Below the pieces are notes generated by a model. The model searched no databases, was not told the origin of the DNA, and saw only the letters and a list, made by a program, of their open reading frames with translations. This document shows, one piece after another, positions 1 through 64,000 of a stretch of 64,000 bases of DNA; position 1 is the stretch's first letter, and each line of letters starts with the position of its first letter. The DNA lies in contig CAVXKA010000002.1 in the NCBI GenBank assembly GCA_963762255.1, positions 1,344,001-1,408,000 of the forward strand, written 5' to 3'. Position numbers and translations under genes: made by a program. Source of the stretch: Candidatus Eiseniibacteriota bacterium. Lineage in GTDB: Bacteria > Eisenbacteria > RBG-16-71-46 > JABDJR01.

Positions 1-49
1 GGGGAAGATTCGAACTAGCCCCCGCCCGCTCGGTGACCCCGCGCCGTCC

Positions 50-1594
50 TCACCAGGTCAACAGATCGTCGCCGAGGAACCGATGGAGTTCCTGGCGCTC
101 GGCCAGGTTCACGGCCTCGCTCCACAACTCGACCGGGTTCGTGTCGTCGGTGAGGACCTGGGCACCCTCTGTCTTGGGCTCGAAGCGGTTGTCCCATGCA
201 TGGTTCATCTGGATCAGCATCCAGTGCGCGTAGTCGTCCTCGATGTAGTCCGCGGCATTGGGAATGGTGTTCTCGGGTAGATCGAGATCGCGATCGGATA
301 CCAGGAGCACGACATTCCCCATCGCATCGGGGGGCTCCTGCGTCGGCAGCGCGACGACGTTGCGGAAGTGCCGCCTTAGCGTCGCCGCCACGGACCGAAC
401 GATGGGCGTGTCCCAACCGAGGGACTGGAGGTTGACCGCCACGATGCCGTCGGGGACGAGCCGCGACTTCACCAGCTCGAAGTACTCGTCGGTGACCAGA
501 TGGAACGGGATGACCCCACTGCCGTAGGCGTCCAGAACCACGGCCTTGTAGGGGCCGGAGTGGGTTCTCAAGTACCGGCGGGCATCCATGCACTCCACCT
601 GAGCTTCATCGTCGCGCAGCCCGAAGTAGCTGTGGGCGAGCACGATCACGTCGGGGTCGATTTCCACGGCGTCCACCTGCCAGTGGGACGCGGCGAAACG
701 CTTGGCGACCGAGCCTCCCCCGAGCCCCACCACCAGAGCGCGTCCTCGCTCGGTATCGAAGAGCCGGATGATATCGGTGGCCACGACGTAGGGGGCCACG
801 GATTCCATGGTCTCCCGATCCACGATGGTGTGCTGGGATCCGCCGAGGATGAGGTAGCGCTGATCCCATCTCTCGATCACCCGAAGCTCGGCGTAGGGAC
901 TTTCGACGAACGCCAACGTGTTGTTCCTTGCGGCGGGATCCATCCGAGGCATCAGCACGCCGGCGAAGCCGGTCAGCACAAGACAGAGGATGGGAGCGAT
1001 CGCGCCCCTTCGGGATCGGCGGTCCCCGATCATCGCCAGCGCCCCCGCGATGAGCAGGAGCAATCCGATCAGCACCGTGAGCCGGCGCACGCCCATGCTG
1101 GGGATGAGGAAGAACCCGGTGGCGATCGCGGCGACCACGCTCGCCACGGTCCCGACCGCGTAGATGTTGCCGGCTGCGCGCCCCACCTCGCCCAGGTTCT
1201 GCGCCCGCAGCTTGATGGCATACGGCGAGACCATGCCGAGCAACGTGAGCGGCGGAGCGAAAAGCACCAGCGCGGCGAGGAGGACGGCGGCCCGCAGACC
1301 GAGGGGTTCGACAAGCTCCAGCACGGGTCGGCGAAGCCAGGGCACCAGCAGCATCCACACGCCTGCGGCGGCGAGCACGTAGCCCACGCGTGCCAGGCGC
1401 GGGTTGCGATCCGCCCACCTTCCTCCCGCCGCGTACCCGGCGCTGAGGGCGGCCAGCGTTACCGAGATCAGGGCGGACCACAAGAAGAGGCTCGTTCCGT
1501 AGTACGGAGCGAGAACCCGCGTGCCGAGGATCTCGATGGCCAGAACGGCGGCTCCGGAGATCGACACGATGAGATAGAGCAGCCAGCTTCCCAT
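50..1594 (-). CDS. Fused membrane domain / spermidine synthase-like SAM-dependent transferase
   Basis: N-terminal multi-TM region (EILGTRVLAPYYGTSLFLW) followed by an aminopropyltransferase-like domain (VVGLGGG, VEIDP, MDARRYL, VLDAY, VLTDD). Start moved to ATG 1594 (MGSWLLY). Confidence 0.85.
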   Translation of the reverse strand: MGSWLLYLIVSISGAAVLAIEILGTRVLAPYYGTSLFLWSALISVTLAALSAGYAAGGRWADRNPRLARVGYVLAAAGVWMLLVPWLRRPVLELVEPLGLRAAVLLAALVLFAPPLTLLGMVSPYAIKLRAQNLGEVGRAAGNIYAVGTVASVVAAIATGFFLIPSMGVRRLTVLIGLLLLIAGALAMIGDRRSRRGAIAPILCLVLTGFAGVLMPRMDPAARNNTLAFVESPYAELRVIERWDQRYLILGGSQHTIVDRETMESVAPYVVATDIIRLFDTERGRALVVGLGGGSVAKRFAASHWQVDAVEIDPDVIVLAHSYFGLRDDEAQVECMDARRYLRTHSGPYKAVVLDAYGSGVIPFHLVTDEYFELVKSRLVPDGIVAVNLQSLGWDTPIVRSVAATLRRHFRNVVALPTQEPPDAMGNVVLLVSDRDLDLPENTIPNAADYIEDDYAHWMLIQMNHAWDNRFEPKTEGAQVLTDDTNPVELWSEAVNLAERQELHRFLGDDLLTW

Positions 1595-1789
1595 GATGAG
1601 GGGTCCTCCGCGGGTGGCGAAACGGGCGTGGGCCGAACTCCCGCGCAAGGGCGCGGCGGCCGGCCTCGGCCCCGGGCGAGGTCCGAGGCATTGTACTGCG
1701 CCCGCCGCTGTTCGCGCGCCCCGGAATGTGCGATCCTCCGCACGGCTTCGCCGGTTTGGCGGAACCCGCTTCGCTCCACATCCCTCTGC

Positions 1790-3067
1790 ATGATACGAAA
1801 CCGAACCCTCTTCATTCTGCTGTTCGTGCTGGCGGCCGTCGGCCGGCTCGCTTACATCGTTCAGTACCGGACGTACGTGGCGATCAGTTCAGGTGGCGAG
1901 ACGGAGCACGTCGCGGCCACGCTGGCTCGGTATGGATTCCTCGGAGACGCATTCGGGCCCGGCACGGGGCCCACCGCTCATCTCGCCCCGCTCTATCCGA
2001 TACTCCTCGCAGGGGTCTATCGCGTTTTCGGATCGAACACGCTGGAAGGCAGGCTGGTTCAGGAACTCCTGGCCATTGCGGTCACCAGCGCCGGCATCGC
2101 GCTCCTCCCCCTCGTGGCGCGAAAGGCACGACTTCCGCTCGCTGCGGGAATCCTCGCCGCGGTCTTCATGGCGGTGCTTCCCATCCATCTCTGGATCGAG
2201 ACCTCGGGGAGTTGGGAACAGCCCTATGCGGCGCTGGCCCTTCTGGGGATTCTTTGGTGCTTTATCTCTATGCACGAGGCCGGGTGGCGATCCTGGCGCG
2301 CAGCGGCGCTGGTCGGAGCGTTCATCGGCGCCGCGGCCCTGCTCAGCGCGTCGTTGTTCGCGGCGGGAGGCTGCATGGCGGCCGCCGCGTGGTGGAGCCG
2401 GCCGAGCGCGCGGAAGCAGGTCCTGACGCGAGGGCTGGTCCTCGCCGTGATGTCGGTCCTCGTAATCGCGCCGTGGACGATTCGCAACCACCGGGAGCTG
2501 GGGGGCTTCATCCCGCTGCGCAGCAACTTCGGTCTGGAACTCGCCGTGGGCAACAACGACAACGTCAATGGCATCGGGTACGAGCCCTCCTGGGAGGGAC
2601 CGGAACGCCCCGGGGTTCCCCCGCATCCGTTCCGCAACCCCGCGGAGGGGGCGAAGCGCCAGGCGATGGGCGAGCGGGCCTACATGGCGGCCAAGCAGCG
2701 CGAGGGGATGGAGTGGATCAGGACGCACCCGAGTCGTTTCGCGACGCTCACCTTTCGCCGGTTCATGCTCTTCTGGTTCCCCACACCGGATCTCTGGATG
2801 GCACCAACGCCGTTGCGAGGCCTCAAGGCGGCGATATCGGGCGTGATCGGCGCGGGGGCTCTACTCGGACTGGCCGGACTCTTCGCCGCGCGGCACCCCT
2901 ACCGCTGGTACTTCCCGGCCGCATTGTTCGGCACCTCGGCGGTCTACTTCGTTCTGCATGTGAGTGTGCGCTACCGATATCCGATCTTCGGCCTTTCGAC
3001 CCTGCTCGCCGCATGGGTGGTGCTTCGCACGATCGAGTGGGTCCGCAAGAGAATCCGATGCGCATGA
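1790..3067 (+). CDS. GT-C fold integral membrane glycosyltransferase (ArnT/PMT-like)
   Basis: Multi-TM protein from ATG 1790 (MIRNRTLF) with PLYP, PWTIRN...G.FIP and RYRYP motifs typical of GT39-like proteins. Confidence 0.7.
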   Translation: MIRNRTLFILLFVLAAVGRLAYIVQYRTYVAISSGGETEHVAATLARYGFLGDAFGPGTGPTAHLAPLYPILLAGVYRVFGSNTLEGRLVQELLAIAVTSAGIALLPLVARKARLPLAAGILAAVFMAVLPIHLWIETSGSWEQPYAALALLGILWCFISMHEAGWRSWRAAALVGAFIGAAALLSASLFAAGGCMAAAAWWSRPSARKQVLTRGLVLAVMSVLVIAPWTIRNHRELGGFIPLRSNFGLELAVGNNDNVNGIGYEPSWEGPERPGVPPHPFRNPAEGAKRQAMGERAYMAAKQREGMEWIRTHPSRFATLTFRRFMLFWFPTPDLWMAPTPLRGLKAAISGVIGAGALLGLAGLFAARHPYRWYFPAALFGTSAVYFVLHVSVRYRYPIFGLSTLLAAWVVLRTIEWVRKRIRCA

Positions 3068-3528
3068 AGCGCCAGCTTCACCTGCTCCCCCTCTTGGGGA
3101 TCATCCCCTCGTTTCTCCTTGCCGCGTACTCCCTCACGCAGCCGTGGGCGCGCGGGCGTTTCATGCTCGTGCTCGGCATCTCGCGCAGCCCGGGCGCCGC
3201 GCTCCTCGTGGTCATCGTGCTGGCGGGAATGGTGGCGGTGAGCATGACCGCGGCGGCCCGGTTCCGTTATCTGACCCTGGCCGGTGCAGTGCACCTTGGC
3301 ATGGGTGCCCTTATGGGCGGCGTATCCTGGATCGCGTTCCGCATGGTGCGCCACGCCGGGGTGAAACTCCTGGGCTTCGTGCCCCTCACGTCGATCCACC
3401 CCGCAGACGGGCTATGGCTCTTTCTCGGCGCCTCGCTCATGGTGGTGGTGCTGGGCTTGGTCGAGATCGCGGTCTCCCAGGAGCGCCGGCGTCGCCGGAA
3501 GCGGATGTCGAGACTGCGGCCGGCCTGA
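3064..3528 (+). CDS. Hypothetical 4-TM membrane protein
   Basis: Hydrophobic ORF with a basic C-terminal tail; its ATG overlaps the upstream TGA (ATGA at 3064-3067). Confidence 0.65.
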   Translation: MKRQLHLLPLLGIIPSFLLAAYSLTQPWARGRFMLVLGISRSPGAALLVVIVLAGMVAVSMTAAARFRYLTLAGAVHLGMGALMGGVSWIAFRMVRHAGVKLLGFVPLTSIHPADGLWLFLGASLMVVVLGLVEIAVSQERRRRRKRMSRLRPA

Positions 3529-3649
3529 CCCCGGGCTCCTTCCTCCCCGCAATCAAACTCCAGGTGCTTCCCCCGCCCTGTGCCAGTACAATGCCCCCTT
3601 ACCCCTCTGAGCCTCACAACACTCCAGCCACCGACAGGGAGTCCCACCT

Positions 3650-5650
3650 GTGATTACGACCCCCACCGCAGCCATACCGCCTATCCAGGGGCGCACGCTC
3701 TTCGGTCACCCGACCGGGCTCTTCACGCTGTTCTTCGCCGAGATGTGGGAGCGCTTCTCGTATTACGGCATGCGCTCGCTCCTCGTGTTCTACATGCTGA
3801 AGGGATTTCTGGGGTACGGCGACTCCCAGGCCTACGCGGTCTACGGCGCCTACGCCGCTCTGGTCTACATGACGCCGTTCTTCGGCGGGATGCTCGCCGA
3901 CCGGCTCCTCGGCGCCCGGCGTGCGATCGTCTTGGGGGGTCTCTTCATGGCCGCGGGGCATCTCCTGATGACGCTCCAGAACACGTTCACCTTCTTCACC
4001 GCGCTGGCGTTCATCATCGTCGGCAACGGCTTCTTCAAGCCCAACATTTCCTCCATCGTCGGCACCCTGTATCCGCAGGGGAGCCCCAAGCGTGACGGCG
4101 GATTCACGATCTTCTACATGGGCATCAATCTCGGCGCGGCGATGGCACCGCTCCTGTGCGGATACATCGGCGAGACCTACGGGTGGCACTACGGGTTCGG
4201 TCTGGCCACCATCGGCATGCTCACCGGCATCGCCGTCTTCGTGGCCCCCATCCTCCTCACCCAGATCCTCATCATGATGGGCGCGGCGGCGGCGGCCCTC
4301 GGCCTCTTCGTGTTCCGCCCCGACAACGTGTTCTCCACCGCCGCCAACATCTTCATCGGGGTCTCGCTCCTGGCCGCCGCGGTGGTGGCCTGGATCGCGT
4401 TGGCTCGCGGCGGGCTCCCCGCCGAGGCGGGCGGGCCTCCCGACCGCGAGCGCCTCAAGCGGCGCAGCAAGCTCGGCCTGCCCACCGACTGGACCGTGTA
4501 CGCGGGCGCGCTCTTGAGCATCCCCGTCTTCGCGCTGCTCGTGTCGGGGCTCTCCCCCTTCACCGCCAGCGGCAACGGGCTGTCGCTGGTGCCCCCGGCC
4601 GTAATCGAGCACCTGCACGCAAGCGGGGGACGGCTCATGCAGGTTCTCGCCGTGGTGCTCGAAGAGGTCAGCAAGCCGGCCGGGCTGATCCTCATGGTGG
4701 CGGGCCTCGGCGCCCTCCTCTACGTGGCCAAACAGAGCTTCAAGCTCGACCGCGTGCCGCGCCAGCGGATGTTCGTCGTCATGATCCTCACCTTCTTCTC
4801 GTTGCTGTTCTGGTCCTTCTTCGAGCAGGCCGGGAGTTCCATCAACAACTTCACCGATCGCAACGTGGACCGCGTGAACACCGAACGCATGGTGACGCCC
4901 GAGATGGTGGGGCAGACGATTCAGATCCAGCCCACGCAGAAGCAGCTCGGGTACCACAACGGCGAGCGGATCTTCACCCTGGACCAGCTCGACGAGCTGC
5001 GAAAGGTGAACCCGGCCAAGCCCGACTTCACCGTCGACTGGACGGTCGCGGCCGACAACGTGGGAATGGGGCTTGCCGAGCGCATCGACGAGACTCCGGC
5101 CAGCACGTATCAGGCGGTGAATCCCGCCTACATCATCGTCTTCGGGCTCGTGTTCACCGCATTGTGGGGGTTCCTGGCCAACCGCAGGCGCGAGCCGAGC
5201 ACGCCGTTCAAGTTCGCGCTCGGGCTGCTCCAGCTCGGGCTCGGCTTCGGCGCGCTGTGGTGGGGCGCGCAGCATGCCGACGCGCGCGGCATGGTCGGCC
5301 TGGAGTGGCTCTTCCTGGCGTATCTGCTGCACACCACAGGGGAACTCTGCCTATCCCCCGTCGGTCTCTCGATGGTGACGCGCCTCTCGCCGGTTTACCT
5401 CGTGAGCACCGTCATGGGCACGTGGTTCCTGGCCACCGCGTTCTCGGAGTACCTGGCCGCCATCATCTCGCAGTTCACCGGCGTCGCCGGCAGCGAGGGC
5501 AGCGGCGCGATGCCGATTCCCCGAGACACGGTTCATATCTACGGCGGCGTGTTCGGGCAAGTCGCGATCGCGGCCATCGTCTGCGCGGCCGTCTGCTTCA
5601 TGCTGGTGCCGTTGCTCAAGCGGTGGATGCACGAAGGGGAGCCGGCGTAG
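3650..5650 (+). CDS. POT/PTR family proton-dependent oligopeptide transporter
   Basis: EMWERFSYYGM (ExxER motif), GNGFFKPNISS, FYMGINLG and ELCLSPVGLS motifs; GTG start with an AGGGAG RBS. Confidence 0.95.
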   Translation: MITTPTAAIPPIQGRTLFGHPTGLFTLFFAEMWERFSYYGMRSLLVFYMLKGFLGYGDSQAYAVYGAYAALVYMTPFFGGMLADRLLGARRAIVLGGLFMAAGHLLMTLQNTFTFFTALAFIIVGNGFFKPNISSIVGTLYPQGSPKRDGGFTIFYMGINLGAAMAPLLCGYIGETYGWHYGFGLATIGMLTGIAVFVAPILLTQILIMMGAAAAALGLFVFRPDNVFSTAANIFIGVSLLAAAVVAWIALARGGLPAEAGGPPDRERLKRRSKLGLPTDWTVYAGALLSIPVFALLVSGLSPFTASGNGLSLVPPAVIEHLHASGGRLMQVLAVVLEEVSKPAGLILMVAGLGALLYVAKQSFKLDRVPRQRMFVVMILTFFSLLFWSFFEQAGSSINNFTDRNVDRVNTERMVTPEMVGQTIQIQPTQKQLGYHNGERIFTLDQLDELRKVNPAKPDFTVDWTVAADNVGMGLAERIDETPASTYQAVNPAYIIVFGLVFTALWGFLANRRREPSTPFKFALGLLQLGLGFGALWWGAQHADARGMVGLEWLFLAYLLHTTGELCLSPVGLSMVTRLSPVYLVSTVMGTWFLATAFSEYLAAIISQFTGVAGSEGSGAMPIPRDTVHIYGGVFGQVAIAAIVCAAVCFMLVPLLKRWMHEGEPA

Positions 5651-5665
5651 AGTCGCGGGATTCCG

Positions 5666-8600
5666 TCACACCCCGCCGCGCCGCAGCGTCAACGGCCGCG
5701 CCGCGTCGGTCACCGCGCCGATCTTGGCGGCGTAGGTCGTGCCTCGCGTGATGTCGGCGTCCGTGACGAAGTGCACATCGAGGAGCTTCTCCGTCCGATA
5801 GCCGGTTCGCAGGTAGTTCATCTCGGCCAGCGATGCGTTCCAGCCGTCGAGCCAGACGTGCAGATCGTGTCGCTGGCCCTTTGAGCCGGTGAAGTGCACG
5901 ACCAGGTCGATGTCGCTGTTCGGTCCGGCAGTGGCGTTCTTGGTGCTCCCGATCACGTAAAGCGCCTTCACACCGAAATGATCGGCGTCGAGCGTGGCCC
6001 CGATCCGCTCGGCCATGCGCATGCGCCAGCGCCAGTGATCCTCGGCGGGGGCGACCGCCGAGCGGGCAGCGATTCCCTCCACGCGCGGCCCGTGCCCCGG
6101 CGCGGCGAGGAACCCGACCGCCTCGTCGAAGTCCCCGTTCATGACCACGCGCAACACGCGCCCATCCGTGTGCGCCGGGACGTCGATGACGTGCACGGTG
6201 GAAGCCAGCCCCGCGAACTCGGGGAGCAATCCGGGCAGGATGTTGCGCGAGCCGAGCAGAAACTCCTCGTTGAACACGTTCCCCGGTTCCTCCGGATAGA
6301 GCGGGATGTACCGGATCTGGGCCTCCACGAGGTCCTGGAAGAAATGGGTTCCGAAGGAGACTTCGGGAGCGAACTCGCTCTTGCGGCTGGACACCTCGAG
6401 AAGCGCGGCAGTGTTGTTGATATCGGAGTAGGTCACTCCGACCCCCAGCTTGATGTCCCCCCGGCTCCCCCACCGCCCGGGCCCGATGAGGATGAACTGG
6501 CGCTTGGGCAGGAGCTTGTTGAGCCGCCGCACGACGCCGGCGACGTCGGTGAGATCCTTGTGAGTGGGCAGCGAGGCATAGCCGGCCGGATCCACATACA
6601 CGATGTGGGTGATGTCAGGGAGCCGTCCGTTGGAGATGAAGCGGTGGGCGGAGAAGACGATGTCCTCCGGGACCAGGTCGTGGGGAATGATCCCCGGCGC
6701 GTCCTCGCGCGCGTAGCTCTGCGGGCGGCACTGCAGGAGGTACAGATCCTTGCCGTCGTGGGCGAACTCGATGTCTACCGGGGTTCCCAGCTCCTCGCTC
6801 AGGATCTCCATCACCGTGCGGATCTGGGCCACGAACTGCGTCTCGTGGGTGAGGCCGTCCAGCGTGACCACAAACTCGTCGTTGTCCCAGTCCGGCTCCA
6901 GCGCCGACGGCGTCCGCAGGCGGTCGCGATCGACCATGGAGATGATGCTGCGCACCATCGGATAGTCCTCGCGGCATTCCCGCAATAGCGAGCGCAGGTC
7001 CACGGTCTCGAACGCGTTGCGATCGAGGTTGATCACGTCGACATACCTCGGACAGTAACGCAGGACCTCGGCCATGGAGACGTTCACACGCAACTGCGGC
7101 TGGCCGGGGGAAACCAGGACCGGATAGTCGTCCCCGATGCGGTCGACCGCCCGAGTGCCCAAGCCCGGAACCAGCCGGAGCAGCCCGTCCTCGCGGCGGA
7201 TGCGCGCCGACCAGCGGAACTCGTTGTTGGTGAAGCCGACGCCGGCAAAGGCGGGGAGGAAGTAGTTCCCCACGCGCTGGCCCACCACCTCCTGGATCAT
7301 GATCCCCATTTCCTCGCGGAAGTCGAGGAGGCCGCGCTCGGCGCGGTACTCGATGGGGTCGGGGCCGAAGATCGACGCGTAGACCTCGGCGATGGCGTCC
7401 TGGAGCGCCGCGAGGCGCTCCCGCTTGCTCCCCTGATTGGCCAGGAAGAGGCTCTTGTACTTGCCCGAGAACGCGGATCCGGTGCGATCCTCGAGGAGGC
7501 TCGAGCTGCGCACGATGAGCGGACGGTCCTCGAAATCGTCGAGCACCACCGCCAGCCCCTTCACGATCTCCGGGGGCATCTGCGAATTCTTGAAGACCTG
7601 AACGATGTGCGGATAGTCCTGGCGGATCCGCTCGATGTCCACGTACTTCTGTTTGTAGAGGTCATCCAGATTGTTGTGCCGCATGAAGGCGAGCACGCCG
7701 TCCGAGGCCACGTGCCAGGTCTTGGGAACCTTGATGGGCCCGAACTGATCGAGTTGATCCGTGTGCCGCCGCAGGATGTGGTCCGCGACGTAGAGTCCCG
7801 CCGCCTTCCCTCCCAGCTTGCCCTGGCTCTGCGGCGGATAGACGACATGCCGGACCAGATCGTAGAAATCGCTGATCTGGACGTGCTTCTTGGCGAGGTT
7901 GATGTACTCGAGACGATCGGTGAAGAGCCGCTGCAGGAGCGACACGCGCAGGCTCATCTGTACCGCGGGCGGCAACTCCGACTCCTCGACCGACGCCGAC
8001 TGGTACCGCTCCACGGCTTCGATGATGTTGCCCAGATTGCTGTCCATGTTTTCGAGCGTGCGGATGAGGAAGCTCGCCTTCTCTTCCTGGATCCATCCCT
8101 GGACGCTGGACATGAGTTCGGACTCGCCGATGTTCAAGGCGGCGATCTCGAACACCCGCTGGGTGAGTTCGAGCGTGCTACGCATGAGCTTGCGGGCGGC
8201 GGGGCGATTCTCGCCGCCGGCCCCTCCTTCGCCTCCCTGGGCTCCTCCCGGCTCGCCCTGCAGGATCCCCCTCACCTCGCTCACCCCGCTCCAGGAGAGG
8301 TAGTTGACCATCTTGCGCGTGACCCGCTCCAGCAGTGCGGGATCGGTGCGCCGCATGAAGTCGATCATCACGACCCAAGCCGGGCGGTCCGGCGTGCGGC
8401 CGCTCTGGAGCGCAGCCTCCATCGTCTGGTAGGCCATGCGCAAGCGCCGCTGCAGGAGGTAGAGACCGATCCGGTCGGCGATGGCCTGAATGAGCCTGCG
8501 CTCTTCGGCGAGGAAGGGTCCCTCGTCCGACTTGGGGCGCCGCTCGGTGTAGAAGACGGTGATCGTCCCCGCCGGCTCGCCCTGAACGGCGACGTCGGCC

Positions 8601-8851
8601 GACATCGCCCAGGAATCCACGGGGGGACCATCCATCCCGTAGACGGTGTCGCGCACCTCGATCCGCGCGCCGCATACATCGGGGAACTGCCATCCGGAGG
8701 GGATGATGGGGACGAGTTCGTTCATGACCTCGTCGGGGGGCGCGTCATGGCGGCTCAGGATTTCGTCCACCCGGTAGAGGCAGGAGAATTCCTTCGCGCG
8801 CTCGCGCAACGCGAGAAGGATGTCGTCGAACGAGCGTTCGGGTTCCGTCAT
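5666..8851 (-). CDS. PPDK/PEP-synthase N-terminal-like (ATP-grasp) protein with a C-terminal nucleotidyltransferase domain
   Basis: LGGKAAGL, IVRSSSLLED, FSGKYKS, MIQEVVG, PVDIEFA, LLQCRP and GTHFFQDL motifs; C-terminal GSTKNATAGPNSDIDL (GS...DxD). Confidence 0.85.
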   Translation of the reverse strand: MTEPERSFDDILLALRERAKEFSCLYRVDEILSRHDAPPDEVMNELVPIIPSGWQFPDVCGARIEVRDTVYGMDGPPVDSWAMSADVAVQGEPAGTITVFYTERRPKSDEGPFLAEERRLIQAIADRIGLYLLQRRLRMAYQTMEAALQSGRTPDRPAWVVMIDFMRRTDPALLERVTRKMVNYLSWSGVSEVRGILQGEPGGAQGGEGGAGGENRPAARKLMRSTLELTQRVFEIAALNIGESELMSSVQGWIQEEKASFLIRTLENMDSNLGNIIEAVERYQSASVEESELPPAVQMSLRVSLLQRLFTDRLEYINLAKKHVQISDFYDLVRHVVYPPQSQGKLGGKAAGLYVADHILRRHTDQLDQFGPIKVPKTWHVASDGVLAFMRHNNLDDLYKQKYVDIERIRQDYPHIVQVFKNSQMPPEIVKGLAVVLDDFEDRPLIVRSSSLLEDRTGSAFSGKYKSLFLANQGSKRERLAALQDAIAEVYASIFGPDPIEYRAERGLLDFREEMGIMIQEVVGQRVGNYFLPAFAGVGFTNNEFRWSARIRREDGLLRLVPGLGTRAVDRIGDDYPVLVSPGQPQLRVNVSMAEVLRYCPRYVDVINLDRNAFETVDLRSLLRECREDYPMVRSIISMVDRDRLRTPSALEPDWDNDEFVVTLDGLTHETQFVAQIRTVMEILSEELGTPVDIEFAHDGKDLYLLQCRPQSYAREDAPGIIPHDLVPEDIVFSAHRFISNGRLPDITHIVYVDPAGYASLPTHKDLTDVAGVVRRLNKLLPKRQFILIGPGRWGSRGDIKLGVGVTYSDINNTAALLEVSSRKSEFAPEVSFGTHFFQDLVEAQIRYIPLYPEEPGNVFNEEFLLGSRNILPGLLPEFAGLASTVHVIDVPAHTDGRVLRVVMNGDFDEAVGFLAAPGHGPRVEGIAARSAVAPAEDHWRWRMRMAERIGATLDADHFGVKALYVIGSTKNATAGPNSDIDLVVHFTGSKGQRHDLHVWLDGWNASLAEMNYLRTGYRTEKLLDVHFVTDADITRGTTYAAKIGAVTDAARPLTLRRGGV

Positions 8852-8903
8852 GCTCTCCGCCGACGCCGCCAGGGCGGGCGCGGTTCGGGCAAACGCGCCC
8901 CGC

Positions 8904-8934
8904 CGCGGCGTCGAACAGGACGCTCGACGCCGCG
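8904..8934. other. 11-bp inverted-repeat hairpin between gdh and the PPDK-like gene
   Basis: CGCGGCGTCGA-N9-TCGACGCCGCG with no U-tract; possibly an mRNA-stabilising stem. Confidence 0.5.
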
Positions 8935-8944
8935 ACGGACCACT

Positions 8945-10231
8945 CTAAACCCAGCCGCGGTCGCGGCAGGCCTTGGCCACACGATCCACCGCGATCATGT
9001 AGGCCGCATCCCGCATGTAGACCTTCCGCTTGCGGGCGAGATCGCTCACCGCCTGGAACGCGGAGGTCATCTTCAGGTCGAGCTTGCCGAGCACTTCGTC
9101 CTTCTCCCAGAAGTAGTTCATGTTGCTCTGCACCTGCTCGAAGTAGCTGCACGTCACGCCGCCGGCGTTGCAGAGGAAGTCCGGGATGTTGAAGACGCCG
9201 CGCTCGTGGAGGATCTTGTCCGCCTCGGGCGTGGTCGGCCCGTTGGCGCCCTCGGCCACGATCTTCACCTTCTTGGAGATCCTGACCGCGGTTTCCGCGG
9301 TGAGCTGGTTCTCGATGGCGGCGGGGATCAGGATATCCACGTCGTAGTCGAGCCATGCGTCGCCGGGGAGCACCTCGTAGCCGAGCCCCTTGGCCTTCGT
9401 CTTGTCGATCCCGCCGAACTTGTCGGTGATCCCCTGCAGCTCGGCCAGATTCACACCGCTCTTGCGATAGTAGGTGTGCGACTCGCGGTCCTGCTGATCC
9501 CAGCAGGACACCGCGACCACGGTTCCACCGAGCTGCTGGTACAGATCGATGGCGTACTGCGCGACGTTGCCGAAGCCTTGCACGCTGGCCGTGGTCTTGG
9601 CCGCGTCCATCCCCATCTGCTTGAGCGCCTCGCGGATGGTGTAGACCACACCGTACCCGGTGGCCTCAGTGCGGCCCAGAGATCCGCCCATCCCGACCGG
9701 CTTGCCGGTGATGAAGCCGGGGGCGCGATGGCCGTGAATCGCTTCGTACTCGTCGAGCATCCAGAGCATGTGCTGCCCCGAGGTCATCACGTCGGGCGCG
9801 GGCACGTCGCTCTCCGGCCCGACATTGCGGGCGAGCTGGCGCACCCAGCCCCGGCAGATCCGCTCTTGCTCGTGCATGCTGAGGTTGTGGGGATCGCAGA
9901 CCACGCCGCCCTTGCCGCCGCCGAGCGGAATATCCACGACCGCGCACTTCCACGTCATCCACATCGACAGCGCGCGGACCGTGTCGATGGTCTCGAGCGG
10001 GTGGAAGCGGATCCCGCCCTTGCATGGCCCGCGCGCGTCGTTGTGCTGCACGCGGAAACCCCGGAAGACCTGGACGCGCCCGTTGTCCATCCGCACCGGA
10101 ATGCCGAAAGCGTACTCACGCAACGGATACCGCAGCAGCTCGCGCGTGCCCTCGTCCAGATCCAGCTTGCCCGCCACGGCGTCGAATTGCGCCTGCGCCA
10201 TGGCATAGGGATTGAACCCCTTGGTCGTCAT
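8945..10231 (-). CDS. gdh: Glutamate dehydrogenase (Glu/Leu/Phe/Val dehydrogenase family)
   Basis: GPCKGGIRFHP, MTWKCA, GGGKGG, DVPAPD, GRTEATG, QGFGNV, AEGANGP and NAGGV motifs; start ATG 10231 (MTTKGFNP). Confidence 0.95.
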   Translation of the reverse strand: MTTKGFNPYAMAQAQFDAVAGKLDLDEGTRELLRYPLREYAFGIPVRMDNGRVQVFRGFRVQHNDARGPCKGGIRFHPLETIDTVRALSMWMTWKCAVVDIPLGGGKGGVVCDPHNLSMHEQERICRGWVRQLARNVGPESDVPAPDVMTSGQHMLWMLDEYEAIHGHRAPGFITGKPVGMGGSLGRTEATGYGVVYTIREALKQMGMDAAKTTASVQGFGNVAQYAIDLYQQLGGTVVAVSCWDQQDRESHTYYRKSGVNLAELQGITDKFGGIDKTKAKGLGYEVLPGDAWLDYDVDILIPAAIENQLTAETAVRISKKVKIVAEGANGPTTPEADKILHERGVFNIPDFLCNAGGVTCSYFEQVQSNMNYFWEKDEVLGKLDLKMTSAFQAVSDLARKRKVYMRDAAYMIAVDRVAKACRDRGWV

Positions 10232-10575
10232 GTCACACCCCTCCTCATTCACGTCCCATCGTCGGAGCTTGCACGGCGGGGTCCGAGGCCGCGGTGGCCG
10301 GTGCCGCCGCCGTTCCCTCCGAGACTCACACAAAACGCGGCCAGTTTAGAGCATTCAGGGCGCCGATGCACGCGGGTCCAGACCTGAAAACGCTCCAGGG
10401 TGGACATGGCGGCGTAAAACTGATATAAGGCACAGGGCTTTTTGGGCTTGTCGTGGTCTCCACGCCCGCCGGACGGCACCCCGCCCGCCCGCCCGCCTCC
10501 CGCGGGAGACCGAAACTTCGTCCCTCTCACCTGCCGAGAGCACCAGCGCGTCGTGCGGTACCGGAGGAACCTTCA

Positions 10576-13083
<2,508 letters not shown>

Positions 13084-13087
<4 letters not shown>

Positions 13088-14587
13088 CGCGCCGCTCCCG
13101 GCCGGAGATGGCTGCGGTGGGCGCCGTAGAGCAGGTAGATGACGAGCCCCACCAGCAGCCACAGGCCGAACCGGAGCCAGGTGATCCAGGGGAGCCCCAG
13201 CGCGAGGTAAGAGGCAGGAGACGATCCCTAGGATCGGAACGACCGGCACCCACGGCGTGCGGAACGCCCTCGGCCGGTTCGGATCGCGCCGCCGCAGGAT
13301 CAGAATGCCCACGCACACCAACATGAAGGCGAAGAGAGTGCCGATGTTGGTGAGGTCCACCATCTCGTCGATGCTCGTGAACATCGAGGTCACACCCACC
13401 GCGACGCCGGTCATGATCGTGGTCACGTGAGGCGTGCGGTACTTGGGGTGGACCTTGGCGAAGACGGGCGGCAGGAGACCGTCACGCGCCATCGAGAAGA
13501 AGATGCGCGGCTGTCCGAGCTGGAACACCAGCAGAACCGCGGTGTGGGCGACCACCGAGCCGAAGGCGACGATCCCGACCGCCACGTTCCCCCAGTTCTC
13601 GATGTTGGCGTACTGGAGAGCCAGGGTGAGCGGTTCCGCCTGCTGAGTGGCCAGCGTCGCCTTCAGATCGTGATAAGGGATGATCCCTGTGAACACCGCG
13701 GCCACGATCACGTAGATGATCGTGCACACCACGAGGGAGCCGATGATCCCGATGGGAAGATCGCGCTTCGGGTTGCGCACCTCCTCCGCCACCGTGGACA
13801 CCGCGTCGAAGCCGATGTAGGCGAAGAAGACGACCGCCGCCCCGGCCTGGATCCCCGCCCACCCGTTGGGCGCGAACGGCGTCCAGTTCTCCGGTTTCAC
13901 GTAGCGCATGCCGATCAGGACGAAGAACGCGAGCACGAGGAGCTTGACGATCACCATCACCGTGGTGGTGCGCGAGCTCCCGCGGATGCCCATCACGAGC
14001 ACGATCGTGATGAGGCTCACGATCCCGATGGACAGCACGTTGACCACGATGGGGATTCCGAAGATGTGGGGCGCGTTCTCGAGGAGCCCTGGGATCCGCC
14101 CCGCGGTTCGGTAGTCGGTCGATAGCCAGTCGGGGATGTGTATCCCGAACCCGCTCACGAAGGTCTTGAAGTAGTTGGCCCAACTGATGGCGACGGCCAC
14201 GTTGCCGACCGCGTACTCGATGATGAGATCCCACCCGATGATCCACGCGACCAGCTCGCCGAGGGTGGCATAGGAGTACGTGTAGGCGCTCCCCGAGATC
14301 GGCACCATCGCCGCGAACTCCGCATAGCAGAGCGCGGCGAACCCGCAGGCGACGGCGGTGAGCACGAACGAGAGGATGAGCGCCGGTCCCGCCCCCGGGC
14401 GCGCGGCGTCGCCGGCGGCGGCGGTTCCGATGGTGGCGAAGATGCCGGCCCCGATGATGGCGCCAATCCCGAGCATCACCACATCGAAGGAGCCGAGGGC
14501 GCGCTTGAGTTGCCGCTCGGGGGCGTCCCCTTCATGCAGGAGCGCGTCCAGGTTCTTGGTGCGGAAGAACTGCTTGAGCATTCCCAT
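13084..14587 (-). CDS. APC-family amino acid permease; +1 frameshift at ~13209
   Basis: GIGAIIGAGIF, GSAYTY, FFAYIGFD, EEVRNPKRDLP and MARDGLLP motifs. Removing one A at 13209/13210 restores CLYLALGLPWITWLRF...GAAR*; the stop overlaps the hppA stop (CTAG). Confidence 0.9.
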
Positions 14588-14760
14588 CCCCCGGTCAGGA
14601 TTCGAGCGCGTCGGCGCGGAGCAGGAAGGCACGAGTGCCGGGCATTCTAGCAGGGGCGCAACCGGCCCGGCCTCGTGTATTCTTCGGGCCGCCGCTCCCC
14701 TTCGGGGGACGACCGCCCCGCGAGGCGGGGCAGGTTCCGTTCACGCATGGAGGCTGCCAG

Positions 14761-17700
14761 ATGATCTCGCGCCCGCTCGTGCTCGCCCTCGTCGCCGTCC
14801 TCGCGACTTCACTCGTTGCCGGAGCCTCGGCGGGGTCCACGAAGGAGGAATCGCGGCTGAAGGCCGAGACGTTCTCCGGGCTGGAGTTCCGAAGCATCGG
14901 TCCGGCCATGAACTCCGGCCGGATCGGAGATCTCGCCATCCACCCGTCGGACCCGAATACGTGGTACGTGGCAGTCGCGTCGGGGGGCGTGTGGAAGACA
15001 AGCAATGCCGGCACGACCTGGACACCCATCTTCGACAAGACCGGCTCGTATTCCATCGGGTGCGTCACCGTCGATCCGACGAACCCGCTCACGGTGTGGG
15101 TTGGCACCGGCGAGAACAACAGCCAGCGCAGCGTCGGCTACGGCGATGGCGTGTACAAGTCGGTGGACGGCGGGCGCAACTGGGAGAACATGGGCCTAAA
15201 GACCTCCGAGCACATCGGCGTGATCCTCGTCGATCCCCGCGACTCCAACATCGTGTTCGTGGCCGCGCAGGGACCGCTCTGGTCGAAGGGCGGCGATCGC
15301 GGGCTCTACCGCACCGAGGACGGCGGCAAGACGTGGAAGGCCGTGTTGGAGATCGACGCCTACACCGGCGTGAGCGACGTGATCTTCGAGCCGGGCAACC
15401 CGGACGTGATGTACGCCACGGCCTACCAGCGGCATCGCCGCGTGTGGACCCTGATCGACGGAGGGCCGGGCTGCGCGCTCTACAAGTCGGATGACGCCGG
15501 CGTCTCGTGGCGCAAGCTCGAGAACGGGCTCCCGAAGGGGGATCTGGGACGCATCGGCCTCGCGATCTCCCCCGCCAATCCGAAGATCGTCTACGCGCTC
15601 GTGGAGGCCGCCGACACGAAGAAGGACGGCTTCTACCGCTCCACAGACGCCGGCGGCAACTGGGAGAAGATGAGCGACTACCAGTCGCAGAGCCCGCAGT
15701 ACTACCAGGAGATCTACGCGGATCCGCACAATCCCGATCGCGTCTATTCGATGGACACCTGGATGCACGTGACCGAGGACGGTGGGAAGACCTTCCGCAA
15801 GGTCGGCGAGACCTACAAGCATGTGGACAATCACGCGCTCTGGATCAACCCCGACAACACCGACCACCTGATCGCCGGCTGCGACGGCGGCCTCTATCAA
15901 ACCTTCGATCGCTGCGCGACGTGGGCCTTCAGTGCCAACCTCCCCATCACCCAGTTTTACAAAGTCTGCGCGGACAGCGCCGCTCCGTTCTACAACGTCT
16001 ACGGCGGCACGCAGGACAACAACACGCTGGGCGGGCCCTCGCGCACGATCACCAACCACGGCATCATGAACTCGGACTGGTTCATCACCGTGGGCGGCGA
16101 CGGCTTCCAGAGCCAGGTCGATCCGGTGGATCCCAACATCGTCTACTCACAGTGGCAGCACGCGGGGCTCGTGCGGTTCGACAGGCGTAACGGAGAGGCC
16201 ATCGACATCCAACCCATGGCGGAACCCGGCGAGGCGCCGCTCCGTTGGAACTGGGACTCGCCGCTCGTGCTGAGCCCCCACTCGCCGACGCGCCTCTACA
16301 TCGCCGCCCAGCGGATCTTCCGCACCGACGACCGCGGAGATTCGTGGAGACCGGTGAGCCCTGATCTCACCCGCCAACTCGACCGCAATCGCCTCAAGAT
16401 CATGGATCGCGTCTGGAGCATCGACGCGGTGGCCAAGAACGCCTCGACGTCGTACTACGGCAACATCGTGTCGCTCACCGAGTCGCCGCTGGTGGAAGGG
16501 CTCCTCTACGCCGGCACCGACGACGGCCTCGTACAGGTGAGCGAGGACGGCGGCGGGAGCTGGCGCAAGGCGGAGAGCTTCCCCGGCGTGCCCGAGCTGA
16601 CCTACGTATCGCGGCTCACCGCGTCGCTCCACGACGCATCCACCGTGTACGCCGCGTTCGACAATCACAAGATGGGCGACTTCAAGCCGTACGTCTCGAA
16701 GAGCACCGATCGCGGCAAGAGTTGGAAGTCCATTGCCGGGGATCTGCCGGAGCGTGGCACGGTGTACGCGCTGGTCGAGGATCACGTGATCCCCGACCTG
16801 CTCTTCGCCGGCACCGAGTTCGGCGTCTTCTTCACCGCGGACGGCGGGAAGCGATGGGTCCAACTCAACGCAGGCATCCCGGTCATCGCGGTGCGCGACC
16901 TTGCCATCCAGCGGCGCGAGAGCGATCTCGTGGCCGGCACGTTCGGCCGCGGCTTCTACATCCTCGACGACTACTCGCCGCTGCGGTCCGCGCCCGCGGT
17001 GGTGGACAGCGCGTCCATGCTCTTCCCGGTGAAGCCGGCCTGGATGTTCATCCAATCATCGCCGATGGGCGGGCGCGAGAAGGCGAGTCTCGGCGACGCG
17101 TTCTTCACCGCGCCCAACCCGCCGTTCGGCGCGATCTTCACGTACTACCTGCGCGAGGAGATCAAGACCCGAGCCGAGAGGCGGCGGGACGCTGAGAAGG
17201 AGCTGATCAAGGCGGGCAAGGACATCTCCTACCCGGATTGGGATAGCGTGAGGGTCGAGGAACGCGAGGAGGAGCCGACTGCGATCCTCACCGTGACCGA
17301 CGACGAGGGCAACGTCGTGCGGCGCTTGACCGGTCCGGTGACCAAGGGCTTCCATCGGGTCGCATGGGATCTGCGCTACCCGGCCGCGGAGCCCATCAGC
17401 CTGAAGCCGAGGGAGGTGAACCCCTGGGACGAGCCTCCGGCCGGACCGCTCGCCTCGCCCGGTGAGTACCGCGTTTCGCTCGCCGTGCGCGTCGACGGCA
17501 AGGTGAAGTCGGTGACCGGCTCGCAGGCCTTCGACGCCCGGCCGCTCGCCACCGCGACGCTTCCGGCCAAGGACCGCGGCGCGCTGCTCGCCTTCCAGAA
17601 GGAGACGCAGCGGCTCCAGCGCGCGGTGCTGGGCGCGGTGCAGTCCGCGCGTGAGGCCAAGGACCGGCTCGCCCACCTCAAGAAGGCCATCGACGACACG

Positions 17701-18048
17701 CCCGGGGCCGATCCCGCGCTCGCCGACGACGCGCGTTCACTCGACGCGCGGCTCACCGAGCTTCTCGTGAGCCTCTCCGGTGACGACATTCTGTCGCAGC
17801 ACAACGAGCCCACGCCGCCTTCGATCGCAAGCCGCGTGCGGCGGGTCGTCGAAGGGCACTGGACCTCGACCTCCGACGCCACGAAGACGCATCATCGCGC
17901 CTACGAGATCGCCGCGGCCGAGTTCGGCGGCGTGCTCGCGCAGCTCCGCACGCTGGTGGAGACGGATCTGCGCGGGCTTGAAGAGCGCGCCGAGAAGGCC
18001 GGAGCGCCGTGGACGCCGGGGCGCGTGCCGGAGTGGAAGCCGGAGTAG
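14761..18048 (+). CDS. Secreted BNR/Asp-box (VPS10-like) beta-propeller protein, glycoside hydrolase-like
   Basis: Signal peptide, FRSIGPA..SGRI N-terminus and many SxDGGxTW Asp-box repeats. Confidence 0.85.
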   Translation: MISRPLVLALVAVLATSLVAGASAGSTKEESRLKAETFSGLEFRSIGPAMNSGRIGDLAIHPSDPNTWYVAVASGGVWKTSNAGTTWTPIFDKTGSYSIGCVTVDPTNPLTVWVGTGENNSQRSVGYGDGVYKSVDGGRNWENMGLKTSEHIGVILVDPRDSNIVFVAAQGPLWSKGGDRGLYRTEDGGKTWKAVLEIDAYTGVSDVIFEPGNPDVMYATAYQRHRRVWTLIDGGPGCALYKSDDAGVSWRKLENGLPKGDLGRIGLAISPANPKIVYALVEAADTKKDGFYRSTDAGGNWEKMSDYQSQSPQYYQEIYADPHNPDRVYSMDTWMHVTEDGGKTFRKVGETYKHVDNHALWINPDNTDHLIAGCDGGLYQTFDRCATWAFSANLPITQFYKVCADSAAPFYNVYGGTQDNNTLGGPSRTITNHGIMNSDWFITVGGDGFQSQVDPVDPNIVYSQWQHAGLVRFDRRNGEAIDIQPMAEPGEAPLRWNWDSPLVLSPHSPTRLYIAAQRIFRTDDRGDSWRPVSPDLTRQLDRNRLKIMDRVWSIDAVAKNASTSYYGNIVSLTESPLVEGLLYAGTDDGLVQVSEDGGGSWRKAESFPGVPELTYVSRLTASLHDASTVYAAFDNHKMGDFKPYVSKSTDRGKSWKSIAGDLPERGTVYALVEDHVIPDLLFAGTEFGVFFTADGGKRWVQLNAGIPVIAVRDLAIQRRESDLVAGTFGRGFYILDDYSPLRSAPAVVDSASMLFPVKPAWMFIQSSPMGGREKASLGDAFFTAPNPPFGAIFTYYLREEIKTRAERRRDAEKELIKAGKDISYPDWDSVRVEEREEEPTAILTVTDDEGNVVRRLTGPVTKGFHRVAWDLRYPAAEPISLKPREVNPWDEPPAGPLASPGEYRVSLAVRVDGKVKSVTGSQAFDARPLATATLPAKDRGALLAFQKETQRLQRAVLGAVQSAREAKDRLAHLKKAIDDTPGADPALADDARSLDARLTELLVSLSGDDILSQHNEPTPPSIASRVRRVVEGHWTSTSDATKTHHRAYEIAAAEFGGVLAQLRTLVETDLRGLEERAEKAGAPWTPGRVPEWKPE

Positions 18049-18069
18049 TCGCGCGGTTCGTTCGCACGG

Positions 18070-18095
18070 ACGGGCGGGGCTGCGGCCCCGCCCGT
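18070..18095. terminator. Hairpin terminator between convergent genes
   Basis: ACGGGCGGGGC-TGCG-GCCCCGCCCGT, a perfect 11-bp stem followed by TT. Confidence 0.65.
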
Positions 18096-18109
18096 TTGCA
18101 GTACAGGTC

Positions 18110-19171
18110 CTAGTGGACGTGCTGCTCCCCGTCCAGCGGCGCCGTCATCCACAAATTCCAATCGTCGTCGGGGAGGAGCTGCAGCCCGCTCATATCGTAC
18201 TGGCCTCGGTTGATGTCATACGCGTCGTACCAACCCGCCGCGAACTCGTAGACCTCGCCGCTCTCGGGGTCGTAGACGCGCTCCACGCCGCGATAGCCGT
18301 CGGTCCACTTTTCGGCCGTGATGTCCTCGGTGTGCGACCGCCCCTGCCAGCCTTCCCATAGGATGTCCGAGGCCTCGCTCAACGTTCGGCCCGCCTCGGC
18401 GACCGCACCCCAGATCTGCGCCGACTCATCCAGGCAGTCCTGCACGTATCCCTGGGTGATCGTGAAGGTGTTGAGCGACGCAACGAGACGATCGATCGCG
18501 TCGGGGAACTCGCCCTTGGGCATGGTCGCTCCGCAGATGAAATAGCCGTAGCCGTTCCCCCCCGCGGGATTGCCGGTGAAAGGCGAAAAGGGAACCACGG
18601 TGACGAGGAACATCCCCTCCCCCACCGCGCCGTCCTGCGTGAACAGACCGCGCAGGATGGCGGTGGAGCCGCCGGGAAGCATATCGTCCTGAGGATCGAC
18701 CGCCACCACCTTGAGATCGCGCAGCTTGGGGAACCTGGACATGAACGCGGTGGCGGCGGCCATGTCCGCGATTTGCGGCCAATGCGCCAGGTAGTTCTCC
18801 GGCGTGAACGGGTCCACCACCGGCGCGTCGATCCAGGGTATGGGATAGCCACTCGCACCGACGTACTCCTCGTCGATGTCCTTCTGCGCCTGGCTCATGT
18901 ACACCGGACCCACGCTGCCGAAGTAGTAGATCTGGCGCATCGGGTTCGCGGGGTCGTAGGCGAGGAGGGCGAAGGTGGTGCAACGGCCCGAGGTGACGAG
19001 GGTCCACCCCTTTGGTTTGTCGATGGAGAAGAAGCCGGCGTCGAAATGCTCCAGGGGGAGGTCGCCGTCCGAGGGCGGGCCCGTGGAGTTGCCTCCACCG
19101 CAGCCGAGGCCGAGCATCAACCCAACGATACAGATCAAGAAAACGTGGCGGCCAAGGACGATTCTACGCAT
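18110..19171 (-). CDS. Hypothetical lipoprotein
   Basis: Basic N-terminus, hydrophobic stretch and lipobox-like LGLGC; protein-like composition over 353 aa. Confidence 0.75.
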   Translation of the reverse strand: MRRIVLGRHVFLICIVGLMLGLGCGGGNSTGPPSDGDLPLEHFDAGFFSIDKPKGWTLVTSGRCTTFALLAYDPANPMRQIYYFGSVGPVYMSQAQKDIDEEYVGASGYPIPWIDAPVVDPFTPENYLAHWPQIADMAAATAFMSRFPKLRDLKVVAVDPQDDMLPGGSTAILRGLFTQDGAVGEGMFLVTVVPFSPFTGNPAGGNGYGYFICGATMPKGEFPDAIDRLVASLNTFTITQGYVQDCLDESAQIWGAVAEAGRTLSEASDILWEGWQGRSHTEDITAEKWTDGYRGVERVYDPESGEVYEFAAGWYDAYDINRGQYDMSGLQLLPDDDWNLWMTAPLDGEQHVH

Positions 19172-19293
19172 GTCGCGAACCCTTCATGGATTCGGAGCAC
19201 GGGGTGGTACGGGGCGCATTATACGCCGGAGGCGCGCGGCGCGCACGCCCGCGGCGACAATCCCCCGCCGGCGCTTCGGGCCCGCGCCAAAGA

Positions 19294-19325
19294 CGAAGCC
19301 CCGGCCGTTCCCGACCGGGGCTTCG
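19294..19325 (-). terminator. Rho-independent terminator of the tricorn protease gene
   Basis: CGAAGCCCCGG-N10-CCGGGGCTTCG, followed on the minus strand by TCTTT. Confidence 0.7.
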
Positions 19326-19345
19326 CATAACGGCTCAGACCGCGA

Positions 19346-22300
19346 TCACTGCTTCTTATACTTCGGACGCCCCGGTCGAACGACCGGATGAGCCTTGAGC
19401 TCGTCCTGGCAATACCGGATCGCCCGTTCGAGCTGAAGGTCGTGGCCGTCCACCATCGACTCGGGTGTGTTCTCCACCTCGAAATCGGGATCCACGCCGT
19501 GGTTCTCGACCAGCCACTTCCCGTCCACGCTGTACATGCCGAAGTCGGGCATGGTCACGCCGCCCCCGTCCACCAGCGGCAGCCCGTGGCTGATCCCCAC
19601 GAGACCGCCCCAGGTGCGCTTGCCGATGATCGGGCCGCAGCCCATCATGCGGAAGTAGAGCGGGAACGCGTCGCCGCCCGAGCCGGCGTACTCGTTGGCG
19701 AGGATGCATTTCGGGCCGTCGATGCTCCCGCCCGGCGTGCGGAACGAGCCGCCGTCGCGACTCGACCAGTACACCCACGTCGAGCGCATCAGCCGCTCCA
19801 CGAAGAAGTCCGGGATGAACCCGCCGCCGTTGAAGCGCTCGTCCACGATGATCCCGGTCTTGTCGACCTGCGGGAAGTAGCCCTTCCAGAACTCCTGCAC
19901 GCCGGCGATCGACGTGTTGGGAACGTGGATGTAGGCGACCTTCCCATCGGTGGCCTCGTAGACCTTCTTGCGGTTCCCGCTTACCCAGGCGACGTAGCGC
20001 AGCGAGGCCTCGTTGGCGATCGGGGTCACCGTGTAGGTGCGCGCTTTGGAGTCGCCCGCCGAGGCGCCCACCTTGATCGACGTTTGCTTACCGACTGTGC
20101 CCACGAACGCGGCGTGGATGTTCTCCGGCGCCCGCACCGGCCGGCCGTTCACCTCCAGGAGGTAGTCGCCCTCGCGAACGAGGATGCCGGGCTCGCCGAG
20201 CGGCGCCGCGTTCGAGGAGTTCCAGTCGCGCTCCCGGTAGATCTTCGTGAACCTGTAGAGCCCGCTCCCGGCGTCCAGCTCGTAGTCGGCACCGAGAAGC
20301 CCCACCGGCACCGGCATCACGCGCGGCGAATCCCCGCCGCCGACGTAGGCGTGCGACGTCGCCAGCTCCCCGATCAATTCGCCCAGGATGTAGTTGAGAT
20401 CGGCGCGATGCGCGACGTACGGCACGAGCTGGCGATAGCGCTCACCGACCGCTTTCCAGTCCAGTCCGCCCATGTCGGGGTCGTAGTAGAAGTCCCGCTC
20501 GAGGCGCCAGGCCTCGTCGAACATCTGCATCCACTCCTGGCGCGGGTCGACCGATGCCATGAGGGAGCCGGAGTCGATCTTGCCGTCCCCGACCTTCTGC
20601 CCTTCGGCGATGTCCACGATGCCCGCGGTCTCGCCCTTGCGATAGAGGAGCTTCCCGCCGTCCTTGGACACCGAGAAGAACGGATCGACGCCATCGAGAA
20701 CCGTCTTGTCCTCGCGCTTCTCCAGATCGTAGAAGTGGATGGAAGCCGAGCCCTCGCCGTCCTCTTCGGGATCCCCGGCCTCCTCCTGCTTCACGAACAG
20801 AACCTTTCCCTTCAGCGCCTGGATCCCGAGGTAGCGACCGGCCGGCACCGGAATCTCCGCGATCCGCGTGCCGAGTCCGTCCAGACCGATCTTGAGCGCC
20901 GGAGCATCGTCGTCCTTCTTCTCGTCCTTCTTCTCATCCTTCGCGCCCCTTCCGCCCTTCGCCTTATCCCCGGCGTCGCCCTTGTCGCCGTCCTCGGACT
21001 TGGCTTCCCCCGTCTCCTCGTCGCTCTGGGGAGCGACCGGCGAGGCGGTGGTGTCCTGAAGGGTCATCGCGTAGATCTTGTCGGTGGCCTTGAACTGGAA
21101 GTCCAGCTCGAAGGCGCCGATCTCCGGCTGGAACGTGCGCCGCGATACGAAGTAGAGGTACTTCCCGTCGGGATCGAACGCGGGCATGAAATCGTCGCTC
21201 ATCCCGTCGGTGACCGCGGTCGGCTTGCCGCCGCCCAGCGCGTAGAGATGAATGACGGAGAAGCCGGCCTCGGTGGGCTTCGAGTAGCACACCCATTTCG
21301 AATCCGACGACCAATCGTAGTCGTGGATCTCCCCCCACTCGCTGTAGTCCACGTCGGTGATGCGGCCGCTCTCCACGTCGGCCCAGTAGAGTCGCAGCGT
21401 CTTGTCCGAGAAGAGGAGCTTCTTCGAGTCGGGCGACCATACCGGCCGGAAGCGGAACGTGGCTCCTTCGCGAGTCACCTGACGGTCGGGCGTCGCGCCG
21501 TCCGCACCGATCACGTGGAGCTGATACTCACCCGACTTGTCGGAGAGGAACGCGATCCACTTGCCGTCCGGCGACCACATCGGGTCACGCTCCCGCGCAC
21601 CGGGCGTATTGGTGAGGTTTCGCACGTCCCCCTTCTCGGCGGGGACCGAGAACAACTCGCCACGGGCCTCGACCACCACCCGCTTGGCGGACGGCGAGAG
21701 GCTCATCCCCCCGGTCCACTCCGATACGTTGCGGAACTCGACTCGCGCGGCCGGTTTGTCGTCGGGGACCAGCACCGAGAGCTTGGTGAGCTTCTCGGAC
21801 GGGAGGTCCATCACGTAGAGATAGCCGCCGTTCTCGAACACGACGGCGTCGCTTCCTACGCTCGGCCACTTGACGTCGTACTCGGAAAACGTCGTGACCT
21901 GGCGGTGAGTCTTCGCGTCGAGGTCGTAGGCCCACAGGTTGGCGATCTTGGCGTTGCGGTCCGAACAGTAGTAGACCGTGCGACCGTGGAACATCGGCCA
22001 CTCGTCGGGGCCGTCCCAATCGGTGATCTTCTCGGACTGATTCTTATCGAAGTCATAGACCCAGATGTCGGCGGCGCTGCCGCCGCGATAGCGCTTCCAG
22101 GTCCGCCGGTCGTAGCTGGGGCTCACGAAGGCGATCAGCTTGCCGTCGGCTGACAGGCTCGCGTAGCCGGCGGTGGGAAGAGCGAGCATCTCCTCGAAGC
22201 CGCCCCCGGCGGGAACGCGGAAGAAGCGCTCGACGCGCGAGGGTGCAGAGGCACGTGCCGAGCGCAACAGGATGGTGCGCCCGTCCGGATACCACTCCGC

Positions 22301-22651
22301 AACCTGGTCGCCGCCCGGATGCCACGTGAGGCGCTTCGGTTCGCCCCCGACGACGGAGGCGGTGAACGCATCCATGTTGCCGTCGTACTCGGCGGTGAAG
22401 GCGACGGTCCCGCCGTCGGGCGACAACTTGGGGAACTGCTCGATCCCCTCGTGGGTGGTCAAGCGTACGGCGGTCCCTCCATCGCGGGGCACCATCCAGA
22501 GATCCCCCGCGTAAACGAAGACGATCTGGTTTCCTTGAATGTCGGGCTGGCGCAGGAGGCGACATTCCTCGAGCGCGGCGACGGGCGCAGCGGCCCCGAG
22601 CACCAGGACCAACACCAGGGTGAGCAAGCCGGCGAGACGGAAGACAGACAT
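19346..22651 (-). CDS. Tricorn-like protease (S41 family), secreted
   Basis: Signal peptide, PD40-like propeller repeats (WSPDGK), ELATSHAY, a PDZ-like region, DERFNGGG, AGSGGD (catalytic Ser) and ENHGVDPD. Confidence 0.93.
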   Translation of the reverse strand: MSVFRLAGLLTLVLVLVLGAAAPVAALEECRLLRQPDIQGNQIVFVYAGDLWMVPRDGGTAVRLTTHEGIEQFPKLSPDGGTVAFTAEYDGNMDAFTASVVGGEPKRLTWHPGGDQVAEWYPDGRTILLRSARASAPSRVERFFRVPAGGGFEEMLALPTAGYASLSADGKLIAFVSPSYDRRTWKRYRGGSAADIWVYDFDKNQSEKITDWDGPDEWPMFHGRTVYYCSDRNAKIANLWAYDLDAKTHRQVTTFSEYDVKWPSVGSDAVVFENGGYLYVMDLPSEKLTKLSVLVPDDKPAARVEFRNVSEWTGGMSLSPSAKRVVVEARGELFSVPAEKGDVRNLTNTPGARERDPMWSPDGKWIAFLSDKSGEYQLHVIGADGATPDRQVTREGATFRFRPVWSPDSKKLLFSDKTLRLYWADVESGRITDVDYSEWGEIHDYDWSSDSKWVCYSKPTEAGFSVIHLYALGGGKPTAVTDGMSDDFMPAFDPDGKYLYFVSRRTFQPEIGAFELDFQFKATDKIYAMTLQDTTASPVAPQSDEETGEAKSEDGDKGDAGDKAKGGRGAKDEKKDEKKDDDAPALKIGLDGLGTRIAEIPVPAGRYLGIQALKGKVLFVKQEEAGDPEEDGEGSASIHFYDLEKREDKTVLDGVDPFFSVSKDGGKLLYRKGETAGIVDIAEGQKVGDGKIDSGSLMASVDPRQEWMQMFDEAWRLERDFYYDPDMGGLDWKAVGERYRQLVPYVAHRADLNYILGELIGELATSHAYVGGGDSPRVMPVPVGLLGADYELDAGSGLYRFTKIYRERDWNSSNAAPLGEPGILVREGDYLLEVNGRPVRAPENIHAAFVGTVGKQTSIKVGASAGDSKARTYTVTPIANEASLRYVAWVSGNRKKVYEATDGKVAYIHVPNTSIAGVQEFWKGYFPQVDKTGIIVDERFNGGGFIPDFFVERLMRSTWVYWSSRDGGSFRTPGGSIDGPKCILANEYAGSGGDAFPLYFRMMGCGPIIGKRTWGGLVGISHGLPLVDGGGVTMPDFGMYSVDGKWLVENHGVDPDFEVENTPESMVDGHDLQLERAIRYCQDELKAHPVVRPGRPKYKKQ

Positions 22652-22802
22652 CGCGAAGCTCCTTACGGCTGTGCGAGCGGGTGGAGGACTGAGGCCGGCG
22701 GGGACCGGAAGGGGCATTCTAGCAGGATGGGGCCGAAACGGCGTGCCGCGGAGGGCCCAAGCAGGGCCCTCCACGCCGCCGAGCAGGGTTAACGGTCGGA
22801 GG

Positions 22803-23354
22803 TCAGCTCTCCGCCGGGACGAAGTACACGTCGGTCGGCTTGAGCTTGCTATTGCGCAGGAAACGCGGTTTAACCTTCATCCCGATCCACTCCAGAGACG
22901 CCTTGTCGGGGTCCATACCCATGATCCGGGTGAGAAGGAGCGTGTTCGCCCCCTCGAACTCGACCAGGGCGAGCACGAACGGCGTCTCGGGCAGGAATTC
23001 CTCCGACCCGAAGTGGCAGACCGTGAAGGCATGCACGTGCGCCTCACGGTCGGTGATGTCGATCCAGTCGGTCTCCTCCCCGGTGTACATGTCGTTGCCG
23101 CGCGGCTGCGGGTACGTGTAGCCGGTCTTCGGGTCCTTGGAGGCGATGATCCGGCGGTTGGTGAGCGCGGCGAACCAGGGACTGTCCTGGCCGTAGGAGT
23201 GCAGATACGCGATCCGGTACTCCTGCTCGATCTGGATCGGGGTCATCTTCTTGAGGAACGCCAGCGAATCGGGATCGGTCTCCACCGGGAACGGGATCCC
23301 GTGGACGACGAATCCTCCCAACGTCTCTTCGCGGCGGGAAGGCAACTTGGCCAT
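22803..23354 (-). CDS. DUF35 (rubredoxin-like/OB-fold) protein lacking the zinc-ribbon cysteines
   Basis: OB-fold motifs (VHAFTV, PFVLALVEF, IGMKVKPRF); lies immediately downstream of a thiolase-like gene. Confidence 0.8.
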   Translation of the reverse strand: MAKLPSRREETLGGFVVHGIPFPVETDPDSLAFLKKMTPIQIEQEYRIAYLHSYGQDSPWFAALTNRRIIASKDPKTGYTYPQPRGNDMYTGEETDWIDITDREAHVHAFTVCHFGSEEFLPETPFVLALVEFEGANTLLLTRIMGMDPDKASLEWIGMKVKPRFLRNSKLKPTDVYFVPAES

Positions 23355-23425
23355 GATGAACTCCTTCTACTGACCGCACCGCGAGCGCGGCGCGAGGTGC
23401 ATGCGGTTGTGCTCGTGCGTCGCGC

Positions 23426-24790
23426 TCACGCTTCGCGCTCGAGAATGCTCACGGAGACGTAGGTTCCGGTGCCGGCGTGGGAGTGGATCGCTCCCCGCTT
23501 GGCGTCCTTGACCTGGAGGGTGGCGTCGCCGAAGTGCTTCTTGATCGTCCCCTGCAACTGCCAGATCGCGAAGACGCCCTGCATGAGGCCGGTGGCGCCC
23601 ACGGGGTGTCCGCAGGCGATGAGCCCGCCCGAGGGATTGACCGCGCACTGGGGCTTCTCGGCGAGCTTGAGACCGTAGTCCACGCTCGGCATGAACGCCT
23701 TGCCCGAAGCGGCGAAGGGACCGCCCTCGCCGTACCGGCAGAGGCCCATGTCCTCATAGGTCTGGAGCTCGCTCGAGGTGTAGGCGTCGTGAAGCTCGAC
23801 GAAATCGAGTTCGTTCAGGGGGTCCTTGATCCCCGCCCCGCGGTAGGCCATGTTGCCCGCCGTGCGGCCGGCCCGGAACGAGTGAACGCCGGGGTACCGC
23901 GTGCCGTGCTTCCAGAGCTTCTGGTAGTAAGCGCGCGTGTCCTCGGAGTTCCGCTCCTGCTCGGTGGCGTAATCGTTCATGAACGCGTCGTAGTCGACGT
24001 GCGGTCGATCGGCCATGCGCATGGCGTCCGTGCCGCGACCGATGCCGGTCACCTTCACCAGGGGTCGCGGGATCTTCGCCCCGGCCGCCTCCAGCCTCTT
24101 GATCCCCTCTTCGGAGGCGAGGACCGTCGCCGCGGCGCCGTCCGACATCACGCAGATGTCGAGGCGGGTCAGGGGCCACGCCACCATGGGCGCGTTGCGC
24201 ACGTCGGCGATGGTGTACCGGTTGCGCTTCTGGGAGTACGGGTTGTGATAGGCGTTGCGATGATTCTTCACGCTCACCGCCGCCATCTGCTCGACGGTCG
24301 TCCCGAACTCCTTCATGTGACGCGTGACCATCATCGCGTAGTAGCCGGAGTAGAAACCGCCGACCGGGTAGTCGAACGACACATCGGAGGCAAGCGCTAT
24401 GAACTCGTTCCCCTTCCACGTCTCCACGTGGCTCATGTTCTCGAACCCGTAGGCCACGCAGACATCCATGTGCCCGCTGGCCACCGACTTCCACGCCTCC
24501 TGGAAGCAGAGTCCTCCGGTGGCGCCTCCGCCCTCCACGCGATGGCTGGGTTTGGGACACAGGCCGAGATAGTCTTGGACCATGATTCCGGCCATGAGCT
24601 GGCGGCTGAAGTGGTCCGAGAAATAAGAGGCCACCGAACCGTCCACCGCGCGGGTGAAGTCCGGGAACGACAGTCCGATGTCCCGGATGGCGTAGTCGTA
24701 CGCCTCCTTGACCACCGCTTGAAACGTCTTGTCGGGGCGGGCCTTGGCGAACTTGGAGACCCCCCCGGATACTGCATAGACGGGTCGCAT
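23426..24790 (-). CDS. SCP2-type thiolase-fold protein with the catalytic Cys replaced by Gly
   Basis: RVEGGGATGG in place of VExAC.SG; VKNHRNA..NP, SDGAAA, VELHDAY and NPSGGL...GHPVGATG motifs. Confidence 0.85.
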   Translation of the reverse strand: MRPVYAVSGGVSKFAKARPDKTFQAVVKEAYDYAIRDIGLSFPDFTRAVDGSVASYFSDHFSRQLMAGIMVQDYLGLCPKPSHRVEGGGATGGLCFQEAWKSVASGHMDVCVAYGFENMSHVETWKGNEFIALASDVSFDYPVGGFYSGYYAMMVTRHMKEFGTTVEQMAAVSVKNHRNAYHNPYSQKRNRYTIADVRNAPMVAWPLTRLDICVMSDGAAATVLASEEGIKRLEAAGAKIPRPLVKVTGIGRGTDAMRMADRPHVDYDAFMNDYATEQERNSEDTRAYYQKLWKHGTRYPGVHSFRAGRTAGNMAYRGAGIKDPLNELDFVELHDAYTSSELQTYEDMGLCRYGEGGPFAASGKAFMPSVDYGLKLAEKPQCAVNPSGGLIACGHPVGATGLMQGVFAIWQLQGTIKKHFGDATLQVKDAKRGAIHSHAGTGTYVSVSILEREA

Positions 24791-25098
24791 GGTTTCTCCT
24801 TCAGGCGGGTAGGAACGAATTGGGGAAGAGCGAGATATTGCAGCATTCTAAGAGACGTCGATGCACTGGCATAGCAAGACATACCGTGGAAATGCGGTTT
24901 CCGCGAAAGTGCCGGGCATGTCTCGACGCGGGGGGGGCGTCGGCCGGGCCCCGGTTGAAGCCCCTTCGGAGCGAATTGACGGCGCACCATCAATCTTCCC
25001 AGCCGGATTGAAGTGCGGGCACGAATCTTCAGAAATTCGCTCTCTGAAATGGGTTAGCGGATCAGGACGGGAGGCCGCGCGCCGATATTTCTCACACC

Positions 25099-26927
25099 AT
25101 GAAGCCCGTCCCGACCCTCACCCATCAGGCTGGCCGCTGGGTTAGCCTCCGCGCGGGCACGACCGTCGCGGTCCTGGTCCTTCTCGCCGGCGCCCTCGCC
25201 TTCGCGCAACTCCAGCGGATGGCCCACCGCGCGTATCGGTCGGAGACCGTCCTCCACGCCCTCGGCACGCAAGTGAGTCGGATGAACGGGCTCGAATGGG
25301 AGGCGATCGCGATCCACGAGCTGTCCATCGAGTCCGACGTCGAATGGCAGGAGGCGCGGGAAGCGGCCGAGCACGAGATGCACACGCTACTCGAGCAGCC
25401 GGGGGCCGGCGCGAGGGTCAAGGCCCTGGAGAGCGCCCTCCACGCTTACGACGAGGCCATCATCAGGGAGTTCACGCTGATCAGGTTGGGGAAGATCGAC
25501 GAGGCCGAGCGGCTGGATGCTGAGACCGTGGACCCTTTGTACGACTTTCTCTTCGACACGATCACCGACCTGACGGGCGGGTATCGCGACCAGGCGATCC
25601 GCGCGGGCCGCTTCGGCCTCGGAGGAGGTCTCCTGACCGTTCTCGCCGCCCTGATCGCGATGGGCTACCTCGCGTGGAATGCTCAGTCCGCGCGACGGGA
25701 CATCGCGGTGACGTTGGCGGAGCAGCGGGTGCGGCAGGAGAGCGAGGAACGCTACCGGGGTCTGTTCGAAGCCAACCCGCACCCGATGTGGGTCGTCGAC
25801 TTGGCGACGCTGCGGTTCCTCGCGGTGAACTCGGCGGCGATCGAACGCTATGGGTATTCGCGCGAGGAATTTGGCGGGATGACACTGGAGGATGTGCGCC
25901 CCTTCGAGGATCTCGTTTCGATGTTCGGCGATGCGCAAACATGGAACGGCTCGGCCCATCACCACGGTCCATCGCGGCCACCGAACCAAGGACGGATCCA
26001 TCTTCCAGGCCGAGGCCACCTGTCGCCGCCTGGACTTCGCGGGCCGCCCCGCGGCGCTCTCGCTGGTCCGGGACGTGACCGATCGCCTGCGCCTGGAGGA
26101 AGAGCTGCGAGAGTCCCACAAGCTGGAGGCGGTGGGACGTCTGGCCGGCGGCGTGGCCCACGACTTCAACAACATCCTCACAGGGATCAGCGGCTTCGCC
26201 CAGCTCCTGGCGGCGGGGCTCCCCGATGAAGCGCACCGCAAGCACCGCAGATACGCCGAGGAAATCGTCACGTCCACACGAGCGCGCGGCCGGGCTCACA
26301 CAGCAGCTTCTTGCCTACAGCCGCCGGCAACCGCGGCGGGCGGAGGTTCTGGACCTGAACACGTTCATCGGCACCGTGCAGCACATCATTCAGCCGGTGG
26401 TCGGCAGCGCGATCCACGTGGAGGTGCGCAAGGCTCCGGATCTTTGGCCGGTTCGGATCGACCCGGGCCAGATCGAGCAGGTGATGGTGAGTCTGGCGGG
26501 ACACGCCCGCGACGCCATGCCTAACGGGGGAACGTTTACCCTGGAGACGGGGAATGCCCTTCTCGATGAGCGACAGGCCGCGGCCCTCGGAGGTCTTCCA
26601 GCCGGTGAGTATGTCGCCATCGAGATCAGCGACACCGGACCGGGAACCGGCGAGGAGACTCGAACCCGCATCTTCGACCCATTCTTCTCGGCCCGGCCGG
26701 ACAGTCCGGGCACCGGTCTGGGTCTGGCGATCGCCCAGAGCATCGTGAAGCAGAGCGGCGGGTTCATCACGGTGGAGAGTGCGGCCGGCCGGGGAACGAC
26801 GTTCCGACTACATATTCCGCGGGCGCAAGGGGAGATCGGAACCGCAGCGCCCCGCCCTTGGGCCGGCCGGATTCGCCGGAACAGGGGAACTGGGCTCGGG
26901 GAACGGCCGGCAGGCGGCCTGAAATAG
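25099..26927 (+). CDS. Membrane PAS-domain sensor histidine kinase; two +1 frameshifts (~25978, ~26278)
   Basis: Two TMs, PAS ([12 protein letters not shown]...HRTKDG), H-box [12 protein letters not shown] and HATPase (DTGPG, FDPFFS, GTGLGL, GRGTTF) spread over three frames. Confidence 0.85.
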
Positions 26928-26930
26928 GGC

Positions 26931-26959
26931 TTGCGCCCACCCCCCGGCTCCTGTACAGT
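26931..26959 (+). promoter_or_regulatory. Sigma70-type promoter of the RRM gene
   Basis: TTGCGC-N17-TACAGT. Confidence 0.55.
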
Positions 26960-27157
26960 CTCTCGCGTGTGGGGTGTGGTGACGGTCGGTTTAAAGGTGA
27001 TTTTCCTCCCGATGTGCCGCGAGCATTGATCGCGTCTCCTCCCGAGCCTTCGCCGATTTCCGCTGTCTCTGTGGGGTTCCAGGATCCTTCCGCCCATCCG
27101 GACGGGAGGCGGTATGCTCAGTCCAATCCCGCCATCGAGCGGGACTTACGAGGAACG

Positions 27158-27460
27158 ATGTCCAAGAAGATCTACGTGGGCAACTTGCCCTTCAGCGCTA
27201 CCCAGGAAGACATTCATCGCCTGTTCTCGCAGTACGGGACGGTGGAAAACGTTTCGCTCATCACCGACCGCGACACCGGCCGCCTCAAGGGGTTTGGCTT
27301 TGTCGAGATGTCGGCTGAGGGCGCAGCAAAGGCCATCGCCGCGCTCGACCAGACCGAGTTCGGCGGCCGCAACCTCAACGTGAACGAGGCCCGGCCTCGT
27401 GAGGAAGGTCGCGGTGGCGGCGGCGGCGGCTCCCGCGGTCCGCGCGGTCCCCGCTGGTAA
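27158..27460 (+). CDS. RRM-domain RNA-binding protein with a Gly/Arg-rich tail
   Basis: RNP2 IYVGNL, RNP1 [16 protein letters not shown] and a GGG tail; GAGGA RBS. Confidence 0.95.
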
Positions 27461-27487
27461 TCTGACCCAGCGCTGACAGTTCGAATA

Positions 27488-27519
27488 ATCGGGGCCCGGC
27501 TCCCAAGCCGGGCCCCGAT
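27488..27519. terminator. Bidirectional terminator between the RRM gene and pckA
   Basis: ATCGGGGCCCGGCT-CCCA-AGCCGGGCCCCGAT, a perfect 14-bp stem with A/T-rich flanks. Confidence 0.8.
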
Positions 27520-27548
27520 GCTTTATGTCCCGGAAAGCGCGCGTCGCC

Positions 27549-29201
27549 CTATGTCCGGGAAAGCCGCGTCGGACCGGCCGCCGCCACCTCGGTGGGGCAA
27601 CCCTCCATGTAGAGCTTGAAGTTCTCGATGTAGCGCGCGGCCAGCCCGTCGTAGGTCTTCCAGTACTCGTCCTTGTTGCCCCACGCGTTGGAGGGCTCGA
27701 GCACGTCCTCGGGAACCTCCGGGCAACTGAGCGGCACTTCGAAGTCGAACAGTTTGTCCTTGCGGTATTTCACCTTCGCAAGCTTGCCCTCGAGCGCCGC
27801 GTTCAGAAGATTCCGGGTGTGGCGAATGCTGATGCGCTTGCCCACCCCGAACCGGCCGCCCACCCATCCGGTGTTGACGAGCCAGCACGCGCAATCGTGC
27901 TTCAGCATCTTCTCGCTCAGGAGTTTCGCGTAGAAGAACGGGTGATGGACCATGAACGGCGCCCCGAAGCAGGCGCTGAAGGTGATCTGCGGCTCGATGC
28001 CGAGCCCGATCTCCGTCCCCGCGATCTTCGAGGTGTACCCGCTGATGAAGTGATACATGGCCTGCTCGGGGTTCAGGCGCGCGATGGGCGGGAGCACCCC
28101 CGAGGCGTCGCAGGTGAGGAAGATCACGTTCCGCGGGTGCGAATGCACGTACCCTTCCTGAATCACGTTGGGGATCATGCTGATCGGATAGGATGCGCGC
28201 GTGTTCTCGGTGTTCCGGTCGTCGTCGAGATCGATTCGCCGCGACGCGGGATCCCACACCACGTTCTCGAGAATGGTGCCGAACTGGTGCGTGGTGGCGT
28301 GGATCTGCGGCTCGTGCTCCGCGGAGAGCCGGATCACCTTCGCGTAGCAGCCCCCCTCGAAATTGAACACGCCGGTGTCGCTCCAGCCGTGCTCGTCGTC
28401 CCCGATGAGGTTGCGCTTGGGGTCGGCGGACAAGGTGGTCTTTCCCGTGCCGGACAGCCCGAAGAAGAGGGCGACGTCACCCTCCGGCCCCACGTTGGCC
28501 GAGCAGTGCATGGCCATCACCCCGCGGAGCGGCATGAGGTAGTTCATGATCGTGAAGACGCTTTTCTTGATCTCTCCGCCGTAGGCGCTGTTGGCGATCA
28601 GCCCAAGCCGGGAGGCGAAGTTGAGCATGATGGCGGTATCGGTGCGGGTGCCGTCGACGCGCGGGTCCACCTTGAACGAGGGTGCGGCGATCACCGTGAA
28701 CTCGGGGACGTGCCGCTTGAGTTCGTCCTGATTGGGGATGGTGATGAACATGTTGCGCGCGAAGAGGCTGTGCCAGGCCTTGGTGGTGATGATGCGGATC
28801 GGCATGCGGTATTCGGGATCCGCACCGACGTAGCAGTCCTGCACCCACACTTCCTCGCCCTGCATGAACGCCTGGAGTCGCCCGAGAACGCTGTTGAACC
28901 CTCCCGGACTGGCCGGGCGGTTGTACTCGCCCCACCAGATCCGGTCCTCGTTCTCCGGCTCCCTGACGATGTACTTGTCCGCAGCAGCCCGGGCGCTCCA
29001 CTTTCCGGTGTTGACCAGGAAGGCACCGCCACGGACGAGGTGCCCCTCGTTGCGGAACACTGCCTCTTCGACCAGAGCCGAGTCGGGCAGATTCCAGTAC
29101 ACGCGGTCCAGGTGCTCCAAGCCGTGGTTGTTCAGCTTGAACTCGCTGGCCAGTTCGCCAGCCTGCTTGCTTGCCGGAGTATCGAATTCGAGGTACTTCA
29201 C
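27549..29201 (-). CDS. pckA: Phosphoenolpyruvate carboxykinase (ATP)
   Basis: GEIKKSVF, MHCSAN, GLSGTGKTTLSAD, IGDDEHGW, EGGCYAK and ENTRASYP motifs; GTG start overlaps the aminotransferase stop (GTGA). Confidence 0.97.
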   Translation of the reverse strand: MKYLEFDTPASKQAGELASEFKLNNHGLEHLDRVYWNLPDSALVEEAVFRNEGHLVRGGAFLVNTGKWSARAAADKYIVREPENEDRIWWGEYNRPASPGGFNSVLGRLQAFMQGEEVWVQDCYVGADPEYRMPIRIITTKAWHSLFARNMFITIPNQDELKRHVPEFTVIAAPSFKVDPRVDGTRTDTAIMLNFASRLGLIANSAYGGEIKKSVFTIMNYLMPLRGVMAMHCSANVGPEGDVALFFGLSGTGKTTLSADPKRNLIGDDEHGWSDTGVFNFEGGCYAKVIRLSAEHEPQIHATTHQFGTILENVVWDPASRRIDLDDDRNTENTRASYPISMIPNVIQEGYVHSHPRNVIFLTCDASGVLPPIARLNPEQAMYHFISGYTSKIAGTEIGLGIEPQITFSACFGAPFMVHHPFFYAKLLSEKMLKHDCACWLVNTGWVGGRFGVGKRISIRHTRNLLNAALEGKLAKVKYRKDKLFDFEVPLSCPEVPEDVLEPSNAWGNKDEYWKTYDGLAARYIENFKLYMEGCPTEVAAAGPTRLSRT

Positions 29202-30415
29202 GCCCAATCCCTCACAAGCTTCCGGTTGCCTATGTACAGCTCGTTGGGCGCGTTCGGATCGAGCGCCCACTTCATCCGCTCGACACCCTCGGTGACATCC
29301 TTGATCGAGCCGCAGTAGCTCATCCGCAGGTAGCCTTCCATGCCGAACTCGACGCCGGGAACCGTGACCACGAGCACCTTGTTGAGGAGGAACTCCGAGA
29401 GCTTGGTCGAGTTCTTGTTGTAGTGGCTGAAGTCGGCGAAGAGGTAGAACGTGCCGTCGGGCTTGGTCACCCGCACGCCGTCGAACGCCTCCAGGCGCGA
29501 CATCAGCACGTTGCGGTTGTTCTCCAGGGTGACCCGCAGGCTCTCCACCGAGGACTGGAGGCCGGCCAGGGCCGCCGCCGCCGCGTGCTGGAGGAGCGCG
29601 GAGGGGCCCGAGGTCTGGTGGCTCTGGATGTTAGTCATCGCCTCGATGAGTTTCTTGTTGGCCACCGCCCAGCCGATCCGGAACCCGGTCATGGCGTATT
29701 GCTTGGACACGCCGTTGATGATGATGAGCTTCGAGTTCTCCGTCTTGTCCTTGGCGAAGCTCCAGCAGTTGATGGGCCGCCGGCCGTCGAAGATCAGCCG
29801 GTGGTAGATGTCGTCCATGATGAGGTAGAGGTCGCGCCGCTCGCAGAAGTCGACGATGTCGGCGATGAACTCGGCCGAGTACATGGCCCCCGAGGGGTTG
29901 TTGGGGCTGTTGATGATCACGACCCTGGTGTACGAGCCGACCTTCTCCTCGATGTCGCGGATCGTGGGATAGAAGGTTCCGTCCTCCGGGTAGACCGGCA
30001 CGCCGATCGCGCCGCAGAGCTTGGCCATCTCGGGATAGCTCACCCAGTAGGGCGCCGGGTAGATCATCTCTTCCTGCGGGTTGAGGATGGCCTGCAGGGC
30101 GACCATGATGGACTGCTTGGCCCCGCCCGAGGCCATGACGTTCCACGGCGTCACCGGGCGGTCGTAGAATTCCTCTGTGTAGCGGATGATCGCCTGCTTG
30201 AGCGCGGGAGTGCCGTCGGCGGGCGTGTAGCGGACCTCGCCCGAGTTCAGCATCGCCGCCGCGGCGACCAGCGCGTCCATGGGAGGTTTGCTCTTCGGTT
30301 CGCCCCCCCCGAGATGAATGACCGGTTCCCCCTTGGCCCGCAAAATGGCCGCTTTCTCGTTCAGCTTGAGGGTGACCGATTCCCCGATGCTCCTGCCGAT
30401 CAGACTGAGGCTCAT
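29198..30415 (-). CDS. Class I/II PLP-dependent aminotransferase (aspartate aminotransferase-like)
   Basis: GGAKQ, PYWVSY, NSPNNPSG, DDIY and SKQYAMTGFRIG (PLP lysine) motifs. Confidence 0.9.
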   Translation of the reverse strand: MSLSLIGRSIGESVTLKLNEKAAILRAKGEPVIHLGGGEPKSKPPMDALVAAAAMLNSGEVRYTPADGTPALKQAIIRYTEEFYDRPVTPWNVMASGGAKQSIMVALQAILNPQEEMIYPAPYWVSYPEMAKLCGAIGVPVYPEDGTFYPTIRDIEEKVGSYTRVVIINSPNNPSGAMYSAEFIADIVDFCERRDLYLIMDDIYHRLIFDGRRPINCWSFAKDKTENSKLIIINGVSKQYAMTGFRIGWAVANKKLIEAMTNIQSHQTSGPSALLQHAAAAALAGLQSSVESLRVTLENNRNVLMSRLEAFDGVRVTKPDGTFYLFADFSHYNKNSTKLSEFLLNKVLVVTVPGVEFGMEGYLRMSYCGSIKDVTEGVERMKWALDPNAPNELYIGNRKLVRDWA

Positions 30416-30556
30416 GGCTTGCATTCCCCGCCGCTTCCAGGACCCAAAGCTACGCACACGCACGCCGACAGAGGACATCTAGGGTACCCGGCGACCCGAG
30501 GAACGTCAACACCGCCACCCGCCAAAATGGCTCACCACGTCCCCGAAAAGAAGCCG

Positions 30557-30609
30557 TTGACTTGGGCGGCGTCATGTTTCATCATTTCACTAATTCGCGA
30601 AATAGCGAA
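30557..30609 (+). promoter_or_regulatory. arsR-arsM promoter with an adjacent inverted-repeat operator
   Basis: TTGACT-N17-CATCAT followed directly by TTCACTAATTCGCGAAATAGCGAA (30586-30609, 20 of 24 positions palindromic). Confidence 0.65.
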
Positions 30610-30628
30610 CGAAGAAAGGAGCTGCGTT

Positions 30629-30979
30629 ATGCCCGCGCGCACGACCCGGACCGCGATCCCGCTCGCCGAGGCGATCGGCAAGCTGGAGCCGCTCGACGAC
30701 CTCGCCGCGGTGTTCGCCTCGCTGGGAAGCGCGCCCCGGTTGCGGCTGCTCTTCCTCCTCTATCACGATCCGGACCTCACGGTCGGTGAACTGGCCCGAA
30801 CGCTCGGGATCTCCATCTCCGGAGTCTCCGCGCACCTGCGAAGGCTGAAAGAAGCCAAGCTCGTCTCCTGCCGGAGAGACGGGCAGACGATCTGCTGCAC
30901 GCTCGCGTCGGGCAGCCGGCACATCCGGGCCCTGCGGGCGATGTTCCGGGAGATCACCCGGGATACAGGCTGCTGTTGA
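30629..30979 (+). CDS. arsR: ArsR/SmtB family transcriptional repressor
   Basis: FASLG...RLRLL, TVGELA, VSAHLRRLKEAKLV and RRDG winged-HTH motifs; two CC pairs near the C-terminus; AAGGAG RBS. Confidence 0.85.
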   Translation: MPARTTRTAIPLAEAIGKLEPLDDLAAVFASLGSAPRLRLLFLLYHDPDLTVGELARTLGISISGVSAHLRRLKEAKLVSCRRDGQTICCTLASGSRHIRALRAMFREITRDTGCC

Positions 30980-31002
30980 ACCTCTTCGAAGGGAGACTCT
31001 CC

Positions 31003-31824
31003 ATGGAATCCAAAGACGTTCGGGATGCGGTGCGCGACGCCTACGGTCGCATCGCGGAGAAGACCTCAAGCGCAAGCGCCTGCGGGTGCGGCCCGTCGTG
31101 CTGCGGGGGGGGCAGTGCCGACGCCTTCGCGCGCGGCCTGGGCTACGCCGAGGCGGATCTCGCTTCGCTGCCCGAGGGCGCCAACCTCGGGCTCTCCTGC
31201 GGCAACCCCACCGCCCTCGCCTCTCTGCGCGAGGGAGAGGTCGTGCTCGACCTGGGAAGCGGCGCCGGGCTGGACGTCTTCATCGCCGCGCGCGCGGTGA
31301 AGGCGACCGGTCGCGTCATCGGCGTGGACATGACGCCGGAAATGATCTCCAAGGCCCGCGCGAACGCGGCCCGCGCCGGACTCGAGAACGTCGAATTCCG
31401 TCTCGGCGAGATCGAGAACCTCCCCGTGGCCGACGCCTCGGTCGATGTCGTCATCTCCAACTGCGTGATCAACCTCTCTCCGGACAAGGAGCGTGTATTC
31501 CGCGAGATCGCCCGCGTGCTCAAGCCGGGCGGGCGGGTTGCCGTCTCCGACATGGCGCTGCTCCGTCCGTTGCCGGAGAGCGTGCGCGCGGAGATTCTGG
31601 CCTATGTGGGCTGCGTAGCGGGGGCCGTCCTGATCGACGAAACCATCGCCCAGCTGCGCGCGGCGGGGTTCACCGACATCGCCGTGGAGCCCAAACCCGG
31701 TGCGAGCATCCTCGACGACGTGCAGGATCCGCTCTATCGCCTGGTCCGGGACAAGCTTCCGGAGAACACCGGCCCGGAGGATTACGTCGTGAGCGTGAAC
31801 GTGCGGGCGGTGCGCCCGCTCTGA
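31003..31824 (+). CDS. arsM: Arsenite S-adenosylmethionine methyltransferase
   Basis: [30 protein letters not shown] and GCVAGA motifs, plus a Cys-rich N-terminus. Confidence 0.92.
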
Positions 31825-31828
31825 GCCG

Positions 31829-32266
31829 TCACCTCCGCCGGAAACTCCAGAGCTTGTTGGCGACGAAGTTGATCGGCGTCACGGCGGCAATCGCGACGAG
31901 TTGGCTCGGATTGGGCCCGAAGTGGAACCGCTGCAGGCAGATCGAGAAGACGATCAGGTTGGCGGCGTAGGCAAGCAAGCTCACCGTGAAGAACTTGGGT
32001 AGCTCGCGACGCACCGCCCCGCTGGAGCGGAACGTCCATCGACGATTCAGCGTGTAGTTTGTGAGGACGGAGACCACAAAGCCGAGGGCGTTGGCGGCGT
32101 ACTTGGCTTCGAGCCCGGTGTGCCCGTGGAGAGAGTTCCACGCGAGGAGCGTCAGGTTGAACACGGCCAGGTTCACCAGAACGCCGCTCGCGCCCACCAG
32201 TCCGAACTTCACGAACTCGCGCAGACCCCGACTTCGCTCCGGCCAAGGCCCCGCTTGTTGCGTCAC
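31829..32266 (-). CDS. GtrA-family flippase-like membrane protein
   Basis: FVKFGLVG.SG..VN, NYTLNRRWTF and NFVANKLWSF motifs; four TMs; GTG start. Confidence 0.88.
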   Translation of the reverse strand: MTQQAGPWPERSRGLREFVKFGLVGASGVLVNLAVFNLTLLAWNSLHGHTGLEAKYAANALGFVVSVLTNYTLNRRWTFRSSGAVRRELPKFFTVSLLAYAANLIVFSICLQRFHFGPNPSQLVAIAAVTPINFVANKLWSFRRR

Positions 32267-32898
32267 GCGATCATCCCCCCCGGTGGCCGACTGCAGTCGC
32301 CGGAGGGGATGATACGCGAACTCCGCCCGAGCGGTCCTACGCGCTGAGGATCGCCTCAGCCTCCTTCTTGTCCACGTCCAGGATGTACTCGATCCCGGAG
32401 ATCCGCGCCGCGTCCTGGGTGAGGGCGGCAAGGTCCCCGCGGTCGATGTACTGGCACGCGAACTTACGGCTCCCCGCCATGAGCTGGCGCAGCCCCTGGG
32501 CCAACCGCTCGTAGTACGTGTACAGGCCGATGGCGCCGGTCGGCAACCGCTCGAACTCCGCGTCGCCCAGTTCACGACGCAGCTCGGCGGCGGTGACGAA
32601 GATCTCGTCCTTGGTGGTCCCGAAGCGCTCTACGTAGACCGGGATCACCCCCTGGTCGATGGTCCGGCCGATCGTCTTGCCCACCATGACCGCGGCGATG
32701 GGGCCACGAGCCATGCCGACCAGCTTCACGAACGGCGCCCCCATGGCGAGACCCTTGAAGATCTGATCCTCGAAGGTGAACCCCCCCGCCACCGCCAGCG
32801 GCGGAACGTACTGCTTGCGGTCGGCGAGCTGCTTGGCGTAGCCGTAGAGGAGCGAGTGCAGCTCGACCGGCGGCACCCCCCACTCGTTCATCATCCGC
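32202..32898. repeat. Direct repeat copy 1 (~697 bp): gtrA 5' end, spacer and 3' end of the glutamate-synthase-family gene
   Basis: Near-identical to 35543-36240 at an offset of 3342 bp over the coding part. Confidence 0.95.
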
Positions 32899-32942
32899 CC
32901 ATGCCCACCACGTTCTCGCCGATGGTCAGACCCGTGCCGGCG
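32337..32942 (-). pseudogene. Truncated, internally deleted duplicate of the FMN-binding glutamate synthase family gene
   Basis: 32337-32898 matches 35679-36240 with 4 substitutions; 32899-32942 matches 36794-36837; the intervening 553 bp and the 5' end are absent. Confidence 0.9.
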
Positions 32943-32968
32943 GCAGTCTCTCTCTTGAAGGTCCTCGC

Positions 32969-32997
32969 TTGACATGGTGGAGTTGACGGCGTATACA
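32969..32997 (+). promoter_or_regulatory. Putative sigma70 promoter of the glycosyltransferase pair
   Basis: TTGACA-N17-TATACA. Confidence 0.45.
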
Positions 32998-33058
32998 TAC
33001 ATCATGTATTCAGTTCTAGGTCGCCTCTGACGGATTGATCCTGCGCACGGCCTATACT

Positions 33059-34318
33059 ATGAGATGCCTTCTTCATCACGGCGTTCGGCACACAGTGTTT
33101 GCGACCTTCAAGAATCGCCCTTACTTGGCTCTTCTAGTCGCCGGGTTGGCAATTCATTTGCTGTCTATCCCCCTACTCCGACTCGACCCGCTGGGGGGCG
33201 ACGCTGCCCAGTTCAACAATGAAGCCAACAACATTCTCGACGGCGTGGGGTGGATAAACACCGAAGGCCCGGGACAAGCAACGATGACCTATCCGGCCCA
33301 GGTCGTGTTTCTCCTTGTATGCAAGACCCTCTTCGGCAGAGACGCCTACGTCTTTCCGGTGATCTTACAACACCTCTTCGTGCTCCTCACGGGCTTGACG
33401 GTGTATCGACTCGCGCTGGGCGCGCGGATGCCCAAGACCGTCGCGCTCTTGGCCGAGGGGGTCGTCGTTTTCTTTCCTCACATGTTGTATTGGGCGAACG
33501 TGCTCATCTCACACACTTTGGGAATGTTCCTGAGCGTACTCGGCGTCTTCCTGCTGATGAAGAGGCCAACGCGGATCTTGGCGTATGCGGGGATTGGTCT
33601 CGTGTGGGGAGCGGCGACGATGGCCCGGTTTTCTTACCAATACTTCGTTCCGCTGTGGATAGCCACGATGATCGTCGGCGAGCTTCTCGTCAGAAAGCGG
33701 TTGTCTCGGAACAACCTGCTGAGAAGTGCGCTTCTACTGGTCGGATTTCTCGTCGTGCTCACCCCATGGAACTACAGAGTGCACAAGTACGAGGGAGGAA
33801 CGTCCGGGTACACCGAAGCCTGGCGAATCTGCTATTCCTTCAACCGGCCGCCGGGTCTCCGCGGCGACATACAGGATGATTTCCAGATCTCTCTGATGAA
33901 GGACAGCACGCTGACGCGTGCTGACAGGGAGGCGATCTACAGGGAGAAAGTGCTTCAGAACCTCCGAGAGCATCCCAAGTGGTTCATCAACAACTGGCTC
34001 AGCAATCTCAGTTGGCTCCTGGTCAATGTGTCTACGCAGGGGCGGCCTCACTATGCGGTCTACGCGGCCATTTATTACAGCATGCTTCTCACGCTGGCGC
34101 TCGCCGGGCTGCTATCGCTTACTAGGTCTCAGCACGCTCACTTCCTGCCGGCATATGTTTTCGCCGTGGAGCTGTTTGCTGTGCACGTCCCGATCTACGG
34201 CTACCTTGCTAATTCGTTTCCCGTGTGGGCGCTCTTCGCGCCGATCGTCGCCACAGGGGCGACTATTTCTTTCCGCGCCGCTTCGGAGCAAAGAAGAGGC
34301 TTGAATGGAGTCGATTGA
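33059..34318 (+). CDS. GT-C fold integral membrane glycosyltransferase
   Basis: Multi-TM protein; DAAQF...A.NIL.G.G first loop, YP and PWNYR motifs; AT-richer codons; start uncertain (33035, 33059 or 33095). Confidence 0.7.
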   Translation: MRCLLHHGVRHTVFATFKNRPYLALLVAGLAIHLLSIPLLRLDPLGGDAAQFNNEANNILDGVGWINTEGPGQATMTYPAQVVFLLVCKTLFGRDAYVFPVILQHLFVLLTGLTVYRLALGARMPKTVALLAEGVVVFFPHMLYWANVLISHTLGMFLSVLGVFLLMKRPTRILAYAGIGLVWGAATMARFSYQYFVPLWIATMIVGELLVRKRLSRNNLLRSALLLVGFLVVLTPWNYRVHKYEGGTSGYTEAWRICYSFNRPPGLRGDIQDDFQISLMKDSTLTRADREAIYREKVLQNLREHPKWFINNWLSNLSWLLVNVSTQGRPHYAVYAAIYYSMLLTLALAGLLSLTRSQHAHFLPAYVFAVELFAVHVPIYGYLANSFPVWALFAPIVATGATISFRAASEQRRGLNGVD

Positions 34319-35294
34319 CCACGCCCGGTCACGCATCGCCGTGGTGATTCCCTGCTACCGCGTGAAGGACAAAGTCCTGGGAGTCATCGAGGCGATCGGC
34401 CCCGAGATCGACTCCATCATTTGCGTTGACGACGCCTGTCCGGAGGAGTCCGGGGCTTTCATCAGCGAACAAACCACCGATCCGAGAGTGATTGTCCTTC
34501 AACATGAGAAGAACCAGGGCGTCGGCGGAGCGACCCTCACCGGCTACGCCTACGCCCTTTCGCTAGACATGGAGATCGTCGTCAAAGTCGACGGCGACGG
34601 CCAGATGGACCCCGCACTGGTTCCCTTTTTCGTGGATCCGATCGTCAGAGGGGAAGCCGACTACACCAAGGGCAACCGCTTCACTCGCCCGGAGGATCTC
34701 GAAGGGATGCCCCGGATCCGGCTGTTGGGCAATTCCCTCCTTTCGTTCATGGCGAAGCTCTCGACGGGATACTGGAGGCACCTGGATCCGACAAACGGCT
34801 ACACGGCCGTGCACGCGTCGATACTGAGCAGGCTCCCGCTCAACCGACTGAGCAAGAGCTACTTCTTCGAAACGGACATGCTGTTCCAGTTGCGGATCAT
34901 CGATGCGTGTGTTTGGGACATCCCCATGGCCGCCCGTTATGCGGACGAGAAGAGCAGTCTGAAATGGTTCAAAGTGGCTCCTCTTTTCCTGAGAAGACAC
35001 ATACGAAACTGTCTGGTCAGGATCTTCTACCTCTATGTCTTGCGCGATTTCAACCTGGCGACGCTGCAGTTGGTGACGGGAGTCCCGTTGCTCCTCTTCG
35101 GAGTGATCTTTGGACTGGTGAGGTGGCACCAAAGCAGCGCGACCGGCTTGGCCGCCTCGGCCGGGTCGGTCATGCTCGCCGCCTTGCCCGTGTTGGTGGG
35201 CATACAGCTGATATTGAGCTTCCTCAGCTACGATATGAGCAGCGCACCGACACATCCGATCAGCAGGTTGGTTCCAAGGAACTCGCCGAAGTAG
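34305..35294 (+). CDS. GT2 polyprenol-phosphate glycosyltransferase (DPM1/GtrB-like) with two C-terminal TMs
   Basis: VVIPCY, VDDAC, NQGVGGA, VKVDGDGQMDP, KGNRF, DPTNGY and FFETDML motifs. Confidence 0.9.
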   Translation: MESIDHARSRIAVVIPCYRVKDKVLGVIEAIGPEIDSIICVDDACPEESGAFISEQTTDPRVIVLQHEKNQGVGGATLTGYAYALSLDMEIVVKVDGDGQMDPALVPFFVDPIVRGEADYTKGNRFTRPEDLEGMPRIRLLGNSLLSFMAKLSTGYWRHLDPTNGYTAVHASILSRLPLNRLSKSYFFETDMLFQLRIIDACVWDIPMAARYADEKSSLKWFKVAPLFLRRHIRNCLVRIFYLYVLRDFNLATLQLVTGVPLLLFGVIFGLVRWHQSSATGLAASAGSVMLAALPVLVGIQLILSFLSYDMSSAPTHPISRLVPRNSPK

Positions 35295-35542
35295 CAGCTT
35301 CGGCGCGCCATGGGCAGGGCGGCCTGGTTGGCGAGCCGGCGCGCAGCTCGGTCCGCGCAGCGCCCCCGGCCGTCCGCCCAGGGGCCTCCGAATTGCGAGA
35401 CGGCATCGAGGGGACCCCGCGAGGAGGATCCGGTCGCCCTGCTCCATGATGCGACAGGCGCCAGGGATGGATGATCCAACGCACGGTTGTAGGTATGGAG
35501 CGTGGGCGCCTCCGACAGATCCGTGGCGAGGATGAGGTCAGC

Positions 35543-36240
35543 CCGAACATCACGAACTCGCGCAGGCTCCGACTCCGCTCCGGCCGAACGCCCTGCCTGT
35601 TGCGTCACGCGATCATCCCCCCCGGTGGCCGACTGCAGTCGCCGGAGGGGATGATACGCGAACTCCGCCCGAGCGGTCCTACGCGCTGAGGATCGCCTCA
35701 GCCTCCTTCTTGTCCACGTCCAGGATGTACTCGATCCCGGAGATCCGCGCCGCGTCCTGGGTGAGGGCGGCAAGGTCCCCGCGGTCGATGTACTGGCACG
35801 CGAACTTCCGGCTCCCCGCCATGAGCTGGCGCAGCCCCTGGGCCAACCGCTCGTAGTACGTGTACAGGCCGATAGCGCCGGTCGGCAACCGCTCGAACTC
35901 CGCGTCGCCCAGTTCACGACGCAGATCGGCGGCGGTGACGAAGATCTCGTCCTTGGTGGTCCCGAAGCGCTCTACGTAGACCGGGATCACCCCCTGGTCG
36001 ATGGTCCGGCCGATCGTCTTGCCCACCATGACCGCGGCGATGGGGCCGCGAGCCATGCCGACCAGCTTCACGAACGGCGCCCCCATGGCGAGACCCTTGA
36101 AGATCTGATCCTCGAAGGTGAACCCCCCCGCCACCGCCAGCGGCGGAACGTACTGCTTGCGGTCGGCGAGCTGCTTGGCGTAGCCGTAGAGGAGCGAGTG
36201 CAGCTCGACCGGCGGCACCCCCCACTCGTTCATCATCCGC
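35543..36240. repeat. Direct repeat copy 2 (~698 bp), with a decayed gtrA 5' remnant at ~35543-35608
   Basis: Matches 32202-32898; the remnant reads ...SLREFVMFGL versus GLREFVKFGL in the intact gene and carries a 1-nt indel. Confidence 0.95.
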
Positions 36241-37262
36241 CACGGGCTCATCCCGGTGCCGCCGCCGGCGCCGTCCACCGTGAGCAGGTCGATCTTGTAC
36301 TTGGAGGACCACTTGATGGCGCGGGCCAGGTCCGCGGGCCGGTACGCGCCGGTCTTCAAGAACACGTACTTGGCGCCGGCCTTGCGCAGCTCCGCAACCC
36401 GGGTGGCGAATCCCTCTTCGTCCACCATCCCGACGCGCGAGTGACGCTCGAACTCGGTGAACGCGCCGTGCTCGTAGGCCTGGATCACGTGCGGATCGGT
36501 CGGGTTGGGGAGCACGATGTAGCCGCGCTTGTGGAGGAGTTGGGCCTTGGCGAGATCCCGGATCTTCACCTCGCCCCCGATGTCCTTCGCCCCCTGGCCC
36601 CACTTCAGCTCCACCACCTCGACGCCGAGCTTCTCGATGGCGTACTCCTGCGCGCCGAGCCGCGTGTCCTCGACGTTGGCCTGCACCACGATCGCACCGT
36701 ACCCGTCGCGCTGGTTCTCCTTGTACAGCCGGACGCGGTTCTTGAGATCCACCGTGTCGACAACGCGACCGTCCTTGATCTTCGCCTCCGGGTCCATGCC
36801 CACCACGTTCTCGCCGATGGTCAGACCCGTGCCGGCGAGGGCGGAGCCGATGGCGATGCCGTCCCAGTTGTTCTTGGCCACGTTGGTGGAGCCGATCCCG
36901 GGGATGATCCACGGGAGGCGGAACTTGATGCCCCGGTCGTGGCCGATCACGACCTCCAGGTTGACCTTCGGGAAGATCGCCTTGTCGGAATCCGCTGGAA
37001 TTCCGTGGGCGCCGACGGCGGTGCCCATGATGTTGAAGTGGGAGTAGTCGACCGGATAGTCCTTCTCCGCCGCGGTCGTGATCACACCGAACGGCTGCGG
37101 GTAGATGACCTCGTGGCCGCGGTACGCGGACTTGCCGATCTCGCACATGCCGACGCAGCCGTCCACGCAAGTCACGCACATCCCCGAGGCGGGGACGATC
37201 GACGCTTCGGTGCGGTTCTTGGTGAGGGTTGCCGCCGATGAGTTGGTTCTGGACAGGGACAT
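35679..37262 (-). CDS. FMN-binding glutamate synthase family protein (stand-alone FMN domain)
   Basis: ELKWGQGAKDIGGE, FLKTG, TVDGAGGGTGMSP, AVAGG and VGMAR motifs; N-terminal CxxCxxxCxxxC; GGAGG RBS. Confidence 0.88.
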   Translation of the reverse strand: MSLSRTNSSAATLTKNRTEASIVPASGMCVTCVDGCVGMCEIGKSAYRGHEVIYPQPFGVITTAAEKDYPVDYSHFNIMGTAVGAHGIPADSDKAIFPKVNLEVVIGHDRGIKFRLPWIIPGIGSTNVAKNNWDGIAIGSALAGTGLTIGENVVGMDPEAKIKDGRVVDTVDLKNRVRLYKENQRDGYGAIVVQANVEDTRLGAQEYAIEKLGVEVVELKWGQGAKDIGGEVKIRDLAKAQLLHKRGYIVLPNPTDPHVIQAYEHGAFTEFERHSRVGMVDEEGFATRVAELRKAGAKYVFLKTGAYRPADLARAIKWSSKYKIDLLTVDGAGGGTGMSPWRMMNEWGVPPVELHSLLYGYAKQLADRKQYVPPLAVAGGFTFEDQIFKGLAMGAPFVKLVGMARGPIAAVMVGKTIGRTIDQGVIPVYVERFGTTKDEIFVTAADLRRELGDAEFERLPTGAIGLYTYYERLAQGLRQLMAGSRKFACQYIDRGDLAALTQDAARISGIEYILDVDKKEAEAILSA

Positions 37263-37272
37263 GGTGTCCTCC

Positions 37273-37947
37273 TTAGCGCTTTGTCTCGCAGGCCACGCAG
37301 GGTTTCATATAGCACATCATGTCGTCGAACTGCTCCTTCTCGAGGCAGGGCGGCGACAGGTTGGCGCAACCGCCACAGATCGCTTTGTCGGGTTCGCTGT
37401 AGGTGCAGCGCAATTGACAGGCGGGGCAGACGTAGATGCAGGCGCCGCACTGGCGGCACACCTCCGAGTGCTTATCGAACGGAGTGCCGACCCGTCGGTG
37501 CTCGCCGCGACCGGCGAAACCGATGGCCCCCGCCGCCATCTGCTCCGAGCACATGCGCACGCAGAGCCCGCACAGGATGCAGTCGTCGTGCTCCTGGCGG
37601 AAGCGCTGCTGGCGGACATTGTGCTCGGACGCCAGATCCTGGATCACCTTTGACTGGGGACAGGAAGCCAGCAGCAGCTCGAGGATCATCTTGCGCGCCT
37701 GCACCACCCGAGCCGACGCGGTGCGCACCTTCAAGCCCTCCTCGACCGGGTAGGTGCAGGAGGTGACCAGCTTCGACTTGGGACCCTCGCCGATTTCCAC
37801 CACGCAGAGCCGGCAGGCGCCGTACGGCGTGAGCCCCTCCATGTGGCAGAGCGTGGGGATCGGGAAGCCCAGGAACTGGGCCGCCTCGAGCACGGTGGTG
37901 CCGCGCTCGACCGTGGTTTCCAGCCCGTTCACGGTGATCTTCATCAT
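37273..37947 (-). CDS. NuoG-N/HoxU-like iron-sulfur subunit
   Basis: IPTLC, GACRLCVVE and TSC ([2Fe-2S]); CILCGLCVRMC and CRQCGACIYVCP (2x[4Fe-4S]); extra C-terminal Cys cluster; ATGA overlap with the upstream gene. Confidence 0.88.
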   Translation of the reverse strand: MMKITVNGLETTVERGTTVLEAAQFLGFPIPTLCHMEGLTPYGACRLCVVEIGEGPKSKLVTSCTYPVEEGLKVRTASARVVQARKMILELLLASCPQSKVIQDLASEHNVRQQRFRQEHDDCILCGLCVRMCSEQMAAGAIGFAGRGEHRRVGTPFDKHSEVCRQCGACIYVCPACQLRCTYSEPDKAICGGCANLSPPCLEKEQFDDMMCYMKPCVACETKR

Positions 37948-40900
37948 TTCCGCTCCCCCTTGCCGGCGCCGATCAGCTCCGGTTGCTCGCGCGTGCGCTC
38001 GGTGAAGGTGAGATCGCAGCGCAGGCAGCGCCGCGCCTCGCGGGCGGCTTCGTGAACCGAGAGCACCTTCTCCACTTCGTCGAAGTTGCGCCGGCGCGCC
38101 TGGGTAGAGAGCCGCGGCGTCTCGACACGGTCGCCGTCGGCCGGCTCGCCCGTGACCGGCGTCGCCGGCTCCACGTAGACATCGGGCAGGCGCACCCCCG
38201 AGGGCTGCTTGAGCGGCTCGCCCCGCAGGTGGCGTTCGATCATCACCGCCGCCCGTTTGCCGGCGGCGATGGCGTCGACCACCGTGTTGGGTCCGGTCAC
38301 GACGTCTCCGCCCGCGAAGACCCCCGGCCTGTTGGTGAGCAGCGTCTCGCGGTCCACCTGGACCGTGCCCTGGCGCGTGGTTTCGATCCGATTGGCGCCG
38401 GCCACCGAGATGCAGTCGGTGTCCGAGCCCTCGCTGATCGCCACGATCAGGGTGTCGAGGGGTACGGTGCGCTCGCTGCCCGCCACCGGAACCGGCGCAC
38501 GACGGCCGCCGGCGTCGATCTCGCCCAACCGATTCGTGATGCACTCGATGCCGGTGAGGCGCCCGCCCTGCGTGAGGATGCGCACCGGCGCGGTGAGGGC
38601 CTCGATGCGCACCCCCTCCTCCTGAGCGGCCTCGATCTCCTCCGCGAACGCGGGCATCTCGTTCATGCTGCGGCGGTAGTAGATCGTCACCTCGGTGACG
38701 TCCTTCTGACGGAGCGCCATGCGCGCCGCGTCCACCGCCGAGTTCCCGCCTCCGACCACACCCACGCGCCCGCGCGCCAGTTCCTCGCCCCCCATGTTGA
38801 ACGCCTTGAGGAAGCGGATGGATGGAAGGACGCCCTGTGCGTCTTCGTTGGGCAGACCGAGCGCGAGACTCTTGTGAGCGCCGAGCGCGATGAAGACCGC
38901 CTGGAACCCGGAGGTGAACAGATCGTCCAGGGTCACGTCGCGTCCGAGCGTGGTGTTGCACTTGACGGTGATGTTCTCGTCCAGGATCGAGGCGATTTCC
39001 TTCCGCACCACCTCGCGCGGAAGCCGGTAGCCGGGGATAGCGCTGAAGAGCATGCCGCCGGGCTCCGGATCGGACTCGAACACCGTCACCTTGTGACCGC
39101 TCAGCGAGAGATAGTGCGCGGCGGAGAGCCCCGCTGGGCCGGCCCCCACCACGGCCACTCGCGGCGACTTCTCGTCGGCCTTCACCCGCCGCACGGGCTT
39201 GTAGGTCATGGGATCGCTGCGGTCGGTGATGAATCGCTTGAGCGCTCGGATGGCCACCGGATGCGCGCCCGAGAGCCCCGCTCGGCAGTGCTCCTCGCAG
39301 GGATGATTGCAGACGCGCGCGCATACCGAAGGGAACGGATTCGCCTCGCGGATCGTCTGGTAGGCCAGGTCGTACTCGCCGCGGGCGATGTGCGCGACGT
39401 AGCGCCAGGCCTCGGTCCCGATAGGGCAGGCGGCCTGGCAGGGCGCGCCCACCAACTCGTTGCACACGAGCGCATCGCACCGCTTGGCGATGATGTGTCG
39501 CTCGTACTCCTCGCGGAAGTAGCGCAGTGTGGAGAGCACCGGGTTAGCGGCGGTCTGTCCGAGGCCGCACATCGTGGTGTCCTTCACCACCTGGGCCAAC
39601 TCCTCGAGCAGATCGAGTTGGTCCAGCGAGCCGCGGCCGCTCGTGATGTCGTCCAGAATCTCCCACATCCGCTGCGTGCCCTTGCGGCAGGTGAAGCACT
39701 TGCCGCACGACTCGTCCTTGAGGAAGTTCATGAAGTACTTGGCGACGTCGACCATGCAGGTGTTCTGGTCCATCACGATCATGCCGCCCGAGCCCATGAT
39801 GGAGCCGGCCTCGGCGAGGCTGTCGTAACCGACGCGCAGGTCGAATCGCGCGGCGGGGATGCAACCCCCCGAGGGCCCGCCGGTCTGGACCGCCTTGACG
39901 CGTCCGCCGCCCGGGGGACCTTCGCCGATGCCGTTGACGATCTCGGCCAGCGTGACCCCCATCGGCACCTCGACCAGACCGGTGTTCTTCACCTTGCCCA
40001 CCAGGCTGAAGATCTTGGTGCCGGAATTGTTCGTGGAGCCGGTGCGTGCGAACGCGGCGCCCCCATCCGCGAGCACCAGCGGCACGTTGGCCCAGGTCTC
40101 GACGTTGTTGATCGCGGTGGGCTTGCCGTCGATGCCGCGCTGCACCGGGAACGGGGGCCGCTGACGCGGCTCGCCCATCTTCCCCTCGATGGAGCGGATG
40201 AGCGCGGTTTCCTCGCCGCACACGAACGCGCCCGCTCCCCTCACGAGTTGAATATCGAAGCTGAAGCCGGTGCCGAGGATGTCCTTGCCCAGAAGCCCCA
40301 GATCGCGCGCCTGGCGGAGCGCGATGACGAGGTGCTTGATCGCGAGCGGGTACTCGTTGCGGACGTAGATCACGCCCTCGGTGGCGCCGGTGGCGAACGC
40401 GCCGATCAGCATCCCCTCGATGATGGCGTGGGGATTGCCCTCCAGCACGGCGCGATCCATGTAGGCACCGGGGTCACCTTCATCGGCGTTGCAGACCAGG
40501 ATCTTGCCTTTGCCGTTGGGGGCCTCGGCGAGCATCTCCCACTTGCGCCCGGTCGGGAATCCCGCCCCGCCTCGCCCGCGCAGCCCGGAGGTCTTGATCT
40601 CCCCGAGAACCCATTCGCGATCGCCTCCCTCGAGCGCGTCGATCAGCGGGCCATACCCCCCCGACCTGATCGTGCTGGCGATGCGGATCGGATCCACCTG
40701 CTCGCTGCGGGAAAGGATCGTGCGCGTCTGGCGCTGGAAGAAGGGGAGTTCCTCCTGGCGCCGCACCGGCTCGCCGGTCTGAGGATGGCGAGGCAGCAGT
40801 GCCTCGATCACTTCGCCGGCCGCCACCGCGGCGACGATGGCCGCCATGTCTCCGATGCGCACTTTGGGGTAGAACGTGCGATGCGGCTCGATCAGCACCG

Positions 40901-41129
40901 ACGGTTCCATCTCGCAGAAGCCGTGGCAGCCGGTGATGCGCAGTCGGACGTGATCGGTCAGCCCCTTGGCGAGCATCTCCCGCTTCGTCACGCGGATCAG
41001 ATCGTTGGCCCCGCTCGCCTGACCGCAGGTGCCGGCGGAGATCACGATCACCGGCTGCTTGGGGTCGATCGCTTGCCGCAGCCGCTGGCGGAAGGCCTTG
41101 AATTCGTTGACGGATCCCAGTCTCTCCAT
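37944..41129 (-). CDS. NuoF/HydB-like flavoprotein fused to a GltD/NfnB-like FAD oxidoreductase
   Basis: GLRGRGGAGFP, NADEGDPGAYMDR, GAFVCGEETAL and ESCGKCFTCR...CGLG, then PCQAACP, CARVCNHPCE, VGAGPAG, VGGGNSAVD, YRRS, GGD and EARRCLRC. Confidence 0.92.
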   Translation of the reverse strand: MERLGSVNEFKAFRQRLRQAIDPKQPVIVISAGTCGQASGANDLIRVTKREMLAKGLTDHVRLRITGCHGFCEMEPSVLIEPHRTFYPKVRIGDMAAIVAAVAAGEVIEALLPRHPQTGEPVRRQEELPFFQRQTRTILSRSEQVDPIRIASTIRSGGYGPLIDALEGGDREWVLGEIKTSGLRGRGGAGFPTGRKWEMLAEAPNGKGKILVCNADEGDPGAYMDRAVLEGNPHAIIEGMLIGAFATGATEGVIYVRNEYPLAIKHLVIALRQARDLGLLGKDILGTGFSFDIQLVRGAGAFVCGEETALIRSIEGKMGEPRQRPPFPVQRGIDGKPTAINNVETWANVPLVLADGGAAFARTGSTNNSGTKIFSLVGKVKNTGLVEVPMGVTLAEIVNGIGEGPPGGGRVKAVQTGGPSGGCIPAARFDLRVGYDSLAEAGSIMGSGGMIVMDQNTCMVDVAKYFMNFLKDESCGKCFTCRKGTQRMWEILDDITSGRGSLDQLDLLEELAQVVKDTTMCGLGQTAANPVLSTLRYFREEYERHIIAKRCDALVCNELVGAPCQAACPIGTEAWRYVAHIARGEYDLAYQTIREANPFPSVCARVCNHPCEEHCRAGLSGAHPVAIRALKRFITDRSDPMTYKPVRRVKADEKSPRVAVVGAGPAGLSAAHYLSLSGHKVTVFESDPEPGGMLFSAIPGYRLPREVVRKEIASILDENITVKCNTTLGRDVTLDDLFTSGFQAVFIALGAHKSLALGLPNEDAQGVLPSIRFLKAFNMGGEELARGRVGVVGGGNSAVDAARMALRQKDVTEVTIYYRRSMNEMPAFAEEIEAAQEEGVRIEALTAPVRILTQGGRLTGIECITNRLGEIDAGGRRAPVPVAGSERTVPLDTLIVAISEGSDTDCISVAGANRIETTRQGTVQVDRETLLTNRPGVFAGGDVVTGPNTVVDAIAAGKRAAVMIERHLRGEPLKQPSGVRLPDVYVEPATPVTGEPADGDRVETPRLSTQARRRNFDEVEKVLSVHEAAREARRCLRCDLTFTERTREQPELIGAGKGERK

Positions 41130-41190
41130 GAGCGTGTGCTCCCCGTCCCTCACCGCCGGTACCGGAGCCGGCGGCGAAGGTTCATGGTCG

Positions 41191-42033
41191 TCATGCGTTG
41201 ATACCGGTCAGGTCGAGCATGTGGCCGCGGCAGCCTCGCCGCGAACAGATCTGAACGACGCCCCCACCCCGCACGATCATCGGAACCGTGGGCGCTCCGC
41301 AGTCGCCGCAGTCGCCGGCGCCGGTGAGGTGCGCGTTGCAGTGCGGGCAGAAGAAATCGACGACGGAGTCGGGCGGTATCTCGTGCTCCGATCGGATGGT
41401 GTAGGAACCGTAGAGGGCGGACAGGAGCAGCGCTCCGTGCTTCTCCCCGAAGGAAATCGTCACCCGGATGGACGGGTGCTCGTCGATGAGTTGGGCCGCG
41501 TCCATCAGGTTGTGATTGCAGCGCGCGCAGCTCACCTCGACCGGGAAGATGCGGGCGTCGGTCTTCACGTCGACTCGGTCGAGCCCTCCCCTGGTCTGAT
41601 CGAGGATCCCCGCCACCGCTCCGGGGGTGACGTTGGAGAAGTAGTGGCCGTCGACCACGACGATCGGGCCCAGAGCGCACCCGCCCAGACAGTTCTGGGT
41701 CTCGTAGGTGATCTCGCGGTCCTCGGTGGTCTCGCCGACCGGCACATCGAGCTGCCGCCGCAGCTCCTCGTCGATGCGCGGCGCGCCGCGAACGTGGCAG
41801 GCGGTGCCCATGCAGCACGTGAGCAGATGCTTGCCGCGCGGCTTCAGGCTGAACCAGCGGTAGAAGGTCGCCACGCCGTAGATATCCACGAGGGATCGCC
41901 CGGTCTTTTCGGAGACCGCGCGCAGCGACTCCTCGGGAAGGTAGGAGTACTTGCCCTGGATCTCCTCCAGAATGGCGATCAGTTCGCCCCGTTCGCCACG
42001 ATGCCGGTCGATGATGGTGTCGATCTCGCTCAT
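41191..42033 (-). CDS. NuoE/HydC-like [2Fe-2S] subunit with a Cys-rich C-terminal extension
   Basis: GVATFY, CMGTACHVRG and CLGGCALGP motifs; extension with CARC, CPHC, CGDC and CSRRGC; own GAGG RBS. Confidence 0.88.
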   Translation of the reverse strand: MSEIDTIIDRHRGERGELIAILEEIQGKYSYLPEESLRAVSEKTGRSLVDIYGVATFYRWFSLKPRGKHLLTCCMGTACHVRGAPRIDEELRRQLDVPVGETTEDREITYETQNCLGGCALGPIVVVDGHYFSNVTPGAVAGILDQTRGGLDRVDVKTDARIFPVEVSCARCNHNLMDAAQLIDEHPSIRVTISFGEKHGALLLSALYGSYTIRSEHEIPPDSVVDFFCPHCNAHLTGAGDCGDCGAPTVPMIVRGGGVVQICSRRGCRGHMLDLTGINA

Positions 42034-42089
42034 GGTCCATGCCTCGCAGGTGGTGACTCTTGGGCCGGGATCGGAGCCGCTGCGTTCGC

Positions 42090-42261
42090 TCCAAGCGTAG
42101 GAGGCGCAATGCCAGACTCCCCCCTCGGGCCGGGGGAGGATGCAGCTTCGGCTCTTCTCGCACGAGCCGCACAGGTCTTGGTGCGGGAGGGTGCCCCCGC
42201 TCCGATCTGAGCGGGGACCGCCGGGCAGGGCAGCCTCGCGCGTGTCGTCGTCGCCGGCCAT
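42090..42261 (-). CDS. Small Cys-rich protein (or an N-terminal domain fused in frame to NuoE)
   Basis: ATG 42261 with an AGGAG RBS; LCGSC...SC.LPRPEGGVWHC..Y motif; no stop before nuoE as sequenced. Confidence 0.5.
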
Positions 42262-42380
42262 CAGTGACTCCTAGGAACACTGGCCGCAACGCCACGCGGG
42301 GCATGGGGGGGGACCCCGTGAGCGCCTGGGATCGGTTGTCGAAGTGGGGCGGTTCGCTCCACCTCGTGCCCCCTTCCTCC

Positions 42381-42395
42381 GCAAGGCCCATGCCA
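42381..42395 (-). promoter_or_regulatory. Sigma54 (-24/-12) promoter of the oxidoreductase/glutamate-synthase operon
   Basis: TGGCATGGGCCTTGC on the minus strand fits TGGCAY-N5-TTGC with exact GG-N10-GC spacing. Confidence 0.8.
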
Positions 42396-42586
42396 GGAGC
42401 GGAAACCGTCCTTCCTTCAATTTTGCCGGAATGCAGTCTATCCACGCCAGAAGCGGAAAAAGGCCCATTAGCCTGTGCTGACGAGGCGTTTCTGGGTCCC
42501 GAGCGGGCAGCCGGCGAGGCTTAGAGGGAGGATATCGAAAACCCGGAATCGGAGCGTTTCTACCCGCTGGGGATATTCTACCCAGT

Positions 42587-43930
42587 CTAGTTCTTCTGGG
42601 GGACCCTGGGCCGAAGCCTCTCGCGAAGCGTCTTGCGGTCGATCCCCAGGATGCGCGCCGCCTGCGATCGGTTGCCGCCGACGCTCTGGAGGACGGCGCG
42701 GATGTGCTGGACCTCCACCTCGGCCAGGGTGCGCTCGGAGCCGCCACCCCTCAGCGCCGAGTAGCGCATCAGCGAGGGAAGATCGGAGACGTCGACCGTT
42801 TCCCCCTCGGCCATCACCACCAGGCTCTGAATGACGTTCTCCAGCTCACGGACATTGCCCGGCCAGGTGTACTCGCGCAGCGCCCGCAAGGCCTCCGGCG
42901 AGAAGACCGGCGCGGGCCGCCCCGATTCATCGGCGAACTTCTTCGCGAAATGGTTCACGAGAACGAGAACGTCGTCGCCGCGCTCGCGCAAGGGCGGGAT
43001 CGTGATCGAGATCACGTTGAGGCGATAGTAAAGATCCTCGCGCAGCACGTCCTTCTCGACGAGGCTGAGCGGATCGCGATTGGTGGATGCGACGATGCGC
43101 ACGTCCACCTTGCGGCTGCGCGTCGTGCCGACCATGCAGATTTGCTTGTCCTGCAGGACACGCAGCAGCTTGACCTGCATGGCGGGGGACGTCTCGCTGA
43201 TCTCGTCGAGGAAGATCGTGCCGCCGTCGGCGGTCTGGAAGAAGCCGGCCCGCGATTCGGAGGCGCCGGTGAACGCGCCCTTGACGTATCCGAACAGCTC
43301 GCTCTCGAGCAATCCCTCCGGGATCGCTCCGCAGTTGACAGCCACGAACGGAGCGGAGGAGCGCGGCCCCGAGTAGTGGATGGCGCGCGCGATCAGTTCC
43401 TTGCCCGTGCCGCTCTCCCCCGCGATGAACACGGTGGCGGAGCTTGCCGCGGCCTTGGCGACGGCCCGCAACACCGGTCGCATCACTTCGGACTCGCCGA
43501 GAAGCCCGTGGAGCGGGCGGGGGCCGACCACCGAGCGCGGCCGCGCGGCCTGGCGAAGCCGCTGCCGCTCCAGGGCCTCGTCCACCGCGGCCAGCAGCTC
43601 GGCATCGCCGCAGGGCCGCATGAGGTACTCGGCGGCGCCGGACTTGATCGCGGCCACCGCCGCCTTGACCGTTCCCTCGGCGGCAATCATGACGACTTCG
43701 ACGTCGGTGTGGTTCTCGCGGACGTGCCGCACGAGAGCCATCTCCTCCGTTGCGGACCCCGCGCTCTCCACGACCACGATATCGATCGGCGTGGACTCCA
43801 GAAGGCGGAGCGCTTCGTCGATGCCCTTCGCGGTGAACACCGTGTGGCCTCTCCCGGCCAGCGCACGCTCCAGCCTCTCGAGCGCAGGACCTGCGCCGGC
43901 AACGGCTAGCATGCGGGGACTTTCAGTCAC
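42587..43930 (-). CDS. Sigma54-dependent enhancer-binding protein (NtrC-like) with a degenerate receiver domain
   Basis: GESGTGKE, ESELFG..KGAFTGA, FLDEI, QVKLLRVLQ, DLYYRLNV, WPGNVREL and a Fis-type HTH; start uncertain (43912, 43930 or 43984). Confidence 0.92.
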   Translation of the reverse strand: MTESPRMLAVAGAGPALERLERALAGRGHTVFTAKGIDEALRLLESTPIDIVVVESAGSATEEMALVRHVRENHTDVEVVMIAAEGTVKAAVAAIKSGAAEYLMRPCGDAELLAAVDEALERQRLRQAARPRSVVGPRPLHGLLGESEVMRPVLRAVAKAAASSATVFIAGESGTGKELIARAIHYSGPRSSAPFVAVNCGAIPEGLLESELFGYVKGAFTGASESRAGFFQTADGGTIFLDEISETSPAMQVKLLRVLQDKQICMVGTTRSRKVDVRIVASTNRDPLSLVEKDVLREDLYYRLNVISITIPPLRERGDDVLVLVNHFAKKFADESGRPAPVFSPEALRALREYTWPGNVRELENVIQSLVVMAEGETVDVSDLPSLMRYSALRGGGSERTLAEVEVQHIRAVLQSVGGNRSQAARILGIDRKTLRERLRPRVPQKN

Positions 43931-44067
43931 GAGCGGAGTTCCTCCGATTGCGGTCGGCGGTCCCTCCGACGGGGGAAGTACCATCCCACCGGGGCCCAAC
44001 TTACGCCCCCGGCCCGCGTGCGGCAAGGCGGGGTTCCGCCGGGGTGGCGCGGCGCGGCATCGCGCAG

Positions 44068-45528
44068 CTAGCCGAGTCTCTCTCTGTCGAAGAAGTCCCG
44101 AAGCTGCTCCCAGGTCTGTTCGATCCTGTCGCCCTCGAACTCGATGAACTGCAGGCCGGCGAGGTTGCTGATCTCCCCCAGCCCCTTCTGCTTGAGCAGC
44201 GCCACCCGCTGGAAGCCGAGCTTTCCTTGGAAGAGGCCGGCCTCGTGGATGACGTTCTCTCTCGCCCGCAGTTCCCCGTCGCTGGTCTTGTCCTCCGCGG
44301 TGAGGACCAGGATGGCGAACTCCGCCTGCTCGAGCATGTCCTCCAGCACCGGGACGATGGCGTCGCCGACCCGGGACTGCGTCTCGTACTCGACCGTCTC
44401 CAAGTTGAGTTTCTTCTCGACGAATCGCGCCACCTGCGCCCACAGCGGGCTGCGCCCATGGCCGATGAACACCCGCCCCGAGGTCGAAGGGGTCTTGATC
44501 CAGCGCCGGAAGGCTTCACCTGAAGGTTGGAGTATGCCGTGGTGAATGGTCAGCAGGCCCAGATCCAGCAGGCGCGCCTCTCCAGGGTTCAGGTTCTGGC
44601 CCGCGGGGGAGTGTCGCCCCGAAGCGGCACGCAGGAGGCATTTCCGCTCCTGTACGTTCAGATTACGCCAGTAGGACCGATAGAGACCCTGCAGACCGCT
44701 GTTCCACCCGAGCAACTCCTCGATCACTTCCCCAAAGCACGTCTCCGTCGAGGTCCCCGTTCTCCGCGTCCGAATCCAGGCGTCGGCGGTGACCTGGAGA
44801 AAATAGGGCATGTCCCCGCCGATGCGTCGAATCGCATCCACCTCTTCTGCAGTCAAGTCGATCCCCACGCTCTTCGCCGGACCGGTGATCAGAGTCTCCG
44901 CTTCCGCGGTGGGCATCGGACCCAACACGATTGGGCTGGGGAGAAAGACATTGCAGAACTCGGAGACGTAGATCGGCTCCTCGGCACGGCAGAGCTCAAA
45001 GAGCGGGCGGAAGGAGGATGTCACCCAGGTCACCAACTCACTCGTCACCAGGGCGCGCAGGCCTCCGAAAAAGTCGAGATCGAATCGGTCGTGGCGAACC
45101 AGGGTCTCGAACTCGTCCAGCAGGATCACCAACCGACGGCCGTCGGCGACGGACTTGACCCATCTTTCGAATCCCACGTAATCCTCAATGGCGATATCGT
45201 CCGGTGGCGGGGCCTCGGGAATCACCTTCGTGACCGCGTTCGTCACAGCCTGACGGAACCGGATCGGGTCGATGACGTCGGCGAGAAGATCCACGTAGGC
45301 CACTGCCACTGGAGGATATCCGGCCCGAATGTCAGGCCGAGGAGCGCCCGAACCCGACATGAGCTGAAGGAAAGATGTCTTGCCCGCACGCCGCGCCCCG
45401 AGCACCTGCATCGAATCGGGGTACTTTCGAGAGATCCTCCTCAGGAAGAACGCTATCTGTTCCTGGCGCCCGTAGAAGTGGTCTGCATCGACTGGACGAC
45501 CCGCCACGTAGGGACTACCGGCGCTCAC
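44068..45528 (-). CDS. STAND-type P-loop ATPase fused to a C-terminal Cap12/Pycsar-type TIR domain
   Basis: SPY..G.PV...FYGR, Walker A GARRAGKTS, Walker B ILLDEFE and GDMPYFLQ; TIR motifs VFIGHG, FAILVLTAED, ARENVIHEAGLF.GKLG and SNLAG. Confidence 0.85.
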   Translation of the reverse strand: MSAGSPYVAGRPVDADHFYGRQEQIAFFLRRISRKYPDSMQVLGARRAGKTSFLQLMSGSGAPRPDIRAGYPPVAVAYVDLLADVIDPIRFRQAVTNAVTKVIPEAPPPDDIAIEDYVGFERWVKSVADGRRLVILLDEFETLVRHDRFDLDFFGGLRALVTSELVTWVTSSFRPLFELCRAEEPIYVSEFCNVFLPSPIVLGPMPTAEAETLITGPAKSVGIDLTAEEVDAIRRIGGDMPYFLQVTADAWIRTRRTGTSTETCFGEVIEELLGWNSGLQGLYRSYWRNLNVQERKCLLRAASGRHSPAGQNLNPGEARLLDLGLLTIHHGILQPSGEAFRRWIKTPSTSGRVFIGHGRSPLWAQVARFVEKKLNLETVEYETQSRVGDAIVPVLEDMLEQAEFAILVLTAEDKTSDGELRARENVIHEAGLFQGKLGFQRVALLKQKGLGEISNLAGLQFIEFEGDRIEQTWEQLRDFFDRERLG

Positions 45529-45534
45529 CGTGCG

Positions 45535-48500
45535 CTACCTCAGATCCTGATATCGCAGGATCCACAGACGCATCAGATCCACGGCAAACCTGTACTTCTT
45601 GAGTCCATCCCCGCCCTGCCGATCCGCCGTGATCAGGTGATGCAGAGCCAGACGATGCAGCGCCTTCACCCTCTGCTCTTCGCTGACTTCCTTCGTCACC
45701 GGCACCAGGATCTCGGATCCCGGAATCCAACGGTTCTGGGTCGCCCCGATCCGGGCCATAGTCCTCAGAACAAGGTGGGCGTCTTGCCCGACGTCCGTCC
45801 ACATTCGGTCCAATACCGCTCCGCCCCCGAATTCTAAGAACGTCCCACCGACTTCTCGAGATACTCGGGCCCGATCCAATACCCACACTTCTGGCTGTTC
45901 ATCTCCTCAACGCAGTAATCGCACAGTTGCTGAATCAGGTACGGGTGCCCTCCGGTCAGGCTGAGAATCCTATCGACCACCGCATCGTCATAGGTCACGC
46001 CCAGTACCTGGACCGGGGTCCGGATCAGGTCGTTTGCCTCCTTGGGCTCCAGGAACCCCACTTCTCGGTGATGTGCTACATTGAACAACTCGACCTTGTA
46101 CTTGAGGTCCATCTCCTCCAGTTCGCGGTGGCCGGCAAGAATGAAGGCCACCCCCTGATCCTCCTGCATGAGCGCCCGCAAGTAATAGAAGATATCCGCC
46201 TCATACTTCTTGTTCTTGACTCGCTCATGCAGACACTCAAACTCATCCAACATGATCAGGACGAGGCCCTTTCCTCTTCCTCCCATGGCATGAACCGCAC
46301 TCTCCAGAGTTCTATCAAACGCCGCCCTTGGTCCCTTCGTGAACTCCTCTGCAGGCGGCACCGTGCAAGAGAGTCCCCGTCCCCCGAGCGCCTTGTCAAC
46401 TTCTTCAGCCATTCTTGACATGAGCGCAGCCGTCGAATCGCCCAGAAGTTGCAGATCGAGAAACACCGGATAGACGGGAAACTGACGCCCCTCTCGAATG
46501 CGTTTCCCCAGCTGGCCGCTTTGCAATTGCCTGAGCACGGAGGTCTTACCAGTGTGCGATCCACCATGAAGTACGAGAGCCCCGCGTCCGGTCTTGCTGA
46601 ACAGTTTCGCCTCGATCCACTCGAAGATCTCTTCCCGCCCGTAGAAGAGGGGACTGTCTGCGGGGAGCGGTTTCGTGGTGATATAGGGACTGTCCACCTC
46701 CAGATAGACGCGGACCGCTTCATCAATCAGCTTGGACCAATCACCGAAGACACGGGTCAACATGGTCCGCTCGAGGAGGCTCAGGTCGGAGAGTTGATCC
46801 TCGGGGATCTTGAGGAGGTTGAGACATTCTCTCAGTTCGATGCGTCGGCTCGGATCGCGATCGTACTCGGCGAGGCGATCGCTGACTCGTTGCGCGACAG
46901 TCGTGTAACGCTCCCCTAGCTCACGGAGGAAGAACTCTCGCGCGGTGACTCGACTGATCACGGGCCCGGACCGCTGCAGAGCGGTTTGGATATCGCCAAG
47001 CCGGGATGACTTGAGCGCCACGGTGAGCGCACTCAGAAGATCCTTGCTGGGCCCATGGAGGTCACTGACAAGCTGATCGAGTACCCCCAGTTGGAATGCG
47101 GGATGGAGCAACCCGGCGTAAGTCCGCACGATGCGCGCTTTCACGGAGTCCTCGCGATCCACGATGGCGGCAGCACTGTCCAAGCTGTTTACGCCTTCCT
47201 CGTGGTCCTTCAGGAACCCATGCACGACTTCCACAACGGCGTCGTTGTTCGGGCTGGCGAGAACGTGGTCCGCAAGATTTCCCGACTCTACGAGGCGGGC
47301 GTTCTGTATGGAGATGGCGGCGCTGTTCGCGATCAACTCGAACGCCAACTCCTCCTGGCCGTTGAAATACGCGAATTCCTTGTCGGCGCCCTTCCCCTTG
47401 GTCTTCGTCTCCACCTTGAGCACGCCGACAAGTTCTTTCTGCTTTCCCTTCCCTCCCGCCAAGAGCGGGATTCCCATGAACGACTGGCACTTCCTCCCCT
47501 TGGCGAAGTTGTGTCTGTCAAAGGTTCCTCGGTGATGGGGATGGAGCGTCAGGTCGAGGTTACTTCTGGCGGTGAATTTCTCGCGTTTGACGGCAATCCA
47601 GACCGTCAGGCCGACCTTCTGGTCCTCCGTCACCGGCCGGTCGACGATGTCCTTGTCCGCCACCAGTTGGTACCGGCGCACTCTTGGGCCTCGAGTGGCC
47701 CATCCATAGGCCGCCCAGTGCGGCTGCACAAGCTCGTTCCCCTGTTTCAGGAAAAGCGCGCAGGCTTCGGCGTGGAACAGTTTGGCTGTGTCATGCACGA
47801 CCTCCTTGACAAGCTTCTGGACATCCAGCTTGCCACTCAGCATGTCTCGGATCGGTTCCATTGCTTTGTGGATGACCACATAGCGCTTGGCGTACTGCGT
47901 CTGCAAACGCTCGCTCGCCAGCGCGATTTCGTGGGCCAGAAGGTCCAGGCGCCTTTGCTGGACATCGCTGAAATCGCGGTCGTCTACAGTGCCTCGTACG
48001 AACACGTTCTCGACCTTCAACACCCCCGTGATGACTCCGCCGATCTGGAGGGGTACACCCAACCACGCGCCGCATTCCTGTTGCTTCTCGTAGTTGGATG
48101 AGTCGTAGAAGCCCTTGTGGTGGCAGTGTTCTTTGAGTTCATCCATGTTTCGAGCACGGAATTGTCTGCCGGTCGCGGCGACCCAGGCCGTGAGTCCGAC
48201 TCTCTCGTCATGGCTCAGGTGCACGCGCTTACAGTCCGCGGGAGAGCATGACCTGGTCCCCAGACAGTGTGCGACCTTCTCAGGTCCCGGCACCTCGTAG
48301 GAGCGGACCACCTTTCGCAGGACCTGCGATCCCCATCCCGCGCGTTGAGTCAGCGTCTTCTTGCTCTCGTCGATGAGGAAGATCGCTCCGGAATCCGCCT
48401 GGGTGGCACTGGCCGCGACGCGCACAACGATGTCCAGGAAGGCATCCAACTCTCCCTCGGTGGCAACCGCTTCCTCGATGACTTCTCGGGCCCACAGTGT

Positions 48501-49178
48501 GATCGCAGCGTCGGCGGATCTATCTCGTTCTTCCACGTAGTCAATGCAGCGGCCAGCCACTCGCGCCAGCGCCTCAAGCACGAGCTGATCCTTCACCGAG
48601 AACGGCTCGCACGGCTCCAGCCGTTCCGCCTTCATCGCGCCGATGATCTTCCCGCGCAGATTCCTCAACGGAACAGCGAGAAACGTACCCACCTGGTTAC
48701 CCGGTTCCGGTAGCTGGACTGGATCGTAGTCCCCTCTCTGATGGGGATGTTGCTTCAGCTCCGCGGGGGTCTTGGCAAGAAACGCCTTCCCGGTGGAGAT
48801 GACCCAGCCCGTTAACCCGAGCCTGTCCTCCTTGAGCGAAGGAGAGTCGGGCACGCCATCCGGGGGGAGAACGTGGCAAATGGCCTGATTGATGAAATGC
48901 TTCTGGTACCCGCTGGCTGCACGCATCGTGGCCGTCCCGTCCCCAGCCAATCCAGCGGTCTCGTCCACGATGTAGATCGCGCAGGCATCCACTTGAAGGA
49001 CAGCGCCAGGCCCGTCGACCTTGTCCGTGATCCGGGCGATCAGCGCATCCAGCTTCGCGCCGGCGGCCAGATCCGCGATGAGGAGTGACTGAAGGTCGGT
49101 CGAGAGCCGCAGGAGGTCCTGGGTCGCATCGGTTACGGGGGGTGCGGACGTCAGAGTGACGGTGTCGGGTGAAGGCAT
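45535..49178 (-). CDS. Triple-GAF protein with a STAND-type ATPase and C-terminal winged helix; -1 frameshift at ~45845
   Basis: Three GAF repeats (GLT.W...., L.VPL/IPL, G..K.E); SPY...P....LFYGREE, Walker A GGSHTGKTS, Walker B IMLDEFE and TGGHPYLIQ. The natural C-terminus (YRFAVDLMRLWI) lies in the 45535-45888 frame. Alternative start at 49190. Confidence 0.8.
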
Positions 49179-49217
49179 GCGGCCTCCCATGCGAAGTGCA
49201 AGCCGGAGTGCTGCCGG

Positions 49218-49661
49218 CTACTTGGTTTTTCGGGGCGATCGCTCCATCTCGCGCAGCACGCAATCGGTGAGAACCTCGGTCTCGGCCACGTCATGCGCGG
49301 TCAATTGCTCGATGAACTGGCTGGTGTCGGACCGCAGTTTGGCCAGGGAACCGCTCATGAGAGCGTTGCAGTCCCGGATGAGACCGTTGAGGCCTTCCAT
49401 CAGGATCCGGTGTTCCCGGAGAAGCCCGTCCACGCGCTCGGTGTGTTGCGGCGCGTGACTTTCGATAATGGCGTAGAGCCCCTCGTCCCCTTCTTCGCGA
49501 TTGAAGTGATTCTCGAACTGGCGATGCAGATCCTCCAGCACGATCAACATCACGTTCGGATCGGTCATGGCCTGCAGGCGCTCCACCGTCGCTCGCATCT
49601 CGAGGTGTTCCTCGGTGATCTTGGATTCGAGACTGCGCACGTCGATGCCCGGGGTTCCCAT
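49218..49661 (-). CDS. Hemerythrin-domain protein
   Basis: EEH, HF.REE, REH and HD..E motifs spaced as in HHE four-helix bundles. Confidence 0.8.
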   Translation of the reverse strand: MGTPGIDVRSLESKITEEHLEMRATVERLQAMTDPNVMLIVLEDLHRQFENHFNREEGDEGLYAIIESHAPQHTERVDGLLREHRILMEGLNGLIRDCNALMSGSLAKLRSDTSQFIEQLTAHDVAETEVLTDCVLREMERSPRKTK

Positions 49662-49826
49662 GACGAGGCTCCTTGTTCCGCACGATTCTCCGGTGCTGCC
49701 GGCGGCGGCTCGGCCGGTCGGCCGACCAAGGCTCCATGCTCGCAGATGCAGGGGCACCGATTCCATGCAAAACAGGGCGGCGCGCGTCGCGGATCAATAA
49801 GCTACTGATTGCGTCGTCTATCCGCG

Positions 49827-52436
<2,610 letters not shown>

Positions 52437-52539
52437 ATTTCATCTCCATCCCGGGGTCAATACTCGATCAACTCTGGCAGTATAGCGCTGGCGTGCCATA
52501 CAATCCCGTCCACCCTCGGATTCCGAAACGGAGCACCCC

Positions 52540-53469
52540 GTGATCGAAGTCACCGACCTGCGCAAGGTGTTCGGCGAGCTGGCCGCGGTGGACGGCATCA
52601 CGTTCACCGCCGAGCCCGGCGCCATCTTCGGGCTCCTCGGCCCCAACGGCGCCGGAAAGACCACCACCATCGGCTGCATCTGCGGCCTGCTCAAGCCGAC
52701 GTCGGGCCGCGTGCGCGTCCTCGGTCACGACGTCGTGACCGACGGAGCGCGCGCCAAGAGCGGCCTCGGCGTGGTCCCGCAAGAGGTGGCGATCTACGAG
52801 GAGGTCTCGGCCACGGAGAACCTCCGCTACTGGGGCGGAGCCTACGGGCTCACCGGCGCCGACCTCAAGACTCGGACCGCCGAAGTGCTGGAACTGGCCG
52901 GACTCCAGGATCGCGCCAAGGAGCCGGTCAAGCGTTTCAGCGGCGGCATGAAGCGCCGGCTCAACTTCGCGTGCGGCATCGTGCACCGGCCCAAGGTGCT
53001 CCTTCTCGACGAGCCCACCGTGGGCGTCGATCCCCAGAGCCGCGTGCGCCTGTTGGAACTGGTTCGCGAGGAAGCGGTGCGCGGCACCTGCGTCGTCTAC
53101 ACCACGCACTACATGCAGGAGGCGGAAGAACTCTGCGACCGACTGGCCATCGTCGATCACGGCAAACTCATCGCGTACGGTAGCCTCGCCGAGTTGCGCG
53201 CGATGACCGGCCAGCGCGACATCCTTCGCTTGACCGGCCAGTTCGTGCCGGATCGCGCCGCCGAGGCGCTGGCGCGGCTCCCCGACACCGAGATCGTGCA
53301 GAGCGACGGGACTTCCCTACTCGTCTCGCTCGCAGGAGCCTCGCGCCGACTCCCCGAACTCTTCGGCGCCTTGCAGGCGGCGGGCTCGGACATCCGCGAG
53401 ACCACGATCACGCAGCCCAGCCTCGAGAGCCTCTTCATCAAGCTCACCGGCAAGGAGCTGCGCGAGTGA
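52540..53469 (+). CDS. ABC-2 type exporter ATP-binding protein
   Basis: GPNGAGKT, FSGGMKRR, LLLDEPT and TTHYM motifs. Confidence 0.95.
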   Translation: MIEVTDLRKVFGELAAVDGITFTAEPGAIFGLLGPNGAGKTTTIGCICGLLKPTSGRVRVLGHDVVTDGARAKSGLGVVPQEVAIYEEVSATENLRYWGGAYGLTGADLKTRTAEVLELAGLQDRAKEPVKRFSGGMKRRLNFACGIVHRPKVLLLDEPTVGVDPQSRVRLLELVREEAVRGTCVVYTTHYMQEAEELCDRLAIVDHGKLIAYGSLAELRAMTGQRDILRLTGQFVPDRAAEALARLPDTEIVQSDGTSLLVSLAGASRRLPELFGALQAAGSDIRETTITQPSLESLFIKLTGKELRE

Positions 53470-53479
53470 CGGGGGCGCG

Positions 53480-54721
53480 TTGAGGACGGGATTCCTCGGC
53501 ATCGCGTTCGCGAAGGACCTCCGCCGGATCCTGCGGGATCCGGTGGCGATTCTCCTTTCCGTGGGCCTACCCCTCATGGTCGGACTGCTGCTCAAGATCG
53601 CGTTCGGCGGAGGCGAGACAAAGCCCACCGCGCAGCTTCTCGTCGCCGATCACGACAGCAGCTTCGTGAGCAATCTCCTCGTCGCGAGCTTCGATCGGGG
53701 CCCGCTGGCGGATCTCGTCGACACCGAGTCGGTCACGGAGGAGAAGGGCCGGGCGATGATGGAGGACGGCAAGGCATCGGGGCTCCTCATCATCCCCGAC
53801 AAGTTCGGGGACGACGTTTTCGACCGCAAGCTCACCACGCTGACCCTCATCACCAACCCCGCGCAGCGCATCCTTCCCGGCATCCTGAAAGGGGCGTTGG
53901 AGTTCATGACCGACGCCCTCGCGGGAGTCCAGAGCATCCTCGGGGATTCGTTCCAGCCGCTCAACGCACCGGCGCCGGCGGGACGCATCACGCAACCGGA
54001 CAGTCTTGTGGCGTCCTTCAGCGTACGGGTGAACAACTTGGTGGAGCGCGGCGGGCGCTACGTCTTCCCGCCCGTCATCAAGGTGAAGACCGTGGTGCTG
54101 GAAGAGGAGAAGGAGGATGCCCGCGGCTTCTCGGATCTCTTCTTCCCGAGCATGCTCTTCATGGCGATCCTCTTTGCCGCGCAGAACATGAGCGACGACG
54201 TGTGGAAGGAGAAGACGCTGGGGACCCTGCGCCGCAACGTCTCGACGCCGCAACGTCTGGCCGTGGTCCTCGCCGCCAAGCTCCTGGCCATCACCGCCTT
54301 CATCGGGGTGGTCTCGCTGGTGGGGCTCATCGGCGGGCGCCTTCTCTTCTCGATCCAGATCGACAACCTCCCGCTCGCGGTGGCCTGGGCCACCATCTCC
54401 GGCGCGTTCATGCTCCTCATCTTCACGATGCTGCAACTGGTCGCCGCGAGTCAGCGCGGGGCGAACCTCCTCGGAAACCTCGTTCTCTTCCCGCTCATCA
54501 TGCTGGGGGGCTCTTTCTTTCCGTTCGAGGCCATGCCGGAATGGATGGCGCGCATCGGCCGCATGACCCCCAACGGTTGGACGCTGGAGCAATTCCGCCG
54601 CATCCTATGGGGCACCGCCGACGCCACGACGCTCCTCGCAGGGCTCGGCGCCATGCTCGTGTTCGGTGCGATCCTCTTCACCCTCAACGCGGCTCGTCTG
54701 CGCCGCTTCGCGAGGGGCTGA
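53480..54721 (+). CDS. ABC-2 type exporter permease
   Basis: N-terminal TM, extracytoplasmic domain, EK..GTL.R and LGGSFFP.E.MP.W motifs. Confidence 0.9.
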   Translation: MRTGFLGIAFAKDLRRILRDPVAILLSVGLPLMVGLLLKIAFGGGETKPTAQLLVADHDSSFVSNLLVASFDRGPLADLVDTESVTEEKGRAMMEDGKASGLLIIPDKFGDDVFDRKLTTLTLITNPAQRILPGILKGALEFMTDALAGVQSILGDSFQPLNAPAPAGRITQPDSLVASFSVRVNNLVERGGRYVFPPVIKVKTVVLEEEKEDARGFSDLFFPSMLFMAILFAAQNMSDDVWKEKTLGTLRRNVSTPQRLAVVLAAKLLAITAFIGVVSLVGLIGGRLLFSIQIDNLPLAVAWATISGAFMLLIFTMLQLVAASQRGANLLGNLVLFPLIMLGGSFFPFEAMPEWMARIGRMTPNGWTLEQFRRILWGTADATTLLAGLGAMLVFGAILFTLNAARLRRFARG

Positions 54722-54724
54722 GCG

Positions 54725-55867
54725 ATGCTGCGCTCCGCCTGGTTCATCGCCCGCAAGGACGTCCAGTACATGCTCCGGGAGAAGGAGACGCTGCTCTGGA
54801 CGTTCATCATGCCGATCATCTTCTTCTTCTTCATCGGGACCATCACCGGCGGGTTCGCGGGAGATGATCGACCGGACCGTCCCGACCCGTTGGTACTGAC
54901 CATCTCTCCCCGGGCCGGGTTCCTCGCCGACCACCTTGCGACTCGACTCGAAGGGGCCGGGTACCGGTTCGTATCACCGGACAGCGTGACCGCGGAGTCG
55001 AACGTGGCGCGGCTCGACATCCCCGCCGCGTTCACCGACTCCGTCCTGGCCGGACACCCGGTGACCCTCGCCGTCACTCGCAAGAGCAGCGGCCTCGGCG
55101 CCGACTACGACCAGGTGCGCGTGCAGCGCGCGGTGTTCGCAGTGCTGGGCGATCTGGTAGGGCTGGCGGCACGCGACGAGAAGCCAACTCTGGCGGCGCT
55201 CACCGAGGCCGCGGCCGTTCCCCGCCGCGTCGAGCTCAAGGTCGAGCGCGCGGGGCATCGTCGCGAAATCCCCACCGGCTTCTCGCAGGCCGTGCCGGGC
55301 ACCATGGTGATGTTCACGCTCTTCGTCCTCCTCACCTCGGGCTCGGTGCTGATCGTGATCGAGCGCAAGCAGGGGCTGCTTCGCCGGCTGGCCTCGTCCC
55401 CGGTGTCGCGCGGAAGCGTGGTGCTCGGAAAATGGGGCGGGCGCCTGGCGTTGGGTCTCATCCAGATCGCCTTCGCCATGATCGTGGGCTCGGTGCTCTT
55501 CCGCGTGGATTGGGGTCCGCACCTGGGAGCGCTGATGCTCGTGCTCCTCGCCTATGCGGGCCTGATCGCGGCGCTCGGCATGCTGCTCGGCAACTTCGCC
55601 CGCACGGAGGGGCAGGCGGTGGGAATCGGCGTCCTTGCCGGCAACGTCATCTCGGCGTTGGGCGGGTGCTGGTGGCCCATCGAGGTCACTCCGCTCTGGA
55701 TGCAGAAGCTGTCGCTCTTCCTGCCCACCGGGATCGCCATGGACGCGCTGCACAAGCTCGTCAATTTCGGAGCGGGGCCGGAGACCGTGATCCCCCACAT
55801 CGCGGTCATGGGCGCCGCCGCCGTCGCGGCCGGGTGGCTCGCGGCACGGGTGTTCCGCTTTCAGTAG
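54725..55867 (+). CDS. ABC-2 type exporter permease
   Basis: ERKQGLLRRL and LGGCWWPIE motifs. Confidence 0.9.
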   Translation: MLRSAWFIARKDVQYMLREKETLLWTFIMPIIFFFFIGTITGGFAGDDRPDRPDPLVLTISPRAGFLADHLATRLEGAGYRFVSPDSVTAESNVARLDIPAAFTDSVLAGHPVTLAVTRKSSGLGADYDQVRVQRAVFAVLGDLVGLAARDEKPTLAALTEAAAVPRRVELKVERAGHRREIPTGFSQAVPGTMVMFTLFVLLTSGSVLIVIERKQGLLRRLASSPVSRGSVVLGKWGGRLALGLIQIAFAMIVGSVLFRVDWGPHLGALMLVLLAYAGLIAALGMLLGNFARTEGQAVGIGVLAGNVISALGGCWWPIEVTPLWMQKLSLFLPTGIAMDALHKLVNFGAGPETVIPHIAVMGAAAVAAGWLAARVFRFQ

Positions 55868-55897
55868 GCGGCCGCGGAATCGGGTAAACTCGACCCG

Positions 55898-58189
55898 ATG
55901 AACTCATTCCTCTTCCTGGCCACGCTGAACCTCGCCCTGGGGGGCCTGGTGTTTCTGCTCGGGCTCGTGATCCTGCGCGAGAACCCCTGGCAGAAGCTGA
56001 ACCGCATCGTCGCCTTCATGCTCTTCTTCGGCGGGCTGGGATCGGTGCTGGCGGGGCTCGGCTTCCTGGCCGTGCGGCCGTCGCTCCCCCAGGCGACCTC
56101 GGCGCAGGGGTCGCTCGGTCACTTCTCGTATCTCTGGGAGTTCTTCTTCCCCACGCTCCTCCTCTTCGCGAGCTACTTCCCGACCGAGCGCCCGTTCACC
56201 CGCAAGATCAGGGGCTTCGACATCCTGGTCTACATACCCCACGCCTTCCATTTCGTGCTGCTCCTGGGCATCGCGATCGTGGGGGCGCGAGCGTCCCTGC
56301 CCGAGCTGAACGCGCCGTCGGTGCTGCGGCCGTTCGTGAGCCTGGGAGGCCTGCTCGCGGGGTTCTTCCTGGCCGTCCACACCGCGCTCTTCTCGCTGGT
56401 GAACCTGGGCTACGGCGTGGCGACGGCGATCCTGCTCGTGCAGAGTTCCCGTAGGGCGCGGGTGCCCCGGCTCAGGCGGCAGCTCCGCGTGATCGGCGTC
56501 GGGCTCATCCTCTGCCTCATCTTCTACACGGCGGCCACATCGATCCCCACGCTCCTGAACCAGTCCATACCCGAGTGGATGCGCGCGATTCTTATCATCG
56601 CGGCGCTGACCGCCGCATCCGGTTCCATCGCCTATTCGATGGTGCGGTACAAGTTTCTGGACACGAAGCTCCTCGCCCGTCGCGGCATCCTCTACGCGGT
56701 GGCTTCGGCGGTGATGGTCGGCCTCTATCTCGGGGTGGCCGACGAGCTGAACCGCCTCGTCGGCGGGTTCATCGGCGTCGACCCGCGCGTCTTCCAGCCC
56801 GTGTTCCTTGTCATCGGGCTCATTCTCTTCCAGCCTGCGATCTCGAAGCTGGAGGATATGCTGGACCGGCTTCTCCTGCGCGATCCGAGCGACTACCGCA
56901 ACATCCTCAAGCGTCTGGGACGCGAACTTCTCACCACCATCGATCTCGACGATATGCTCTCGCAGTCCATCCGCACCGTCGCCGAGGCCCTGATGCTGCG
57001 CAACGCCCATGTGGTCGCTCTCGCCCGCGAGGGTCCCCTGGTGGTGACGGGGTCGGGGAAGCAGCCGGAGGAAGAGGATCCGGGCACGCTCGCCGCTCTG
57101 CTGAACCGTCTGGACCCGGGGATCGAGAGCTTCCGGCTCTACGGTCCGGTCGAGGAGATGGAGCGCGCCGACCGCTCCTATTTCGTCAACCACTTCCAGG
57201 CATCGCTCGTGATCCCGCTGCGCACGAAGGGCGAGACGGTGGGAGCGCTCCTCCTCGGAGACAAGGTCACCGGGACCGACTACACCTCGGAGGACGTGAA
57301 CCTCCTCTCCGCGCTGGCGGCGCAGATGTCGATTTCCGTACAAAACGGCTTGCTGCTGCGCGATCGCGTGGCGGTCGTGCGCATGGAAGAGGAGCTGAAC
57401 CTCGCACGGCGCATCCAGAAAAGCTTCCTTCCATCGCAGTTTCCGACCATGACGCATCTCGACGTGCACGCGCTCACCCATCCATCCCGCCAGGTGGGAG
57501 GAGATCTCTACGATCTCGTCGCCGTGGAGGACGGCGCGTACTTCCTCGCCATCGCCGACGTGTCGGGGAAAGGCGTGCCCGCCGCGCTCTTGAGTTCGAT
57601 GATCCAGGCGTCGCTGCGCACGCAAGCCGACGGGAGACTGTCCGTCTCCTCGATCGTCGACAAGATCAACGGCCTCATCTACCGGAGCACGACCCCGGAA
57701 CAGTTCGCGACGTTCTTTCTGGCCCGCGTCGAGGAGCGGACGCTGCGCATGTCGTTCTCCAACGCCGGGCACAACTATCCGGTGCTCTGCCGCAAGGGGG
57801 GTGGCCACCTCTTCCTGGAGCGAGGCGGGATGCTGCTCGGGATCTTCGACGACGCTCGCTTCGAGGAGGAGTCCGTGCAACTCGCGCCCGGCGATCGTGT
57901 CGTGCTCTATACGGACGGCATTACCGAGGCAATGAATCGCGAGGAGGAGGAGTTCGGGGAAGAGCGGCTCTGCACGCTTGTCCGCGGCCTGCCGTCGAGC
58001 CTCTCGGCGCGCGAGGTCACGGAGAAGATCGTGACCGATCTCCACGCGTTCCTGGACGGCGAGGAGCCGCAGGACGATGTGACGGTGATGGTGCTGCGCG
58101 TCTTGGAGCCCGCGCTCGCGGCGCAGGTCCACGAGGGCGAGGCGGTGGCGGTCGGGGCCCTCGGCGGGGCCCCGACCGCGGCGGTCTAG
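55898..58189 (+). CDS. Membrane-anchored GAF + SpoIIE/RsbU-type PP2C phosphatase
   Basis: Multi-TM N-terminus and GAF (IPL...VGALLLG.K), then ARRIQ, VGGDLYD, IADVSGKG, NAGH, YTDGITEA and DDVT motifs. Confidence 0.92.
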   Translation: MNSFLFLATLNLALGGLVFLLGLVILRENPWQKLNRIVAFMLFFGGLGSVLAGLGFLAVRPSLPQATSAQGSLGHFSYLWEFFFPTLLLFASYFPTERPFTRKIRGFDILVYIPHAFHFVLLLGIAIVGARASLPELNAPSVLRPFVSLGGLLAGFFLAVHTALFSLVNLGYGVATAILLVQSSRRARVPRLRRQLRVIGVGLILCLIFYTAATSIPTLLNQSIPEWMRAILIIAALTAASGSIAYSMVRYKFLDTKLLARRGILYAVASAVMVGLYLGVADELNRLVGGFIGVDPRVFQPVFLVIGLILFQPAISKLEDMLDRLLLRDPSDYRNILKRLGRELLTTIDLDDMLSQSIRTVAEALMLRNAHVVALAREGPLVVTGSGKQPEEEDPGTLAALLNRLDPGIESFRLYGPVEEMERADRSYFVNHFQASLVIPLRTKGETVGALLLGDKVTGTDYTSEDVNLLSALAAQMSISVQNGLLLRDRVAVVRMEEELNLARRIQKSFLPSQFPTMTHLDVHALTHPSRQVGGDLYDLVAVEDGAYFLAIADVSGKGVPAALLSSMIQASLRTQADGRLSVSSIVDKINGLIYRSTTPEQFATFFLARVEERTLRMSFSNAGHNYPVLCRKGGGHLFLERGGMLLGIFDDARFEEESVQLAPGDRVVLYTDGITEAMNREEEEFGEERLCTLVRGLPSSLSAREVTEKIVTDLHAFLDGEEPQDDVTVMVLRVLEPALAAQVHEGEAVAVGALGGAPTAAV

Positions 58190-58489
58190 CTAACCCTTCT
58201 CGAGCTCGCGGCGGTAGGCGTCCTTGGCCTCGGAGACCGCCTCGCGAACCGCCCCCGCCTGCTGGCGCGCGGTGTGAGTCACGTTCTGCGCTTTCTCTCG
58301 CGCAGCATCCTCCACCGCGGTCGCCGCATGCACGACTGCATCCTTGCCGCGGCGCGCGACCCTCTCGCCCCCTTCGCGCAGTCGGCGCCGGGTAACTTCG
58401 CCCTTCTCGGGGGCCAGGAGCAACGCGGTGATTCCGCCCACCGCCGCCCCGATCACGAATGCCATCAACGTGTCCGTATTTCGTGCCAT
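58190..58489 (-). CDS. YtxH-like protein
   Basis: F.IGAAVG...ALLLAPEKG..TR..L signature. Confidence 0.88.
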   Translation of the reverse strand: MARNTDTLMAFVIGAAVGGITALLLAPEKGEVTRRRLREGGERVARRGKDAVVHAATAVEDAAREKAQNVTHTARQQAGAVREAVSEAKDAYRRELEKG

Positions 58490-58496
58490 GTTTTCC

Positions 58497-58928
58497 TTAC
58501 CTTTCTTCGACTGATTCGATCTCAAGAGCCGCTTCGTTACCGTCCGATCGATTGCGCCCCCGCCATGCCGACAAGCCGGTTCGCAAAGCCACCGCCGCTG
58601 CGCGGACGTAGCGGACGGTGCTCGTCAGATCGGCGACCTCCGCCACGATCGGCTGCACCGCCAGACGAACGCCTGTCGACAGCTGTTCGGCGTCCCCGGC
58701 GATGTGGTTGATCTTGCGGCTGACGCCGCGCAGCTCGACGAGCTCCGATTCCAGGTTGTCCAGGATCCGGTCGATCTTTGGGCGGCTCGCCTCCAGGTAC
58801 TGAGCGGTGCCGTCGAGACGGTCGACTAGCACCCTCAACCGGGCGAGCACACGGACCAGATAGATCGCGGTGACAACCGCAGCGATGGCCGTCGCGCCAA
58901 GTGCAACATAAACGAAGGTGGGGTTCAT
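58497..58928 (-). CDS. DUF948-like single-TM coiled-coil protein
   Basis: N-terminal TM followed by heptad-rich helix; sits directly upstream of the ytxH-like gene; GGAGG RBS. Confidence 0.65.
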   Translation of the reverse strand: MNPTFVYVALGATAIAAVVTAIYLVRVLARLRVLVDRLDGTAQYLEASRPKIDRILDNLESELVELRGVSRKINHIAGDAEQLSTGVRLAVQPIVAEVADLTSTVRYVRAAAVALRTGLSAWRGRNRSDGNEAALEIESVEER

Positions 58929-59158
58929 TGCATCCCTCCTCGGCCAGATCTGATTTGATCGGCCGCTACCCATGATTTCGGGCGAATCGATGGAGTGACC
59001 TTAGCACGACGGCGTGGAGAAAACAAACAGGGGGGGAAGCGCCGACGCGGTACGCGGCTCTTTGCGTCGGGGGTGCCACGCGGAGCGCGAATGGTACCGT
59101 TCGGGTCGCGGTGCGGTGCAATGCTCAAGAAAAAACGGGGCACTCCTGCATTTTCCTG

Positions 59159-59187
59159 TTGACCTATTCATTTGTGCAGTGGATACT
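59159..59187 (+). promoter_or_regulatory. Putative sigma70 promoter of the HNH gene with a LexA-like box in the spacer
   Basis: TTGACC-N17-GATACT; CTATTCATTTGTGCAG at 59164-59179. Confidence 0.45.
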
Positions 59188-59239
59188 CCGTTTGCCTGCC
59201 CACTTCCCCCGTCTCTCCCCGTCCGTGGAGGGACAGATC

Positions 59240-60346
59240 ATGTCGACCGTTCAGTTGAATTCGGTACTGTCCGCCCGCGAGGTGGACGCTCGTCTGCGCA
59301 CAGCGCTGGACGAGCTGCAAGCCGCCCAGCGCAACGCCGTGCTCTGGTTCGCGGAGATCCTGAACCGGCACCTCTACCGAGAGCTCGGCTACTCCTCGAT
59401 TCACGCGTACGCTGCGGAGGCCTTGGGGTTCTCGCGGACGCGGACGGCCCAGTACTTGCGGCTGAGTCGTTCACTGGAGTCATTGCCGGCCTTGAAGCAC
59501 GTGGTGGCGTCGGGAGAGATGCCCTGGACCAAGGCTCGTGTCGTGGCCCAAGTGGCAACGCCGGAAACCCAGGACTTCTGGATCGACCAGGCGCGATGCA
59601 AGGGCCGCCGCGACTTGGAACACCAGGCGACGCTTGCCCGTCGGCGGACGCGCGCCGGGATCCGGAGCGGCTCCGGTCAGCCCGATCTGCTCGGCCCCAC
59701 GGCGGAACCTACCTCCCTGGAAGTCACTGTCGAGGTTCCCGTCGACCTGACCTTCCGGTTCAGCCCTGAGGAATACGCCCGATACGAGGCTCTGATGGAG
59801 AAGGCCCGGAAGAAGGGCGAACGGGGCTCTCGCGAGAGGGTACTGCTGGCGGCGCTGGAGCGGTTGGTGGTCGCGGGAAGCGAAGCGGCTGACGCCGTCT
59901 CTGGAGACGAGGCGACGGGCGCCGGCGGCGAAACGATGTGTACCCGGGTACACAGTTCAGAGCCCCGCTATCAGGTCGTCGTCACCCAGTGCCCCGATTG
60001 CGGGCGGGCGGAGGCGCAGACCAGCCGCGGGGCCAAGCCCTTGGGGCTGCCCGCGCTCCAGGCCGTGCTCTGCGACGCACGCGTGCACCACAAGGGTGAG
60101 AAGAACCGGGCGACGATACCTCCGGCGCGCCGCCGGAAGGTGCTGGCCCGCGACGGCTACCGGTGCCGCGCATCCGGGTGCGAGAGCCCCCACTTTCTCG
60201 ACGTGCATCACATGATGCCGCGCGAGCGGGGTGGGACGAACGACCCCGACAATCTCATTACTCTCTGCGCCGCTTGCCACCGGTTGATTCACGAGCGCGG
60301 TCTGCCGCTGCGCGCGACCGAGGGGAACCTCGCAAGTCGAGGCTGA
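59240..60346 (+). CDS. DUF222-like / HNH endonuclease
   Basis: RELGYSSI..YA N-terminal motif; C-terminal RDGYRC...GC...LDVHH...GG.....NL..LC..CH...H; GGAGG RBS. Confidence 0.88.
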   Translation: MSTVQLNSVLSAREVDARLRTALDELQAAQRNAVLWFAEILNRHLYRELGYSSIHAYAAEALGFSRTRTAQYLRLSRSLESLPALKHVVASGEMPWTKARVVAQVATPETQDFWIDQARCKGRRDLEHQATLARRRTRAGIRSGSGQPDLLGPTAEPTSLEVTVEVPVDLTFRFSPEEYARYEALMEKARKKGERGSRERVLLAALERLVVAGSEAADAVSGDEATGAGGETMCTRVHSSEPRYQVVVTQCPDCGRAEAQTSRGAKPLGLPALQAVLCDARVHHKGEKNRATIPPARRRKVLARDGYRCRASGCESPHFLDVHHMMPRERGGTNDPDNLITLCAACHRLIHERGLPLRATEGNLASRG

Positions 60347-60433
60347 GGCAGAGCGACTGCCGGGCGACATCAGGAGGGCGCGGCCTGGAAGACAGTCACT
60401 GGACGACGCTGACGTGGGGCACGGAGGTCGCTC

Positions 60434-60976
60434 CTACTCGGAATCCCCCGTCGTCTTGAGCACCTTCCATTGAATGGTGCTGTCCGGGGCGACGTGGTAC
60501 TCGAGCAGGCAACTTCCAGCGATGTGACCGTCTTCGAATCGCGCGAACACCCATCGCGAGTTCAAGAGGGCGATCTCGGGCGCGTTGAACCCCATGGTGC
60601 CCCCCATGACCCCCTGGATCTGGATCTGCTCCGGATGTGCCACCAAGTCATTCCTAAGCTGATTCACTGGATCGGCCAACCCCGCCTTCTTCAGTCGCTT
60701 GAGATCCACATCCCGAAGGAGCATCCATTGATTGGCCTGGGCACGCCGCGCCTCCTCGTACCAGAAGTTGCGATCGTCGTCGGGTTCGGATGGCGGGAGT
60801 TCGGCCTTCACTTTCGCGTACTCGACCTCAAGGCTGTCGACCGCGACCCGCAGGCTGTCCGCGAGTCGGCGGTAGGTATCTCGGGCCTCCTGCGCACTCT
60901 GCCATCGGAGGAAGACGACAACGAGGCCAATTAGCAGAACCGCCGCCCCTGCCAAGACCGCTCCCTTACTCATCAT
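60434..60976 (-). CDS. Hypothetical membrane-anchored protein
   Basis: N-terminal TM, coiled coil and a GVMGGTMGF...WV.A.FEDGH..G domain; co-directional with ddl. Confidence 0.7.
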   Translation of the reverse strand: MMSKGAVLAGAAVLLIGLVVVFLRWQSAQEARDTYRRLADSLRVAVDSLEVEYAKVKAELPPSEPDDDRNFWYEEARRAQANQWMLLRDVDLKRLKKAGLADPVNQLRNDLVAHPEQIQIQGVMGGTMGFNAPEIALLNSRWVFARFEDGHIAGSCLLEYHVAPDSTIQWKVLKTTGDSE

Positions 60977-60995
60977 CGCCTCCCAGCCCGCCGAC

Positions 60996-61994
60996 TCACC
61001 GCCGTCGCGCCCCACCGCGCGCTACCGCGGAGACGATCAACCGCTCTACCAGATCCTCGTAGCTGATGCCATGCGCGCGCGCGGCCATCGGAACGAGGCT
61101 CGTCTCCGTCATGCCTGGAACGGTGTTGGCCTCCAGGAAGTACGGCCGATTCTCCGGGGTCAATCGAAAGTCGACCCGTGCCACGCCCGCGCATCCCAAG
61201 GTCGCGAACGCGCGCTCGCCCAGGCGCGAGACCTCGGCGGCGACCTCCGCCGGCAGCTCCGCCGGCACGACGTACCGCGTCTGCCCCTTCGTGTACTTGT
61301 GACGGTAATCGTAGAAGCCCGCCTCGGGGATGATCTCCACGACCGGCAGCGCCTCGCCGTCCAGCACCGCCACCGTGACCTCGCGACCGGGGATGAACTC
61401 TTCCACCAACACCGCGCCGTATTGAAACGCGTCGTCCAGCGCCGCCTCCAACTCGGAGGCTTCGACCACGATGTGCACACCAACGCTCGAACCCTGAGCG
61501 TTCGGCTTCACGACCACCGGATAGCCACCCAGCGCCTGCACGTCCACGCCAGCGGCATCGCGCCGCTCCAGGAGAATCTCTCGCGGGGAAGGCACACCCG
61601 CCGCGCGCAGCAATGCCTTCGCTCTCGACTTGTCCATGGCGAGCGCGCTCGCCAGCATCCCCGAACCGGTGTACGGCACGCCGGCCAGATCGAGCAGCGC
61701 CTGAAGCGTCCCGTCCTCTCCGATCCCTCCGTGCAGCGCCACGAACACCGCGTCGCACGTTCCGATCTCGGGGTTCTCGGCCAGAACCAGGCTTCGCTCT
61801 TCCGCTTCCGGCGGCGGGGCCTCACCGATGCGATGCTGCGCGAGATGATCCAGCTCCAGCCGCCGCCCTGCCGCGGGGTCGAGCGGCACCACCGCGTGCC
61901 CGCGCGCGGAAAGCGCCTTCGCCACCCCGCGTCCGGTGGCAAGACTCACGTCCCGCTCCATACTGCTGCCGCCCATGAGCACGACCACCCGCAT
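60996..61994 (-). CDS. ddl: D-alanine--D-alanine ligase
   Basis: GG.S.ERDVSL, LHG..GEDG, MDK, GSSVG, FYDY..KY and EANTVPG motifs. Confidence 0.96.
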   Translation of the reverse strand: MRVVVLMGGSSMERDVSLATGRGVAKALSARGHAVVPLDPAAGRRLELDHLAQHRIGEAPPPEAEERSLVLAENPEIGTCDAVFVALHGGIGEDGTLQALLDLAGVPYTGSGMLASALAMDKSRAKALLRAAGVPSPREILLERRDAAGVDVQALGGYPVVVKPNAQGSSVGVHIVVEASELEAALDDAFQYGAVLVEEFIPGREVTVAVLDGEALPVVEIIPEAGFYDYRHKYTKGQTRYVVPAELPAEVAAEVSRLGERAFATLGCAGVARVDFRLTPENRPYFLEANTVPGMTETSLVPMAARAHGISYEDLVERLIVSAVARGGARRR

Positions 61995-61995
61995 G

Positions 61996-62496
61996 CTAGC
62001 TCTCGCCTCCCTCGATTGAAACCAATGCCACCGCTGAAGCCGCCGCGCCCTCGCCGCGTCCGATGAAGCCCATACCTTCGGTGGTCGTGGCTTTCACCGA
62101 AACGCATTCGCCCGGCACGCCGAGAGCTTCCGCCAACCGCGCCCGCATCGCCTCGACGTGCGGTGCGATCTTCGGGTGCTCGAGGTAGAGCGTGCAGTCC
62201 ACCTGCTCGGCGCGCGCGCGTCGTCCCGCCAGGAGCCCCACCGTCCGGCGCAGGAGATCGATGCTGTCCGCGCCGCGCCATTGTTCCTCCGAAGGCGGGA
62301 AGTGCCGGCCAAGATCCCCCATCGCGACCGCGCCCAGGAGCGCGTCGATCACCGCGTGGGTGAGTACGTCGGCGTCGGAGTGTCCCTCCAATCCCTGGCC
62401 GTGCGGGACGCGCACCCCGCCGAGGATCAGCGGCCGCCCGGTGATGAAGCGATGCGCGTCGAACCCGTGTCCCACGCGAAACGGCAACCCGCTCAT
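61996..62496 (-). CDS. ispF: 2-C-methyl-D-erythritol 2,4-cyclodiphosphate synthase
   Basis: G.GFDAH, GHSDADV, GDLG.HFP and KATTTE motifs. Confidence 0.97.
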   Translation of the reverse strand: MSGLPFRVGHGFDAHRFITGRPLILGGVRVPHGQGLEGHSDADVLTHAVIDALLGAVAMGDLGRHFPPSEEQWRGADSIDLLRRTVGLLAGRRARAEQVDCTLYLEHPKIAPHVEAMRARLAEALGVPGECVSVKATTTEGMGFIGRGEGAAASAVALVSIEGGES

Positions 62497-62548
62497 GATC
62501 GCCTCCGCCCGTTCCGCGGGCCGCGGTCCCCTCCGGCCCCGGCGCCGC

Positions 62549-63250
62549 TCATTCCCGATACCCCCGCATGCGCAGGATCGCCTCGGCGAGGAGGAGATCG
62601 CTCGGCACGGTGATCTTGATGTTGGTCACTTCGCCCTCGACCCAGGACACCGGATGATTGATGCGCAAGACGAGGGACGCTTCGTCGGTGCCCCTGAAGT
62701 GCTCCGCCCGCGCGCGCTGGTGCGCGTACTCGAGGACCGGCCGATGAAAGCCCTGGGGCGTCTGCACAGCGAGCAGCTCGGAGCGATCCACGTAGGCCTT
62801 GAGCCAGGTTTCATATCCCACGCGGGCCACGCTGTCACGCAACGGAAGCGCGGGCACCAGCGACTCGCCGCCGTCCAGCCGGTCGAGCACGCGGCGGATC
62901 AGATCGCGCGACACCAGCGGACGCGCCGCATCGTGAACGACGATCCAGTGCGGCTTGCCGCCCAGCGCATCGATGCCGTTGAACACCGAGTCCTGCCGCT
63001 CCGCCCCACCCGCCACCAGATCGACATCGCGCTGCAGGTGCAGCGGCGCGATCACCTGCTCTCGGAACAGGGCCTCGCTGCCGGGGGGCACCACGACCAC
63101 GCGCTCCACGATCTCGTGGAAGTCGTCGAAGGCCAGCAAGGTCCACGCAAGAAGAGGATGACCCAGGAGAGGCACCAACGCCTTGGGCTCCGGGCGCCCC
63201 AGACGTTCGCCGCGCCCGGCGGCCACGATCACCAGACCGACGTCGTTCAT
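62549..63250 (-). CDS. ispD: 2-C-methyl-D-erythritol 4-phosphate cytidylyltransferase
   Basis: AAGRG.R, GGAERQDSV, HDAARP, QTPQGF and NIKIT motifs. Confidence 0.96.
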   Translation of the reverse strand: MNDVGLVIVAAGRGERLGRPEPKALVPLLGHPLLAWTLLAFDDFHEIVERVVVVPPGSEALFREQVIAPLHLQRDVDLVAGGAERQDSVFNGIDALGGKPHWIVVHDAARPLVSRDLIRRVLDRLDGGESLVPALPLRDSVARVGYETWLKAYVDRSELLAVQTPQGFHRPVLEYAHQRARAEHFRGTDEASLVLRINHPVSWVEGEVTNIKITVPSDLLLAEAILRMRGYRE

Positions 63251-64000
63251 CGCTCGCGTCCTCCAGGCATCTGTGCGTGCGCCCGCCGAGGCCCACCCGC
63301 CGACCCGCGTCCACCGCCCGCCATCCCTCGTCCGCCACCCGGCGCGTCGCGATGCCCCGACCGCGGCGCCCCCGAGATCCCCAGCGCCTTCTCCAACGCC
63401 TCGTCCACCCGCGCCACCGGCACGAGCGTGAGCGGGGCCGCCTCCATTTCCTTGACCGCGCGTGCCGGGACGATCGCCTGCGTGAAGCCGAGCTTGGACG
63501 CCTCGTGCAGGCGATGCTGCAATTGCCCTACCCGACGGACCTCGCCGCCCAAACCGACCTCGCCCACCACCACTGTACGCCCGTCCAACGGAATGTCGTG
63601 ATACGAGGAGGCGACCGCCATCGCCACCGCGAGGTCGATCGCGGGCTCGACGACTCGGAACCCTCCCGCCACGCTCACGAACACGTCGCTGGTCGAGAAG
63701 TCCAACCCGGCGCGCTTCTCGAGCACGGCCAACAGCACCGCGAGCCGGCGCGCGTCCACCCCGGTGGCCACGCGACGCGGCACGCTGAACCCGGCGCTGC
63801 CGACCAGTGCCTGCACTTCGAGCAGGATCGGCCGCGTCCCCTCCAGAGCGGGCGAGACCGCCGATCCCGACATGCCCTCGCGGCGTTCCTCCAATAGGAA
63901 CTCCGAAGGATTCGAGACCGCTCGCAATCCATCGTCCCCCATCTCGAACACGCCGACTTCGTGGGTCGGACCGAACCGGTTCTTGGCCGCCCGGAACAGT
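63247..64000 (-). CDS. radA: DNA repair protein RadA/Sms (3' part; runs off the window)
   Basis: KNRFG at the window edge, then EGTRP.L.EVQAL, AGG....EPA.DL and GEVGL.GE motifs. Confidence 0.95.
   Translation of the reverse strand, partial: LFRAAKNRFGPTHEVGVFEMGDDGLRAVSNPSEFLLEERREGMSGSAVSPALEGTRPILLEVQALVGSAGFSVPRRVATGVDARRLAVLLAVLEKRAGLDFSTSDVFVSVAGGFRVVEPAIDLAVAMAVASSYHDIPLDGRTVVVGEVGLGGEVRRVGQLQHRLHEASKLGFTQAIVPARAVKEMEAAPLTLVPVARVDEALEKALGISGAPRSGHRDAPGGGRGMAGGGRGSAGGPRRAHAQMPGGRER

Follow-up and report, generated by a model that had tools for sequence, protein, structure and literature searches.

A conserved operon joining a Bfu-type electron-transfer core to a glutamate synthase-like FMN subunit in uncultured bacteria

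A 64,000-nucleotide stretch of a Candidatus Eiseniibacteriota genome (hereafter the window) carries a four-gene operon that is conserved in many phyla of uncultured bacteria. Its genes run in the order bfuC (NuoE), a bfuB-GltD fusion, a short bfuA (NuoG-N) and a gene for a 527-aa FMN-barrel protein. On balance, we favor the view that the four products form one complex that catalyzes the reductive amination of 2-oxoglutarate with NH4+: a soluble iron-sulfur flavoenzyme in which a Bfu-type core would supply electrons for glutamate synthesis from free ammonium, likely with no ATP cost. If true, this would be a third ammonium-assimilation route beside GDH and GS-GOGAT in many uncultured lineages, masked by the annotation "FMN-binding glutamate synthase family protein", and the Bfu family would gain a new third substrate. 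A description of the operon was not found in the literature searched, whose coverage left out most subscription journals, and members of the group may be among the 1558 BfuB sequences of Supplementary Table 1 of PMC9304861.

Results and discussion

Organization and conservation of the operon

The original prediction described a tight minus-strand operon, and its layout was confirmed: all four genes lie on that strand with the domains claimed for them (Pfam, sequence), the bfuB-GltD stop and the bfuA start overlap as ATGA (37947–37944), and bfuA is separated from the FMN gene by 10 bp (37272–37263). The most likely start of bfuB is 41129, which leaves 61 bp between it and the bfuC stop. The start assigned earlier to bfuC, 42261, was not borne out; 42033 is the most likely start because the 76 codons upstream of it derive from a small Cys-rich gene that has decayed here and that stands as an ORF of its own in 35 of 57 relatives. 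Where intact, this gene encodes about 100 aa; the decayed copy retains one of two CxxC-x5-C...C-E-E-Y repeats, and the ORF has no Pfam match. The features are listed in Table 1.

Table 1. Features of the operon and its surroundings in the window
Feature	Position	Strand	Basis
Self-complementary hairpin past the last gene	35612..35655	-	Inverted repeat
FMN-barrel GltS-synthase-like subunit, 527 aa, predicted catalytic	35679..37262	-	PF01645, profile match, model
Short BfuA/NuoG-N subunit, 224 aa	37273..37947	-	Pfam
BfuB-GltD fusion, 1061 aa	37944..41129	-	Pfam, PDB matches, residue conservation
BfuC/NuoE-like subunit, 280 aa, C1 [2Fe-2S] domain plus ~125-aa C-terminal extension	41191..42033	-	PF01257
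Decayed small Cys-rich ORF, in-frame read-through into bfuC	42034..42261	-	Comparison with relatives
Sigma-54 (-24/-12) promoter-like site	42381..42395	-	Motif match
Sigma-54 activator (receiver, AAA, HTH_8)	42587..43930 (start approximate)	-	Pfam

Among 80 related GTDB loci, all four genes are present in each of the 61 that have sufficient upstream DNA, and the FMN subunit accompanies the module throughout these loci, as the original prediction required. In 78 of the 80 loci, bfuA is the gene immediately 5' to the FMN gene, the other two stopping at a contig edge, and this junction is the most conserved of the operon. A complex prediction for the FMN subunit with BfuA scored 0.00 against a mark of 0.32 and counts neither way.

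The BfuABC core and its swappable tail

The BfuB-GltD fusion comprises an FMN/NADH site, the B1 cluster, a Zn (B2) site and then an FAD/NADPH domain. Its core matches HydB, NfnB and StnB in the PDB, while the GltD part matches StnC and NfnA; the latter is a circularly permuted domain of the NfnA/StnC type with two predicted [4Fe-4S] clusters, which replaces the B3/B4 ferredoxin domain. The motifs PGAYMDR, GAFVCGEE and GGPSG are all present in BfuB, as noted earlier. When signature, flavobicluster and Zn residues were scored as the published papers define them, the bifurcation signatures A222, M224, F302 and P419 (A-x-M, Phe, GGPSG) were conserved in 64, 64, 63 and 64 of 64 sequences, respectively. 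The signature Glu, the B1 cysteines (C475/478/481/521) and the Zn ligands (C458, H545, C551, C556) were each retained in 64/64. The B5 site in the N-terminal thioredoxin domain has three of its four Cys (S31, C35, C68, C72), with Cys at the first position in 19/64; the B5 cluster is dispensable in two solved enzymes. Within the GltD domain, K631 (the Lys ligand of the FAD-proximal cluster), GGGNSA and YRR are found in all 45 fused sequences, including that of the window.

The tail of BfuB varies: among the 64 relatives, 45 carry GltD, 18 carry a ferredoxin domain and one has neither form. Ferredoxin-tail and GltD-tail forms are interspersed on a BfuB tree (a quick IQ-TREE run, from which L013 was left out as below the length filter), with 13 changes, at least seven of them forced by well-supported branches; the two tails therefore look functionally interchangeable. 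The original prediction of electron bifurcation stands only in part. Since B3/B4 are missing and the ferredoxin domain that carries them is reported to be necessary for bifurcation, ferredoxin-linked bifurcation is not supported in the GltD-fused form, where we regard it as unlikely; it fits the 18 ferredoxin-tail relatives, where it is plausible.

BfuA lacks a catalytic domain, as originally described. It has motifs for a [2Fe-2S] and two [4Fe-4S] clusters, is without the A3 His motif and ends in a Cys-rich C-terminal extension in which C191, C194, C217 and C220 are invariant (78 sequences). BfuC (model pLDDT 88.6) also bears an extension. Its C1 cysteines (C74/79/115/119) and eight Cys of the extension (C169/172/229/232/242/245/263/268) are invariant in 46 sequences; the extension has no Pfam match, its atlas matches stay below 0.9, and fold matches to the model reach residues 1–153 only.

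With NADH and NADPH sites both in the fused BfuB, BfuABC-GltD could be a self-contained NADH/NADPH transhydrogenase, with the FMN protein acting apart from it, as a co-regulated enzyme or as a sensor of 2-oxoglutarate. The majority of the distant FMN homologues are found without Bfu genes, and one of them (P0270) is fused to an F420-reductase-type domain instead, as such a reading would allow. We nevertheless consider it very unlikely: without a partner, BfuA would lead nowhere, neither an NADP site nor another third-substrate gene is present in the 18 ferredoxin-tail forms, and it is the bfuA-FMN gene junction that is best conserved.

The FMN subunit

Several lines of evidence make the FMN subunit a distant relative of the synthase domain of glutamate synthase (GltS). 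It matches PF01645 above the cut-off (E=5.9e-12) and aligns with the GltB FMN domain in a profile-profile comparison (probability 87.6, 368 columns, 19% identity). In a fold search with its model (pLDDT 91.4), the alignment with GltS was the longest (359 residues; Z 21.5; rmsd 3.8), and IDI-2 and hydroxy-acid oxidases scored higher (Z 24.9). A profile search reached GltS at E=0.16, a single-sequence search of the PDB gave no match, and NCBIfam has no model for the protein; at the sequence level, its tie to GltS is weak. No fused form of greater length (924–2635 aa) turned up when sought, which is weak evidence.

In the profile alignment to GltB, E151, K220, Q223, K226, R273 and T336, each invariant in 45/45 close homologues, fall on GltS Glu903, Lys966, Gln969, Lys972, Arg992 and Thr1065 (Synechocystis numbering; from Lys966 onward, we take these to be the GltS numbers). 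The GltS residues are presumably those that bind FMN and 2-oxoglutarate, and the Lys, Arg and Thr matched by K226, R273 and T336 are assumed to be 2-oxoglutarate ligands. The subunit departs from GltS at Gln978, which is replaced by Glu231, and at the FMN-binding Asp of the TDGG motif, replaced by Ala378. No [3Fe-4S] cysteines were found at the positions aligned to GltB after the barrel. The N-terminal Cys cluster reported earlier is C29-x2-C32-x3-C36-x3-C40.

The same wiring might serve another substrate, with the subunit reducing or oxidizing a different imine or 2-oxoacid, e.g., combining a different amine with 2-oxoglutarate, as N-methylglutamate synthase does, or acting on another amino acid. 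The low identity to GltS, the higher fold-search scores of hydroxy-acid oxidases and IDI-2, the Glu in place of Gln978 and the GDH already encoded by 49 of 50 carrier genomes are in keeping with such a role. Set against it are the retained Lys, Arg and Thr, taken to bind 2-oxoglutarate, and neighbors that are generic ammonium-assimilation genes rather than special-amine genes; we judge another substrate unlikely.

Nitrogen context and amidotransferase partners

The operon contains no GATase or GXGXG gene (Pfam), and the lack of a GATase partner also held beyond it: this genome (93.6% complete) has no GXGXG or GATase_2 match, and the 80 close loci have no GltB match. GXGXG and GDH searches covered 50 genomes of the 80 loci. 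A GDH-family enzyme is encoded in 49 of these; a strong GXGXG match was found in 13, of which 7 were verified as full GltB; 31 have no GXGXG match. In a set of carriers from this phylum, 10 of 10 have no strong one. Because 49/50 carriers have GDH and 13/50 a strong GXGXG match, the operon is not a simple substitute for GDH or GOGAT, and a role as their replacement is not supported. GltB is present in 2 of 201 genomes of this phylum and is rare with or without the operon, so its absence here says little.

A split, glutamine-dependent GOGAT with amidotransferase and GXGXG parts encoded elsewhere is highly improbable. The incomplete genome leaves room for it, and archaeal-type GOGATs consist of separate subunits; the lack of a GXGXG or GATase_2 match here, and of strong GXGXG matches in 10/10 carriers from the phylum and of any in 31/50 carriers, speaks against it.

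The FMN family is tied to nitrogen-assimilation genes. A gdh gene lies in 10–11 of the 80 close loci, compared with ~0.5 expected. At least one of glnA, glnK, amtB, nrpR, gdhA and gltB lies near the distant homologue in 32 of 80 loci (glnA 17, gltB 9, nrpR 8, gdhA 8, glnK 5, amtB 4), and Bfu genes lie near only 5–6 of these homologues. The homologue of Peptoclostridium acidaminophilum has neither nitrogen nor Bfu neighbors.

Proposed reaction and energetics

In the glutamate-synthesizing complex that we favor, electrons would enter at the BfuB FMN from NADH and at the swappable tail, from NADPH through the fused GltD here and from ferredoxin through B3/B4 in the 18 relatives. They would pass from B1 through the BfuA clusters to the N-terminal four-Cys cluster of the FMN subunit, which would replace the [3Fe-4S] cluster of GltS, and the reduced FMN would finally donate a hydride to 2-iminoglutarate. 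Ferredoxin-tail forms may perform true confurcation, with NADH and reduced ferredoxin (mean ~-390 mV) driving ATP-free ammonium assimilation. In the fused form, NADPH would serve as the electron source, coupled to NADH (mean ~-330 mV) or uncoupled; tight NADH-NADPH coupling is possible, though we lean against it. The glutamate couple was computed as ~-260 to -280 mV at 1 mM 2-oxoglutarate, 50 mM glutamate and 1 mM NH4+, with an assumed standard potential; NADH alone would thus be near equilibrium, and NADPH or ferredoxin would drive synthesis.

Run in reverse, the complex might oxidize glutamate in amino-acid degraders, with NAD+ and NADP+ taking up the electrons. In principle the reaction can go either way, gdh genes are frequent neighbors, and at low NH4+ the glutamate couple comes near NADH. 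Distant homologues, however, group with glnA, glnK, amtB and nrpR, and glutamate at ~-280 mV is too weak for coupled reduction of NAD+ and ferredoxin (mean -390 mV), so ferredoxin-tail forms could not run this way. We regard the reverse role as distinctly improbable.

Going further, we tentatively outline a Bfu class that would be new, "Glu-Bfu". Its members would be amidotransferase-free glutamate synthases that work by electron confurcation, fix free ammonium at no ATP cost and combine NADH with a low-potential donor, whose docking module has repeatedly been swapped between ferredoxin and NADPH; the fused form would couple two pyridine-nucleotide pools and use no ferredoxin. Taken as a whole, this class is doubtful. 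Natural pairs of closely related BfuB proteins, one with the ferredoxin domain and one lacking it, open a way to test to which partners the low-potential arm of a Bfu core can be connected.

Comparison with known systems

Among the closest known systems is BfuABC (HydABC-type), Type 2 with an extra catalytic subunit, e.g., Wor-Bfu (Schut et al. 2022, PMC9304861; PDB 7T2R, 9MQX). It shares with this operon BfuC, a BfuB with the signatures and Zn site, a short BfuA with A1, A2 and A4 and without the A3 motif, and a separate catalytic gene next to them. The third substrates listed for the family include no glutamate-type partner, which is predicted here, and the operon differs in having GltD for B3/B4, a seemingly degenerate B5 site and extra Cys-rich tails on BfuC and BfuA.

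The StnABC/Nfn-Bfu transhydrogenase (PMC7483475, PMC10482914, PMC11829005, PMC12018979; PDB 8OH5, 9BOV, 9N5U) has the same permuted GltD, Lys-ligated cluster (K631 here) and NuoEF-type core. In Stn, BfuA contains the GltD domain, on the mid-potential arm, and BfuB has a ferredoxin tail, whereas here GltD occupies the ferredoxin-tail position of BfuB, and BfuA, with 224 aa and no GltD, would lead to the extra FMN enzyme.

The GltB/Fd-GltS FMN domain (PF01645; PDB 1EA0, 1OFD, 6S6S; review PMC8097209) shares the motifs GE, K-x-x-Q-G-A-K-x-x-G-G, Arg and GGTG-x-SP in the same order, and glutamate synthase also shares an NADPH-type GltD module, here in the same operon. Unlike GltB, the FMN subunit lacks an amidotransferase, GXGXG and the [3Fe-4S] motif, has the N-terminal four-Cys motif instead and is predicted to receive electrons through the Bfu core. 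In known GltS, ammonia reaches the active site through a tunnel from the glutaminase site, which the FMN subunit lacks. NAD(P)-dependent glutamate dehydrogenase has the same predicted net chemistry; its fold is unrelated, and it transfers the hydride directly from NAD(P)H, using neither a flavin nor an Fe-S chain nor input from ferredoxin.

Regulation and flanking elements

The sigma-54 activator is likely a dedicated regulator of the operon. The activator, the promoter-like site and the Cys-rich extensions of BfuC and BfuA were absent from the original prediction. Of 80 related loci, 44 have an activator match, which in 39 lies directly upstream and on the same strand, and in one locus (L012) a histidine kinase precedes the activator. 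The sigma-54 motif has a single match in the window, which alone is not significant, as 14 of 100 shuffles match too. Among relatives, 21/55 have the strict motif no more than 1.2 kb upstream of bfuC, and there are only 26 plus-strand matches in 1.2 Mb. Contigs from two bioreactor RNA runs span the operon of a relative at ~92–94% identity; such contigs can show neither transcription nor its level. The hairpin after the FMN gene is possibly a terminator, judging from its inverted repeat.

Organization and conservation of the operon

The operon comprising bfuC, bfuB, bfuA and a gene for an FMN-barrel protein (the predicted catalytic subunit, hereafter the FMN subunit) is real and widespread. The ATGA overlap and the 10-bp gap of the original prediction agree with the gene coordinates, and the three BfuB motifs that it named are all present. 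Both a sigma-54 site and a sigma-54 activator lie upstream of the four genes.

Genes of the operon (window numbering)
Gene	Product	Length (aa)	Position	Strand
bfuC	NuoE-like	280	42033-41191	minus
bfuB	NuoF fused to a GltD-like domain	1061	41129-37944	minus
bfuA	NuoG-N, short	224	37947-37273	minus
FMN gene	PF01645 protein	527	37262-35679	minus

When GTDB was scanned with the FMN protein, at least 597 of 600 candidate stretches were confirmed, and the best 80 loci (76-85% identity) were kept; they come from Planctomycetota, Zixibacteria, Thermodesulfobacteriota, Myxococcota, Acidobacteriota, Ignavibacteriota and other phyla. Among these 80, bfuA lies directly upstream of the FMN gene in 78, and bfuB and bfuC are found upstream in 68 and 61, respectively. 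Every missing case falls at a locus with a contig that stops short, and the linkage, which had been proposed for checking, is kept wherever the contig is long enough. Of 55 loci, 21 have a strict sigma-54 motif 5' of bfuC; the activator gene immediately precedes the operon in 39 of the best 80. A protein search rated every one of its candidates (8000 of 8000) a homologue; within the window's phylum the gene has a patchy distribution, occurring in 11 of 201 genomes, the window's genome counted.

The 76 codons ahead of the likely bfuC start represent a degenerate copy of a short Cys-rich gene, which stands as a separate gene in 35 of 57 relatives. At one relative's locus (L020:4700-5173) and 34 others, the interval between the sigma-54 promoter and bfuC encodes a small protein that has two CxxC-x5-C...C-E-E-Y repeats, matches no Pfam family and is possibly a metal-binding accessory subunit. 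The cultured anaerobe Peptoclostridium acidaminophilum carries a 40%-identical FMN homologue behind a gene for a small FMN-binding protein (L176:7533-9521) and might serve for biochemical work on the stand-alone type.

The FMN subunit retains GltS-like motifs

The FMN subunit was modelled with high confidence as an FMN barrel (pLDDT 91.4). IDI-2 and hydroxy-acid oxidases were the top matches in a fold search with this model (Z 24.9); glutamate synthase (GltS) scored lower (Z 21.5) but gave the longest alignment (359 residues). Profile alignment to GltB FMN domains drawn from the retrieved loci (19% identity, probability 87.6, E 3.5e-6) placed the GltS motifs in the same order: GE151, K220-x-x-Q223-G-A-K226, R273 and GGT336G-x-SP. 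The motif residues E151, K220, Q223, K226, R273 and T336 are the same in all 45 close homologues (45 of 45) and are the majority residues in distant ones, and we take their GltS counterparts to be FMN and 2-oxoglutarate ligands. The FMN subunit lacks the [3Fe-4S] cysteines of GltS and instead conserves a CxxCxxxCxxxC motif at its N terminus. As originally noted, the operon has no glutamine amidotransferase (GATase) or GXGXG subunit; neither GXGXG nor GATase_2 domains were found in the window's genome by a search whose controls were positive in 14 and 13 of 14 reference genomes.

BfuB has a conserved core and a swappable tail

BfuB retains the signatures A-x-M, Phe and GGPSG, together with the cysteines of cluster B1, the Zn ligands and the Glu selecting NADH, as defined in PMC12018979 and PMC7311640. 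Among 64 complete bfuB genes, the tail is GltD in 45, the usual two-cluster ferredoxin domain in 18 and cut off in 1. The two tails are interspersed on a quick-search tree of the shared core, with 13 changes, at least 7 of them forced by well-supported branches; one fused and one ferredoxin form are sisters with 100% support. The GltD domain belongs to the StnC/NfnA type: it is circularly permuted, has Lys at the FAD-proximal cluster and carries an NADPH motif. The FAD of this type is reported to be non-bifurcating.

Clusters B3/B4 are described as binding ferredoxin and being required for bifurcation: T. sibiricus NfnABC without B4 fell from 17.2 to 0.76 U/mg, and B3/B4 deletion abolished the activity of T. 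kivui HydABC. Because GltD replaces B3/B4 in the window's form, the ferredoxin bifurcation originally raised as a possibility is unlikely there, whereas it is plausible for the 18 ferredoxin-tail relatives.

Proposed reaction

We infer complex formation, substrate, coupling and direction from these features; taken most simply, the product would be a Type 2-like Bfu complex, one with an extra catalytic subunit, and its third substrate would be 2-oxoglutarate plus NH4+. Calculated from the standard potential, the glutamate couple lies near -260 to -280 mV at 1 mM NH4+. PMC9304861 gives -280 mV for NADH, -380 mV for NADPH and -500 mV for ferredoxin. NADH alone would be at equilibrium with the glutamate couple, NADH plus ferredoxin would provide a drive of about 110-130 mV towards glutamate, and NADH plus NADPH about 50-70 mV. 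Oxidizing glutamate with NAD+ and ferredoxin as coupled acceptors would cost energy, so synthesis would be the favoured direction.

The operon product would work like a Bfu core with a GltS synthase site. It differs from canonical Bfu in lacking B3/B4 in the window's form, from the transhydrogenase Stn in carrying GltD on a different subunit, and from GltB in lacking GATase, GXGXG and [3Fe-4S], and is a member of none of them. The word "glutamate" is absent from the accessible main text of the Bfu survey PMC9304861, and such an operon is not described in the portions available of PMC11406978, PMC6085437, PMC10482914, PMC7483475, PMC5736913, PMC10327494, PMC8097209 and PMC11829005. Our literature search found no account of the operon, which is apparently undescribed.

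Nitrogen context

The window's genome encodes GlnA and two GDH-like genes, and gdh occurs in 10-11 of the best 80 loci versus about 0.5 expected. In 80 metagenome loci from a further scan, made with an FMN homologue of 51% identity, some of the loci being near-duplicates, Bfu genes occur in only 5-6, and glnA, gltB, nrpR, gdhA, glnK or amtB in 32. A distant family member (P0270, 800 aa) carries a fused FrhB-type (F420 reductase) domain and is a candidate F420-dependent version. Given these nitrogen-gene neighbours, the few Bfu genes and the FrhB-type fusion, the FMN unit looks like a nitrogen-metabolism enzyme coupled to various electron donors. A GDH-family gene is present in 49 of 50 carrier genomes and a strong GXGXG match in 13 of 50, and GltB is rare across the window's phylum anyway, which argues against a simple replacement role.

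At 5666-10333 of the window, gdh is followed by a gene for a PPDK_N-domain protein with a nucleotidyltransferase domain; this pair adjoins the operon in several relatives. Matches to the N-terminal ~140 aa of the PPDK_N protein are found in the operon's sensor kinase and, elsewhere in the window's genome, in a regulator encoded beside amtB. Downstream of the operon by 5-8 kb, and on its strand, are genes for an aspartate-aminotransferase-like protein and for an ATP-dependent PEP carboxykinase (27549-30478); with 1 of 80 loci showing it, the linkage to the aminotransferase is not conserved.

Neighbouring DNA

At 32198-32942 and 33035-35294, an opposite-strand insert is flanked by a partial copy of the FMN gene 3' end (98% identical; 703 bp and a further piece of 44 bp; internal deletion). 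The insert has lower GC (58%) and encodes a family-2 glycosyltransferase and a membrane protein; a gtrA-like gene follows both the copy, where it is intact, and the real FMN gene, where it is broken. The insert looks recent, because a relative's contig connects 32230 directly to 35640. In relatives, the operon's histidine kinase gene lies where the window has, at 44068-49190, genes for a STAND NTPase bearing a CAP12/Pycsar-type TIR domain and for a GAF-STAND protein; a defence insertion may have eliminated the sensor kinase. The H+-pyrophosphatase gene at 10453-13087 is broken into two reading frames that cover Pfam positions 2-113 and 115-644, which suggests a frameshift or an assembly error.

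Follow-up and report, generated by a model that had tools for sequence, protein, structure and literature searches.

A recurrent pair of STAND ATPase genes carrying a triple-GAF module and a Cap12-type TIR domain is probably a two-part immune switch

Do two adjacent STAND ATPase genes of a Candidatus Eiseniibacteriota bacterium, one with three GAF domains and the other with a TIR domain, work as one system, and if so, for what? The genes, here named A and B, lie on the minus strand, as do all features given below, of a 64,000-nucleotide window (contig CAVXKA010000002.1, positions 1,344,001 to 1,408,000), which is the whole stretch of DNA analyzed. We believe, with a probability of roughly 0.6, that they form a two-gene conflict module, most likely for anti-phage abortive infection, in which paralogous STAND/NLR-like ATPases serve as a sensor-executor pair. 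The pairing is found in many distantly related bacteria and is therefore probably an immune switch in two parts, if so of a kind that has so far only been predicted on paper; our literature search found no experimental study of any family member.

Gene A, when repaired across two reading frames, spans 45535-49190. Its main ORF (45834..49190; 1118 amino acids) terminates at a TAG arising from a frame break. The start previously placed at 49178, which is also that of the public gene call P0122 (1114 amino acids), is the second Met, whereas the ORF opens at 49190. The triple GAF module occupies residues 20-640 (47271..49133), where Pfam recognizes GAF in three stretches (PF01590, E 2.2e-32). A helical linker follows at residues 641-835 (46686..47270); the Pfam search gave no match to it, and it is conserved among homologues, with 23-32% identity retained in three loci (L008, L011 and L087). 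The ATPase module at residues 836-1118 (45837..46685) contains the Pfam nSTAND1/AAA_22 domain (residues 844-1089) with the Walker A motif GGSHTGKTS (K882; 46539-46565) and the Walker B motif MLDEFE (46236-46253). The order of three GAFs, linker and P-loop ATPase in the preliminary description is present in the main frame; the end, which it called a winged helix, is winged-helix-like and lies in the second.

The AlphaFold2 model of the triple GAF module (pLDDT 88.1, pTM 0.82) finds its best Foldseek matches in the cNMP-binding tandem GAFs of CyaB2 (1ykd, E 1.3e-12) and PDE2A/PDE5/PDE6, with E values of 1e-12 to 1e-10 at about 15% identity. These proteins have two GAFs where gene A has three, and the triple GAF family, unlike them, possesses its own invariant H-x-H-H-x-G-x-x-D and Cys positions. 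By likeness of fold, a cNMP would be a candidate ligand.

Gene B (44068-45528; 486 amino acids, GTG start) begins with an ATPase module at residues 1-345 (44494..45528) that matches Pfam nSTAND2 (E 1.8e-10) and nSTAND1 (E 2.9e-9), with Walker A GARRAGKTS (K50; 45373-45399) and Walker B LLDEFE (45106-45123). Its AlphaFold2 model exceeds a pLDDT of 90 across most of residues 11-345 and is similar in Foldseek to 2qen, 2fna, ORC1/Cdc6, the plant NLRs NRC3, Sr35 and NRC4, and Avs3. The C-terminal domain (residues 352-486 with the stop codon, 44068..44475) is a TIR of the Cap12/Pycsar type (PF10137 CAP12-PCTIR_TIR, E 1.8e-24, 86.5 bits against a cut-off of 24.7), which also matches PADLOC PycTIR (E 2.8e-15) and, with the motif aligned, Cap12 9lmq (phmmer, E 3e-4). 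The NCBIfam Cap12 equivalogs score gene B at 40 and 30 bits against cut-offs of 450. As proposed before, the TIR glutamate is kept, in RENVIHEAG (residues 423-431; 44236-44262) with the putative catalytic E429 at 44242-44244. R423/N425/E429 are spaced as R78/N80/E84, given as substrate-contact and catalytic residues of SfSTING (PMC9402430), and the domain is a predicted NADase by conservation of this motif. The TIR is of the same family as those of Cap12 (TIR-STING, CBASS) and PycTIR (Pycsar), and, as for these, its activity would be expected to need oligomerization. Gene B differs from them in that it has no STING, SAVED or cNMP-binding domain, and a CD-NTase or Pycsar cyclase is found neither in the operon nor nearby. 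The only PF00211 match of the genome, which is 93.6% complete, is about 187 kb away and SMODS has no match in it, which agrees with the earlier remark on the missing cyclase.

The two ATPase modules belong to one family, as suspected, with 32% identity (E 1.6e-13), and all the motifs reported as shared were found (SPLFYGR in one and DHFYGR in the other, GKTS, LDEFE and G.PY..Q). The Walker A Lys is retained in 70 of 71 A modules and 76 of 81 B modules, the Walker B D-E is near-invariant in both, and both have a conserved Arg at the R158 column. Eroded B modules number only 4 of 81.

A neighborhood survey showed that the genes do co-occur elsewhere, with the A-then-B order conserved across phyla and with swappable sensors and effectors. 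An A-type ATPase gene lies directly upstream of a B-type gene on the same strand in 63 of 80 genome loci. Of 72 adjacent ATPase pairs, 64 run A then B and only 7 B then A; the gap in these 64 A-to-B pairs is at most 208 bp in 60, and 26 junctions overlap, mostly by 4 bp. The triple GAF form has a B gene downstream in 6/6 genome loci from five groups (Myxococcales, Anaerolineales/Anaerolineaceae, Bryobacterales, KSB1 and Chloroflexia), and a B gene comes next in 11/11 metagenomic 3xGAF-STAND genes with downstream sequence. Seven GAF-type loci had no third gene in common. The A proteins vary at the N-terminus (3xGAF, TCAD9-kinase-like/NUDIX, HEAT/NACHT, TPR, or none), and 13 of 71 consist of the ATPase module with no sensor attached. 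Pfam nSTAND2 is matched by gene B and by 72 of the 82 B-type proteins, whose additions include EAD7 (28), Pkinase (8), Trans_reg_C (7) and EAD1 (3), and more rarely Cap12-TIR (2), TIR_2 (2), HD (1) and HEPN (1). The partners of 3xGAF genes carry Cap12-TIR, TIR_2, or small unknown N- or C-terminal domains. The distribution of the pair across genomes is patchy; a search of viral contigs turned up no relatives, and none of 14 longer relatives was an A-B fusion, although the latter is weak evidence.

The two partners also vary together. For 49 cognate pairs the identity matrices of A and B correlate with a Mantel r of 0.916 (0/2000 permutations as high). In the tree, a single branch separates the A from the B modules (SH-aLRT 99), and the window's two modules each cluster with their counterparts from loci L007 and L008. 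The predicted A-B complex has an ipSAE of 0.54, compared with 0.08 for the best control, which weakly suggests that the two may physically co-assemble. The preliminary description had proposed that sensing and execution are split over two co-assembling ATPases; the split is supported by conserved order, swapping and co-variation, and the co-assembly itself weakly by the predicted complex. In such a switch, the GAF module of A would read a small-molecule cue, and the ligand, on binding or on leaving, would free the ATPase of A from autoinhibition. ATP-bound A might then seed a mixed A-B ring or filament via the NBD-helical-winged-helix modules common to both proteins. The TIR domains of B would be drawn together to form composite active sites, and NAD+ hydrolysis would lead to growth arrest.

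The frame break in gene A bears on whether the pair functions in this organism. Alignment to homologues places a net loss of 1 nt at about 45837-45850, ahead of the TAG (45834-45836) and within the overlap of the two frames (45834..45888). Similarity to homologues runs in frame 1 as far as 'EYLEKSV' and in frame 2 from 'GGGAVLDRMW' on. The shift falls about 100 codons before the end, and the last ~100 residues, conserved in homologues, are in the other frame. This winged-helix-like part (45535..45833, in an ORF of 45535-45888 with its stop at 45535-45537) has 24-32% tblastn identity to the A-gene C-termini of L007, L008, L011 and L087; it has no Pfam match and is so labeled by position and by likeness to the model of the B module. 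At the position of the break, L007, L008 and L011 have a single continuous frame. The 6-bp gap claimed between the genes exists at 45529..45534, from the gene A stop to the gene B GTG, if one reads across the frameshift, but not as assembled, which the mention of a "repaired pair" had implied.

It is possible, though unlikely, that the break is real and the pair a decaying, non-functional remnant in which the sensor has lost its winged-helix end. The break appears in both the assembly and the public gene call, the premature TAG has no long homopolymer before it, and toxic defence genes are often inactivated. However, 9 of 131 conserved ORFs of the assembly are split across frames (12 junctions in about 173 kb), so about 0.25 breaks would be expected by error alone in a 3.66-kb gene. 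As frame breaks are this common, an artefact is the probable cause of the shift. Apart from the break, each frame is open and homologue-like up to the junction, and gene B is intact. Read from the assembly alone, the break is most likely an assembly error and the locus probably intact in the organism.

The stretch had been described as AT-richer, and 46201-46260 does have 26/60 G+C. The GC content of the pair is 0.608, against 0.663-0.677 in the flanks, and its GC3 is 0.74-0.80, against 0.88-0.91 for ClpB, NtrC and Nuo51. In a genome of the same genus (G001), ClpB, hemerythrin and NtrC are present with other cargo between them, and the pair is absent from the syntenic site. With this foreign composition and the absence from the related genome, the pair was probably acquired horizontally. 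No defence island, integrase or tRNA was found around it, which counts against an immune role; its neighbors are ClpB, hemerythrin, a sigma-54 response regulator and redox enzymes.

This housekeeping neighborhood would also suit paired-STAND signaling with no immune role, in which the GAFs read a physiological metabolite (for example a cyclic nucleotide or a signal of stress or redox state) and the TIR makes a signaling nucleotide or adjusts NAD+ in dormancy or development, beside the family's kinase and DNA-binding outputs. Those outputs, at 8 and 7 of the 82 B proteins, fit signaling equally well, and in 16 of the 120 relatives listed the same triple GAF is joined to histidine-kinase outputs, namely HATPase_c alone or together with a receiver domain. 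The GAF sensor is moreover the best-conserved part of gene A, at 47-57% identity where the ATPase has 32-50%, its relatives sharing 45-63% identity across about 96% of the module; such conservation is contrary to arms-race sensors and counts against an immune role. On the other hand, the effectors on 3xGAF partners are TIRs and small unknown domains, EAD7/EAD1, HD and HEPN, likewise present in the family, are counted as conflict-system hallmarks (Kaur et al. 2020, 2021), and the pair is patchily distributed and foreign in composition. A purely signaling role appears quite unlikely to us.

The synteny and co-variation would be explained equally well if A restrained an auto-active B, guard-type as in RGA5/RGA4, until a cue or the loss of A released it, and the bare ATPase modules among the A proteins would suit such a regulator. 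Walker A and B and the conserved Arg in both partners suggest joint ATP-driven assembly instead. Were the break real, an unrestrained B should be toxic, yet B is intact, a weak argument as the break is probably an artefact. We regard restraint as decidedly unlikely. That A and B are two independent single-gene systems, neighbors by chance, is very improbable: each has a complete ATPase module, but the A-then-B order with its 4-bp overlaps, the pairing of every surveyed 3xGAF locus with downstream sequence, the lack of an effector in gene A and of a sensor in gene B, and the Mantel correlation all speak against it.

The sensor-executor pair was not recognized earlier as a named system, but the class of architecture had already been predicted. 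The main text of Kaur, Iyer, Burroughs and Aravind 2021 (eLife 10:e70394; PMC8195603) describes a mobile two-gene operon with nSTAND2 modules in both genes, whose products are predicted to form a toroidal hetero-multimer. As here, both modules come from a single novel STAND family that lies close to the base of the clade, both have the conserved Arg, and one partner bears variable effectors. The effector-bearing partner described there, however, has eroded NTP-binding motifs and usually GT4 or HEPN effectors, whereas both partners here keep Walker A and B, with a Cap12-type TIR as effector and 3xGAF as sensor. "GAF" and "Cap12" do not occur in that main text, and the source data may list such variants. 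Judged by sequence, our pair is a variant of the predicted nSTAND2 operon. In PADLOC-DB 2.0.0, gene A has no model and gene B has TIR-domain matches only, with no match to a STAND system.

Avs/bNACHT proteins share the STAND ATPase core and the oligomerization-activated effector, and Avs3 (8dgc) is among the fold matches. They unite effector, NTPase and repeat sensor in one polypeptide that recognizes phage proteins, whereas our pair divides these tasks between two genes and leaves sensing to a conserved domain of the small-molecule type. NAIP-NLRC4 in animals, and the NRC network and RGA5/RGA4 in plants, are sensor/helper or paired NLRs. The likeness of our pair to them would be one of common logic only: co-assembly is proposed for two STANDs of one family, of which one senses and the other executes. 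Foldseek does match the gene B model to the NB-ARC of NRC3, NRC4, Sr35 and ZAR1 (E 8e-8 to 5e-6), but here the cue is read by a GAF module instead of LRR or integrated decoys, and by fold rank the nSTAND module is nearer to archaeal ATPase_2 and ORC/Cdc6.

On the minus strand, the main open reading frame (ORF) of gene A, the sensor gene, covers 45834-49190 (1118 aa) and ends at a TAG codon at 45834-45836. It encodes three GAF stretches (PF01590, E 2.2e-32), ~195 residues that found no match in the Pfam search, and a P-loop ATPase at residues 844-1089 recognized by nSTAND1 (E 6.2e-9), AAA_22, AAA_16 and ATPase_2. The displaced C-terminal end of gene A lies in a second minus-strand frame at 45535-45888, whose 117 residues align with the C-termini of full-length homologs. 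Gene B, the effector gene (44068-45528, minus strand, 486 aa), starts with GTG at 45528 and consists of an ATPase (nSTAND2 E 1.8e-10, nSTAND1 E 2.9e-9) N-terminal to a TIR domain at residues 352-465 (PF10137 CAP12-PCTIR_TIR, E 1.8e-24). Pfam searches and ORF mapping confirmed the domain content and arrangement in the preliminary description, and every motif quoted there is present in the two genes. Its 6-bp intergenic gap holds when measured from the stop of the second frame to the GTG of gene B, whereas the main ORF of gene A stops earlier, at the TAG. Sequence alignment showed 32% identity between the two ATPases (E 1.6e-13), which are therefore paralogous. The pair has a GC content of 0.608 and its flanks 0.663-0.677; GC3 is 0.74-0.80 in the pair and 0.88-0.91 in ClpB, NtrC and Nuo51. 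The earlier spot count of 26 G+C in 60 nt was exact. A promoter and terminator scan performed no better than on shuffled sequences.

The association of the two genes is widely conserved. With aligned gene B relatives as the query, we scanned genomes at one per species and obtained 80 loci, mostly from Chloroflexota MAGs, the closest being from a Myxococcales MAG. We typed the ATPase ORFs as A-like or B-like by the better-matching window module. In 63 of the 80 loci, a B gene immediately follows an A gene in the same orientation; the other adjacent orders were B-then-A (7) and B-B (1), and in several of the 17 loci without the pair the B gene is close to a contig end. The gap was at most 208 bp in 60 of 64 A-to-B pairs, and the genes overlap in 26, mostly by 4 bp. 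Six genome loci carry a full triple-GAF A gene (Myxococcales, Anaerolineales, Bryobacterales, KSB1, Chloroflexia and Anaerolineaceae), and a B gene follows it in 6/6. Querying metagenomes with the GAF module yielded 41 loci; the analysis covered the 21 strong ones (L087-L107) and left out 20 weaker ones. A triple GAF with an A-type ATPase was found in 13/21, followed by a B-type ATPase gene in 11/11 of those 13 having downstream sequence. The two genes assigned to one system in the preliminary description thus co-occur in other genomes, and no third gene is common to seven GAF-type loci.

In a tree of the ATPase modules, A and B fall on opposite sides of one branch (SH-aLRT 99), a clean split that is partly circular because the labels came from the higher-scoring query; gene order is an independent observation. 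The A and B modules of the window each cluster with those of loci L007 and L008. Pairwise-identity matrices of A and B from 49 cognate pairs correlate with r = 0.916, a value reached in 0/2000 permutations. These sequence comparisons fit A and B being inherited and evolving as a unit.

Gene A is frame-broken as assembled. In the alignment of its homologs, the first frame of the window tracks the others to 'EYLEKSV' and the second from 'GGGAVLDRMW', which indicates that, on balance, one base is missing within ~45837-45850. The ATPase and the C-terminal part form one frame in L007, L008 and L011. No long homopolymer precedes the premature TAG. The one public read run located contained 0.09 of the words sampled, and 45416-45946 fell outside its contigs. 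From 21 stretches of a same-genus genome (G001), we took 194 long ORFs of high GC3, 131 of which had a match of at least 70% identity in the genome of the window and served as the denominator. Nine of the 131 are split across frames in the window's assembly, with 12 junctions in ~173 kb. At this rate, ~0.25 breaks would be expected per 3.66-kb gene, and therefore the break in gene A is probably an assembly artefact; it cannot be taken as gene decay. Single-base indels seem to be frequent in this assembly, so that a 'pseudogene' called in it should be confirmed at the read level. Example break sites on two of its contigs are C1:220064-220066, C2:965990-965995 and C2:230177-230180. GAACG/CGTTC was rejected as a frame-break motif, as its presence at 5/12 junctions against 1.5 expected was a post hoc observation and other 5-mers were equally enriched. 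The triple-GAF A gene of the Bryobacterales MAG (L010:227-3834) is split over at least four frames, probably also owing to assembly indels.

In the structural model of gene B, residues 11-345 mostly have pLDDT >90. Foldseek matched this ATPase with the archaeal ATPase_2 structures 2qen (E 8.7e-11) and 2fna and with ORC/Cdc6 proteins including ORC1, and further with the plant NLRs NRC3, Sr35, NRC4 and ZAR1, Avs3 and MuB. The module is thus predicted to adopt an ORC-Cdc6-like STAND/AAA+ fold with nucleotide-binding domain (NBD), helical and winged-helix parts. Gene B carries the Walker motifs GKTS and DEFE. The Walker A lysine is kept in 70/71 A and 76/81 B modules, with the Walker B D-E also kept in both, and the column of gene B R158, a candidate arginine finger, holds Arg in 66/71 A and 80/81 B modules in the sequence alignment.

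The main text of Kaur et al. 2021 describes a two-gene nSTAND2 operon whose products are predicted to form a toroidal hetero-multimer, one partner having eroded NTP motifs and being fused to effectors, commonly GT4 or HEPN (PMC8195603). As in that operon, both window genes are STAND NTPase modules of one family and variable effectors are fused to one partner, here B. The pairing counts, patchy spread, composition and absence from G001 also agree with a two-gene mobile operon as that text presents it. By sequence, the window pair fits this class with three differences from the published description: both ATPases look active, since the effector-bearing gene B keeps its NTP-binding motifs; a Cap12-type TIR serves as the effector; and a triple GAF forms the sensor. 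The terms 'GAF' and 'Cap12' are absent from that main text. The architecture was called unrecognized in the preliminary description, but the two-gene class had already been predicted in print; the form with triple GAF, Cap12-type TIR and both ATPases intact would be a variant of it. Eroded NTP motifs occur in four B genes only, those of L074, L076 and L078 and one of L085, which may be the active/inactive pairs of the published text. Their Walker A lysine is replaced by Asn or Arg (L074:9155-10507, L076:4197-5540, L078:9155-10507, L085:2934-5210), and their A partners have NACHT and HEAT repeats ahead of nSTAND. In the available text of Kaur et al. 2020 (PMC7159879), GAF is also listed as one of the domains that bind nucleotides in ternary systems. 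Literature searches found no published experiments on such a pair.

Other known systems were rejected. Gene A is not represented by any model in PADLOC-DB 2.0.0, whose matches to gene B are confined to the TIR domain; PDC-S35 covers residues 345-465 of gene B with profile positions 113-237 of 264 and has no match in gene A. Neither CBASS nor Pycsar applies, as the operon holds no cyclase and no conserved third gene. As noted earlier, no cyclase is encoded nearby: the genome has no SMODS match, and its sole PF00211 match (class III cyclase) lies ~187 kb from the pair. The NCBIfam Cap12 equivalogs, whose cut-offs are 450 bits, gave scores of 40 and 30. In single-chain STAND defense proteins of the Avs or bNACHT type, one polypeptide carries the effector, the NTPase and the sensor, whereas here they are split over two genes, with a sensor and no effector in gene A and an effector and no sensor in gene B.

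The complex was predicted with the A and B modules of the intact locus L007 from 49-row alignments. It gave an ipSAE of 0.54 (runs 0.52, 0.54 and 0.55) against 0.08 for the best control, with a partner pLDDT of 71 and at least 83% of contacts agreeing between runs. In calibration, 58/80 solved complexes and 2/110 mismatches reached the mark, and at ipSAE ≤0.60 only 7 of the same 80 did so, together with both mismatches. STAND rings are already-solved structures, and the pass may therefore stem from likeness to them. The A-B co-assembly put forward in the preliminary description is thus weakly suggested by this prediction, which might reflect memory of solved rings. A search of 14 longer relatives turned up no protein in which A and B are fused, which is weak evidence.

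The gene B TIR matches PF10137 at 86.5 bits (cut-off 24.7) over profile positions 1-118 of 119. It also aligns to Cap12 (9lmq, E 3e-4), with RENVIHEAG opposite RDNVVFEFG. In SfSTING, R78, N80 and the catalytic E84 are named in the available part of the source (PMC9402430), and R423, N425 and E429 of gene B have the same spacing. The domain has the Arg and Asn that contact the substrate as well as the catalytic Glu, and it is a putative NADase. In the structural model of gene B, the TIR region was of low confidence, since only 2/82 alignment rows carry that TIR, and was left out of the analysis. Elsewhere, the genome encodes one PF10137 TIR.

The triple-GAF module was modeled confidently (pLDDT 88.1, pTM 0.82). 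In fold comparisons it most resembles the cNMP-binding tandem GAFs found in CyaB2 (1ykd, E 1.3e-12) and PDE2A/5/6, and phytochromes rank behind. Contact residues of cNMP-binding GAF pockets include an NKFDE-type motif. Each GAF has invariant His and Cys positions, e.g. H355/H357/H358 and H550/H552, which speaks for a small ligand or cofactor of fixed identity. Within the A proteins, the triple GAF is conserved most strongly, with an identity of 47-57%, followed by 32-50% in the ATPase and 24-30% at the C-terminus. The module has at least 134 relatives. Among the 120 listed, identity is 33-63%, most having at least 45% over ~96% of the module, and most are ~1165-1260 aa proteins with STAND matches; 16/120 carry HATPase_c, and others EAD1, AAA_15/21 or AAA_23. 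The module behaves as an autonomous, transferable sensor cassette. Six relatives (P0155, P0159, P0178, P0223, P0239 and P0241) have it, at 38-58% identity, on histidine kinase/receiver proteins, ABC/SMC-like ATPases or an EAD1 adaptor. An ESM Atlas search returned generic GAF clusters only. A 763-aa protein with GAF and SpoIIE/PP2C phosphatase domains, encoded ~7 kb from the pair (55898-58189, plus strand), looks like an ordinary regulator unrelated to the triple GAF.

Around the ATPase core, both ends are exchanged. Of 71 A proteins, 25 are ~1400-aa proteins with TCAD9 (kinase-like) and NUDIX, 13 are bare ATPase modules, and the triple GAF is found in five intact proteins and the broken one of L010; further N-termini include HEAT/NACHT, TPR and FGE-sulfatase. 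Additions to the 82 B proteins comprise EAD7 (28), Pkinase (8), Trans_reg_C (7) and EAD1 (3), and more rarely Cap12-type TIR (2, window and L007), TIR_2 (2), HD (1) and HEPN (1). The partner of the triple GAF itself varies. It bears a Cap12-type TIR in the window, L007 and L102, TIR_2 in L010, L011, L089 and L092, and an uncharacterized C-terminal domain in L008; in L087 (407 aa) it has no Pfam-recognized addition. In L054, L060, L088, L093, L094, L096, L100, L101 and L104, it begins with a domain of 90-165 residues that Pfam does not recognize; this domain may be a new effector or adaptor. Coordinates of such TIR-less partners are L054:7629-9038, L060:7635-9074, L088:4275-5786 and L093:6509-7771. 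The commonest Chloroflexota pair (L012-L056) combines a 1400-aa A protein with TCAD9, NUDIX and ATPase and a downstream-encoded B protein that terminates in EAD7, e.g. L014:3658-7875 (A) and L014:7995-9290 (B). The EAD7-ended B proteins imply a further EAD7-tagged effector encoded elsewhere.

A constant paired core with exchanged ends is a signature of conflict systems. Splitting sensor and helper roles over two NLR-type ATPases is central to innate immunity in both plants and animals, and to our knowledge such a division has so far been predicted in bacteria from sequence only. We give roughly a one-in-three chance to the reading that the pair is a bacterial counterpart of NAIP-NLRC4 or of sensor-helper NLRs, in which a metabolite-triggered triple-GAF protein nucleates ATP-dependent co-polymerization of an effector-bearing STAND ATPase, the trigger being an infection- or damage-associated metabolite rather than a phage protein and both subunits being catalytically competent, in contrast to the active/inactive pairs predicted in print. 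In the model with the best support, the gene A product would be an autoinhibited sensor, and altered ligand occupancy of its GAFs would license ATP-dependent assembly with B through the NBD-helical-winged-helix modules common to both. Clustered TIR domains of B might then build composite NADase sites, so that NAD+ would drop and growth would stop. The paired-NLR proposal of the preliminary description thus appears largely right as a hypothesis and is backed by comparative genomics; binding is weakly indicated, and the immune role is putative. That the pair is a signaling module and not immune seems unlikely, the B outputs including kinase and DNA-binding domains on the one side and the paired core having the conflict-type exchange of ends on the other. 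A guard-type variant of the sensor-helper scheme, in which A restrains B, is quite improbable.

Under the sensor-helper reading, the pair would be a compact two-gene test case: intact cognate pairs exist, e.g. L007 or L087, and residues K882 (gene A), K50 and E429 (both gene B) offer mutational handles. The triple-GAF sensor should bind a defined small molecule, whose identity would reveal the cue of a widespread module and show whether metabolites, not phage proteins, can gate bacterial NLR-like immunity.

The pair is neighbored by genes for hemerythrin (49218-49766), ClpB (49827-52436), a sigma-54 response regulator of the NtrC type (42587 to ~43930) and redox enzymes, with no integrase or tRNA around it. 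The same-genus genome G001 keeps the order ClpB, hemerythrin, NtrC, and the pair is absent at the syntenic site, where ~3.1 kb of high-GC DNA (GC 0.70-0.75; L130:9956-13086) takes its place. The hemerythrin-NtrC interval varies between species. A gene B relative was found in 0/7 same-family genomes, and a scan of viral contigs found no relatives. The pair appears to be an insert gained by lateral transfer and sits outside any defense island. The G001 cargo includes a beta-ketoacyl-synthase-like gene (L130:11368-13059) and a further, unassigned ORF. Between the NtrC-type regulator and a Nuo51/GltD-like oxidoreductase, the window also encodes a 431-aa ORF with no Pfam match (41150-42445, minus strand), which has a counterpart of 59% identity at the same position in G001.
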